Part shown: piece by piece, positions 1-64,000 of the stretch
Position numbering within the stretch: the first letter of the stretch is position 1
Layout: every line of letters starts with the position of its first letter
Position numbers and translations under genes: made by a program
Notes under the pieces: model-generated
The model's database searches: none
Told to the model about the DNA's origin: nothing
The model's input: only the letters and a program-made list of their open reading frames with translations
Assembly (NCBI GenBank): GCA_030704615.1
Contig: CM060731.1
Coordinates: 33,914,001-33,978,000, forward strand
Source: Takakia lepidozioides
Taxonomy: Eukaryota > Plantae > Bryophyta
Length of the DNA: 64,000 nt
Reading direction: 5' to 3'

Positions 1-284
1 CGGTGAGTCTTGGCCCGCTCACCACGGCCCCTATGGACCGTGATGAGTCCCAAGACTCCCCACGACTCCCACCACGAGGTCTCCGCCCCCATGGTGAGTC
101 CTATGCCACCCCCACCGCAACCCGGTGTGCGGGGCTCCACCTAGTGAGCGCCTCCGCTTCCCTGAGTGCCTTGGGCACTCAAGGGTGCTTCAACCCCCCA
201 TACCTATCGCTGCCGCTGCCCCCACCACAGGGGCAGCCCCTCATGTGTCCCGACCCCCTGCCCTCAAGGCAAAGGGCCGCGACA
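1..284 (-). repeat. 3' LTR (partial)
   Basis: Matches 3636-3964 apart from a 45-bp indel and a few small differences. Ends ...GGGCCGCGACA. A purine-rich tract (minus strand) adjoins at about 285-300. Confidence 0.93.
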
Positions 285-1190
285 CACACCCCTACCAACA
301 GGGAGTCGATGTCCTCATCGACTTGTCCATTTTGTAGAAACAAACATCCAAGTTTTGGCGTCCCACATCAAGGAGTTTGTTTCCGCACCATGGCGTCCCA
401 TGGCAAAGAACCAAACCCCACACTTGACTCTACTCTCCACTAGCTAGTTCGGCCGACTTCCTCCAAGTCCCGGCCAAGGGTGGAGCCTCTCCAGCTCCAC
501 CCAGTGCACTCTTCTTGGCCTACTTCAAGGCCAAGGAACGATCCTCCCCGAGGATCGAATCGCCTTACTGCAACAACATTGCTTGCGATCGCTCATGATG
601 CCGCTTTTGGCATCACCTTGAGCAAGGGTTCACCTGGAACCCTCTTTGACTAGGAAGATAACCTTGAACCAACCGTGCGCCCCAATCACTATAATTGGGT
701 CCGCCTTGGAATGCTGGCCTGAGGTACGGGAACACGCCGAAGCCGCACTACGACTTCGTCCCGAGGCTACACGATTATAGTACGTGAACGGAAGCACGTA
801 GCTTCCGCGTTAGCCCGCACTACAAGGCAACCCCCTCGGTAGCGCAGTTATAGTACGCGCACGCGCCAGGTGCGCACTAGCACGTGAACTCCCAAAGAAG
901 TCGCAAGTTTCCTTGCCGCTTGGATGGGGGTCACCCGATTTCGGCACTACGCAAACACACGATTAACCCAATTTACCTCTCCCACTTTTATAAGCTAGCA
1001 TGCATTCTACACACTAGCCAACCATACCATGCATCACCATTCCAAACAAAATAGGACGCACAACATTTGGAACCCATTTCCTTTATAACAAATTTTTGTA
1101 CAATACAAGTTTTTGTAATCGGATTCCTAAGCTAGCTAAGCCGGGCTAAGCATGCATTTCCTCCCCCACGCTCCAAGGTTGATGTCCCCA

Positions 1191-2956
1191 TCAATGTTTC
1201 TTCCGCTTTTGAGGTTGCCCTTCGAAAGCTGCAACCGCCTCGGATGCGTTTCCCATTTCTGAGGCACGCACCCAAGATGCCTCCACATGATGATAGCCCT
1301 TCCATTTGACGAGATACTCAGTTTCTTGGTTCTTGAACCTCCTTGACTTAAGTATTGCCTCCACCTCGTACTCAGGTTCATTTTCATGATCCAATAGCAT
1401 AGGTGGCGGACGCAACACTTGATGTCGATTCGGACGCGCTTCATCTTTGAAGTAAGGCTTCAAAAGGGAGACATGGAATACTGGGTGCACCTTGCTGTTT
1501 GCCGGCAGCTCCAATTCATACACATCCTCATTCATAACCTTCCGAATGCGAAAGGGTCCCGCACACGGAGGTACAAACTTCGGACTCACTTCCGGAGGTA
1601 GTCGGAAATTCTTGATGTTCAACCAGACCTCTATGCCTGCCTCAAACTTCACTTCCCTCCGCTTCCGATTTGCCTGCCTTTCATACCGTTTCCTGGCTTT
1701 GGCAATGTTGTACTTTGCGAGCTTCAACAAACGCTCGCGTTCTTCCAGTACCGCCGCAACTGCCGGTTCCTCAACGTCCTGGGCGGCCCAACTTGTCGGC
1801 ACCAGAGGTGCTTTTCCATAGACCAGCACGAAAGGGGAAACTCCCGTTGCAGAGTGTTCTGTGTTATTATAACAGAACTCTACCGCGTCTAAGTGTTCCA
1901 TCCAGTCTGATTGGTCTGCCGACACGTAATTCCGCAAGAATTGCTTCACTACGGAATTCACTCTTTCCGTTTGGCCGTCTGTCGTAGGTCGGAAGGCGGT
2001 GCTCATCTTCAGCCTCGTCCCCATCTTCTTCCAAAGTGTCCTCCAAAATTTACTCGTAAACTTTGGATCGCGATCCGAGACAATATCCTTCGGGACTCCA
2101 TGATGCTTTAAGACGTGGGCGAAGTAAAGTCGCCCTGTCTCCTGCGCCGTTGCCGTCTCCTTGGTGGGGATGAAATGGCCCATTTTACTGAACCTATCCA
2201 CCACCACCATGATTGCATCAAATCCTTTTGATAGCGGCATAGCAGTCATGAAATCCATCGAGACGCTTTCCCAAGTCCCCTCTGGAATCGGCAAGGGTTG
2301 TAACAGCCCCGCTTGCTTTTTTGTACTCGCTCCGGTTTTGTTGGCATGTGGTGCATGTCTTGACATACTCCTCTGCCTCCTCCCTCAGTTTGGGCCAGAA
2401 ATACTCTTTCTTCAAGAGTGCCGCAGTGCGCTTGGCTCCGTTGTGGCCCGCAAGCGGGCTATCATGGCATTCTCTCAAGAGGCTATCTCTGATCCCTCCC
2501 TTCGGCACGTAGAGACGTTTTTGCTTATACCGGAGCAGTCCATTTTGCAAGTGGAACTACGATTTAACCCCCATTCTCAAGTCCTGCATCACGGACTTTG
2601 CCAGCTCATCCTTCCGGCAAGCCTTCCGGATCTTCCTTTGGAGCGCCGTCTCGCCCTTGTACACCAACAAGAGCTGCTGCTTTCTACTTAAAGCATCGGC
2701 CACCACATTGTCCCGTCCCGGTTTGTACTGGATATCCACATCGAACACCGCCAAAGTATCTTGCCACCTAAGTTGTTTTGGGGACAACTTGGGCTGCGTG
2801 GCAAAATACTTCACCGTGACATTGTCCGTGAACACCTTCACTGGGTTGGAACCAACATAGTGGCGCCAAAGCTCAAGGCAATGCACCACCGCCTTCATCT
2901 CTTTTTCGTGCGTCGGCCACCGTCGCTCCACTTCATTCAGTTTCTTACTTTCGTAC
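1191..2956 (-). pseudogene. pol 3' half: RNase H end, integrase (HHCC, rve) and chromodomain, with a stop and frameshifts
   Basis: YESKKLNE.ERRWPTHEKE; YKPGRDNVVADALSR; ECHDSPLAGH..CTTCQ; SMDF..VVVDRFSK..IVSDRD..TDGQTER; EYEVEAIL..YLVKWKGY..SW. Split over three ORFs. Confidence 0.93.
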
Positions 2957-3225
2957 TTCCCAAAAGGCTGCCGGCATGGGAGGCATCTCTTGGTTTGTCA
3001 GAGCTCTCAAGGATTCCTCGGGCTCCGACTCCTCAGATTCCTCCCGCTCTTGAGCGGCCTCGTTTTCAGAAACATTCATCGCTTCCTCAAACGGCCGCCT
3101 CGGTGACACGTCGCCCCCATCGGGCTCACCAGGATCATCATCTTTTGGGCCGTTCCGCTTTCGCTTCAGCTTGCCCGACCCCATGATGAGGCCAATCCCA
3201 AGGACGATCACGTACTGAACTCTAA

Positions 3226-3237
3226 GCTCTGATACCA
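3226..3237 (-). promoter_or_regulatory. Primer-binding site for initiator tRNA-Met
   Basis: Minus strand TGGTATCAGAGC, the canonical plant tRNA-iMet PBS. Confidence 0.93.
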
Positions 3238-3239
3238 AG

Positions 3240-3964
3240 TGTCGCGCACCTCACTTCGATAAGCTCCCCTTCAAGTCATAGTTACTCGCTTTGATGCGCG
3301 CGCCTGACTCCCAACCTGGCCGTCCGGGCCAACTTGGAGCTTCGGCTGCTCACCGGGACATAACGGTCCCCTTCACTTCCCTCTCGACCCTCCACCTATT
3401 TGGGACTAGGAGAATTCCCTTTGGTAGATGGCAGTCCGGAACAACTCCCCACTCTTTGGTCGCTTTCCGGCTCGCTCGCTTACTCACTAGTTTTTGGTCA
3501 CCAACGGGCTTGCACCGTTCTCGGGGTTACTACTCCCTATATATACTTCTGTAGCTGTCCGTGGGGGTTTCACAACCAGCCATGCCATTTTATGGCGAAC
3601 CACCACGAAGACCCTCGATTCCCGGTGGTGAGTCGCGGTGAGTCTTGGCCCGCTCACCACGGCCCCTATGGACCGTGATGAGTCCCAAGACTCCCCACGA
3701 CTCCCACCACGAGGTCTCCGCCCCCATGGTGAGTCCTATGCCACCCCCACTAAGTCCCACTAAGCTACCACCACCCATTGTGGAGCCACCCCCACCGCAA
3801 CCCGGTGTGCGGGGCTCCACCTAGTGAGCGCCTCCGCTTCCCTGAGTGCCTTGGGCACTCAAGGGTGCTTCAACCCCCCATACCTATCGCTGCCGCTGCC
3901 CCCACCACAGGGGCAGCCCCTCATGTGTCCCATCCCCCTGCCCTCAAGGCAAAGGGCCGCGACA
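3240..3964 (-). repeat. 5' LTR (725 bp)
   Basis: TG...CA with 7-bp inverted termini; the PBS follows 2 nt later on the minus strand. Confidence 0.95.
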
Positions 3965-4720
3965 ATGTGGGCTGGGCGGTTTTCTGACCGGCACCTCTTT
4001 GCCTACGAGGAGGACACATCCGTCTAGGGATCCCATCTAGAAGGGCTGCAACGGAATGTGAAGGCTCCCATCGAAGCCAAGGACTCCTCGGATTCGTCGG
4101 AGTCGGAGGAAGAGACAGTGGACATTGATGCCGAGGAGAACCCGCAATACGAGTGAGTGCAAACATTGTAAGTTTGCAAAGTCTTCTGGGTGATTTTTTG
4201 TCAAACGCATTTGCGGACTGTGGTTCTCATTGGTCTCGTTGGTGATTGTTATGTGCAGGATTCCAGGATCCGGGTCGAAACATGTAGGGCCTACACTTCC
4301 TGCCAGGAAGAATGTCCCGTTCTTTGCGAGGGCCGATTTCATGACGAGCCCGGTGAAGGACTACTCCCTTCCTAGTTATGCAGCTAAACTCGCAAATACA
4401 GCGATTAGACGATGTGAGAATCCCAGTAAAGTAGAGCAGATTTTGGAGAGGGCTAGGGAGGACAGAAGGATAAGGAAAGAGTTGGCAACACAGGTAGACG
4501 GGTGCGAAAGTTCATATGTGATTCAGCGGATGAGAGCGATGCAGACAGGGAGGACGACGAGCCAACGGAGGTGAGATGGTCGGTTCCGCAAGGTGAAGAT
4601 GGGATTTTCGAAAGCCTGGCCAACGAGCAGTCCGCTGGAGATGAGAAAGGCAACGACGGGGTGGAGGCGGAGCAGGACAGTCAAGGACAGGACGACGATA
4701 GTGATGATTTTCAAGATTAA
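3965..4720 (+). pseudogene. 3' remnant of an unknown gene with acidic C-terminus, interrupted by the LTR element
   Basis: Acidic frame (SSDSSESEEETVDID), a GTGAGT...GTGCAG intron at about 4153-4258, ORF 4230-4574, then a frameshift to a D/E-rich tail ending TAA at 4720. Confidence 0.4.
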
Positions 4721-4857
4721 TAGAATTTTCATGAACTCTCTGTACATTTAAATTCTATTCCAAAGTATATAAAGGAAATTCTCCCCGTCCTTCATGTCCC
4801 CTCTCCCATTTGCCTCTCAACGACAACATCGTCCAAACCTGGTCCCTCCCAAAATCT

Positions 4858-5730
4858 GAAATGCGGCACCGCATTTCCAAAACCGGGGCAAGAACAATTT
4901 TCCGTTTCATGGTTTGGACATCAGAAACTGTTTCCGACACGACAGTTTTGCCGATTGCCAGCTCCTTCCATGGAGGTAAATGGAAATGCAGAGGTCGAAC
5001 ATGGAAATGCGGTGCCACATTTACCTTTTGGAGATGGACATTTTCCCAACTGCAGACCCATCGACGTTCTTGGGCTCCCCATTCCATGATGCTAGACGGG
5101 AATGCGGCACCGCATTCCATTGTCCAATAAGAAATTTCGATGACGTACATGGAAATGCGGCGCCGCATTTCCAAAACGGACATCGGTGTTTGCCCAATTC
5201 CAGACCCTTTGACGGAAATGCGGCACCGCATTCCATCGTCCTATAAAAACTTACATTGTCCTATAAAAACTTTCGATTGCCCAACATGAAAATGCGGTGC
5301 TGCATTTCGAAAACAGACATTGTTGTTTGTCCAATTCCAGACCCGTGTGGGCATTCCGTCTTGATGGACGGAAATGCGGCACCGCATTCCATTATCTGAT
5401 TCGATATTTTGATGACAGACATGGAAATGCGGTGCCGCATTTCCAGAACTTCCATCGTTGTTTGTCCAATTCCACACCCTTCGACGGAAATGCGGCACCG
5501 CATTCCATTGTGCTCTCCGGAAATGTTGTGCCGCATTTCATTGTCCGGTACGAAATTTCGATGACGGACATGGAAATGCGGTGCCACATTTCAAGTATGG
5601 ACATGGACAAGCATTAGCGACTGGACATGCTTGGACAGTTCAAGGTCCAATATGGAAATGCGGCGCCGCATTTCAAATTCGAAGTATGGTAATGCCATGT
5701 CAGGAAATGAAATGTTGTACAGCATTTCCG
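4858..5730. repeat. Array of about 13 palindromic 21-22 bp repeats (consensus GGAAATGCGGYRCCGCATTTCC) with two alternating linker types
   Basis: Copies start at about 4858, 5003, 5098, 5151, 5214, 5288, 5370, 5423, 5486, 5519, 5572, 5654 and 5709. Linkers recur, giving a higher-order unit of about 116 bp. Confidence 0.9.
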
Positions 5731-6082
5731 GTACGATGACAACGGAGGAAAGGGAGCTGCCAAAAATCGCTGCATGGAGAAAAATGAATTGTGTTGCCGA
5801 ATTTCCGAGCTTCGGCGTGTACATGTTTCCTACAACTCATACATGGATTTTCTTCACCTCAGGACTCTGATATCGCTGACTCTGGTATAGTCATATGGAC
5901 AGACACATTGTACAAATGAGACCTCAAATTGTAAACAGTGGGCCAATTACGGAAGTTCTTGAACACGATGAAACACAAGCACACAGAAGTGAGGTACGAT
6001 GGGTTGTTTTAATGATCGAACACGGTGTCTCACATTTAGCAACTCCAGACAAATCTAAGCCCTTCCTCCTTCTACATGGGCG

Positions 6083-6661
6083 TCACCAAGTCGACGGAAC
6101 TTCGATAGCCCTCAAAACAAGCTCATTACTGATGCGGCACCTCGAGGTAAACTGCAATGCGGTCGATCTGGTGCCCTTGGTGGAGCTGACGACAATGTCA
6201 TGCCCATCAATGATACCACCATCATACATTGACAAGGTCACTGTGGGCCTCCTGTGCCCGTGCGATTCGTCTTCGCAACTCAACCGAATGTCTCCATACA
6301 CTGGAAAAGCGGAGTGAACTCCACGACTATAGTTTTCCCCGGTGCCGTCCTCCCTGGTCCACTGGCAGCAGTTCCAGCGCCAAAGTGAGGCCGTGCGTGA
6401 TCTGTCCGGCATCCCATTCCACCTTGGTATATCGAGGTCAACAATTTTCAGGACCCAAGGACCGCATTGACCCTCGCCCTCACCTCGCTCAAAGCGGTAA
6501 TAGCCCTCCAGATACTCCATTGCGCGCAAAGACTCCCGCTTGATTCCAGAAGCGTCTGTGAAAACAGAGAGCCAGACAATGATGTCTCCTGATTCTGGTT
6601 TGAACATAGCATAATCGTGGCCATGATAAGGGCAGTCAGCAGGATTTCGGCAACACGACAT
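6083..6661 (-). CDS. Unknown protein (192 aa), paralog A of a divergent pair
   Basis: Open frame from ATG at 6661 (MSCCRNPADCPY). Colinear amino-acid similarity to 7218-7849, e.g. WNCCQWT, YGDIR, ELVLRA.EVP. Confidence 0.75.
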   Translation of the reverse strand: MSCCRNPADCPYHGHDYAMFKPESGDIIVWLSVFTDASGIKRESLRAMEYLEGYYRFERGEGEGQCGPWVLKIVDLDIPRWNGMPDRSRTASLWRWNCCQWTREDGTGENYSRGVHSAFPVYGDIRLSCEDESHGHRRPTVTLSMYDGGIIDGHDIVVSSTKGTRSTALQFTSRCRISNELVLRAIEVPSTW

Positions 6662-6918
6662 CCCTGAAAAAGAGTAGCGAAGTACGCTCAATGATAGCAA
6701 CTCCCGGATGGAGGAGGCAGCAGCGTGGTGGCTGGAAGAAATTCAAGCAAACGCTGCAATTCCTCACAAACACTCCAAGGCACATTTAAATTCCCCCCGA
6801 CAGGAACCTGCACGGATGAAGATTGGCTCATCCATGAATGTAGCCGTTTCAGTTTCCTTCCCTGCCATGCAAACTATGGGCAGTAAGTGCCGGGTGGGCC
6901 TATAGCCACTCGAGACGA

Positions 6919-6981
6919 CGAAGTCCATCCCCCCTTCAATGTAAATGCGGCGCCGAATTTCCATCCGGGGGATGGACTTCG
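6919..6981. promoter_or_regulatory. Nested palindrome in the shared intergenic region: 15-bp perfect IR enclosing a copy of the array motif
   Basis: CGAAGTCCATCCCCC (6919-6933) and GGGGGATGGACTTCG (6967-6981). Inside is GTAAATGCGGCGCCGAATTTCC (6941-6962), 20/22 to the array palindrome. Regulatory role is inferred. Confidence 0.6.
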
Positions 6982-7217
6982 GTGGCAGATTTCAAACTAT
7001 ACCCCCTGGATGAGAAAGACGTATCGGTTCATCCACCGCTGGCGTGATGAACACGTTACACGATGATTGGTGGGTACTTGTGACCCAGATGCTCCATTTA
7101 TTGGAGCCCGCACTGCTCTTCCGCTTCTCATCATTTCGAAAATCTAAGGGCTTCGTTGCTGTCCGCAAGGTCATTGTCATCGGCATCAAAGACGTCCTCA
7201 GGTCCTCCTTTGCAAGG

Positions 7218-7849
7218 ATGTCGTGCTTCCGGAACCGGGACGACTGCCCTTATGGAGGCATCGATTATGCAATGTATTCGGCCACATTGGGAGACATCGT
7301 TATCTGGTACACAGAAATGAATATGTCTCTTCTTCCACAGTTACTGGTGCAAAATGAAAAATTATTATAATTTTTTATTAAGATTACACAGAAGATATTG
7401 GTTCGAATGTGGAAACATTGTCCGCTTTTGAGTATCTCCCAGGCCAGTACGCCTTCGAGCGGGGTGACGATCTTGGTCTGAGGAGTCCGTGGCTCCTGCG
7501 CATCCTTGATTCCGATTTTCCCAGCTACGACGGGCACCCATGCAGAAGAATGCGCACTGCTATGCTGTTGCGGTGGAACTGCTGCCAGTGGACGTGGGTG
7601 GACTCCATCGGAGAGACTTATACTCCTGAAGGAGTGCGCTCATCTTCTCCATTGTATGGGGACATTCGCATTGGTGTGGAGGACGAAAACGTGAAGCTTT
7701 CCATATTCGATGGTGATATGATTGAAGGGCAGGACATTGTGGTGAACATCAGCAGGGGCGGTACAACGGCTGCAATCCAGTTTACCTGGAGGAGCCCGAT
7801 GACTCATGAGCTTGTTCTCAGAGCAGTCGAAGTCCCATTAACAACGTGA
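7218..7849 (+). pseudogene. Unknown protein, paralog B; split by a 77-bp AT-rich insert (possible intron or footprint)
   Basis: MSCFRNRDDCPY..GDIVIW at 7218-7307 and YTEDIGSNVETLSAFEY...EVPLTT* at 7385-7849. Removing the 77 nt between the two TACACAGAA copies restores the frame. Confidence 0.7.
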
Positions 7850-8924
7850 CTTGTATTCAGAAGGCACAGGGCTAAAGATTTGTTTGCACAATCAGCACAG
7901 TAGACGTGCTTCAAATGCAATTCATGTGGATCAATAAAAACCCCATTGTGTCTGATCTTTTTGTTCTATTCTATATCCATCGTTCCCAGAATGCATCATT
8001 CCTCATTTCGTTTGCGATTGGGAGTGTGGGTGGATTTTGCAAGTGGTTGGTAGGCTGAAATGGGCCCCCATTGTCCAGAGCAGTAGCACCCTACCATTCG
8101 TGAAACATTGCCTTTCAATATGTAATTCTAAAAAACATTGCCGAACCTCCTTCATCGGGAGGTCCTTCTCCCCCTATGACCGTGACACCCTAAACCCTAT
8201 TCCCGTGGACACTCATTTCCGGAAAATAGTCCTGCTCATGTTTTTTTCGACACTTACGACTCTGCTCATGGCTCATGGCTCATGAAATAGCAGCCCCCGT
8301 GAAAAAGCAAGTATAAAGCAAATTCCCAGAGACATGTTTACCAATGATATATGTCTCGCTGGTAGTCGTTGAGAAACAAGGCTCTTAAGCTTTGCCCACA
8401 AACTCAACATCAAATGAGTGTTGAATTGGGGGGTATGACACACAACCCTGCAATCCAGCAACTTCTCACGATTTAGAAAAGACCTTTCAAAAATGAAGAA
8501 AATGAAGAGATTGAAAGGGAACTATGTGGTTCAGGGCTGGATTAAATGGGGCAGCTTGGCATCAGATGGGCCTTGGGTTGCTGCCTACAGTGAAACAGAG
8601 AATATGGCATGCTACTGGAGGCATATCAATCGCATATCAATCCTCCTTGTCCACAATTGATAGACCTCTAGAGCTGGCACCAGCAACAATCCATATTTTT
8701 CATCTAGGCCATCATCATTGCCAAAGTAAATTTGCCCCTACCTCTCTTGACATAAGATGCCTCTATTCTCACTGTGGAATTACAATGGGAGAACCATGCA
8801 CTGGTATGAATAGACTCTTATCCTCGACAAATGGGGAGAGAGGAGAAGAGAATGGAGGTACCGCCGCCCTCAGCAGTTGGTGGTTTTTTGGGGAAATGAC
8901 ATAGTGAATGCCTATAATTACTTG

Positions 8925-9190
8925 TAGGGCCTCCCTCCTATGACAACCATGTTGGGCATATCCTGCGATCATTGCATTCCAAGACACCACATCTTGTTCG
9001 GCCATATCATCAAACACTCCCTTGTCATCCTTGATGCTACCACATTCAAACTACATGTCCACCCAGGTAGAGTTTAGAACAAATACCTCTCGTACTATTC
9101 CCATTTTGAGGCTGTCCAATTTCAGGGCTACCAAGCTCGCACATTCATTGCAAATGCAACCAATTGTGACCTTGTCCGGCTTCGGCATCA
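8925..9190 (-). pseudogene. PLS-class PPR gene fragment
   Basis: KPDKVT..CASL...[28 protein letters not shown], with a stop. Confidence 0.85.
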
Positions 9191-9789
9191 CTAAAAGAAC
9201 TAGTTGTATAGTCAAATACCAATGTCATGAAGGGGGGGGATGTATCAAATTGTACACTTGAAGACTGCAAACAAGGACGACGTTTACAAGTCAATTTGAA
9301 GTTTGCAAACTGCATGACTCAATGAAGTATGCTACCTACTACTTGTTAGAGGGCTGCTTGGGACTTAGACACTTTTACGGGTTCTGTGGGGTACCCTTAA
9401 TTTTTGCGCAGACTGAGACCAACAAGAGCCTTAGGGGTGGCAGGCGCAGACTTTAGGGGGGTTAGACAGCCAGTCTTAGCCCGACACAGCTTCGCACAAC
9501 CAGTCACAGCTCGGCACAGCTTGACACAGCCTGTCACAGTACATAGGGAACAGTTATCATTGACAGGGAATGATTGTGTGGGAACGACATCTGCAGAGGG
9601 AACGTGTTACTTCAGGGGTGACGGTTAGTTAGTTAGGTGGTTAGAACAGCTTGCGGGTAGATTAGGCAGGGCGGCAACAGGAAGGGGGCTTCTGGAGGAT
9701 CACTTCTTGAGGAGGAGACGTAACGGAGAGCGGAAACAGTGAAGGGGAGATGATGACTTGATTGAGGCTTAATTCATGCAAGCTGTAGA

Positions 9790-10950
9790 ATTATACAGGA
9801 GAGCCAGCCACAGGAGTAGACAACCAATTACCTGATGCGAGTTTATTTGCAGTGGAGGTGAAGGGAAGTGCAGATGACTGGTTGCAGATACTACTTTACT
9901 CATGGTCAGTGCCCACCTAGTTATGGGAAGAAGCAGAGGAAGAGAATCGCTATCAAGGCTCTACCTTATACTATGGTAGGGAGTCATTTTGGAGAAGAGA
10001 CTACCAGTAGAAAGATACTACTTGCAGGTTACTGGTGGCCTACTTTGTTCAAGGCTGTACACAAGTATTGTAAGAGTTGTGATGAGTGTCAGAGGCTAGG
10101 ACCATTGCAGAGATCTGGGAAGATGGCTTTGCATCCTACGATGCCTACTGAATCATTTCAGAAATGGGGACTAGACTTTGTTGGACCAATTAACCCACCA
10201 GCCAAGAATACACAGAACAAGTATATAATCACAGCCACTGATTATACTACAAAGTGGGTGGAAGCTAAAGCTCTGAGGGACAACACAGCTAAGTCCACAG
10301 CAAGGTTCCTGTATGAGAACATACTTATACGATTTGGCTGTACCCTGGAATTTATCAATGACCAGGGAAGTCACTTCATTAATGAGACCATAGAACTCTT
10401 GACTAAAGAGTTCATGATTGTGCATAGGAAGAGTACAACTTATTACCCACAGGGTAATGGGCAAGCAGAGGCTACCAACAAAATACTATGTACTATCTTG
10501 GCTAAGATAGTCAATGCAAACAGAACAGATTGGGATACAAAGCTGCTGACAGCTTTGTGGTCATACAGGACTTCATATAAAGTCACCACTAAGTATACAC
10601 CATTCCAATTAGTTTATGGAATGGAAGCTTTACTTCTAGTGGAATTCCTGTTACATGAGAATTGAATGGGGAAGTAGAATGGAATTGGAAGATTCAATTA
10701 AGGTCAGAATTCAGATGAAGAGGAAGGATCAGTTTGATGAAGGTAAATTAAAGACTTTTAAGACGGGAGATTTGGTTTTGTGGTTGCAAAAGAAGGGGAA
10801 GATTAAGGCTTCTAAGCTTAAATCACCATGGAAAGGACCTTATGTCATACAGAAGATGTATGATAACAACACCGCCATGTTACAAACCATTAACAAAGAG
10901 ATGTTGGGAAGAGTCAATGCAAATAAGTTGAAGGGATACAGTGTTATCCA
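9790..10950 (+). pseudogene. Gypsy integrase (HHCC, rve, GPY)
   Basis: SHFG..GYWWPTLF..CDECQR; FQKWGLDFVGP; ATDYTTKWVEA; INDQGSHF; YYPQGNGQAE; WKGPY. Frameshift at about 10660. Confidence 0.92.
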
Positions 10951-11090
10951 TGACAAACCATTGCGGCACGACTTGCATATTGAAACACAGAAACAGTCAC
11001 GAGCTGCACCGGTAATACCAACGGAGCATGAAACACTTGTCGTAAAGCCGATTGTGTATGGCCTGAGCGGAGAACACGGGTGTTCGCATA

Positions 11091-11200
11091 GTTATCACAG
11101 CCCACCACAACATCACACAGCCTATCACAGCCCACCACAATGCCACACAGTTTATCACAGCCCACCACAGTTTGACACAGCCTGTCACAGCCCAACACAA
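11091..11200 (+). repeat. 30-bp minisatellite, about 3.5 copies
   Basis: Unit approximately TATCACAGCCCACCACAA-N-CACACAGCC, repeated every 30 bp. Confidence 0.85.
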
Positions 11201-11772
11201 CCCACGCGGGTTACACAGTCCATAGGGTCAGTGACAGCTGGACGTGGGTTAACGTCCGGAAAGTGGCCGGCGGAAGAAATGACAGCTTGGAAGGCAAACG
11301 CGAAGAACTGCCACGCGGACAGGGAAAGACGGAGGAAGGTCTAGAAACAAACACGTGGTCGCCAGGGCGAAGCACACCGCAGTGCATATATTGCAAAAGC
11401 GGGTGTCATCATGCAAGAAGACAAATTGGGCCGTCAAAGTACCTACCCGGTACATCAACCCAAACTATTTGTGGGCCCATTAATGCATTCAGGGCAAGGG
11501 TAATGGAACCCTTTATGAGTATATAAAAGGGGGATCTTTGCTACATGTGCTATCCTAGTGGACATTCCAGGGGGGAAAGTCCACTGAGGGGAGTTAAATT
11601 AAGAAGTTACCCAAGGAGGCAACAGCCAATCACGAGCGAGAATTACATGAAGATGGTTTCCTCCAAGAAACAAGAGCAAGAAATTAGCAGGGTTATGAGC
11701 GCGAGAGTCGGGGTGGCTCCGAATAACCAACGTCTTGGCAGGAGAGGCAATCAAAGCTATAGCTTTGTAGCT

Positions 11773-12891
11773 ATGGCAGATATTACAGATTACACGCTCG
11801 CTTTACTCCTCACGCAGTGGCACAAGGACGGATGGGTTCAGAGTACATTCTCTCTCACTCGATACTTGCAAGCCCCACAGGCTTACACACACTTACCCGT
11901 TCCATTCTGTGCCAACCATACCTTTATGCTCTGTGCCCTGCAAGCTTTTCTTCAGCTGTTTCAAACAAGGCCTTTTTGTTTGTCTAGAGTGAAGAGAGTG
12001 AGGAGAACGGAGGATATCAGGGTGAAGAGCACCACGATACTGCAGAAACAAACAATTGCTACACCGCAGGTAGTGCAGCTGCTGAGGGAGTTGCGATTGG
12101 AGGGGCTGCTACGCAAGGAATGGTCATTGCATCATCGGCAGTATATGCTTCAGTTTCTTCAGAACTTTGAGCCTAGGACGGGAGTAACCCAGGTGAGGGG
12201 AGTAGATATAGAAATTACTCCCCAGTACCTGCAGCAATTGTTCGAATTGCCATCGGGTCATGTGGATGTGGATGAGCACAGGGCAAGATTGCAGATAGGA
12301 AATCTGTTCCAAGAAGGGAGTTTCTTTAAGACTCAAGGTTACGCTTGCACCAAAGCCGAGTACCCAGGGCTCAAAGAAGTTGGCCAAATACTGAACGTTC
12401 TGTTTGCCATGAAACAGAACCAACAGTATTTGAGCAAGTCATTCACAGAGGAGATACAGAAAGCCTTGCGAGGAGAGGATGTAGCTTGGGCAGAGTTAAT
12501 GTACAATGGTCTAGTGGAAGAAATGAAGAGGTTACAGGGCATTGCTGCTAAGTCTCCGATCATCGTGTCTGGCCCAGTCATTGCTCAGATCATTCTTGAC
12601 TCTTGCATACTTGATGCACAAGAACGTAAGGAGATGAGAGTGTTTGAGGCAGCAACAACTGCAATGGAGGAGCAGGGTTCTTCACATAGTGAGGGGGGAC
12701 TGGCAGAGCAACACAAGTCTAAGAGACATAAGAGGGGTATGATTGTAGTGGCAGATCCATTGGTTTCAAGAAAGCCGCAAGATGATGATGTTTCCCAAGC
12801 TCTTGTGCAGGATGGGGCACAGCAGCACAAAGAGCTGTTATTACTAAAAGCACGACCTTTGGAGAGGGAAGAAGAAGTCACTTTGGTACCA
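11773..12891 (+). CDS. Extra 3' ORF of the Gypsy element (resembles plant retrotransposon accessory ORFs); runs into the gap
   Basis: Long open frame downstream of integrase. FLQNF..VRGVDIEITPQYLQQLFELP and V.WA motifs resemble Athila/Tat accessory ORFs. Start codon uncertain. Confidence 0.55.
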
Positions 12892-13391
12892 NNNNNNNNN
12901 NNNNNNNNNNNNNNNNNNNNNNNNNNNNNNNNNNNNNNNNNNNNNNNNNNNNNNNNNNNNNNNNNNNNNNNNNNNNNNNNNNNNNNNNNNNNNNNNNNNN
13001 NNNNNNNNNNNNNNNNNNNNNNNNNNNNNNNNNNNNNNNNNNNNNNNNNNNNNNNNNNNNNNNNNNNNNNNNNNNNNNNNNNNNNNNNNNNNNNNNNNNN
13101 NNNNNNNNNNNNNNNNNNNNNNNNNNNNNNNNNNNNNNNNNNNNNNNNNNNNNNNNNNNNNNNNNNNNNNNNNNNNNNNNNNNNNNNNNNNNNNNNNNNN
13201 NNNNNNNNNNNNNNNNNNNNNNNNNNNNNNNNNNNNNNNNNNNNNNNNNNNNNNNNNNNNNNNNNNNNNNNNNNNNNNNNNNNNNNNNNNNNNNNNNNNN
13301 NNNNNNNNNNNNNNNNNNNNNNNNNNNNNNNNNNNNNNNNNNNNNNNNNNNNNNNNNNNNNNNNNNNNNNNNNNNNNNNNNNNNNNNNNNN
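12892..13391. other. Assembly gap (500 N)
   Basis: Run of N. Confidence 1.
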
Positions 13392-14453
13392 CAAAGGCTA
13401 GTGATCCTGACTATCCAGTTAGCAACCTTTTGGGGTGAGTTGATTGGTCTGCTCGCTTTGATCAGAAGATTATCTCACAAATTTGGTTGTTATGAACTGG
13501 GCTACTAGAGCATCTCTTCGGAGCACCAACACTGTTTTCCAAGAGGTTCATGCCAGGTTTTGCAAATAAAATCTCACTATGCTGATCCATTCCACACCAA
13601 ATCCAGGCCTGAAAGAGGCCTGTTATTGCCTTATCAGGCTGCCATCTTTAAAAACAGGGCCTCATCTTCCTTGGAACCAAACAGCCTTTGATGCCTTACC
13701 CATAAACCATAACTCCTCTTTAAGGCCAGAACAGTACCTAGCTTAATAATCCACAGGCAATGCTGTCAAAGATTCAAGACAAGGTAAAATAAGCATCAGC
13801 ATGCCAAACCAGGAGCAGGCGGGCCGAAATCGGGGCTGCAGGCACAACCAAGTAAAGACGCCATACACACTAGGTTCCCGTTGCCCACATCCGTATCTGC
13901 AAGCTCAAGAGAATTCAAAGCAAGTAGGGACCCTCACCTGGTCCCATCACAAGCCCCCACAAAAACCAACAGGTTAGTGAGGATTGTGGAACCCCAGGTG
14001 AATTACAGACCCCCACACTTGTCATCGATGTCAACTAAGAACCTCAAAAACAAGAGAGAAAGACATAAAGCAAAAGGAACCCTAATCACCAAAAGCACCT
14101 TGAGCGATGAGGGAAGATAATTGTGCGCCATCGCCACCAGCAAGCCACCTCCAGCACAGTTAAGGAGAAGTGAAGCATATAAGTATCCTTACTAGGTTTA
14201 AGAAGGGAGAGAGAGATACTTCCCAACACGAGCGCTGCCGCGAAACATAAAAGCCAAAGGAAGGAAAGAGACGATGCATTCACAGCATTGTCTCCCGCCT
14301 ATGAGAAGAGACAAAACGCCGCCATTGCGCATCCCCAGGAGCTCGTCCAGCATGGATACGAAAGCACACAAGGTAGCAGCAAAATGCAGATGCCATAACT
14401 CTCACCCCGCGAGCTCAGAAGCACGAGGAGTGCTGCTGACGGCAGGAGAGACA

Positions 14454-15090
14454 CACTAGGGCCATGCCCGATTTTTCATCCGTGCAGGATGAGTAATCAA
14501 CACTACTTTTTTCGAAACCCGACGGATGTCATCCGTTAGCTAGGTTTAAACAGTAGGTTATAGGGTAGGGGTAAGGGTTTCATTCCTTAATTAGCCGTAA
14601 TTAATTATTAAACAACAGTCCAGGGCCATCATAGGCTGCATATTTCATCCGGTTCTGATGAAAAAGTTAGTAAGTTCATCCAGATGGAGAAGGTTCGTCA
14701 GTAGGATGGAAAAACAATACATAATATCCAAGGCTACGGTTTCACATCCTTACAGGTAATTCAACATCCCAAAAAAAATGCCTCATCCAGTACGGAAAAA
14801 AGCCATGAAAGAGGAATAAACGAATTAATATCCCGGTATTTTTCATCATGGAAAAAATTAAATATAGGATGCCAGTGGCAACCCCTACAGAGGTAATTCC
14901 TCAATCTCACTCATCTGGTATGGATGAAAGTCAATAAAAGAGGAATGAAAAAATCATAGACTCAGTTTAGAGTAGTGTCCACCCAGGTAATTCATCCGGT
15001 ATGGATAAAAAATTGTTATAGGGCGGGTGAAAACACTGTTTAGATTCCATCCGGTATAGATGGAAAAACAGGAAAAAAACTGATAAAACC
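14454..15090. mobile_element. Probable DNA-transposon end with dispersed TCATCC(G)...GGATGA palindromic subterminal repeats
   Basis: About 9 copies, e.g. 14476, 14644, 14971, 14991, 15045. Begins CACTAGGGCC. Partner end not seen. Confidence 0.45.
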
Positions 15091-15256
15091 GGCCAATTCC
15101 AAGGAGGGAGGGAGAGAGAGGGAGAGAGAGGGAGAGAGAGAGAGTGAGAGGGAGACATCAGGGGCAACAAATAAAAGAAAAGAAGGTGGGGGGAGTGACC
15201 CCCCCCCCCCTGTTTTTTTTTTTTTCTTTGTTGCCCCCTCTCTTGGGGAGACAAAA

Positions 15257-16000
15257 GGGACAGATCCTACCTCTGTCGGGGGCTGACGTTGGTAGTAAGA
15301 CTTACCTTCACATATAGAATAATCTAGGTTTTCCATATATCCTCTACAAATCCCTTCACACAAGCATCAATCTGTTGTATGTGAATTGCCCAAAAACTAG
15401 GCCTCAGAAGGGGCTGGGCTTTTGGCTCAGCCTCGACACTTTCAAAGTTAGTAAACAGAGGTACATGCACAATTCCCTTGATAGATTTGAAGAGAGCGTC
15501 TCTTTGGTGAGAGAACCCCGGACAGTGTATCAGAAAATGAATAATGTCTTCAGGTTGCCCACACAACGGGCAATTGCACTCTCCCTTTCCTCTTTGCTTC
15601 TGTTTGCTTATCAAATGAAGGCTTCCCGCCCCGAGTTTAAATTTCAGTTTAGTGTCGAAAGTGGGTAGACCCTTTAGGTCATCCAAGACGTCCTCCCCCA
15701 TGTCATAGACTGGAAACAAGTTCAGGGAAGTTTTTTGCCTAACTTCATTTTCACAATCTCATGGCAACAGACATGGTTGGACACTAGAGCCTCTAAGTCA
15801 TATTTATCCAGCAGGGTGAAGATTTGCGGTTCGAGTCCTTGAGAATCTCTTCTACTGTCTTCTAGTGCCAGTGTTTGACAGGTCGGTGGGCGGTCCTGTT
15901 TCCAAGATATAGAGTCGATTAACTTAGGATATCTGGTGTTGGACATATGCTGCAGCTGACTCCACCATCTGACCTTAAACTCATCTCGTCGGGAGCTTAA
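15257..16000 (-). mobile_element. 5'-truncated LINE copy (same family as 42735-43762)
   Basis: KLKFKLGAGSL..CPLCGQPEDIIHFLIHCP; high DNA identity to about 42920-43680. Confidence 0.88.
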
Positions 16001-16280
16001 AAGAGAGGGAGAGAGAGGGAAGATACTCATGTCATGTCAAGACATGGACAAGACCCACTAGGGTCATTGTCAATTAAAGACATAAACAACCCATAAACAG
16101 GGCACCATCTAACACTTCCATTCTTGTCATGACTTCCCAATTGATTTCACCCAATCATTCATGATAAAACAGGGTGGGAGGGCGGGGTTTGTTTATGTAC
16201 AGGTCATGACAACAAGACAAGCATATAAATAAGCATCTTGTGTACTGAAAAATCAGATTGCTGCAGCATGTTCAAATTCC

Positions 16281-16760
16281 TGTAAGTAGCCCAAGACATG
16301 CACCATGCAAGGCTCCTTGGGTAGGTAAGAACAGCGGCGCCCTGCTACAGATTCAAGGTATGTTTATACAAGCACCTTGAAGGACCAGCCTACAATTTAT
16401 CAGATTTCAAACATGCAACCAAGTAATCTTCTTGGGCATGACAAAACATATTGCAACTTCACTCTTTGCCATTTGTAAGTACCCCAAGACATGCATTATG
16501 CAAAGCTCCTTGGGTAGGTAAGAACAGCCTGTTCTACTACAGATTTAGGATATGTTCATACAGGTACCTTGAAGGACCAGCCTGCAATTAATCAGATTTC
16601 AAGCATGTAACCAAGTAAACTTCTTGGGCACGACAAAACATATTGCAGCTTCACTCTTTGCCATTTGTAAGTATCCCAAGACATGCAGCATGCAAGGCCT
16701 CTTGGGTAGGTAAGAACAGCCTGCCATACTATAGATTCAAGACATGTATACACGACGAGA
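16281..16760. repeat. Tandem repeat, unit about 192 bp, about 2.5 copies
   Basis: TGTAAGTA.CCCAAGACATGCA..GGGTAGGTAAGAACAGC at 16281, 16474 and 16666. Confidence 0.9.
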
Positions 16761-17656
16761 ACGCCATCTTCGGCTGCCTTGCTCAGAACAAGTACACTAA
16801 CAAAGACCTCCTCACCTTCGATTGCAGGCTCTCGAGAACATAGACAAGTTTGCTGACCCTTTCTTGCCACTTCCCTTTCCTCCTTTCCCTTTCTCTGTTC
16901 CACTCATGGGAACATGTTCTCGAGAAGTTTTCATTGTAGACTGTTTCGAGAATTGTTTCTTTGTCTCTCTTTTCAAAAACATGGGCTCATGTTGTGAAGA
17001 ACAAACTGAGACCCATCAGTGTTGTCTTTGCAGGGATCATGAGGAATACTGGATGGCAAAGGAAAATTTCCGGAACAAGAAGACTCAGTAGCTTGAGTCT
17101 GAAGCCGAGGTCAAATTCGATACTGCCATTCATAGGCCCCTGTCAGCGTTCTCTCTCTTTGGTTTTGGCTGGTCAAACGTATGCCATTGTCTCTCTACTC
17201 TTACCGTTACCAGTGTCATTTGCTCTGTCTAGATATAGGTTGCTTCGTTGCTTCAATGGGGATTAGGTGTTGGTAGTTGAGTTCCTCGAGTGCAAATTGC
17301 AGCTCCCTGATCTTTCTGTACTTTCACAATCCCTGATCTTCATCTATTCAGTGGCGTTTGTGTGTGTCACTTGTTCACTGCCTGTCGTTTCTTCTGTTCG
17401 TTTATTCAACCCCAATGTCGATGTCCTGCACGTCTGTTTTCACATCTCCTTGCTATGACCGCCTCTGTATCCTCATCGTTCCTGCAAACGTTTGATATGA
17501 CATACCTGGTTGGGGGGGGTTGAGCCAGTGATATCACAGCCAGCAAGCAGGTTCGAAGGGAAAGGAGTATTATTAATACTAGATAGCATCGATCGTGCAG
17601 AGTATGACAATCATTAGGCCACTGCTGCTATAGCCTTCCAGTATCAGCACGGGACA

Positions 17657-17795
17657 TAGATAGAGAATGTACTCATAAGACGTTGTTTGTTGTAGCCTTG
17701 TGGCCATTGACCCGCGCCCGGTGTGAGCGGAACACAAAGGGACAGAACCTACCTTTGTCAGAGGCTGATGCCCTTAGTAAGACTTACCTTTGAAT
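17657..17795 (-). mobile_element. 3'-UTR-only copy of the same LINE
   Basis: Reverse complement matches 43628-43760, including GTCAATGGCCACAAGGCT..CGTCTTATGAGTACA and a TC-rich tail. Confidence 0.8.
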
Positions 17796-19199
17796 AAACA
17801 ATTATTGATCCGGGTTTCCCAGCTATCAGCCTTCATTGTGTTTCTCTTGTTGCTGTTGCTCATGACTGTCAGATTCCACGCAGCCTTTCCGTTGGAGTGA
17901 GTGTTGACCTTTCACCTTTTCCACCTGGGCATTCTGAAACAAAATCAGTGGGTTTCACAAGTGCCAACTTCCAGTCTGCACTATGATTCACTGAGAACCT
18001 ACAGTTCATCTGATTTCAACAGCCTGCATAACACCTACACAAGGACTATTTCCCCAAACAAGCTAGAGCAGCCACACAACAGCAGTCCCTCTTAGTACCT
18101 ACCTGTCTGTCTGGCAAATCCAACCCCCCACCGACACACTTAAAACCCTGCCAATGCACCTTTTATCCTGTGGTCCCTATACGCGTTGTCCACCTAGTAA
18201 GGTGCCAAACCAGCTTCACTAGCTGGAAGTAACAAGGGTTGTGACTAATCATCTCTCTCACAGGTGGCAACCATGATGACTAAGAGGGAGAGACAAACCA
18301 TTGCCTGTGTAGGTAATGAAGTAATCTGCAAATTCGTTGACTCGTTGCTGTAGCTACAACTCAGATCATCATCACCTCAGAAATTCTTGACTTCTCTCAC
18401 ACTTCAGAGTATGATCATAGAATTCCCTCATGAAAAGTGCTGCCTGACAATCTTTGTGCCAAAATGAGTGCATGTTCCTTGTGTCCCAGACCCCATGGTT
18501 GCAAACTGGTGGGCGTCAAATCCAATCCTCACCACCAATTTCCAGAACATAAATGTTTCATCCACATGGAAATTACGTCTGGGGATTTCATATCCCGTGA
18601 CCTAAGAATTTTTTATTTTGGAGATACTGTACTGACACATATCTGTACACATCACTATAGCTCAGACAAAATGATTCTCCACTCAAGACTTCAGTAGCAA
18701 TGATTATCCGGGTGAGATCTGGACATACATGGGTTCCCGAAGTAAGTGCCATCCAAGTGCCAAGCACGTTAGAATTCTCCTCCATAACCCCAGTAGATTC
18801 CATGTCACTTCCACGCACAATTGATGTAATTAAGACCAACCGACTATATGCACCCAACGAATCCTCATATTCGCCAAGTTTAGAAGGCACAGTGTGAATT
18901 ATTCCTCTCCAGATGAACACGTCATGAGTCTCAGGCTTGTTCACCTCTTTCCTTCTCAGATTCAACATCACCCGAGAATTCTGAATGACAGACTCAGAGT
19001 CATGTGCAAGAGCAACACATACAACCCCTAAATTCCACCGAACTTGACCCTCACTGCAATGGAAAGACCTTCCTGGATAGGGCTATGCACATGCACACCC
19101 GCTGATTGCCCCAACCATATTGATGCCACACTTGGGGCTGATGGGATTACTAAATCAGGTGGAATGGCGGGGTGTAAAGAGGGAAGTGGAGTGGTGGGA

Positions 19200-19716
19200 A
19201 GCACCTGCAAAGAAAGCTTTGGAAGGAGATGAACGACCTCACGCGATGCATGCGGGCAAATAAATGTCCAACAAACATTTCTTATCAGGTCGGCAAACCA
19301 GCCATAGCGATGCCGCTCGGACAGCTGCTGGTAAGCAACAAAAGTGTCCACCCTCAAGTTGGCTACAATGCACCGCACACACTTGTCACAAAACTCCATC
19401 CAACAAAAACACCCTGCGACCAGTGCTGCCATCACATTATCTCCAGTGAAAACTGGGCTCATACCATACATGTAGGAGAAGGCAATCTCCAGCCCCTCCG
19501 CGCTCACAGAAGGGTCATCAATCTGCAGTTCGATTTGCAGCTTTCTGTACTCTGTCCAGGGGCCTGAGAGAAGTAAATGGAAGTACGAAGACTGCAAGAG
19601 TATATCGGATAGAGCGGATAGTCCTTCCCCATAAAATTTAAGGTTATGTCCAAGAACATATGCCCCTGCAACCCCTGCTGCTGCACATGCTCGCAAAGTG
19701 CAACCCCCGCCTCCAC
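19200..19716 (-). pseudogene. BTB/POZ-BACK domain gene (germ-cell-less-like), frameshifted
   Basis: FLDITLNFMGKDYPL [frameshift] ILLQSSYFHLLLSGPWTE..IELQIDDPSVSAEGLEIAFSYMYG..LLPKLSLQVL. Confidence 0.75.
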
Positions 19717-20929
19717 CTTTTCCCCTCACTCCTCCTACTGTCCCACCCCGCCTCCTCTCTCCCCCAACCTGCTTCAAATCGCAGTGCAACCCAGAATCTC
19801 TCATCTCTCCCTCACCTGCAGCCCAGGTGTCACTCCCGTCGTCCCAGGGAAGAAGACACCTGCTGCACCTATCTCCTCCACAATGTGCAGCATCTGCTGG
19901 TCGCCAATAAATTTTCTTCTTGCATGGGCTCTGGCCTCTGCTTGCAAGCCAGGCCTCCTTCCTTAATACACGTAGTGTTATGCGCTTCTTACTCCAGTTC
20001 TTTGGATGGTTTATGGACAGGCGGCCTGCAATCGAAAGCTTCGTGGATGGTTGCTGGACTTGCACAACACATCTACCATATCGGAACCACAGCTTCACTT
20101 CACCAACATTCAGCACAAGAGGAGCAGAGCAAGGCATACAAGAGCTTGGTCGTTGATTGCGACACCTACAAAATGTACTCACGAGCCACAGACTCACATC
20201 AACTTCACTGCCTTGCAGTACAAGAAGACCCGCGAAGGACAGCAGCATGCATCAACCCCTACCTTACAGTAGCACTCTCTCTCTGCCTACTACGAATAAG
20301 CACCCCCAAATGACTCGCACTCACTCAAGCATCAATTCTGGACCAGCAAAGTACATGACAGGGGGTGCAGGCTATTTGCAACTAAGTTGTGGCGTCTCTC
20401 CATCTCGCATTGCTTCTCCCCTCCCCTCCCCCTGCTGGTACTACATAAATGGACCCATGGCACGTGTGGCTGGGCACAAGGACAGTGAGCAGCAAGGGAC
20501 ACCGATTCACGGCACTGCCAGGCACTTCCAACCCAGACCCCAAGGATTGCTAGGGATCTAGGACGCGCCTCCTCGAGGATTTGCACAACACCCACCAAAT
20601 GGATGCCTTACTGTGCATTCCATGAAGACTGCTCTCAACTCATAAGCTTGAGCACCTTAGTACTAAGCTGAATGACAGTCATCTCCAATGCCAACCCAAT
20701 CTTGCGACAGCAATCTCAACTTGTCACGCTCCTGCCACAGTTCATTAATGGAGCTAATCAAAATACCATGATTTGTCATACTTGTGGCTCATGATTGGGA
20801 CCTTTAGATGTGTGATCAAGCTACGAACAGTGGCACACAAATTTCATGACGAGGGACCACCTTGAGAAATGACCAAGTCTGACAATTCTGATCTAAATAA
20901 CACATTCATTGATTGGATATAGTTGAACG

Positions 20930-21600
20930 AAATGCAGCAATGCTGACAAGTCCATGAAGAGATGGATTGTACCCCTTCCAGAGCAAATAGAGAAGCTTGG
21001 ATGAGATTACTTTTGGCAATAGTTTCTGCGTGAGCCCTTTGCAGCATAGCTAGTTTACTTTCTGTGTCATGCACTTCAGACACCACCATTTGATGCTCCA
21101 ACTTCAACTGCCACCACCACAATGTTAGTCCCTTTCCGATCATAGAGAAAGAAGACTCTGGCCAAAACCAGTGTAACTAAGAGCCACTTCACTCCATGGC
21201 CACCCCATTCCAATTACATCAAAAATAGGAGACAGGAATATCCAAACTTACATGGACCTTTGCCACTTCTAACAACTTGGCTGCACCCCCATGACAAAAC
21301 TCTTTGGAACTAAAATCATGGGACTTGGTCAAAGTTTATGTATAGTTGACTTGTTGGCAACTGTAAACTGCTATACCATGACATGCTCAAACAGACCTGA
21401 CTTTGGGTTAACCCATACCTCCTCTTTGAAAGCTCATAGCCCTAACAATCCTCATTTTGCAGGCAAGTATTACCATTTGAAGCCTCTCTTGAGCATCTTT
21501 TTGCTTCAATTGCGACTTCTCCAGTATGCGGTTAGTTGCTGCCAGCTCCCCTTCCAGTCTCTGCATCAACCAATCATAGGCATCCAAATATTTCAAACTA
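20930..21600 (-). pseudogene. Possible exon remnants of a coiled-coil protein gene
   Basis: Heptad-like segments LMQRLEGELAATNRILEKSQLKQKDAQERLQ and LKLEHQMVVSEVHDTESKLAMLQRAHAE. No complete model. Confidence 0.3.
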
Positions 21601-22627
21601 AAAGGAGCCATGATGTACTCTTTGATTGTTAGCAGTGAACATTTGATGTGATGTATGCTTCAAGCATGGCCCTGTAGATGCTCTTAGCCATTTACATGGT
21701 TGTCCCCCACCCTGATACGAAAGGAGACACTGCTCAGTTATGCCAATCATGGGTGATTGAGTGTTGATTCCAAAGGCTGGCATTGACATTAGTTTAGTGG
21801 AACTTATTTCAGCACTGTAATGTAGCCATTTGCGCATGACACACGTAACAAACAACTGTTGCTGGACTGCCAATCACACTGTCATGGAAAAGGGAGGAGG
21901 AAAGGGAAAAGTGAGTAGCTCTCCTAGAAACTGAAATGCCGACCTCACTGTTGGTTCAAGGCCAGGATGTGTTGACAAAACACAAACCATTGACAGCAGC
22001 AACGGAAATTCTTATGGTTGTTCCTCGTGAATTTGCCAATGTCATATAACATTGAGGTATAGTGCCTTCCCATTGCTAAACCTTTCAGATCTGGTCATGG
22101 GGTTTCCATCTAACAGGTATAGATCCTAAATCTCATTGCTTGAAAAACACCACGACACAGGGAGTGAGTGCGGATGTAGGGGCTGGCATTAACTAGAATT
22201 ATTACATCGATTCCAGCGCTACTTATGTAACCCAGTCTGTATGACACATTGCAAGTCACATATTGAGGAGGCCACTGAAGATAGAGAGAGAGTAGGTTAG
22301 ATGATGGCTAGTACATTCTTATGAAGGTGTAATTGGATCTTACTTGGTTTTGCTAGTTTCCTGCCTTCCGTCATGCAATATCTGGCACCGTATCTGAGCT
22401 TGAGAGTGCCTCTCTGAGAACCCAACCCTCTCCACGTCTGCTTGCTGCAACGTCTTTTGTAAGGACAGGATATTGGTGATCATTCTCTGCAAGGAAATAT
22501 TCAAAGTCTGGGACAAGATCTTTTTGACGGCAATACGGACCGGGGGGTGGACCAACAGGGCCCCCTTCAATGCGCGCCTTCTTTCGATGAACTGCTGTAT
22601 GCACAGCCACACACTGTGACACAAGAT

Positions 22628-22716
22628 ATCAGTCCCCTCTTTCTCTCGCCTCCGGGCCCAGGGTCTATGGCCACAAGGCTCCGGCAAGCAACGTCTTATG
22701 GGTACATTCTTCTGTC
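22628..22716 (+). mobile_element. Short 3'-end copy of the same LINE
   Basis: GGGTCTATGGCCACAAGGCT..CGTCTTATGGGTACATTCT matches the LINE 3' terminus. Confidence 0.7.
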
Positions 22717-24249
22717 CCTCCTAGAAGATAAAGCGGTGCATGTGAGAGAGCTGACTTTAATATATGGCTAAGTTATCTGTTCTGCCAACAGAGGCTCGAG
22801 ACAGGAACTGAAAGGAAGTTGACATTGCAACATCTGGAAAAGAAATTTAAAAACAGACTTAGCAAGATCATGGAGTTGTTCGTGCAGGATGAAAAGGAGC
22901 TGGAAGAAGGGCTCGAAGATTACAATACCCAGTACTGGCAGTACTGTACCTCTGAGATCAGCAAATTAGAAGCTTTTTTTTGGTTTGGGATGAGACGAGA
23001 GCAATCTGAGCTAGAAGATCGCATCTACATTACTCTGTCTTGAACGAGGCCGGAGGGTTGTTTCAAAGTTTGATTTGAAAGTTTTTGAGATATATTCTCT
23101 ATCACTGTCCAACAAATTGCATCGGATACTGATTATGGAAGGGTATTGGAACCAGCGATGATAGGCGCTAAAACTAGTATAGTTCCTACCCTGGGGAGAG
23201 GCTACAAGAAATCAGGTTACCTACACGTTCCCCTTCCGCACAGATGGACCACAGGAGTGCTTGAGGAGGCTTGCTGGATTTTTGCTGGTCCTGTGCAGCA
23301 TGTCTAGTAGTTCGACATGCTTCCAACCCCCAGCCCCCTTGCTGAGCAACTTGCATCTCCACTTCCAGTTCTCTGTCTCCTCATGGGCTTGACCAACCTG
23401 CCCCAATTACAATGTGGACCAGATGCCAGGGCACATAGGCCGGATGCAGCCATGTATCTCCAACATCAATCTCTGTTATATACATTTCTCCCCCTGCTGT
23501 GCACCCCAATGGACAAATCACTCCACTACCAGGCAGCATACATGGACCAGAGCAGTGCTTGCGAAAGCCTGCTGGCTTTTTGCTGGGGCCGTACAATGTA
23601 CATGCAATCCATATTCCGTTGTGCAGCAAGTACCGGGACACAAAAGGAGCCAACGGCTTGATGTGATGGCAGGAGCTTGCTGGTCTCACACATATGTGCA
23701 AAGTACCTACTATGGGAATTACACCCCTCCCCCCCCCCCTACTGGGGTCAGTTCCCTCAGCTCCTGTTTCAGTGCCCTCACTTGTTCATACCCTCCCCCC
23801 CACCTCTCCACTCTATTTACCTATTTCACATCTACTAGTCTGGCATTTGTCTACTTTCCACTCTGCAACTGTGGGATCAAGTGCGTTACTAAAACCGTCA
23901 TTCAAAAATTATGCTTTACACATTCCAGACCACTCCACTCTTCACCAAAAGTCCCCCATTTCAGGGGACAAAGTGGACTACTCAAATATATTCAAACATG
24001 ATTTCGCAATACATACTCAAATAATTTGCGTTGCATCAAACCAGTCATGTCAAAAATATTTAGTTTCAAGAATTCAGACATGAATCTACACTATATTCTC
24101 AGACTATCTTGGCTGAAACAAAGCAGTTCTGTACAAAATTTCTGACATAACCACAAAATGAAACAGGTCCTGCGCCCTTCAAGTACTCCATCTGTGCCTG
24201 CAAATACATATAAAATACCAAAACACATAACTTAGAAACAACAATAAGT

Positions 24250-25197
24250 GTTAGAAATATTCTTCAACATCTCCTCTTGCTCTTGTTCTCCTTTCGTTCT
24301 CTCATTCAGTTTGCACATCCACTGGAAATTTCGACCATAAGTCCGCACCACGACCATCATCTTCTGCAAAATAATCACAATCACATATCAAGATTGTGCA
24401 AATATGTATAGAAGCAAATAAAATGTTGACTCACTCAGTGGGAGATGCAGTTGGCTCTCCCTTCTCGGAGTAGAACTGGTATCTGATCTTTGCGCGGACA
24501 AAAATCGCGCAGACCACGAAGGCTTGGTGAAAGGTGAAATGTGACCCCAGGCGTACATCTACCACTATGGACTCATCATACTGGTAGTGGATGTCGTATG
24601 AGAGTAGCTTGTACACATCACGAAGCTCTTTGAATATTTGATGCCGCTGGTGCTCAGGAACCCGTCTTATTTTTAACGCAATTCTAAGGGTCCTCATGAA
24701 CTCCTGATCGCCCACAGTGAGCTCACGGATATTGGTTGTAGCGGATCCGTGGTCTGATATTCGCCCACTTGCCACCGATTTCTCCGCCCAATGCTCTGGG
24801 CATTTGGAAACACAATTCGTAAATATTAATACAAGTGGAGTTTAAAATTAGACATAGCAAAAACTTCAATAAATTTCAATTGTTGCAGCGCACTCACCCA
24901 TGGCGTAGAATAAACCGGCAACATCCTATCCACCCAAGCCACCGTCCTCTTCAATTCAATCTTCATCTCAGCAGCCCTCAAATCAGCCTTCTTCAATTCA
25001 ATCTTCAGCTCTGAGACCTCAGCAGCCCTCAAATCCGCCTTAATCTTCAGCTCTGAGACCTCAACAGCGAGTTCCTGAACCTTCTTGTACAGAGGCTCGA
25101 ATGGTACATCCTCGGAGCTGAACAACCTAGATGGCACCAATCTTCGCAAACCCAAAGCATGAAAGCGCACTGAAATCTCCCGCATGGCCGCCATCAT
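24250..25197 (-). CDS. Unknown intron-containing gene: basic transit-like N-terminus, tandem coiled-coil repeats, globular domain with Y..LS..IH motif
   Basis: Exon 25197-24898 with GTGAGT donor; exon about 24794-24434 with GTGAGT donor; further short exon(s) at about 24363-24250. 3' end uncertain. Confidence 0.5.
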
Positions 25198-26620
25198 CTT
25201 GCAGTTGCTTACACATGTCAATATGGAAAGTAGAAGTGGTGATTGAACATAGACCCCTACTCTCAATCAAATTGCCAACTGAACTGTGCTAAGTTCCTTG
25301 TCAAAGGTGAGGTGGTCTTATTGGGTGACTTCAATGCCATGTAAGTAAAAAGAAAGTCCTAAATCCATACCTGTACAACCCATTAATACTCCATCTATAC
25401 CAGACTGCAGCGGAAGAGAAAACCTGGTCTAAATGGATTATTTGACTTCTTGTTTTGAAGTAGCATGCTAACTGTCTTTCTTAACTATCGTCCCAGGTAG
25501 GTGGTGGCCTTCCTTTGATCGTCCTCTTCATCTTCTTCTGCCTTTGTTTTTGGTATCGTGCACTGCTCGCATATGACACTGCAGAGCTGCTTACTTCATA
25601 CTTCAGGTGATATCCTGCTTTGCTTCCATGCTAACAAGTCGATCTTACATGGGTGTGCAGACAATCTGGTGGACGGACTGCCCTCTACTAGCTGTGATCA
25701 ACCTCTACTTCTAATCTTCCCGGCATGTTAGTGGAATCGCTCAAGCTTCATTCTACGTGGATACAACTTGCACGCTGGATCCTAAGCTCAATGATCCTTA
25801 TCACCCCTTATGATGCTAGCTAAACATGACCATTCCTACTTCAAATCTCACATGATTCACATGCCCCATACTTTATCACAATCAACGCAGTCTTTACTTC
25901 AGAGCCGAAAACTAGAACAAAAAGAGAGAGATCACCATCCAGTCTCCACTACTCTTATACTTGGGCTGATCCCTAACTCCACCTTATCCCGCCGTCTCCT
26001 TCACGTGATTATTAAATAGCAAGTCAACAATATTTAAGATCCTACAGCTTTTGGACATCAAGTATGGCGGCCACCGGGTCTTATCCCCCTCTGTGCCACA
26101 GGCCCATCAACTTCTAAAAACATACGATTCCCACGTGTTTTGTTTCTCAACCACTCTTTTAGCTGCATGCCACTTGCTAATATTTAATATGGCCACCCTG
26201 TTCCTAAATTACTGCTACATCTCCTTTATTTCCGCGATTTCATCCCATCAATGATAACTTGATCTCACATTTCATCCCTCTGCCAACCCGTCATTCATCT
26301 GGTACTCAATCCATGTTTGAATGAAAAATTGGCGATTTCATCCGCTTCTCCTTAATGAAAAGTCGCGACTTCATTGCATCCTTGAGCCCCACAAACCCTA
26401 CGTGCTTTGTCTGTTTCTTGCATGCCTTCCGTGTTTTGCTCATCACCTCCCTTCGACCTACAGCCCCACCATTGGGCCTTTTGGTGAGGATGAACTGAAT
26501 TTCTAATGGAAGACGGTCAAATAAACAGAAAAACACAGCCACAGTAGAGATTGTGGGCAAGACACAATGCGAGTCAGAAAATGAGCGGGAAGATATATTT
26601 TACAAAACAGAGAGACGTAC

Positions 26621-26800
26621 GTTGCGGAAAGAAAGTGGATGAAGATCTTGGCACTTTCAGAGAAGGCAAGAAGAGCATCCTTAATCACAGGAATATCCTT
26701 CTCTCCTCCCAGTGCGCATGGGCGAGCTCCGCAAGCTTCCCTTTCACAATTCTCTTCACATTGGCCTGCGGTAGGTCTCGCTCTCTGGCCCTGCTGCCAT
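26621..26800 (-). pseudogene. DPB4: Histone-fold DNA polymerase epsilon subunit DPB4 / NF-YB11-like, first exon, two frameshifts
   Basis: DLPQANVKRIVKGKLAE..KDALLAFSESAKIFIHFLSAT followed by a GTACGT donor. Confidence 0.85.
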
Positions 26801-27208
26801 CCCTCCTCCCCTCTTCTCTCCCTCTTCCCTTGCAGACTTCTCTTCTCCCAACATCTCTTGTACAGGAAGCTCCCCATCATGACCTGAGGGGGTTTGACAT
26901 AGACCTAATTGACAGACAAAATGGTTTAGGATGGGAACATGTTCTCTGTTCCCAATCAAAATGAGACGTTCAGACCCGGATCCGCTCCGGCCCACTTCGT
27001 CTCCTTCTTCGCTTCCTTGTTGAACCGTCTGCCTCCGAGCGTGTGGTAATTCTCCACAGAAACTGCTCGCATAGATGCCAATCTGATGGATCCGGGTGCA
27101 CTGAAAACTCGAAAAGACAACAAATGGGGAGGAGTTTCTTGCAGACGGAATCGGAAGCTTTCACTCGTGATTGGGTGGGAAAGACTACTCAGTCACTTTC
27201 CCCCCCCC

Positions 27209-27257
<49 letters not shown>

Positions 27258-28699
27258 CTTTTTGTTTTTTCGTTGTTGCCCCCTCCCTCTCTTCAATCTT
27301 GTTATTGTAATTTCCAATTTTTTCTTTATTTTAAAGAAAATAACATGTAGGAACTTCCCATATTTCCTTGTATCCAAATCCAAGTGGATTTAAACAGTGA
27401 ACAGGGATTCATGATTACAAAAATGTTTTGAAAAACATAAAGTTTAATCAGGATAACAAGGGGTACTCTTTATCCAATTATTTTTCTCATTGCCCCTAAT
27501 TTTGGTCTCTTGGAAGTTTGATCCTTGGACCAGTTAAATTTTATTTAATCTAAAGCCAGATAAATATCTGATATGATCCTCTACAATTGTTCACTATATT
27601 TTGTGTTCCTTGAGGTGTAATCCCTGGGCCATCTGAATACCACTTAAACCATTGGGTTTCGACCCCTGGACCACTGAAACTGGTAGGTGAAGCCCTCTGT
27701 GGCATCATGCTAGCACTAGTGGTGTGAAACAATGATGATTTATGCAAGTCGCCCTTGTTTAATCTGTAACATATCATGATATGATTATAGGGCAACATAC
27801 TGACTTACTTTTTGCCCCAAGTAAGCCTGTAACACATCATATTATGATGATGTACGTGGCAGCGTAACGGGGAGGCATACTCTTTCGTATGATCAAACGA
27901 GCTTTTGACGACTCTGTATCCTAAGGGTAACTTCCTGCTGTCAGAAATGAGATGCTCACAGGGAGGAGTTTGGACAAAGAATATGCAGACCACGGTGGTT
28001 TGTATAGCCCTACCTGATCATAAACGCATTGGTATGGTAAATGGTCCTAATAATGCGCAGTTCGCAACAATGTTCCCAATATTGCGCACCTGATTGCGCA
28101 GTTTGGATGAATGTTATACGTTATCATCCAGAACATTCCATCCACTTTCTACCTGTCACTTCCATGCATTCATCCACGCGCTTCATGCTTCTTGCTTCCC
28201 GCCTCTGCTCCCCACAGCTGATTGTCACGAGATCGGGCATTGCCATGGCGTGAACTCCATCGATCTGGCAGAGCAATTACATACAAGGTCTCCATCATAT
28301 CTTCATAAAAATGTTGCCATCACATTTTCCACAAAATATCCATGAAACAAGTCAATGCGGTTATGGAATCTGTCTCATATTCAAAATCGTGAACCTTACA
28401 TCTACAACAATGGAGCGACAATGAGGATGCAGCCACGAATGGTCAACTGGAAACAGCAGCGGCAACATCACAATTGATAGAACAAGGCACTGCTAATGAA
28501 GGCACCTTCTTCAACACATTTCAGCCTATTTTTCCTATTATCAGAGTTGTCCCTAAATTTTCATGTTGAATTCTGCAAGTTAGCTCGTTGGTGTAAGAGG
28601 GCCGGATTTCAAGCTCCAGATTACCTATGATGGAAGAATTTTTGTCGTTGAATGCCACCGCAACATATTTACTGACGTTAGCCTCTAGCTCCCAAACGG

Positions 28700-28910
28700 G
28701 TCATGGCAGCAGGGTCAAAAAATGAATATTGCCGACCACGTAGCCCGCATTGGCATTGTCCTCTTCTTCTCTGCATCTGTTTATTGTTCTAAGGTAGACT
28801 CCCGCCCGCAATTTAGATTTTAGTCTAGTGCTGATTGTAGCTAGGCCCTTCAAATCATCCTTAAGGTCCTCAGCCATGTTGCAAGTTGAATAGATGTTTC
28901 TTGCTGTAGC
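28700..28910 (-). mobile_element. Degenerate fragment of the same LINE family
   Basis: CNMAEDLKDDLKGLATISTRLKSKLRAG..NIHFL. Confidence 0.75.
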
Positions 28911-30465
28911 GGCTTGGCTGTCAGTACCAACAAAAGCACAAGAATATGGGCTATGCACTGCACCTTCATGTTTTCATATGTACCGCCATCCTCCAATGGC
29001 TTTAGTGTGGATGGATCACGGTGAAACCTTTTGAAACCATCCATATCTTAAACCCTTCCCATTTTGACTACCATGTTTATCTCATAAGTGGTTTTGATGG
29101 GGGCCGTATCAAATCTGAGTACAGGTGGTGAAGCAGTTCAGGATTCCACATCTGTTTGAACTTCCTATCAGACCCAAAGTAAGTACTCATTGTGGTTAGC
29201 TCATTTTCAAGGGTATACTGTTTTTTCTCAATGCGGATCACTTTTATGATTGAATAATGTAAGAGTTTGACAGATTCTTTGAAATTGTGTGGCAGTAATC
29301 CACTAATATTCCCAAATAATCAAATCTGAAGGATGAATGTCTATATCTGGTCTCTGTCATTGAAGGATCAACATGTATTATGGCTACACAATCATGTAGC
29401 AGCAATCAGGACTAAGGGCCATCAGCCACCAGGAATTGCCAAGAAAGAAAGGCCCTTCAGGTTTAGATGAAAGTGAATCAAGGACCCAACTCTTGTTTGG
29501 AGAGATAGTGGGATAAATTCAAGAGTCACCAATTTGAAATTCCCTCCAGCCCTTGACAAAGGTAGAAGGAATCAATGTCACCATAGTCAAGAAACCGAAA
29601 TCACTACTAGGCCGTTCAATATGATTTGTCTATTGCTCATGTGTAGAGACTCTCTAACTTTTCCAGTGAATGGTTGCACTGGTGTCCGACTCATCATTTT
29701 GTCATATTGCCATACAATAATGATCCATGAATAATGAGATGCAGATGCAGAAGGGAACCGTGCAATCTGGACATCGAGAGAAACATTTATCCCTTTTAAC
29801 TGCCTCATGTGAGTTGTATATGCGCTTGAGTGTCCTCTGCCCTGCCTTGGCATTGGAGGTTATCTGAAGGTTTGAAGTGCCCATGCATTCATTCAGTAAG
29901 TTTGCAACGGAAGAGCAAGATCGTTGAGTGCAAGAATGTGGTCAAATTCACTGACACACATGTACAAACTATTACATATGTGGGTCTATATTTTACGTAG
30001 AAATTTATATATCTAAGTACAATGCACATACGTGCACTGAACATAAGGGCCATGCTGTCTATTGGGCAGGTTTTTCCAGCAAATCAAGAGAACTTCCACA
30101 AAAGTACAGACAAGGCATACTGGAAGGTAGTGGCACAACTGCTTCCCAATGAACTGTCAAGATTTCTATAGGTGAAGGGTCGCGGCAAAGATCTAAGGAC
30201 AGAAAAATTGGTGTGGAGGCCAACAAGGGTCCCAAGCTTGAAAAGCCTATGATTTAGGCCGCATGCGGCATGTCCTTCTGAAGCTGAAGCAAAATACAGG
30301 GTGGATCTGCTTGCCAATTGTTTGACGTGTGACAAGGGAGATGTATCCACTTTGTTTCTAGGTGTACATGTGCTAAGGGAAATAGGGTGAATAAGGTAGC
30401 ACAAAATGGTGAAAGCGTGCAAGGGGTCTTCTCCCTTAGTGTGGGGGAAGAGAGTTCATCTTGTC

Positions 30466-31800
30466 ATGACACCTGCCCCGAGATTCAAACGAAAATGTAA
30501 GGAGCGTGGCAAGTGGACAGAAGAATCAATGAAAGAAGCTCTCAAAAGCATTCAGTCAGGGCAAATGGGTAGGAAACTTGGCCCACCCACTGCTTTGAGA
30601 CCAGATGAACTGTTGAAATGGTGTGAGGATATGCAAGTTGTAGCCTATTGTGTATCTTTGCAGATGTTAAAAAGCAAAGTCAAGCAAATTTGTGAAGGTC
30701 GTTCCACACCTTTCAAAGCTGGAATGCCCGGGAATAAGTGGTGGAGGTTTTTCCAATTGAGGTTGCGGACGCCACAAGGACTCGATGCTAAGAGAGCAAA
30801 GAATGTGAGTCCAGAGCGATGTAGTCCTTCTACCAGTTCATTGGTGAAACATATGCCAGGTCCAAGTTCTTACCATCTCATGTATGGAATGTCGACGAAA
30901 CAGGACTTTCAGCAAGCATAAAGATTGGTAGAGCCAAAGTCATTGCAAGGAAAGGAAGCAAGGAAGTTTTGACTAGGAGTTCTGGTCGAGAATGGCTGAC
31001 AGTTGTAGTTTGCATCAACGCAAGTGGACAACGGATACCATCTCAATACATTTTTATCTGGAAATTCAATTCGTGAGAACTATATCATCAATTGCGTTGC
31101 AGGGGCAAGAATGAGTGTATAGCCAAGTGGGTGGATGACTTGTTCATTGAGTGGTTAAAGCACTTTCAGTAGTCCGTGCCTGGAGGAGTAAGTCCTGACA
31201 ACCCACAAATTTTTCTCCTGTTGGATGGCTCTGGAAGCCATCTCACAGAGGAGGCTGTGAAAATTACGCGAGATATGGGTTTACAAGTGGCCCTACTACC
31301 CCCTCACACTTCACATAGGCTTCAACCATTGGATGTGCCAGTCTTTCGAGCATTCAAGCTGAGGTTCGGCCAGCTGCGGGAAGAGATGATTGCAGCAAAC
31401 CCAAAGTGGTTGAATGGCAATGGCAATAAGGTGGCATTGGCAACTTTGGCATCTCAGGCCCTCGAGGCAGCTTGCACTATGGAGAACGTTAAAGCAGGGT
31501 TCCGCAAAACAGGGATATTTCCATTAGATCCACATAGTCTCATATGGGCCCAAGTACAATATTTGACTCCAATGACCTTGACAGGGGTTCAACCTCAAGT
31601 TCAGGGCATCGTGAAGACTCGGGGTCTGACAAAGAATCAACCCATGAGAGCCCTTTTAATGACAACATTGAAAATCCACCAGAGTCTCTCTTGGACATGA
31701 TGGTCTTTAGTGAAGAAGAAGAGTTATCACAACGTGTGTCACAGCTTAGCATTGATGAGCCTAGGCCGACACTTGTGGATCTTGTTACATTACCAAGCCT
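30466..31800 (+). pseudogene. pogo/Tigger-type (CENP-B HTH plus DDE_1) transposase, degenerate
   Basis: RGKWTEESMKEAL (psq-like HTH); PGNKWWRFF; WNVDETG; LLLDGSGSH; LPPHTSHRLQPLDV; AGFRKTGIFP. Stops and frameshifts present. Confidence 0.92.
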
Positions 31801-31904
31801 CCCACCACCTCGTATAGAGAAGATCGAGGGCAGACTATTGCATCGCAAGCGTGCATCACTGGCTCGAAGTATGAGGAGTACTCTGATTGGGCATTTTTTA
31901 TAGA

Positions 31905-33065
31905 AACCGATCTCATATCTGCGCATACTTTTGCATCATTTGTTGCATACTGGCAACACTTGGACATTGCATGCCCAAAACAGCTACCCACAAATGGAGA
32001 ATCCAACCCCAAACACGCACATGAGACCACCGAATTCAAAGCATTGGTCAAAGTGACCAAGTTACCTCCCTCATCTTTGACGTAAGCAATAATGCGAGTA
32101 TTGAGGCCATACTTCACAAGAAGATTGTTGACTTGATGTGCCATGGCAGCCCCAGATGTGTCAGGTGTCTCAAACATGCCAAGACTCACATGACATTGCT
32201 CCCACTGTTCATTAATAAAGTGCGCTATGATGACAAAAGTGTCAGTTCCCCCTCTTACATCCACAAATCAAAACTCACGGAGCAAGTAGCACAACTTTGA
32301 AGAGATGGGGACATGTAGCGCTCTTTCGTCTTCTCCTCATTCACAAATGTCCGTCGAGAAGGGAAAACAATCCGAGGATTTTGCCTCAACACCATCATTC
32401 TTAGCCAATGGGATTCTACCAAAGACAGTGGAACCAACTCCTTTGCAATGAATAAGACTAAATCCTCATTGAACTGCTTCTGTTGATCATCATTTTGGTT
32501 GTATGGAGTGGAGCTCCTAAAAAAAGAAGCTATGTTTCCAGGAGTGGGGCCGGGCCTCTTTTTGGCTGGCCTACGGGCCTTCTCAGGTCCTTCATTTTCC
32601 CTCTCAATCCACCTACGCAAAACAATGTCATGTTCTTGATCCACATGTTTTCGAAGGGCAGAGATACCATTGGTTTTATTATAGGTCACAATGCCCTTCT
32701 TGCTTGCAGGAGTGACACCAACAGGATGACATAGAACACATCTCATTTGTTGTGGATTTGTTATGTCCACTGGAGCAGAGTCTTTTGTTGCATAGAATGC
32801 CCATGTCGAAGCAGTGCGATTGTGAGGCTTCCAAAAATCCCGTTGTTTGTCAAGTACTGGGAGCTGCGCCTCCACATCCAACACCGTGTGTGATGGCGAA
32901 ACTGTGGAAGATGACATTGCAGCCGAGGCTTGATGAGCTGATGTAAATGAGGCTTCATGATGAGCATCCTCCGCAACATGGCACTCCACCAAAGCTCTCT
33001 CATTATCAACATTGATGTCAGGAACAACTTCCCTTTCTAGTTCATCGAAAATATTGGGCTCCATG
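31905..33065 (-). pseudogene. hAT-like transposase N-terminal part with BED-type zinc finger, truncated
   Basis: TWAFY..MRCVLCH..GISALRKHVDQEH; SFDLWM; YVKDEGGNL; SCFGH (CxxH). Confidence 0.85.
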
Positions 33066-34170
33066 ACATAAAAAGCTTGTGGAACAACTCCTGTGTAAAA
33101 ACAATGCAAATAAAGAATCCAAAAGGCATTTAATAATTGTGCACAACTCATATATTTACAACTAAAAATGTAAACAACTAAAAAAATAAAGCTCAATGAA
33201 AGGGAGTTACAAGCGGGTAATGGTGGCTGGTTGGTAGGTCCCTCCCTACTTTGGGCTCCCTCCCTCCCATGCAGAATCTGCTATAACAGAAGCCAAAGGG
33301 GCTATCTCATCAACCCCCAATTGTATCAAGAATTAAAAAAAATTAAAGAAAGGGAAGATACTTACCAGTGATGATCAATGTGGGCTGGTTGGCGGGCCCC
33401 TCTTTGCTTGTGCTCCCTCCAATGTAAAATCTACCATAGTGGAGCAAGGGCTATCAGCCCCTTGGTATATCATCAAAGAAAACAGGAAAAAAAAAAGAAA
33501 AAAGAAGAAGAATGATGATCAATGATTACCATGGACCAAGGGGCTTGGTTGCAGGTGGGCCCTCCTTACTCGTCCTCCTTACCTCTTGTACCACATGCCA
33601 TAGCAGAAAAGGAGGAAGCTGATTAGCTTCATGGTGAACTAAAGCTAAAAACAGTAAAATAACCCAAAGTGGTGGATGCTTACCAACGTCACAAACTCTA
33701 CTTGCTACAGCATTGATATCCACTCGATTGCTTAGATCATTCTCTTTTGAAAAGCCCTCTTCAGTAGTTGAACAGCACTTGGAGACGACTGGATGACTAA
33801 ATCACTGACAACCAAGACCAGGTTGACTTTCAAGTGAAGACAGCCAGAATGCAGTGCCACGTGGAGTAGCCAGAAACTATGAACGAGAGAGCCCCTGAAG
33901 GAGAGGATGGAAGAGACGGGGGGATGGCTGCTCACATACCTCCTCTCGCCAGTCAACATTGTTCAAGATTCCCTGACACACAGCGAAAAGAGGAACACCC
34001 TTGTACAAAACCTGCATAAGCACCTTATTCAGCTCCACCTGCAGCTATCATACCATCCCACAATAGAACTTCTTGGAAATGAACAGTGCGGAGACCCCTC
34101 TAATTTGGTGCAAATCAATTTTGCCAATACAATAACCCACAGAATGGTGAACAAAAGAAAAGGGGGTTAC

Positions 34171-34995
34171 CTCACTCGCTGCAAAACCTGGGTAAATTTC
34201 AACCCCAAGTTTCTCTGCTTTCCCTCCTAGCCACCGCACCAGCTCACTCAAGCTATTCAAAGCATAGCACATGGTTATGGAAGGCTTCAACAAGCATTGC
34301 CAATAGCTGGCTCTCACATAGAATAATACCCCTTGCTTTTGTCTCTGTGGTTAAGCACGAGTGTTTGTTCCAATCGAGGGTTTAGGATTTACCAAGCTTC
34401 CTGGGATTTGGTGGCCCACTGAATCATGGTGGAAGACATGCTGCTACTTTCCTATGTAGAACAGGTATTGAAGTGTACAGAGAGACGGGGAAGAGACAGT
34501 TGCATGCAGGAAACTATAATTTCCACAAAGTTGAATATGTGGAGAAAACAAAAATATTACACTCAAGCCGGAGTAGGAGAGTAGAAGCTGACCTAATAAC
34601 AAAGTTACTATTGTTGTTGAAGGAAGATGGGAGTGGCAGTGCACGTTTCTCAATAACATCCAAAATTTGTCTTCCACAACTGGCACACGCAGTGGAGCCT
34701 GTGTCAAAAGATCCAATTGATATCCTTCAACCAATCCTCATCAGCGATAATCTGCTATTATCAAATTATCATGAACGGATGTGTCTCAATTGATTAGCAC
34801 TCATCAGCAATCACTCCATTTCCAGCTGAATAACATCATGAACGGAAGACAGTCACTCCCCAAGCCATCTACCTCTCTTGCATCATCCAGTTTTCATAAG
34901 TATGGACTGAGGACATACGCCTTGATCCTTCCAATCTGGAAGGAGCTCACTGAGTGCCCGTGGTTCAAACACATTTCCCGAAAGTATGTGTGCAC
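34171..34995 (-). pseudogene. ETFQO: ETF-ubiquinone oxidoreductase, three internal exons only
   Basis: Exons 34995-34919 (GAHILSGNVFEPRALSELLPDWK), 34698-34593 (APLRVPVVEDKFW, frameshifted) and 34252-34171 (SLSELVRWLGGKAEKLGVEIYPGFAASE), with GT-AG introns. Confidence 0.88.
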
Positions 34996-35289
34996 CTGCC
35001 ACATATACAGGAACAGTCAGGCGCCGAGGTTCTGTATAAATCTCTGTTGCACGATGAACAACATTGATCATGGCAATAGACACTGAGGCAAGGAAGCAAC
35101 CTATTGTCATTACGCCCCAACCAACTTGCTATCCATTATGTGCTGCAAAAGTACAAATTGGTCATCCAAAGCTAGCCTGGCTGTCATCCAGATTGTACAA
35201 CTAAGCACCGTACAAGAGAGGGGCAGAGAGCTGACCTCTTTCTGGGTTAATTCTTCTCGGTTGGTCTGAATTCATCTAGATTATGTAGC

Positions 35290-37510
35290 TAGCACAGAAG
35301 CGAATAGTCTCAGTCCCAGTGAGTCGTGTCAATGGTGCAGCAATTTTGGAGTAGTCATTGATGAAGATTCTATAGAAATTTGCAAAGCCTAGAAAACATT
35401 GTACATCTCGGACCGAAGTTGGTTTAATCCACTCGATGATGGTTTGTATTTTCTTCTGATCCATAAAGACGCCTTTGTCAGAAATAATGTAGCCCAGAAA
35501 TTCGACCTCAGATTGATGGAAAAGACATTTCTCAACTTGGCATATAGTCCTCTTTCTCTTAATTTATCAAGGATAATGCGTACATGGCGGCCATGTTCTT
35601 CTTCATTCTGTGAAAATATCAAAATGTCGTCCAAATAGATGACTACAAAGTCATCTAAAAATTCTCGAAAGATGTCATTCATCATATGTTGGAAAATTGC
35701 TGGAGCATTGGTAAGACCGAAAGACATAACATTGTATTCAAAATGTCCATACCTTATTTGAAAAGCTGTTTTTCATTCGTTTCCTTCTTTTATCCGTATA
35801 AGGTTATAAGCTCATCTCAAGTCGATTTTGGTGAAAATCTTCGTTCGCCCCAGCTGGTCGAGAAGCCCAGAAATCAACGGCAACGGATAACGATTCTTGA
35901 TTGTGACTTTGTTGAGACCGCGATAGTCGACATACATGCGTAATGATCCGTCCTTCTTTTCCACAAACAAGATAGGCGCCCCCACGGGTGATTTTGAATG
36001 TCGGATGAAGTGCTTCGACAAATTTTCATCAATGTATTCACGTAATGCAACCAACTCCGTCTGGGATAAATTATAGATTGGGCCGAATGGTGGTTGGGCT
36101 CCTTCTTGTAACTCAATTGAACAGTCATAAGGTCGATGTTCTGACAACATGTCTGCATTTTTCTTCTCGAAGACATCTTTGAAATCTTGATATTGAGCGG
36201 GTAATGTTGAAGTACCTTTGTCTGTTGTGGTCTTGATCGATCCAGTCGAGGTCGCACGCAAGTTGTCAAAATTCGGCAGCATAAACAGAAGCAGGACGTG
36301 CTCCTTGTCGAAGATTTCGCATCTTTGTTTCTGCAACTCTCTCTCTATCATTTTCTCCAAACGTTGCAGTGAACTCGAACATGAATGCTTCAAAATTATA
36401 TAGTAAATGCGATTTTTTTTCTAATAGCGGTGCAAACCAAGATAGGGCAGTGCCTGATAGAAGGGTGCCCACGAATCCCACTTGAATACCTTCATCGGGG
36501 TAGCGTTGTGGATGTAGTCGTAGGAACAGTCGTACTAGTTGAACAAAACCGCGAAATCTTGATCTTGTCCCATCAAATTTCTCGGGCATGCTGATCTTTG
36601 GTGTCGTAATCTGTTGAAGATGAACTGTTGCAGTAGGGACTCGTATGGTTGAAGATCCATTGTTCGACTTCTTTAACTCTGAAATTTGTTGTTGCAAATT
36701 GTGGAGAGCGTTGCCAAGATCTTGAGACTGATCAGCTTGCAATTGGGCGGTAGATGTACGAAGTTCTTGCATCTGGAGCTGAAGACTCTGCAATGTGGTG
36801 ACAATTTCCGCAAATGTGCCTTCCATCTTAACTAACTAAAGAACAAACTTTAGTCTCGTCAAACTGTCAAGGACGAGAACATGACTGAACACAAACAAGA
36901 GATAAGACTAGAGGTACAAGGCTAGACAAAAAGTCAAGGTCGGTGTGGCTAAATGCACGATGAGTAAATATGAATCAAGACGATCTTTTTATAACAATGA
37001 ACAAGAGTACAAGATATTGGAACACGACTTGAATACTGGAATGCTGGAAACTGGACTAGAGTACCAAATACTAGAAACTGGGCTAGGGTACTGGGAACTG
37101 GACTGGAGTACTAGGAACTGGAAACAAGAGTAGCTTGAACTAGTGTTGGCGAGACTGAAGAGTGTCCAGTCTTGCCTCCTATATATACTGGCTACTAAGA
37201 AGCTTCCCCAAGAAGCTTCCCTTATGGAGGTTTCTTGCTAGAGAAGTTTCCAAGATTAAACAAAGGTTTCTTGATGGAGAAGCTTCCTTAAACAAATGAG
37301 GTATCTTGATGGAGAAGTTTCCTCCAAAAGAAGCTTCCTGAGTAATTTACTCTTGGTAATTTGGTAAACTCCCGGTAACTTGGTAAGTAATGGTAAATCA
37401 TGGTAGATCATGGTAAATCACGATAAATCATGGTAACTTTCGGTAACATGGTAACTTGATAACTTCTGGTATTTACTCCTGGTAAGTTCTTCTAGGCTAT
37501 GTCCGTGACA
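35290..37510 (-). mobile_element. Tcn1/Tf1-sushi-like Gypsy element: 5' LTR, gag, RT; protease deleted, 3' part missing
   Basis: LTR 36865-37510 (TGTCA(A/C)GGAC inverted termini). gag [65 protein letters not shown]. Confidence 0.93.
36865..37510 (-). repeat. 5' LTR (646 bp) with TATA box at about 37180-37188 and TGGTAA-type short repeats
   Basis: Inverted termini; TATATATA on the minus strand; repeats at 37350-37490. Confidence 0.85.
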
Positions 37511-37861
37511 GGAAGAATTGATGGGTAGGACAAGAGATGGTGGAGCTAGTAGCTGTTGAGTAAGTGTGCCCGGAGGTATATTGTTTATAGGTTGGTTGGG
37601 GGAGCTTATGGGGATACCCTAGTGGCCAAATTAGGGAGATATGGTGTAAGAATGATAGTGATATATTGTAAAGATGTGGGAAATGGGGGTCCACATAGGT
37701 GGTGTAAAGGGGAAGTGAGGGGGTGGGGTATATGTGTATAATTTGGTTGGATGAAGTCCATTAATCCTGGTTTGTATGGCGTCCATGGGTAGGATTAGGG
37801 CTCTATTATTTTTAAATATGGATGGAAATGGGCAAGTCCAGCTAGGAGCGGGATGGGAGGT

Positions 37862-39280
37862 CACTACAAAAGATCCTGGTTTTTTTTACAGTAAGGGTAG
37901 TTGATACCTGGCTTTTTTTACACCTAATTTGACACCCATGTAAAATGTCGATGATATAGATTGAGCTCACTACAAGAGATCATTGTTTTTTTTACAGTAA
38001 AGATAGTTGACACCTGATTTTTTTTACACCTAATTTGACACCCATGTAAAATGTCGATGGTGTAGATTGAGCCAGTGTAAGAAAAGCCGTTTTGTGTAAA
38101 CTAGTCTACACCAAGCTCACACCTTCTGTGGTCAACGGTCATTGACCGAGAAGGTGTCGAACAATGTACAAGGCTTATGTCACACTTGTCTAAGAATCAA
38201 CCGTATAGTGTAAGTTATTCCACATAATGGGGTTCAACTATATGATGTGGCATGCTAACTATACATGGTGTGAGAAATGTTACATGGATTATCTCACACT
38301 AGAGTGGATTATGCCACGCTGGACATGTTGATTAAGGGACTCATGTCAACTGTATGACTATGCGTGTTGACCAAGGCTTGTCTTACACCAGTGTAGAGTA
38401 AGTCACACTATCAGGACACGTAGATATGTGAGAATGACATGTGACAGTGGATGATTTAGTTGGATGAATGTTATAGGAATTATGTCATTCATATGTGGGA
38501 TGAATTCACCTGCAAGGGACTTGGGTTTTTTCGAGATAAAAACGGAGAAGAATGAAGAAGTCGACTGCCCATTGTCTACTCCGACTCATATCTGTGCTGG
38601 GCAAGAGACATGGGAGATGTAAGGCAAGAGACATGCCTAGTCTAGCACCTTTCGGACAATATTGTAGAGAGGTCGTGGGCCTCGTGAAGTATCTCGAATG
38701 TGAGAAATCATGCTCCATGACTGTGACGATATATATGACTATGACTAGATGTGTCACACTCTTTATATTTCAAAGTTTGTTGTGGTTATATACAATCAAA
38801 CCACTTATGTTGTACATGTATGTGTAATAGGTGTGTTTGGTTAGTGTATAGTGAATTAGTGATGCTATAATGAAGAGATCTTAGGTTCAAATGTGTATTG
38901 TCTAGTAATGTGTGGGATGGTATGCGGTCAAGCGTTAACTGGGATGGGTCAACGGTCAACGCATATTTCAAATTTGAATTTTTGATCCGCCAAAATTTAA
39001 AATTTAAGATTTGAATTTTGAATTTTGAATTTCGCTACGATGTCAGATAAGCTGTCAAAAAATCCAGTCGAAATGGATGTGAGAAAAGTCGGTCAAAACG
39101 GGTGTAAAAAAAACCGTGTAAAAAAGGCCAGCCAGTATGGGCGCCACGGTGTAGTCGTGTGTAAGATGGTTTTTTCGACACGACCACCAGAACTCACAGG
39201 GTGGTGCAAATGACACGGTCTACCTAACACCCGAAGGGGGTGTGAGCGGTTGGCTTTTCTTAGAGCCCCAGGTGTAAGAT
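37862..39280. mobile_element. CACTA-type element left end (first ~106 bp duplicated) with TTACAC/GTGTAA subterminal repeats
   Basis: CACTACAAAAGATC at 37862 and CACTACAAGAGATC at 37968; many TTACACC/GGTGTAA motifs. No matching right TIR. Confidence 0.65.
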
Positions 39281-39341
39281 GGTTAGTTGGAATTAGCAGC
39301 TTTGTCTAATGGGGTCTCGGGGTTCTTGACCCCTAGGCGCA

Positions 39342-39355
39342 CACTATACCATTTT

Positions 39356-39386
<31 letters not shown>

Positions 39387-39689
39387 GCGATGCTAATCGT
39401 GCATAGGCGACACCAGGGGGTCGCAGATCCAACCCCCTTGAAAATTCCCACTTGCGTCGCCAAGGGCGTCGCAATGACAAGGGCGTCGCAATGACTGCGA
39501 TGCTGGGGGGTGTTGCTACAACAATACAAGAGGGGCACAAAAAAAAAAAAAAAAAAAAAAAAACGTCGCTTTTAAAATGCAACGCCCTGGGGGTCGCTGT
39601 TTGCGGTGGGGGCATCGCACGGGAGAGGCGCCAAGGGGAGTAGGCGTCGCTATATACCCCCCTCCCCCCCCTCCCTTTTTCCTGTAGTG
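39342..39689. mobile_element. Miniature CACTA element (348 bp) with 3-bp TSD GCA
   Basis: CACTA...TAGTG termini; GCA at 39339-39341 and 39690-39692; internal GCG(T/A)CGC repeats. Confidence 0.85.
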
Positions 39690-41300
39690 GCAAATTCTGG
39701 CCCTCCTGGCCAAATGGGTTCCTCAGGCTCTTTTTAATTTGCGAAGCCCATGGAGCTTGCTGGTTCAGAACCACCTTGCTGCTGCTAAGCAGTTTACAGT
39801 GACATCTGGGGCAACTTGTTAGTCTCGCTTAGATGGGTAGTTCAAGGCAATAACTCTACTGCTAAAGCAAAAGTGGGGTCCCTTGCATGTTATTCAATCT
39901 GGCATGCCTAATGCCAGCTGCAGCCGTCTTTTGTGCAATCTTGCCCAAAATCATTCGACGAGGTACTCCGCCAACCCCTCTTCGGGAATTACAATCGGGA
40001 CTGTGAGGCCCCAATCCATTGCAGCCATAGGTGGGTTCACTGGGATAGAGCGGGTCTCTCCCATATGCTGCATTTCTGGGAGGATGAATCATCCTCCATC
40101 ATTTCCCAGCAGACTGCTGCCCTCGCCTTCTCTGGTAGACGCATTGTTGCAGACCTGCAGCAGGTCGTGGATGATCTTCTGACTCTATGGACGGATCTGC
40201 TTTCGAACCCGCATAATCGCTTCTTCCCTGCATGGCTCGGGCTCAACGACCTCTTCTCTTCCAGAGCGTTCTTTGCTTTCAATCAGCTGGACTCCAATTT
40301 GAGTGGTCTCTCATTTTCAGTTGCATCTAATGGCTCCTTAACCTTCGCTGGGTTTGAGCTTCTCCCCTGCAGTTCTAACTTCTTTGCCATCAAGGTTATC
40401 TGTTCGCTCTCGGGGCAAATTAATCATCACTCACCGCAGGACCTTCGAGTATGGGATAAGTGCAATTTAAGCTGGTTTCTTAATGCCCCTGTCGGTTACA
40501 TGTTATTCATGCCCCTCCAATCCATGAATTGTAAGTGGTCAACGAAATGGAGTCATGATGTTGGGGTCAATACCCGATCCCTTGGAATTCTGTCTGGAAA
40601 GATGTTTGGAGGAAAAGTCGCTCGACTAAAACCTCTTCCTTTCTCTGGAAGCTGGTGAACTGAATCCTGCCACTTTCCTCTATTTTTGAATCCGTTTCTC
40701 CTTCGAATTGCATCACATGTCCCTTGCAGATGTCTGAGACAATCGAGCATTGTCTATTCCATTGCCCTTTCGCTTCTAGGGTCTGGCAACTGGTTGCTTC
40801 GCTCATTCCCCTCTTGGTAATTTGTAATTTTCTCCTTCCATAGTTTTGCTGCATAGGCACGATGGGCGGTTATTCAAATTCTGCCCTATATGGAATGCGT
40901 TGCGAGCTATGGCTCTCTGGCATATTTGAAAAATTAGATGCTCCCTCTTGTTTGATGGTGACCCCCTTTGCATTAGGAAGGTGATTCACAGGATTCACTC
41001 AGACATGATGTCTGAGGCAAGGAAAGCATGGTTGGTGGTGGGTGCAGCTCTTCGGAGGTGCGGGGACAGGAGACGACCTCAACTACTCTCGACCCTCGAC
41101 AGTTCCTGGGGATATGGAGACATCTTTTGCAGACGCGCTACAGATGCCATTTCCCTGTTCTCTGCTCTTGGTCCCTTCTCTTGGGCTTTGCACTTTAGCT
41201 TTCCATCGCTCTGAAGTTTCTACACTTCTTCAGCTTCGCCCGCTCTATCTCCCTGATCTTTGTCGGAGCTAGGTCTCATCTATCAGCCTTCATGGCATGT
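39690..41300 (-). mobile_element. Highly degenerate coding-like relic, possibly LINE ORF1
   Basis: Broken minus-strand frames that appear to continue across the mini-CACTA insertion. No diagnostic motif. Confidence 0.25.
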
Positions 41301-41954
41301 CCAAGGTTATTTTTTCCTTGATTAACAAGCCTCAAACGACAATTGGCTCTCTTGCTTTGCTTTGGCACAACATAAGAGGAAGGTAAGACTAGGGAGCATG
41401 ACTCAGCACAACACACCAATCAGCGCCTTGACACGGTGTAAGGTACTTTGACCACATTTTCTCCATTGACTTGCATGTCTCCCAAAGTCTCTCTCTACAA
41501 GAGAGCCAACAAAGTTTGATCAAGGGCCTTTGTCCCCCTTTTCTCAAAAGGAAAAAAAAAAAGAAAAAAGAAGAAGGGAGTACCACTTCACATAACACTC
41601 GCCTTTGTAAAACCTTAGGGAGTACAAAAATCCTAACAAATATAGAGAAGTGGTAGACTGTAGCAGCCTTACCTCAGAACCTTGGATCAACCTTCGGGAG
41701 TTTGTACTTTGAGCAGGTTAGTTTTGGACGTTAGCTGGCTGTTTTTTGTCTACAAATACTGGACCGATGGCAGGCGTGCTTGCTGCCACGCCTTCCTCTC
41801 AAGCCCCCCCCACCCCCAGCACACTGGTTGAGCTCTAAATTTCGAATTGTTTGTGAACACCCATTTCTTGTAAGGTCAGCGTTATCTCTTCCCTTTCCTA
41901 CCCTCTCCACGCTCCTATTTCTCAATTTCCTATAGATCAAATCCAGCACGGGGG

Positions 41955-44900
41955 ATGGCGGCAATCATCCAGCTAGCGAACCTGTCTCTGTGTGGAGGAA
42001 GCTACAAATTTGTTGCTTGTCCGAACTCTGTGGGTTGTAGCTACGAGTCTAAAGATTATTTTCAGGGCTGGGCTTCGAGAGGACACAGGACTACCTCGAT
42101 GCAGCATGAATGTACACAGGGCCGAAGGAGAGGGATAGTAAAAATGGGTATGTCTCAGGACCAACGAAGAGAAAGTGGGAGTTTATGGGCGACAGACGGC
42201 GATATCGCCCACATCTTAAAGAATGCAGCACTGGCAGTCACTCTTAGTATTTCTCTCACCCTCCGAGGTATTTGTATGTTTCTGCCCCACATTTATCACG
42301 ATGACTGTGCTATGGTCTAAAGGTTTGTCACAGCATTAGGGGTTTCATGAGTGGGAATTGTGTTTGGACGATGTTAGCTTAGCAGCAGCTCCTGAGACTT
42401 CCCGGCTTTTTTCTCGAGCTACAAGCTGCCTAACATTTTAACCTCTCAGTAGACGCATTTTGGGTGTGTGGATTAGTGGCTCATTCCGAAACGATCCAAT
42501 TCACTTCAAATGCAGAGGAAGCTCAAATATTGAGTCATACAGTGGAAGCTCTTTACGGTGTAATTTGTTGGGAGGATTATGATGCAGGAGCTGATATGGC
42601 CATGGCAAGAAGGCTTGAAGGTGTCAACAAGCCTGAGTTACTACCCAAAGAGTTTACCACTGTCATTGACGTTGCCGGGTTTCTATCGGCCGGACAGGTG
42701 AGCGTCCCTTTTCTCTCTCTCTCTCTCTCTCTCTGAAGTAAAAAAAACCATGCTTTGCCGCGTCATCAGGCCGGCCTTGGAGTATGCATCTGCTGTATGG
42801 GTTGATAACTCCAACCAGGCTAAGTCTCTTGAATCCATCCAAGTCGGGGTGCTCAAGGAGTGCATGTCAGCATGCTCCAAAACAGCTAATGTGGCTGTTC
42901 AGGGTGGGTTTGGCATTCCTCCCTTAAGCTCCCGACGCGATGAATTCAAAATCAGATGGTGGGGTCAGCTGCAACGTATGGCTAAGACCAGATATCCTAA
43001 GTTAATCGACTCTATATCTTGGAAGCAGGACCGCCCTGTCAAACAGGCTAAATCCTGGCGGAAAGTGTAGAAGAGATTTTCAAGGATCTGAATCTTAGTC
43101 CACTAGCCATGACCCTGCTGGATAAATCTGGCTTAGAAGCTGAAGTTTCCGAAGCCATGTCTATTGCCAGGAAATTGTCTGAAGAAATGAAGTTAGGCAG
43201 AAAACTTCCCTGAACCTGTTTCCAGTCTGTGACATGGGTGAGGCCATCATGGATGACCTCAAGGGTCTACCCACCCTCGGCACTAGACTGAAATTCAAAC
43301 TCAGGGCGGGTAGCCTACCTTTGAACAACAAACAGTCGCAGAGAGGAAAGGGGGATTGTAAGTGCCCGTTGTGTGGGCAACCTGAAGACAATATTCACTT
43401 CCTGATTTATTGTCCTGGGTACTCTCACCAACGGACACCCTCTTCAATTCCATCAAGGAAATTGTGCCTGTACCTCTGTTTAACAACTTCGAAAATCTTG
43501 AGGCTGAGCCAAAAGCCCAGGCCCTTTTGGGGTCTAGCTATTGGGCAAATCACACACATCAGATTGATGCTTGTGTGAAGGGATTTCTGGAGGATATCTG
43601 GAAATCTCGGATCAACTGTTTATTCTAAGGTAAATCATACTACCGGCGTCAGCCCCTGACAAAGGTAGTTTCTGTCCCTTTATGTTCCGTTCAAACTGGG
43701 CGGGGGGTCAATGGCCACAAGGCTATGGCAAACAATGTCTTATGAGTACAATCTCTCTCTCTTTGCCCAACGACGTTAGGCATAAAACTTCCCTGAACTT
43801 GTTTCCAGTCTGTGACATGGGTGAGGACCTAAAGGATGACCTGAAGGGCCTACCTACCCTCGGCACTTGCCCGAATTTTAAACTTGGTGCAGGGAGTCTG
43901 CCTTTGAAAGTAAATAGATGCAGACAGGAAAGGGAGGTTGTCAATGTCTGAAGTGTGGGCAGACTGAAGACAATATCCATTTTCTGATACAATGTCTGGG
44001 GTATTCTCAACAGGGAGTGACCCTCTTCATGTACATCAAGAACGTAGTCCCTGCACCACAACTTTCAAAATCTTGAGGCTAAGCCTAAAGCCCTGGCTTT
44101 GTTGGAAAGCTTGAACATATTGTTTATATCACGGTAAGTCCCACTATTGGAGTCAGCACCTGTCTTCTGTTCCAAACTGGGAGTGGGTTCTATGGCCATA
44201 ATGTATAAGGAGAATAAGGCACTATGTAACGTCGACTATGTTGGTGCCGATGCGAATTATACCCTCGTGTCCAAGAAAATTCTACAGACATTCTAAACAA
44301 GCCTCACCTTACTTACAGAGGTACCGATTATAGCGGAAAGCATAGTGCTTAGGATGGGGAGAAGAGTCTATTCACCAGTGGTCCTCTCACTTTCAACAGC
44401 CAAGTGTTCCCTACGATCTCCAGGCCTTCACACCAAACCCCCAAGACAATCACAAAAACCATGTCAGAGAATTGGTGTCATTATGGATGACAAGGACAAA
44501 ACCCTTAATCCTTCCGCATTGAGTAACCGGAAGGAAGGGCCCCATTCGTCATCAAGGAACACTGGAAACACTTGGTCGTTGAAATTGAGTGGTCCACTAC
44601 TGAATAAGCTCTTCTTCACATCATAGGCGCCATGCTTTCCCCTGATTTTTTTGACCCGTAAGTACTACGGAGTTTGTTCATTATGTCTTTGGAAATCTTT
44701 TTCGGCATGGGGGCCTCCGGATTCCCACCAACTGATGTGTGAACCTGTACAAGCACACACAAGAGAAAAGGACCTTCAGATATCCAGCGAGCTGAATGTT
44801 TCAACGCAGCAAAGGGGTAACAACAAAAACACAACTGACTTCACACCAGATTACATGCCAATATGACAGGAGCAGATGCAAATTGTGGTACATCGTAGTG

Positions 44901-47553
44901 GTAGACGTCCTCTTGGTTGGTCAATTTTCCATCGAAGTAGTTGCACTCCAAGTTCACCAGCCTCCCTTTATCCCCATAGTCCGGTCTTGATAGCTTCGAA
45001 ATCAGAAACAAAACCACCAACTTAGCCCAAGCACACCCAAAACTAAGTTCAGGGTCTCCAGGCCTTCACACCAAAGAAATAGGGGAAAACTTAGTGCTTA
45101 GGATGGGGAAAAGAGTCTATTCACTAGTCCTCTCGCTTTCAACAGCCACAAAGTTCCAGAGAGAAAATCTGGGTAGCTTTGGTCAACAATAATGGTAACA
45201 ATATTTCTAGCTGAGTGTTGTTCTGGCTTGGCTGTAGACTGTAGTGGTCATCTGGCTTTGCGCGGGAGGGGGCAGGAGGAGCGTATCAAAGAGGCAGTAG
45301 CAAATCTTGAGGAGGATACAGGCTTCAAGCTGAGGGTGCTTGCCCAAAACTACCCCAACACTCCCGGTGAGCTCTCTCCCACTCTGTGGTATGGTGTCAA
45401 TTTCAGTTTTAATTGAACCTCCTGAAACCAGATCAGTTGACTATGGCAATATTGGGCTGTGTTTCTTACCCTCATGGGTGAAATCCCCATGACTGGCTGC
45501 AGTAGGCCTGAATCCCAAGCCTGACTTTTCCACTACACTCCCTTTTTTCAACTGTCGCTATTTGGATACCATGTCTGACCCTCTGTCTACTTAACATGGA
45601 AGACAGCATCACTACTGACACTTGGTATTAGTGTACTCCCAGTAGTGTCAAGAAATAACATAGACACTGTGGGATGAATTATACAGGGTTGGCAGTGCGG
45701 GACTTTTGGCAAGTGGACGACAAGACCGTTGTGTTTGTTGCTGATCCCAATATGGGTACTCTTCTTGTTGTTCCTCCCCCTCCAGCGTTTACTCTGAGGA
45801 TAGACATGACACATGCTCAAGAAGAGGCCCTCATGGAATGTACCAAATAGATTGTCACTCCACCACTTTTGGCTAAGCTGAAGAATTGTGGCTCTCCTTG
45901 GGCCTGGATTCTGGGGTGGATGCTTGCAGCTAATTGATGCTAAGAACTTCCGGAAGCTAGAATCATAACTCCATACTGGAGGGAGTCTTCTGGAACTTTA
46001 GTGACGCACTTACTGCTCCCTTTGTTACATGTTCACCCCTTTGTACTGGGTGCAAGGACCCATTATGGTAAGGGTACTACCTGGAGTCCTCTTGCCATAG
46101 TAGAGCACCCTGCAAGACTATGGCAAGAAATGTCTTATATACACTGCTTTGTCTGACACTATTATTTTCTCAAGGATTCTGTTAAAAGCTGTCCTATACT
46201 GCCAAAACCTGTGCTAAAAGATCCTGAGTAATGACACAGCACTTCATGGCAAACAGCAGGGAAACAATGAAGAGGGCTGCTGCAGTGATTGGAAAGACAC
46301 GGAAGCAAACCAATTGGAAATAGCCCAGATCAGTTGGAGATATCAATAAACACTAAACAATCTCCAAACTCCTCTGGAAGCTGAAATCATGTTGGAGCCA
46401 CTTAAAATATGGGTCAAGTGCCTTTAGTTCACATAGATGACCTGTAGGAGTGCTTGACATTTCTGTATGAATTGGTGTAATAGTGACGCCCCTTCACCTA
46501 TGCTAAAAAATCGGACCTGCACCTGGTGGTTGGTTTGGGGGTTCTGCAGGCAACATCTTGAACTTTAATGTGGGGACAGGTGTTGACCTAAGTGTTCCCC
46601 GGAGTTTTTGGACGCGGCTAGCTGGAAAATATGGCAACTTGTTCTACTGGCAAGAAAAGGTAGGCCCTGTGTGTGGAGTGTCTCAACAAAACTAGTCTCT
46701 TTGTTCATGCAGATGGATCAATCTTGTGGTGTAATAGAAGTGACCCAACTGAGCAGTGTTGATACTTCGTCCACTAGTCTAATGGGCTACAAGAGTCATC
46801 CATTTATGCTTGTCCATGACAATTAAAACGATGGTGATCGGCATCAACCCCACCCACCTTCCCTTCCCCATGCACAATAGGGAAAGCAGGTGTGCATGCA
46901 GAAAGAACTGCCCGCACATAGTTGCGAGAGAAAGGAGAAGTGTGATTGCACGGGTATACATAGAGGCCACCTTAGTGTCGCCAATTGACAGTTCCCTGGA
47001 GAAGCTATTGTGCACTTATGCGTTTTCTTGCAAGCCCTAATTCGTTATCTGGCATATACCAATGACTACCAAGAGGAACGTGATCAACAGGTCAACTGCA
47101 TACAAGCACTTATGACAAGAAGGGTTGGTGACTAACTGCTGGATACCTCTCCTTAAGTCTAAGTCTAAGGAGAGTCTAAGGAGGACTACTACCAATGATG
47201 TAATATTATCTTCTCTTTTTAGTGTTGTGTAGTTGATGGAAAAGTCCCCCCCATTTCATTTCAACAATAACTTAAACTTGTTGTGACATGTCAACGACAT
47301 TTCACTTGTTGTTGACTTGGTTGACAACAATTGTTTGTCATAGAGCAGTAGTGGTAAGCTTCTGGTGTTGTTTTGTTAAGACCACCTTCTTTCTCTCTAG
47401 CTTGCACCTTGCATCTTTTTCATTTAATTGCTGAGGTGGCCAACATGTTCACCTGGGCAGGGTGAGGATGCATCCATTGAGGCGGCAGTGTCGGCGATCA
47501 ACGCTTGTTTGAGAGAACCTTTTGGGCCACGAGCATGTTCGGAGGTTAAATGA
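41955..47553 (+). CDS. Thylakoid lumenal 15 kDa TPM-domain protein (TLP15 / At5g52970-like), 6 exons
   Basis: Exons 41955-42267, 42588-42697, 45276-45366, 45687-45755, 46550-46659, 47461-47553. All GT-AG and phase-compatible. Transit peptide plus hydrophobic AxA signal. [65 protein letters not shown]..CL. Confidence 0.93.
42735..43762 (+). mobile_element. 5'-truncated LINE (RT thumb region plus C-terminal CCHC knuckle) in intron 2, between (TC)n tracts
   Basis: IRPALEYASAVW..LESIQ; RLKFKLRAGSLPL..CPLCGQPEDNIHFLIYCP. (CT)n at 42712-42734 and 43752-43762. Confidence 0.9.
43765..44215 (+). mobile_element. Second, more diverged tandem copy of the LINE 3' part
   Basis: KTSLNLFPVCDMGEDLKDDLKGLPTLG..AGSLPL repeats 43190-43720. 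Confidence 0.85.
44510..44990 (-). pseudogene. Argonaute N-domain fragment (AGO4/6-like) with retained intron, antisense in intron 2 of the TPM gene
   Basis: 44990-44892 encodes SRPDYGDKGRLVNLECNYFDGKLTNQEDVYHYD. GT..AG intron 44891-44745. Then VHTS..KDIMNKLRSTYGS [frameshift] GKHGAYDVKKSLFSSGPLNFNDQVFPVFLDD. Confidence 0.88.
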
Positions 47554-50048
47554 ACACTGATCAAACCTTTGTTTATTTATTTATTTGACGTGGGCGGGAC
47601 TAGGCTGTTTGTTCTCTTTCCTTGTAAATTAACTTCGGAGGTTGATGTGACAAACCCATTGTGAAGCTCTTTAATTGGACTCGTTAGTAGTGGGAAGCTT
47701 CTGTTGTTATCTTAAATAATGGGTGACTGCTTGATCAAGCTTCAGTCGCCACAACTGCTGAGCTACCGCAGGTTCAATATGCTCTGTTCGTGTTTGTGTG
47801 CGTGCATCTGATTGTATCTGTAAATCAAGCTCAGTTTTGATGATTGAAATTCAGGGAAGTGCAATTAAATCATTGGTGTGCTCACTTGTTTGCTGCACAG
47901 TCACATCGCCATTTCTCATTCGCCGTAGGGCAGGGAAGAATTTGTAGGGACAATGTATGTATTGTTATTTGCTTTTTGCACTGTGGGTGGATGCTGGATA
48001 TGCAGTTTTCATGGAAAACAGTAAACTCGGGACATCAAAGAGTGTTTAAGCAATTTGGTTTCTAAACTTGAAATAAGTAGTGGAAGGGAACTGAAGGAAA
48101 TTTAAAGCCCAGTCATTTATAGAACTGCTCCAGGTCACTTATGTAGGAGCTTTGCAGTATGTTCCTCTTAGCTAATGCACTCCTGAGGAGGTGAAGTAGC
48201 TCTGCTGAGTTGCCATTGAAAAGAGTCCAAGTGCTAAGTGAAACTGTCCCATGCATTTCTAGTGGTTTATTTCTGGGCTGCATGCTAAAAAATTCCGTTG
48301 TACTCCAGCCTGAGTTACTCTAGTGAAGAGAAGCAGAAGTATTGCTGGATAGGCTGCAGAAAAGAGGGCCCAAAATGCCCATAGAGCTCAGAATCGACCC
48401 TCCTGCAATCACAGTGGAGAGTAAGGGAGGTTGAATCTGTTTGGAGCCTCCTGTTTCATCTATATATCAAGTCATTCTCAGATTGTTTGACTCTGTGCGT
48501 GTTACAGCCTTAAAGCTTTGAATTCATCTTTCTCAGTTTGCAGTTGATCCGTAAACCCTAGCTGGCATGAGGTGAGGGCATCCAGCTCTCACTAGTGTCA
48601 CAGCTCTTCTAACTGGCCCGGATCCTGCTTTCTTCCTTGTGATTTGCGCAAATTCAAAGTGAGCCAATGCCCACTGCATTGCATGCGACGCAAAATTGGG
48701 TGCGCTTTCTGCAGCAGGACAGTCTCTGCCCATGCAGTCTCTACCCTTGTTTTACAATGGCCAAAGAATTCGTCTATGGAAAAGCACGGGTATGGAAGCA
48801 GTAAGAATCTCGAAGAAGTCCGGATGCATGCACAAATTTTGTGCTAGTTTTAATCCTCTGACAAGAGCTTGTAATTAACAATAGTGTGGCCAGCTCATTA
48901 ATCAATCGATCACCGGCCCACCTCATGATCAATCTGTTTATTCCTGTGCAGAAACTAGACTCTCAGTTGCGATCGATCCTACGTACTCACCTGCAAGAAG
49001 ACCGTTCCCTTGGTACAAGGGTACATACCTAAAGCCTAAAGGTTAGCTCTCCAGGACCTGATATATCAATTCTAGAGCAGACTAGTATTGATTTATACTG
49101 TCGATGCATCATGCACCGCAATAATCTCGTGAACTACTCTAGTGACAAGGCCTATTGAGAACTGAAATACAGTGCATATGGATTTCATGCATCACATTAT
49201 TATTCAGAGCTCTAGAGTTAGCTATATATCTTGCATCATTTGGAACATGTGTCACCTGTATCAAGCAAGCTGGAAGTCCTGTATTACGCAGCGTAGCAGT
49301 AGAGCTCTGGCAGCTTGCTGATTCTTCACTGATCGGATGCGCAGCTTGCAGCGGCTCCATGGTTGACTTTGTTACTTAACATCTCTCTTAAAGCTTGAAG
49401 GTACAACCTGGAATAGTATGTAAGATAATTAGTATGGGCAGTGCATCAAACTCATGCCTTACTCCAGCATACGGCTGCTTATTCCCATGCCTGTTCGGCA
49501 ATGCAAACCCACAGTGACTCGATCAGGGACCCAATGGAGTCCATGCCAGTACTTGCCTAGTCATCATGGCCACCGTACACCAACTGAGGTTTCTTCCTTA
49601 ATTAGATCCGAATTAACAAAACTTCTGGATGCTGTCCCCTTGATGCTCAAGCAAGACCAACTGGTCCTGCTCAAGGTCTGGCTGGATGCTTTTCTCGAAC
49701 ATTGTTTTCAGACCAATGCATCCTGCACAGAAATGTTATCACTGTGAGTGGAATCAAACTGAACATGCTGCCCCCACTGTCTTGAATTTTTTCTCATGTC
49801 TAGATGTACATTCAAAGAAATTCAAACACACCAAGTTTCTCGATTCAACTGGAAACAGCACTTTCAGCACATGCATAGTTGTCCAGACATGCACGTATTG
49901 TCATGCCTTCAATGTCTGGATGTGGATCCTCTGTTCCTTGAGGTCCCACATCAGCTAGACACAATGAGTCCTAACGTACTCTTAGCGCATATTTCATCAA
50001 TTACTGTAGGTATGGATGGATGTCTGACCATTTCCATTAGGTCCGCAG

Positions 50049-53000
50049 CTAGAGCTGCAGAATGGCAGTGCCCCTTTCCCGTCCTTGATCATAGAACTGC
50101 TCGTATCTTTCTCTATTTTCAACCTTATCCCGCGTCGATCCTCCGGACCCAGTGGACTGTTCCACCTCTTTGTGGTCCTCCAAGTACATCTCCTCTATCA
50201 TGGGTTTCCAAAGCCGAACTCGTGCATTGATAAACCAGTTGGAGACCTGAACAAGTAATGTTCAAGTAGATGCAACAAATTATCCTCAGGCACACCAACA
50301 GCCCTAAGTCCTGAATGATATACAACATACATAATCTCTAGATGTTGCTCTTGAGGGCACCCGTTACAAATCTTGTATTTCTCTGTACTCTAGAGACTAT
50401 ATTCTACTGTCTTTCTATTCAATCTGCGATCTCTTCTCTTTCTCTTTCTACCTCAGTCTGAAGTAATGGTCAAGCACAAGCAAGAAACCCTCTGTGATGA
50501 AATGTTACCTGACTTCTTGTCAAACCAGTTTGCTTGGCTAACAGAACTTTGTCAGCGTCCTTAGGGTACCTGCAGCATGCATTGAGTAAGTAGTAGCTTC
50601 ATATATAGCCGGGTAAAATCCGTTCTAGCGAATTCTAGTCGCACAGTGCGTGAATACGCGGTTTGCAGCTGCATGGGGCATCACTAATTACTAGGCACTT
50701 AAAGGTGCGGTCATCTAATGTAACAAGCTCAAGATGAACAAGTTGAAAATGACCCCTGGAAGAGTCAAAACGCAGATTATAGTACAGCCTGAGTACAATA
50801 ATCCAACGAAGTCAATGACTTTAGTGACAACTAATTCAGGTCAACTTGTGTGCTGTAACATTTCAGAATCTTGCTGCATACGACCTCTGGTCAATTGTAT
50901 CACATGTGAAGAAGTCCATTGATCCTGGTTCCATTTAGAAGACAAGTCGAATGTTCTGTGAATAAAAAGTATCCAGATTATAATTTTAGAAATTTCATCT
51001 TAAAGTGTTCCCAGAATGAGTGCAAGAATTGTAAACCAGAATCTCAAGTGATGATCTCTACTATATATAGCACTGAGGTAGAAGTTCGTGAACTGTTTGT
51101 AAGTTTAGCTCCTGCCACTACTGCACATTAAGTAACTGCACCTGTAGCATATATTTTCCAACAGCTTGCAGTGGTGACACTGGACGCACTCAGGACATCT
51201 CGGTAGTCCAGTTCATAGAGCAGTTCGTGCTAAACAACAAAATATCTCTCGAATTCTAACTGGCAAAATTTGATCGGATGAAAGGTTTTCACGATCACTC
51301 ACGGGTAAAGAAAGTGCTCAAAAAGCCAAGCACGAAGAACCGAGACAGCACGCTCGGGAAGACCTCTCTGTGGCCGCCAAGCATGGTGGTAGAGGCCGAA
51401 TTGTTCGAGACTGCACTGCTGGTGTACAGGCTGCTGATCCACATATTGTATCCTTGATGTCACGGCTGCTCTTCCGGTCTTGTATGCATCGTCTTCCCCT
51501 AGAGCTCTTCTCACCACCCTCCTTTGACCACCTACTGCATCCCTCAAACACCTATCATGACAAATGGTGAAAGGTAAGTGCTGAACCCAACCCACATGTA
51601 CATGGCACATGTGGAAACAAATAAGATCCTAAGTCCTGAATGATAATCGTGAATGCCACTGAGCTCGAATGGGCATGGGAGTTGACATGATAATTATGCA
51701 ACTTTCGACGAGATTCTCTGCACGGTATAAGTGTACATGTACAGAGAGTATTACATGCGGGTTCAGGTGTATGCACTCCCCTCAGGAAATGTAGCCCCTG
51801 AGGTGATTCTGGATACATATATTTTCATAATTCTCACGGTTGGTGGATGGTACCTGAAATGACGTGACATTGCTTGCCGAGCCAGACCAGTGTATGGTAT
51901 GGCTGCATCTGGCCCTGCTTCAGAGTTGAAAGCTCTTATCACCATCTGCAATCTGTCACAGTACCTCCTGTGGGATCTTTCTACCTGCAGACCATGGATA
52001 TGATTGTTACAACCATCAATCAACCAACTTGACATATACTTCAACATGTATGAACTCAAGTGGTATTTTCAGTTGTTTCTCTATCATTACTTCAGATGAA
52101 CCATTGAGCAGTGGATGCTGCAACCTGCTGAGCCATACATAATGATCTAAATTAGTTGTGATCTATGTGTATACTTTTATACTGTGGTTTCAGTACATAT
52201 TTCGATCAGGGACGAAGTGTACAGGAGCCCAGCGCATACTTGGGTTTTTCAACCCGAAGATTCAGCTGGTATCATGCACGAAATTACCGGAATGGGCATT
52301 GCGATGAAAGAAAACCGGTCCTAGAAAGTAGGTTTACCTGGTCATATATCCCTCCAAGCTGTATCTTTAACTGGATAATCTCCCTATAATGCTTTCTTGC
52401 GGTACCAGCAAGGCTTTGACTCAGTTCCGATTCTTGGGAGTTCACATCCAGTAGTCCTTCGGATATGTTGGAGCCGTCTCTGGAAATTTCGACAGTATCT
52501 GTTATCACTTCACTTTTAGCATCCTCTGTAGAGCGGTGCTGTGTTGCATTTCTATCAATGCCAACAGAGCTTCCTGAAACAGGCATTCGTTGCTCTGATT
52601 TTGCAGGCCTTGCAGAGCGTCTGCCGGGTCTGGTCATTCCACTCAGTTCACACAATATTTCCTGGCCCGCTATCATAAGTTTCAAGAACGAGAGACGATT
52701 GGAAGATCCAGCTGACATTGCAGGACCGCTCATGAAGGTGGAATTTATGTGGCTTGAATTGCTTCTCCCGACATCGGCCGGGACATGGAATTTGAGCGCC
52801 CCTGCTCCATCTCCCGCAGAGCTCTGAATGTAAAACATGCTTGATTTGGCAACTGTAAGGCATGATTCTCTGGTAGCATCCTTGGAGCTGGCCTCTGCTG
52901 CTGAATGCTGAGGGTAAGCTGCAACGGTTATATCTGTCTCAGAAACTCCTGATTCCTGCTGAGAACGCAGCTGCAGTGTAATTAATGAAGATTGCCGTTG

Positions 53001-54193
53001 ATGAGAGGAGAGAGATAAAGAGAGACCTTGGCCATTTCCAGAGCTAATGCTCTCATGTGAGCGCTCCAGGTTTCGACCGTGCACCACAGCTTCGCCTGGA
53101 AATTTAGGCCTGGGAGACTCCGCCAGATCGTGAGGAGCCGTACGTCTCACTTCAGTGGATTCAGCACTCACCGAGTCTTCAAGGTTGTCAAACGGAGATT
53201 GACAATTTTGTGAAGCTTCATTGGAAAGAAAAAGTTCCCCAGGATCCCGAGGCTGCTGGTTATAGGGACCGTGGTTTCCAGCACGAGACCCCTGCAGCCC
53301 ATTTGAGCAGGTACCTTGTTGAATAAGAGGGATCCCTGCTGAAGCAATGGCTGCGGTCCGCTGGCTCTCTGCGTTCTGCACAAGGGCAGAATCGGGAAAC
53401 AGACCATTGTACTGCTGCTGAATGTGGTCAGTACTGGAGCCCTGCTGAGACGATGAGATTTCTGCGTCGGATCCAGGGGCAAATAATGTTGTAACAGTTG
53501 AAGGATCCGAGCTATATCCAGCAGCGAAACCTCCAGGGTTAATGTAATAGAGCTGCATTGATTCTGGTCGTCTGCTTGATGGGTAGTAGAAGGTAGGATC
53601 CTTGTGTAATTGAATCCCGCCGGAGAATGATCGTTCAGACTGTACTCGGCCACCGTCAAGGAGCTGAGCTGTTGGTGTGCTTGCGGGTGACGCCAGCAAA
53701 GCAGATCCATTTGTGATCATGGCATTTTGGGGAGGGTTGTTGTATTGCCCAGCCAATGCAGTATCACCGCCCGGCCAGCTGTACTTGGATTCGTATACAG
53801 AAGTCAATTTGCTATGAAATCCTCCCAATGTGAGGGATGGTTGTGAGTACAGTGTTCCAAGGAAAGATGAGCCTTGTTCCGCTCCAACGTTGGCCACTCT
53901 TGAAGAATTCGATGACACTTCCTGTAGCTGATCACCCCCTGTCAGAAAGTTGTATGGATCTGATGAAACTAACTGACTGCTGTAGACAGGAAGCAAATCA
54001 TCCTTCAGGTTTTGGCAGGCTCCAACGGAACCAGCTGATGAAACCCCGAAGTTTTCCTCTTCGGGCTGTACCTTTGGCACCTTATACAGCCAGATGAAGA
54101 CCCGTCTGAGTTAAAAGTGATCAGAATATTGCCTAGACGTTGAACAAATGTTTACATCATGGAAACAGAGTTTTTCTCACCTAGAGTCATCAT
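50049..54193 (-). CDS. BEL1-like (BELL/BLH) TALE homeodomain transcription factor
   Basis: Exons about 54080-52338, 51984-51854, 51551-51303, 50569-50509, 50246-50049. GLSLSLSS motif; POX domain (AMSRHFRCLRDA); homeodomain [49 protein letters not shown]. 5' start uncertain. Confidence 0.92.
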
Positions 54194-55260
54194 GGAATGA
54201 CTGAAAACTCCGAATCCTGGAAAGAAATCATAGGTGGTGCATCGATAGGTAGCCTACCAAAGGATAAAATTCTTGATGAGGAAGAAGTCCTGAAAAGACG
54301 TGGTTGGCCATGGAACTCAGGAAGTGGCCTTTTTGCATGTAAGTAAGCAATCCTTATATAGGGCAGAATGTAGGCGATGTCCGCACTGAAACAGCGTGGA
54401 GTGTGCGAAGGGGGCCCGAGCATTTGATCGTAACCTCGACGGATCATAAGCTACTCATACCAACCACCAGCTTATGACATCTCCAAACCAGCCCGCATTA
54501 CATGTTCACGAAACAGTTTTCACCTTGATCGAGGACACAGTACCGAACGGACCGTCAGATCTTTGTCGACCACAGATCATATCTACACCGAATGGGGTTC
54601 AAGGAGTGTGAGTTCGCATTGAAGTGCTGATACCTGCGCGCAGCCTAGCGTTCACAGGCGCTGTTGTTTCGGCTGAAATGAGATTGGCCGGTACAGCTCT
54701 CGCTAATGCAGCTCCTCCTTGTGCAAAACATCACTCCTGCATCTCGTAGTCCTTATCTTCCTCTGCGGTCAACCTCATTGCAAGAAGGTCTACGCCCCCT
54801 TTTAACACCCCAAGCCCTAGTCAACGCTGTTGTCATGGCCGATCTCAAGCCAGAGAGTGCAGGGAGAGCTGCAGATAGTATGAGCAGCCCTCCAATGGCC
54901 CTGCAGGCCGCTCGTCCCCCTCTTCCTTCTACTTTCTGTGTTCAAGATGAATGCCGAGCATGGGAGTGAGTGTCAGTGCAAGACGAGGACCATGGGCAGT
55001 CGCTCTCTGCCAAGAACACCTGCAGCAGCCATCGCTGTGCTCTCTCTCTCTCTCTCTCTGTCTCTCTCCTCTCGCTCTCGCAGGCGGCTGTACGAACACT
55101 CCCTTTCCTCTCATTTCACTCACCCCGTCAAGTAGAGCTGAACTTCATCCATCCATCCATCTGTTCATCCATGTAGGGCATAACGGAACCACGAACCCAA
55201 ACGGAACATCCTAACGGCGACGGAATGGCTGGCCTCCACTGGAACAGTCGCTATGTTCCG

Positions 55261-55513
55261 TAACCACTTTGAAATTCCAGCTGGCGTCCTTCTTTTCTTT
55301 TCTTTTCCCGGTTTCGAAGCGAACCAGACTACGACACACATGCATCCATCAAGTTTCCCTCGCATAATATTCCGCGATGTGATGGCAAAATAATAATGAT
55401 ATAATATTATGCGAGGGAAACTTGATGGATGCATGTGTGTCGTAGTCTGGTTCGCTTCGAAACCGGGAAAAGAAAAGAAAAGAAGGACGCCAGCTGGAAT
55501 TTCAAAGTGGTTA
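55261..55513. repeat. Perfect 111-bp inverted repeat with 31-nt loop, upstream of the BELL gene
   Basis: 55261-55371 is the exact reverse complement of 55403-55513. Confidence 0.97.
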
Positions 55514-56319
55514 TGTGATGGCACTATTGGTATCGGATTACATGTGGATGACCGGTCGCCACGACTTGTTTGGTGTTGGCCTATTGGATGAAAAACAATG
55601 GGATAATTTGAAGAGAGCAACGAATCAACAACACTACCAAGTACCAACCAGTGAGTATTTCTTGCCGTCCACCACTCTACAAGGAATGGATGAGATGTAT
55701 TGACGCAACAAGTATAGACGTCCATATATAATGGAATTGAGGAAAAAGGAAAGACACGGAAGTGACGGAACTGAATTAATAGGGATACTTCATTATTACA
55801 ATCATACAGTTCAATTTCAGTTCAACCACTATAAAACCACCATGGATTCTTGTTCCGATGACGGAGTGCTAACCTTTTTCCGTTTGTTTGTTGGCTCATC
55901 TTTATTCGAAAGAGGAGACTACGCATCCTGTTGTGACTTCCCCAGCCATTATTACCTCTCCTCTCCTTTGCTGAAAACTACTTCTACATATGCTTCTCAA
56001 GGTAATACCTCCCTCAGCTAACTACTGAACAATTTATGAAAGATAAGTGGATGAATTTCCAGGTTTACTATAGATGAAAGTGGATTTTCACTATTCGCAA
56101 AGAGGAGCCATACCGTCTAACGGCTGGTTTTGTTTTGTTTTGTTTTGTGCTGCTGCTACAATCCGATCTAGTTTGGGCTGGTCGGTGCGATTCCGTCGCT
56201 AATCACCTTATGGAATGTCGTGGTCATGTCAGAAATGGTCAATTGAGTGATGGGTGAAGAAGCACAATTCTGCAGCAGAACATATCTACCTCAATCGTCC
56301 CTGCAATAGGAATGGTCCA

Positions 56320-57160
56320 ACTGCTAGTGCGGGACGGACAGTCGACGGATCCAATGGTACAACGACAGTTTCCAGAACAAATCTCTGTAAGACATTCATC
56401 CGTTCGGAGATGTCCCTGTGAAGCTATGAAATGGATGGACGGAACTGTAAACGTCCACGAACGGCAGCTGTTAACGTCCATGGGCGGAAGGCGTCAACTT
56501 CCAGGGGGCCTTGATGGCCCACCCACCCAACCAAAAGAACGGGGCGCTATCGCGGGGCCCGCCAGTCAACCGGCCCCTCACGTCTCCGTCCGACTTCGCA
56601 AACTATGTCGCTTATTTGCGTGTCCTTTTCCTTCCAATTATGGATGAAACCCTAAGGTGCCGTGAGCAAGTCGCTCACGAATTCCGCGCGTAACGGTCAT
56701 ACGAAAGCAGATAAGCGACGGAAGTGGTGCAACATCCATCCGGTGCTCTGGCCGGATAAAGGCAATAGAGACGTATCCGACATGCTGGTCATGCGTTACA
56801 CCTGACCCGCAAAACACATCTTTTTCGATGTTAACAGTATGGGAGCATGTTCCCAAAGGCATATTCAGAGTTCATCCATATGGATGAACGCGAAAATGTA
56901 CTGCTCCTCGCGTCTGCTTCTGTCGGAGAAGTTTTTGGCCGGACGATTGTGCACATCTGAGTGAGTGATGGCTGTCGGATGCACGACCGACCAAACGATC
57001 TGGACCGTTGGAGGTAGGCACGCGTATTGAGTGTCGCTTCTACCCCCCGTACTGACGTGACCCATGCACCATTGCGATGCGAGGGAGTCCACATCTGACG
57101 GCGGACCTTGTGCGGCCCGTCGACGTCGACCGGCCACGCGTTTTTCAAATTTGAAAATAT
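56320..57160. repeat. Region rich in GACGGA/TCCGTC motifs, probable DNA-transposon subterminal region
   Basis: Repeated GACGGA, TGGATG and GTCGAC motifs, ending at the palindrome TTTTCAAATTTGAAAA (about 57142-57157). Confidence 0.4.
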
Positions 57161-57769
57161 CCCGTGCCAGCCCTAATGGATGAACGTGCTTACGGATTCA
57201 GTCTGCTTAACTTAATCCTTGGTTACAGATCCGAAGCAGTTAGTTATCAGTGGAGAAGACATCCACAATGGATGAATGAAGTGGACAGGACACCTTGGAC
57301 AGAGGCAAAACCTGAAAACATGAAGCCAGATGGCTTTCAACTTTCAACATCAGGGAGGGGACTCAAGTGACATCTAGAGAACGGATTGATTTGATTGATG
57401 CTCGATAGGGATTTGAACCTGACTCTGTCGGCCAATGATGCTGGCTTTTAGCACAACAACCGCTAAAAATAACTATATTAATACCAACCTGAAAAGGGTC
57501 CCAAATTCGAGCGAGGCGGCGTAGTTCGTGCCTATTGATGTTCTTGTTAACTCTCAAAGCATTGGCCCCACTTGGTACCATAGATGCATGCTCAAGATTG
57601 GAGCGTTGTTGCCCTTTTGAATTCCCCACTTGATGCGATGCATGCATGCGCCTTACAATTGGAGTGTTTGCAATTTGAATGATTGCACTTGCTCTTTCCT
57701 TCAACTTTGATTTTTTTTTCAAGTTGTTGGGAAGCCTTCAGTGATATTTTGGGCTTGGCATGCAAGGAG

Positions 57770-58340
57770 GAGCGTTCTTCGTCGATAGTTGCAAGACCAG
57801 GGATACTTCCTTGATTTATAGACATTGAATTTCTCCCTCCCAAGTTGGTCAAACACTCTTACAACAAAATGCAAGCATGCAACACGAATGAAGAAGACAT
57901 GATCTTCCAGCTTCAAGTCTAGATCAAAGGCGAGTTCCCTCCATCCATTAGTAATGGTGTGGCCATCTCTTTGAAACTTAGTTTCCAAATCTCCCCTTTT
58001 GGGCTTAAGAAAGTTATAATCTTATTGCGGTGGTACATGTGTTTTTTCATACAGGGGAGCATCAAGAACTGCCATTGAGACAAAAAGGAAACCATGATTA
58101 GGACTTCTAGAATTCTAGATTGCAAAATATGGTGTTGTCAATTCACCAGTGAAAATGCTCACAACAAACCACTTCTATAATTCTTCTTAGTTGAAGGAAA
58201 TGGGCTGTTCTTACCACTCTGCACCACGCGTTATCGTATATCATGCCTCTGCTCATCTTTTTTACGACGAACGGCTTGTCCTTAGCCTCATTCCCTGCTT
58301 TCTCGAGTGCTTTCTCGAGCACCTTTGGCAGCACTGTCTC
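57770..58340 (-). pseudogene. B3-domain (REM-like) gene relic
   Basis: KPFVVKKMSRG..; IITFLSPKGEIW [frameshift] ETKFQ..ITNGWRELAFDLDLKLEDHVFF..FVVRVFD. Confidence 0.75.
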
Positions 58341-59955
58341 TCTCTTTTATACTCCAGGTATAAATCTACGCCGCTGAACCAGCTTCATGACGACTTTTGT
58401 CTCTATAGAAATCGAAGCTCTCTGAAACAAAGATTTCTCTTTAAAAAACATATAACCATATCTGTCAGGATGCAGGTGAAACATAGAGTAAGAGGGCTGG
58501 TAAGTGGACCTCTATGAGACAACGATTTAAGTTTGGGAATCACATCTAGCATGTCCTAATTTTACAAAATCGGAGCCATGTGTCTACCACATGTGAGATA
58601 TCCAAGTTCATCAAAGAAAAGAGATTCTTGAAATCATGTTGAAATAAAACATAATATATATATCAGTAACCCTCTGGTGGGACCTTTCTGCAAAACTAGA
58701 CAGCCTGGCCATACCTATTGCTCTGAGCTTTGTTGAAATTGGAAGTTATCCAAAGCAGATACATACACACTACAAACTCGCCTCTCCTATGTTCATGTAA
58801 TAAGCTATGAAGCAGATTCACTACCTCTGGAGATAACACATGCAGAGGAGGAAGGAGAAGTTTGTTTGCAAACAGTGCGAGAGAAAGAGAAAGAGAAAGA
58901 GAGACGGAGACGTCGTCGAGAACAGTGAGGCGCGAGGATTTGGATGGATCAATAATTTATGCATGTGTAACATACGTACAAGGAAATCACAATGCAGAGA
59001 CATTGTCAAGAACTACGTCTGCTTGCTGTACTATTCTTTTTTATGTGTGTTCATTCTTTTGTCTGGCAGCATCTCTCGTATCATCTCCCACCTTCTCAAT
59101 CTGTAAGTCTCGGACCCTAATTTGGACTCGGGTGTACCTTTAAGTTCATTTCAAGGGCAACTTTCCTACAACTTGAGGTTCTAGTTGAGCACTTCAAGTG
59201 CTTTAGTAAGTCATCTGAGCGATCGAAGCATCTTTAATTTAAACTTTGTCGTTAATTTTGTATCCAATGGCTCAAGCTCATATGAACGATTACTACTCAA
59301 GCTCAGTGTTGTTTGAGTCTAACCAAAAGTATTATCAGCGTTCTTCAATATAGAAGTTGCTTGCTTGTAATCTGTACATTTAATTACTGACCTTGTCTTT
59401 CATGGGGCTATGGAATTGAATGATTTTTGCCTCGTCAACTTCGTATCAAGAAACGAACAAAATCTATTGCACAGAGTACCCTGGAAAAAACCTTATCTTC
59501 TAGACTGATTCATCGATCTTAACTTGGCTGGAGTTCTGGTACATAAGGAAAACGTGTTCGGATGATTCTAGATACCTCAGTGGTAATTACATTGTTCTTC
59601 GTTACACATGATGATAGCTCGAGATGGACTCACGGGAATTAGTGGTGTTGGTCATGGATTACGAAAGATGAAAGAGGTTGAAGGAAGACTAAAAGATCAG
59701 AATCTGAGAGAGTATAACTTTCAGTAGAAATTCATCTAAAAGCGCACCAGTTGGAGCGAGAAAAGAGAGGAATATTTGCTGTTTTTTTTACGCACTGTGT
59801 TGCTCGGGTGCTGCTTGAAAGTCAGCATTTTACGCCATTCCAAAGGTGACTATGGGTATTATGTGTTATTCTCGCTTAGATTTAATATTTGATGGTCTAG
59901 AACTTTATTTACAAGTATAAACGTGTGAAAGTTACAAAGGAAAAAACACACAAGT

Positions 59956-61334
59956 CTAAAATGCATGCTCATTCCGACGAGTTCTGCCAGGAACTGGGAT
60001 ATAGGGAACTTGTTGGGCAACCAAAGTTTGCATTGGAGTAACAACACTATGTATTGAATCTACGGAACCGGAGAGGCCTGATTCAACAGTAGCATTGTCT
60101 GCAAGCTCATTACAGTACAATTTGCACAAACGGGAATTAGTTGTACCACATTCAAAAAAGATGCGCACCATATCTACCATTTCCAACACATGCGGCTCGA
60201 TCATTGCCTTCCAAATCGATTGTGTTCTGTTGAAGTCCGCTTGAACGGAACAACCCAAGATGCTGTAGGATAAAACTGACCGGATTGCAACATATTAAAT
60301 AGAACACGCGGCAGGGCAGTACCAAGTTGTCTTCCCATCTTGTACTTCGACCACATTTGTGCGCGTTCCAGTACATTTTGATATGTGAGACATACTTGAT
60401 TTTTAACCGATGAAGCTCCGTACTTTGAAATAATACCAGAGTTGATATCTCATACCAGTTGGTATTGTGGTCATGATACTCATATTCCAGTATCTGGAAA
60501 AAAAAATACATCCATCATTATATAGACTAGACTGGTATGAAAGTTTTGTGATACGTCTGGTACCAGTCTGGTATGTAAAAAACTTGATACCAGTCCAACA
60601 TTGGTTAATACTGAAGGTCAAAAAAAAAAAATGATCTTCTTCCTTTGCCTTGTTCGCCACTCCCCGATGGGGACCATCTCTCTTCGGATGAAGAACCAAC
60701 CCAAATCGGACATCTATGTTGGAAGGCCCATTATATGCCATCAGGGTTTTTTGTCTGTCCTCTGGCAAGATGAATCCTGAACCCCCAATGGATATCACTC
60801 ATTACTCGGAATCCTTCAAATGGTTCCTCCAGGCCCCTCTCAAGCTGCTCCAATTCGATCCGAGAGAATGGTCTTGGATGACCAAGAAGCAGAACTTTTT
60901 TTTTGGCTTCATTGTCAAACTGGGTTATTCGCTTATGAACCCACTGTACTAATGCATGCAATATGGGACGCTAAGTGGTGTCATATCACCCACTTTGATT
61001 TGCCTTGGAAAGTTATCTGGGCTGATGTATGGAGGAAGGATAGAGTTGCAAAAAAAATTGGGTTTCTAAGGGATTGCGAAACGCATCCTTCCTGTCTCCT
61101 CTTTCATTTCCGAGGATTGCAATGCTTGTATTGGATGTGGGCCATCTCTAACTCCTGAGACAATTGAACATTGTTTGCTATTCTGTATGGTTCCGGTTCT
61201 GGTATGGAACAAAATGCTTTCTTTTTATGCATTCTGGAACCCGGCATGCTCTGTTCCCCCTGCGTCCCTGCTTCTAAATGCACACTCTCATGGGCTATGC
61301 AACTCTTGCCCAGTATGGGCAGCGTTGCGGGCAC
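59956..61334 (-). pseudogene. Degenerate unknown coding relic, possibly transposon-borne
   Basis: Successive broken minus-strand ORFs with protein-like composition. No family recognised. Confidence 0.25.
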
Positions 61335-62956
61335 ATATCGTGTGGAATATTTGGAGAGCTAGGTGCTCATTGGGAGCTCATTGGTTTATGAGGGGAAGAG
61401 GGGTTGTGTGAATGTAATTTTGTTTAGAGTTCACTCAGACAATCTGTCTGAGACGAGGAAGGCGTGGGCTGCCATCTATGATGTTCCCAGATGTTCCGAG
61501 AGGAGAAGATTGCAGCTATACTCTGGCTTTGATATCACCTTGGCAAAAGGTGGTCGACTATGTAGCAGAACCTCAAATACCACCTTCAGGTGGAATGCCA
61601 CCCTCCCGTAGGGCTGGCAGCTCGATTAGTACCCGCCTCTCCCCTGTCGAGGAGGAGTAATCCGATACCAATTATCGCCATCAATGAAGCTTCAGGAAAG
61701 GGAAATCGAAAGCCTAGCTCTCCTTCGAGCCTACTACGCGCAAAAGGAGGGTTCCCAGAGTTCCCTTAGGTTTTCCTCTGTTCTATCTGGCACTTCTTAG
61801 TTGCCCTCCCTCCTAGTCCTCGGGTCACAAGGCGGCGTCCCCTTCATCAGCCTCCATGGCATGTCATGTGAGGTTACTTTTTCCTCATGCAAAATTTTAG
61901 TCTCCCTCAGACCTTCCAAAAAACAAAACCACCAATAAAATTGATTACCTTTGCATCAGTTAAAAGAAATGTAGACCAATTCTCATTGGCTCACTCATCG
62001 CCAGTTCGGCTTATCTAGAGAAACTGTCAGTTCACTTCACAAATGTGGTTCTGATCCTTCTGATGATGCGATAATGGAATGTGACTGTAGCAGTTCAAAC
62101 AAAGCACCATGCTACGTGACTACCTAGCAAAGGTAAAGTTACGATTAATAATACGTTTTCTTTATGGTGACCAAAATCAAATCACTTGGCTCTGTCCCCC
62201 ATAATGGGGATGGGCCGGAGGAGCAGCCAATGGGGAAGGCATGGGGTATAGGAATGGATTATTTATGAGGCCATGCGTGGAGCAGCAAGTTAGTAGAAAA
62301 CGTGATGAGGTGGGGGGGTCGGGCATCCTTCTAGAGCTTTCCACGGGGCCGCAAGTCTTAAAGGCTCCACCACCCCCCTTGACTAACTAAATAGCAAGGC
62401 CTCCACCAAAAAGTGAACAGGTATCATCACTAAATTGTATACTACGGTAGCTCAATAAATAAGTTGGGGACTGTTGGGGACGTGTTTGGCAAATATACCT
62501 CTTTCAACCCTTAAGGGCCCGCCATTGGGCAAATTTCAGCCCCAAGAAAAGTAACATATGGCGAGTTAATTGAGGCTACACACCTTACCATATTAGATCC
62601 AAAATTTTGAACCTTACCATATTCACCTTGCCTACCATGTACATCTACCCAAAATTGTGGAGGAAATTCACCACGCGACAAGAGAGATTTTAATGTTTTA
62701 GGGGGGGGGGGGGGGGGGGGTTGTTTATGGATTTTGCAACTTTATGAAACTTGAGCTTTGACCAAGCTTTTTGGGTGACGGGGGGAAAGAATTTTCCTGC
62801 TCCTACCTCCCACATAGAAATGTGGTATGGTATCCTAACTAAGTACTATAAAACTTTCAAGCCAAACAGCCCTTTTCATTATTAGGGTTTTTGTATGTGC
62901 TTATTGGGGGGTCAAAATGATCTCCATAGCTTAGCAATTCAAGGACCAACAGACAA

Positions 62957-63090
62957 TAGCTTAGTTGGTTAGTGCAATGAGTGCCACCCAGATGATTCTG
63001 GGGTCAAATCCTGCTACTTGACGGGAGTGGCATACTCTTCACCCCCTTCCCTGGGCTACGCCTTCGTGGCGAGGTAACTGTGAAAGAGGT
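62957..63090 (+). mobile_element. Possible tRNA-derived SINE head
   Basis: A-box-like TAGCTTAGTTGG (62957) and B-box-like GGTCAAATCC (63002). No convincing cloverleaf. Confidence 0.4.
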
Positions 63091-63634
63091 TATTTTCTCT
63101 TCTCACTATCAAAGGGCTTGATTTGTGAGCTGTTGCTCCAAGGTGTTTGCCTTAAAATGTTTTTTTTTTTTTAAGGGGAGCCAATTCAAAAATTAACACC
63201 TTTGTAATTAGATGTTTCACTTAATCCTTGCTATGAGGGTGTGGATTACACTACAATAAAAAGTATTTAAAGTCCAGTGAATTTAGAGAGCCTACTGCTC
63301 AACACACAGGCCATCGAGGGCCCAATGGACGGTCTGAAGGCACATGTTGACGGATTGAACCAGTGGTAGACTTTGAAAAGGAGGGTTCCCAAGTTTGCCC
63401 AATTGTGGGCCAATTATGACTCGCCACATAGACTGTCAACTCTACATGGCCCTTCTTGCATGCTCCAGTTTCATGACCCCAGGGGTTTCCAGAATACGTA
63501 GAGCAGTTTCATTCGGCCCGGTTAATCCTAGAGTGGTCCAGGTTTTAGCGTGGTCCAGGAGTTAAAAGAGGGGGCCAATGTATTAAGGCCACTTGTATTA
63601 TTTAATGAAATGAAGGATCCAAAAATTAAGGATT

Positions 63635-63742
63635 GACTTTCTAGCGTGGGCTTTCTAGATAGTTCTAGTTCTAGCTGACTTTCTAGATAGTTCTACTTCT
63701 AGTTGACTTTCTACATAGTTCCAGTTTCTAGATACTTCTACT
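63635..63742. repeat. Short tandem TTCTAG(ATAG) repeats, possibly within an LTR
   Basis: GACTTTCTAGATAGTTCTA repeated about 4 times. Confidence 0.6.
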
Positions 63743-64000
63743 AATATGTCGGTCCGGTGAGAAGCAATTGACTAGTTGCTTGTAACTTGTGTCTTCAACA
63801 TGCTGGCATAGAAAGTAGTAAGCGTGTCTCACTAGTGGTTTGAGAGCCAGAGCCAGCGTGAGTAGTTGTTTGCTATGTTGGGGTCGGGCCAGGTATGGCA
63901 GGTAGGATCAAAGTGGCTGCAAGAGGGAAAGACAAGGCGACGGAGGGTGCAGAGAAGTTCATATAGGCAAGTGTTACTATCGGTCCCCTTTATTCCACTT

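Follow-up and report, generated by a model that had tools for sequence, protein, structure and literature searches.

A palindrome array and a head-to-head gene pair inside a multi-copy mobile element of Takakia lepidozioides

Layout of the locus

The window, a stretch of 64,000 nt from Takakia lepidozioides contig CM060731.1 (GCA_030704615.1, positions 33,914,001–33,978,000, forward strand), contains the following features, given in window coordinates:

3242–3964, minus strand: 5′ LTR of a chromodomain Ty3/gypsy retrotransposon, which truncates the left side of the element described here
3965–4152, plus strand: exon from the 3′ part of the element's large gene (candidate transposase or regulator), with donor GTGAGT at 4153
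4259–4720, plus strand: last exon of the large gene, encoding an acidic tail, with its acceptor at 4257–4258
4857–5806, no strand: array of 14 units (12 good, two decayed) of a 22-bp palindrome, delimited by motif matching
6083–6661, minus strand: gene A, an intact 192-aa orphan ORF of pI 5.9 (ATG at 6661)
6919–6981, no strand: central inverted repeat of 63 bp around one palindrome copy (6941–6962), between the two start codons
7218–7849, plus strand: gene B, a paralog of gene A (ATG at 7218; ORF and BLASTP)
8234–8298, no strand: right end of the element, GCTCATG subterminal repeats followed by GAAATAGCAG and CCCCC (8294–8298)

The left part of the element is cut off by the gypsy retrotransposon, and its remainder lies beyond the window edge. 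Copies of the LTR at 1–284 and 3636–3964 are 99–100% alike in two blocks and flank the retrotransposon's integrase and chromodomain (1194–2384), and contigs of runs X5 and X6 continue left of 3963 with different sequence. These and all other comparisons with further copies draw on public contigs from four runs (X5, X6 and X8 among them); a further run, X7, yielded no matching contig. None of the listed runs is recorded as RNA; that X8 might be is a guess, its contigs covering LTR and intergenic DNA as well, and X8 was left out of account in judging expression.

Only the last ~220 codons of the large gene are visible, and in the window copy they are damaged. The exon at 3965–4152 has a premature stop (4025–4027) that the other copies lack, and its four listed differences from them comprise three synonymous changes and one in the stop codon; the last exon is frameshifted near 4489, where other copies have seven additional bases, and five of its eight listed differences are synonymous and three conservative. 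Neither exon has a family match or homologue in Pfam, PHROGs, NCBIfam or the PDB sequences, the hits of DUF6609 (E 0.016) and phrog_34525 (E 0.041) to the tail both being weak; a comparison of the tail exon with longer proteins gave 78 candidates, none passing, and the ESM Atlas gave no usable match. Within these last ~220 codons there is no match to a DDE/D transposase, nor to the Replitron Rep (PF21859) or second domain (PF21860), and such Replitron domains would lie upstream.

Parts of one mobile element

The array, the gene pair and the central site all belong to the interior of a single mobile element that exists in multiple copies: in public contigs the sequence is multi-copy, has a sharp end with varied flanks, and has an empty target allele. 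In X5, single contigs and joints run across the gene tail, the array, gene A, the centre, gene B and the end at depths of 107–160, against 3.5–5.8 in the flank, contig depth here and below not being copy number. Contigs of X6 that carry 34–84 differences span the tail and first array unit (3963–4888), the centre and start of gene B (6800–7249), and the end of gene B with the terminus (7630–8298); X6 depth is low in the array, 2–9 compared with 61–63 at the ends. This linkage, together with the joints in other copies' contigs, bears out the proposal of a preliminary description, made from this DNA alone, that the motif ties array and pair into one unit within a larger mobile element. In the contigs and libraries covered, we found neither the array without the genes in a known transposon, nor gene pairs lacking the motif, nor a known protein family with dN/dS near 1.

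An orphan gene pair under purifying selection

Genes A and B are alike at 80 of 160 positions (BLASTP, E 2e-51), and every shared motif that the preliminary description listed is present. The two divergent genes of ~190 aa that it reported hold for gene A, but gene B is not a single ORF in the window copy, where a 68-bp A+T-rich insert (7313–7380) shifts the frame. Contigs of X5, X6 and X8 join 7312 directly to 7381 without the insert, and the fourth run has a similar joint, 7314 to 7384. We considered the insert as an intron and rejected it, since none of the four possible cuts gives GT–AG and DNA contigs lack it. Gene A is itself removed in two of the four runs by a deletion joining 5997 to 6770.

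Both genes were under purifying selection, as had been suggested: over 181 codon pairs pN/pS is 0.57 (bootstrap 0.44–0.75), with corrected dN 0.36 and dS 0.82. The 3′ regions of the two genes score above all 300 shuffles in global alignment and not in local alignment (37 versus a maximum of 38.5).

The claim that A and B belong to no recognised family also stands, no homologue having appeared in any library searched. Gene A gave 33 candidates in a set of 5.8 billion proteins and an alignment used as query (A1) gave 508, none passing in either case, and the interest of the family lies partly in its having no detectable relative among 1.84 billion representatives (phmmer). There was no match for either gene in Pfam (E up to 0.1), PHROGs, NCBIfam or the PDB sequences, no usable ESM Atlas match for gene A, and no tblastn match in phage and plasmid records; a metagenome scan with gene A returned 57 stretches and a viral-contig scan three, with no relative among them. 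Gene A is predicted, with low confidence, to be all-beta, and the AlphaFold models of both proteins have a pLDDT of 36, at which the PDB and BFVD fold searches (no hit at E up to 0.001) are uninformative. Four loci were put forward as related and rejected, two (L001, L002) being single motif matches with no further similarity and two (L003, L004) seed-driven matches of gene B lacking support from gene A. Four DNA strings of the element did not occur in the literature searched, and no title or opening of an abstract there describes such an element.

A helically phased palindrome array

The preliminary description counted about 13 palindrome copies at 4858–5730; the array is confirmed and the count amended. 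Matching GGAAATGCGGYRCCGCATTTCC with up to three mismatches returns 13 sites in the 64-kb window, 12 of them at 4857–5675 and one at 6941–6962 (mean 0.00 in 100 shuffled windows), and two further, decayed units start at 5708 and 5785, which brings the array to 14. Its units mostly alternate in orientation, and it lies ~2.5 kb from the right end of the element.

Newly found here is a phasing of the units at ~10.5 bp, the best period in a scan of 5–30 bp being 10.52 bp (R = 0.79, 14 units). Tests confined to periods of 10.2–10.7 bp give p = 0.019 for eight distinct spacers and p = 0.003 for the seven that remain when the most decayed unit is left out, whereas a test that presupposes no period gives p = 0.29. 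The array has grown by duplication, and its spacers therefore do not count as independent observations.

That growth is visible in higher-order repeats of 116 and 272 bp and in unit numbers that differ among copies, as joints in other copies' contigs attest, and it invites a reading in which the array is a by-product of slippage or foldback, or a source of hairpin RNA, with no protein bound to it, and the central copy a scar of an inverted duplication that gave rise to A and B. The strong fold of the array (z = −4.7) and two miRNA-hairpin matches, far below the Rfam thresholds, would agree with this. However, the 22-mer has been kept while the spacers diverged, the spacers cluster at whole helical turns, and a copy at 1.1 kb distance still agrees with it at 20 of 22 positions despite a dS of 0.82 between A and B, and we therefore consider such an origin quite improbable.

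A second motif, GGACA/TGTCC, is enriched ~12-fold in the spacers (13 counts); GGAC/GTCC is equally dense in the gene tail.

The central inverted repeat

The single copy outside the array (6941–6962) has two mismatches, as the preliminary description reported, but its placement next to the midpoint between the start codons (6939.5) needs correcting: as recognised here, the copy lies at the heart of an inverted repeat of 63 bp that is centred at 6950–6951. The arms (6919–6933 and 6967–6981) are perfect over 15 bp, other copies have one more G at 6966 in the right arm and are thereby more symmetrical, and the region 6900–7000 folds strongly (z = −5.8). While the arms are identical at 15 of 15 positions, the remaining upstream halves of A and B have no significant similarity. 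Such perfect arms can also come about neutrally, by template switching.

Dimers suit palindromic sites, and the position of this site on the symmetry axis of the gene pair raises the question of whether A and B themselves bind it, as homo- or heterodimers that would regulate their own expression at the central operator and coat the array, perhaps as a VANC-like anti-silencing factor of new fold. The purifying selection on both genes would be in keeping with such a role, as would conserved Cys, His and Trp residues that could bind zinc. Yet both proteins are acidic (gene A with 22 K+R versus 26 D+E; the C-terminal 154 aa of gene B with pI 4.5 and 13 K+R versus 23 D+E) and are therefore probably not palindrome binders; neither matches a DNA-binding family in Pfam, NCBIfam or the PDB, and the fold models are too poor to judge by. 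VANC-family proteins fall in Pfam DUF1985/DUF287, and no VANC-family match was found for A or B in Pfam (E up to 0.1) or for the large-gene tail at the Pfam cut-offs. We regard binding by A and B as unlikely.

A hairpin between divergent ORFs is also the layout of circular ssDNA viruses, and the locus might on that analogy be a DNA virus that has become endogenous, its origin being the hairpin between the divergent genes and its enhancer an array resembling baculovirus hr regions; the preliminary description had entertained an endogenous virus and an hr-like array. An all-beta protein of ~190 aa, if that low-confidence prediction holds, would fit a capsid-type fold. The viral searches, however, turned up nothing related to the proteins, to the palindrome or to the terminus: there was no match in PHROGs, phage records, viral contigs or BFVD, and one candidate was rejected. 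Moreover, A and B are paralogs rather than a Rep and a capsid gene, and the fixed end, variable flanks and empty site fit a transposon, so that a viral origin appears very improbable indeed.

The right end and its target

The GCTCATG subterminal repeats start at 8234, 8264, 8271 and 8278, and past them coverage collapses, the summed depth of X1 falling from 229,017 at 8290–8299 to 688 at 8310–8429 and that of X5 from 109 to 3.65 across the end. Beyond 8298/8299, 11 contigs in five rows, from three of the four runs, continue with differing flanks, and two contigs from two studies represent an empty site, matching from 8294. Another new observation is that the terminal CCCCC is present in both empty-site contigs as well (one locus, with the left end beyond the window), which is not predicted for a standard cut-and-paste element.

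Ends of CACTA/En-Spm elements begin CACT(A/G), and PIF/Harbinger elements have a TWA target beside the end. Both are absent here: the common end reads GGGGGCTG from 8298, with 8299–8301 varying by flank, and none of the six flanks (five rows and the window) starts with TAA or TTA.

The shared CCCCC could instead reflect a non-DDE element that integrates at C-runs by microhomology, its enzyme being either a tyrosine recombinase, as in Cryptons or Starships, or an HUH enzyme, as in Replitrons; the array and hairpin would then serve as accessory recombination or replication sites. Positions that follow a C5 or C4 run make up only 0.24–0.5% of the window, and one loose-end row before 8264 begins with the inverse of 8285–8292 (30 letters only), as inverted arms would predict. 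A G-R-F-x7-Y spacing in the exon at 3965, which presumably recalls the last tyrosine-recombinase motif, is a lead only, that exon having no Pfam or PDB match. On the other hand, DDE elements typically combine a large gene containing introns with short subterminal repeats, and a G5-tipped inverted repeat accounts for the other flanks equally well. The shared CCCCC comes from one locus; that site is C-rich, and the differences between its two empty alleles leave room for slippage or an excision footprint. No significant hairpin forms at the right end (z = 0.07). We think this mode of integration improbable. A left end reading G5 plus a variable duplication would indicate a TIR/DDE element, and one reading C5 then CTGCTATTT a direct-repeat, microhomology element; were CCCCC a recombination core, it would represent a new integration mechanism for land-plant elements.

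In Cryptons and Starships, short direct repeats mirror microhomology with the target (PMC13465315). Common ground with the present element would be cargo genes, a short terminal sequence that recurs in the empty target, and perhaps a short inverted arm. They are described there from fungi and animals, whereas this is a land plant with only the right end visible, and no recombinase appears in the part of the element inside the window. Replitrons, in the text consulted on them (PMC10288648), have short direct terminal repeats and possibly site-specific insertion and are abundant in non-seed plants; a probable non-seed-plant host, multiple copies and a possible target-aligned terminus would be common ground. 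Described Replitrons are, however, ~2–4 kb long with Rep as the only recognised domain, and that text reports no array or gene pair, whereas here at least 4.3 kb with three genes is visible, already more than their full length (PMC10288648). Of six motifs sought in the seven supplementary Replitron files, five were absent, and the remaining one, a 9-mer, occurred once in an unrelated context. It is doubtful that we are dealing with an undescribed land-plant cargo element that integrates in the Crypton/Starship manner by C-run microhomology and carries its own control circuit, a phased 22-bp operator array with a matching operator driving a new family of small all-beta proteins.

A putative regulatory circuit

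The reading that we prefer, at a probability of about one half, is that the 4.3 kb within the window form the right-hand part of a land-plant DNA element, multi-copy and polymorphic for insertion and most likely a DNA transposon, whose array probably serves as a docking site for a DNA-binding protein that acts as a dimer and is encoded by the element. By analogy with known transposon regulators, this protein likely binds the array and central sites and switches on the element's genes. The large upstream gene, of which 3965–4720 holds the tail, would encode this binder, either a transposase or an accessory regulator. With phasing at ~10.5 bp, dimers occupying the units would all face the same side of the helix and form a cooperative complex, which may, in the way of VANC and TnpA clusters, protect the activity of the element from silencing by the host. 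The central copy, in the middle of the shared upstream region, would couple the expression of A and B to the binder, and A and B themselves, perhaps products of an old inverted duplication centred on that site, would be accessory proteins of the element, with A dispensable.

Transposon regulators with binding arrays of their own are known mainly from Arabidopsis and maize, and the element described here offers a compact, testable case, probably from a non-seed plant, with a long palindromic site, an inner phased array and the same site between accessory genes. The 22-bp site and its binder could also serve as a specific chromatin-targeting tool.

A close likeness is to the VANDAL Mutator-like elements of Arabidopsis. 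There VANC21 binds to tandemly repeated clusters of motifs within non-coding stretches of the element that encodes it, and VANDALs are DNA transposons with extra genes whose family-specific motif is massed in inner, non-coding tandem repeats that gain and lose units between copies, as the array does here (PMC5735166). VANC motifs, however, are short (~9 bp) and in one orientation, while the 22-bp sites here are palindromic, mostly alternating and helically phased (PMC5735166), and the head-to-head paralog pair with its central site sets the present element apart from VANDAL. TnpA of En/Spm and the AtMu1 transposase likewise bind dense clusters of motifs and activate cognate copies (10.64898/2026.08.24.746577), much as our working model would have it. 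There the clusters are terminal or in inverted repeats, whereas this array lies ~2.5 kb inside (10.64898/2026.08.24.746577), a difference that, like that in motif form, runs counter to the model; from En/Spm the element differs further in its non-CACTA end and in a separate GCTCATG repeat at the terminus.

With regard to host silencing, the CpG observed/expected ratio is 0.8–1.1 inside the element and 0.3–0.5 outside, a contrast that the youth of the element explains as well as a loss of methylation.

Extent and copies of the element

The preliminary description had placed a palindrome array and a divergent gene pair inside a large mobile element or endogenous virus, and 3965–8298 does very probably belong to a mobile element, given a sharp right end, varied flanks and an empty site. 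Of ten public sequencing runs listed with matching sequence, contigs of four were aligned on 3700–9600 and of four on 8130–8429 (one of these without any match); one listed run is labelled plant metagenome, and the host was read as a land plant, probably a non-seed one. Across the right end, 8298, depth falls from 229,017 to 688 in run X1 and from 109 to 3.65 in X5, and beyond it eleven contigs in five rows carry different flanks. The target locus without the element is represented by two contigs from two studies, in which the window's right flank is joined to other sequence. On the left, a gypsy LTR extends up to 3964, whereas X5 and X6 contigs continue there with other sequence, so the remainder of the mobile element must be sought outside the window.

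In X5, depth was 131 over the tail of the upstream large gene, 127–134 over the array, 107 over gene A, 118 over the centre between the genes, 133 over gene B and 160 at the end, against 3.5–5.8 on the flank; although depth is no copy number, such a contrast suggests a family of tens of copies in which every part is about equally represented. Depth in X6 was uneven (61–63 at the ends, 19–30 over the gene pair, 2–9 over the array), and many copies therefore differ internally. Single X6 contigs with 34–84 differences from the window bridge the tail and the first array unit, the centre and the start of B, and the end of B and the terminus. The similar X5 depths and these diverged contigs bear out the claim that array, gene pair and central palindrome co-occur. 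CpG observed/expected is 0.8–1.1 across tail, array and genes and 0.3–0.5 outside the element; since the young gypsy copy has a similar value (0.88), the undepleted CpG says nothing about protection.

One X5 flank past 8298–8299 (one contig, depth 2.4) starts with a sequence closely matching the array palindrome; either the element inserted there into the array of a second copy, or the contig spans a junction of head-to-tail or circular copies. In X1 and X6 (two of four runs), a deletion from 5997 to 6770 removes all of A and keeps the centre and B.

Right end and mode of integration

The right end consists of GCTCATG repeats, then GAAATAGCAG, then CCCCC. A CACTA end and a TWA next to the end are the family features used in comparison; CACTA was not found at the right end, and TWA began none of six flanks. 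In both empty-site contigs the match to the window begins at 8294, which places the C5 in the target as well, and only 0.24–0.5% of window positions are preceded by such a C-run. A C5 common to end and target would be expected of an element integrating by microhomology, as Cryptons and Starships are described to do (PMC13465315), and perhaps Replitrons likewise (PMC10288648). However, the sharing comes from a single C-rich locus whose two empty alleles differ from each other, and we consider such integration doubtful. One loose-end row begins with the inverse of 8285–8292, which suggests possible short inverted arms, and ends before the deciding bases. A DDE element is tentatively favoured on prior grounds.

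The gene pair and its centre

6661 to 6083, minus strand: gene A, open frame, 192 aa
7218 to 7849, plus strand: gene B, paralog of A, split in the window copy

Two diverging paralogs of about 190 aa had been proposed; A is intact and B aligns to it (N-terminal piece 56% identity, C-terminal piece 80/160 identities), but B is not one frame here. In X5, X6 and X8 contigs, 7312 is followed directly by 7381, with a similar joint in X1, and none of four possible cuts checked gives the intervening 68 bp GT–AG ends; the segment is thus an insert of the window copy. With it removed, the distance from the conserved W to EYL in B would be the same as in A. With the two B pieces aligned separately, 98 residues are identical over 181 codon pairs, and pN of 0.286 and pS of 0.499 (ratio 0.57, bootstrap 0.44–0.75; corrected dN 0.36, dS 0.82) uphold the suggestion of purifying selection on both genes.

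Between the start codons lies a 63-bp inverted repeat (6919–6981), in which perfect 15-bp arms (6919–6933 and 6967–6981) flank one copy of the array palindrome; its fold z is −5.8, and one extra G in the right arm of other copies makes it more symmetric. Inverted similarity beyond the A and B frames is mostly eroded, the centre excepted: similarity of the 3′ regions is borderline, with a local score of 37 versus a shuffle maximum of 38.5, and that of the 5′ halves, centre excluded, was not significant. We read the pair as a probable old inverted duplication with a maintained axis, while neutral template switching is a possible source of the symmetric centre.

As the preliminary description held, A and B match no recognised family: no relative was found among 1.84 billion protein representatives, in a word-indexed protein set, in four family or structure libraries, in the ESM Atlas, or in phage, plasmid, viral, metagenome and prokaryote DNA. 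Non-seed plants are thinly represented in such databases, so both proteins are orphans within the searched collections only. Predicted models of both are all-beta and, at pLDDT 36, too poor for use. No description of the element was found in literature listings, nor any match to four diagnostic strings in the literature searched, and the family may already be catalogued in Repbase or Dfam. The arrangement reported earlier is real, and its protein family is an orphan in this sense.

The palindrome array

At up to three mismatches the 22-bp palindrome has 13 matches, 12 in 4857–5675 and one between the genes at 6941–6962, whereas 100 shuffles gave a mean of 0.00. With two decayed units, at 5708 and 5785, the array has 14 in all. 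Both the array of about 13 copies and the further intergenic copy reported earlier are therefore present. Successive spacings are 146, 95, 53, 63, 74, 82, 53, 63, 33, 53, 82, 54 and 77 bp, with a best period of 10.52 bp (R = 0.79; 5–30 bp scanned). For a period of 10.2–10.7, p = 0.019 (eight spacers, repeated ones collapsed), or 0.003 with the most decayed unit omitted (seven spacers); with the period not fixed beforehand, p = 0.29. The spacers diverge while the motif is retained, and unit orientation mostly alternates. Such phased, alternating units would fit proteins bound on one helix face; that the array is instead neutral we regard as improbable.

In the spacers (4879–5784) the commonest 5-mer is GGACA/TGTCC (13 counts, about 12-fold), and the arms of the central repeat contain ATGGAC/GTCCAT; this may be a second binding motif.

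The large gene and a proposed mechanism

The tail of the large gene (3965–4720) comprises two exons, bounded by GT and AG splice signals, and gave no useful match in protein, family or structure searches. Among the differences to other copies that were listed (40 of 419), 14 fall here: two intronic, eight synonymous, three conservative and one in a premature stop codon absent from other copies. Near 4489 the other copies are 7 bases longer. From the substitution pattern, the stop-free copies and the extra bases, we conclude that the large gene of the family codes for a long protein whose tail is acidic; the stop, the 7-base gap and the insert in B indicate that the window copy has decayed in both the large gene and B.

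We give a probability of about one half to the reading that the element is a DNA transposon whose large gene would encode a dimeric binder of the 22-mer, for which the phased array would be a high-density landing pad, the central copy coupling A and B to the same binder. A and B might themselves bind the palindrome, but their acidity (pI 5.9 for A, 4.5 for the C-terminal piece of B) points away from DNA binding, and we think this unlikely; that the element is a virus seems very remote. If the large gene does encode the binder, the arrangement would resemble that of VANC21, whose binding motifs are concentrated in tandem repeats within non-coding DNA of its element, VANDAL21 (PMC5735166), and those of TnpA and the AtMu1 transposase, both of which recognise motif clusters and switch on cognate copies (10.64898/2026.08.24.746577). 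The Takakia element differs from these in motif form, position and proteins, and is therefore not assigned to either system.

Remainder of the window

The window is eukaryotic and transposon-rich, with these further features:

about 1–3964: chromodomain gypsy element, LTR blocks 99–100% alike, young, nested in the large gene
8772–9224: broken PPR gene fragment immediately right of the insertion site, match at 8892–9050 below the Pfam cut-off
9862–10662: second integrase, of a gypsy-like element
near 31 kb, within 30400–33280, plus strand: pogo/Tc5-like DDE_1 fragment

Many X8 contigs are related to the PPR fragment. Adjoining the DDE_1 fragment are minus-strand frames, hAT-like by eye, with no Pfam match. 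Related 30-bp tandem repeats lie before (9466–9539) and inside (11093–11205) the second gypsy-like element, and other tandem repeats at 16281–16747 (period 192, 2.4 copies) and 37857–38072 (period 106, 2 copies). A dispersed repeat family (15254–16000, 42924–44105) has several window copies 75–85% identical, and 55261–55513 is a MITE-like, near-perfect foldback of 253 bp with about 91% self-complementarity.
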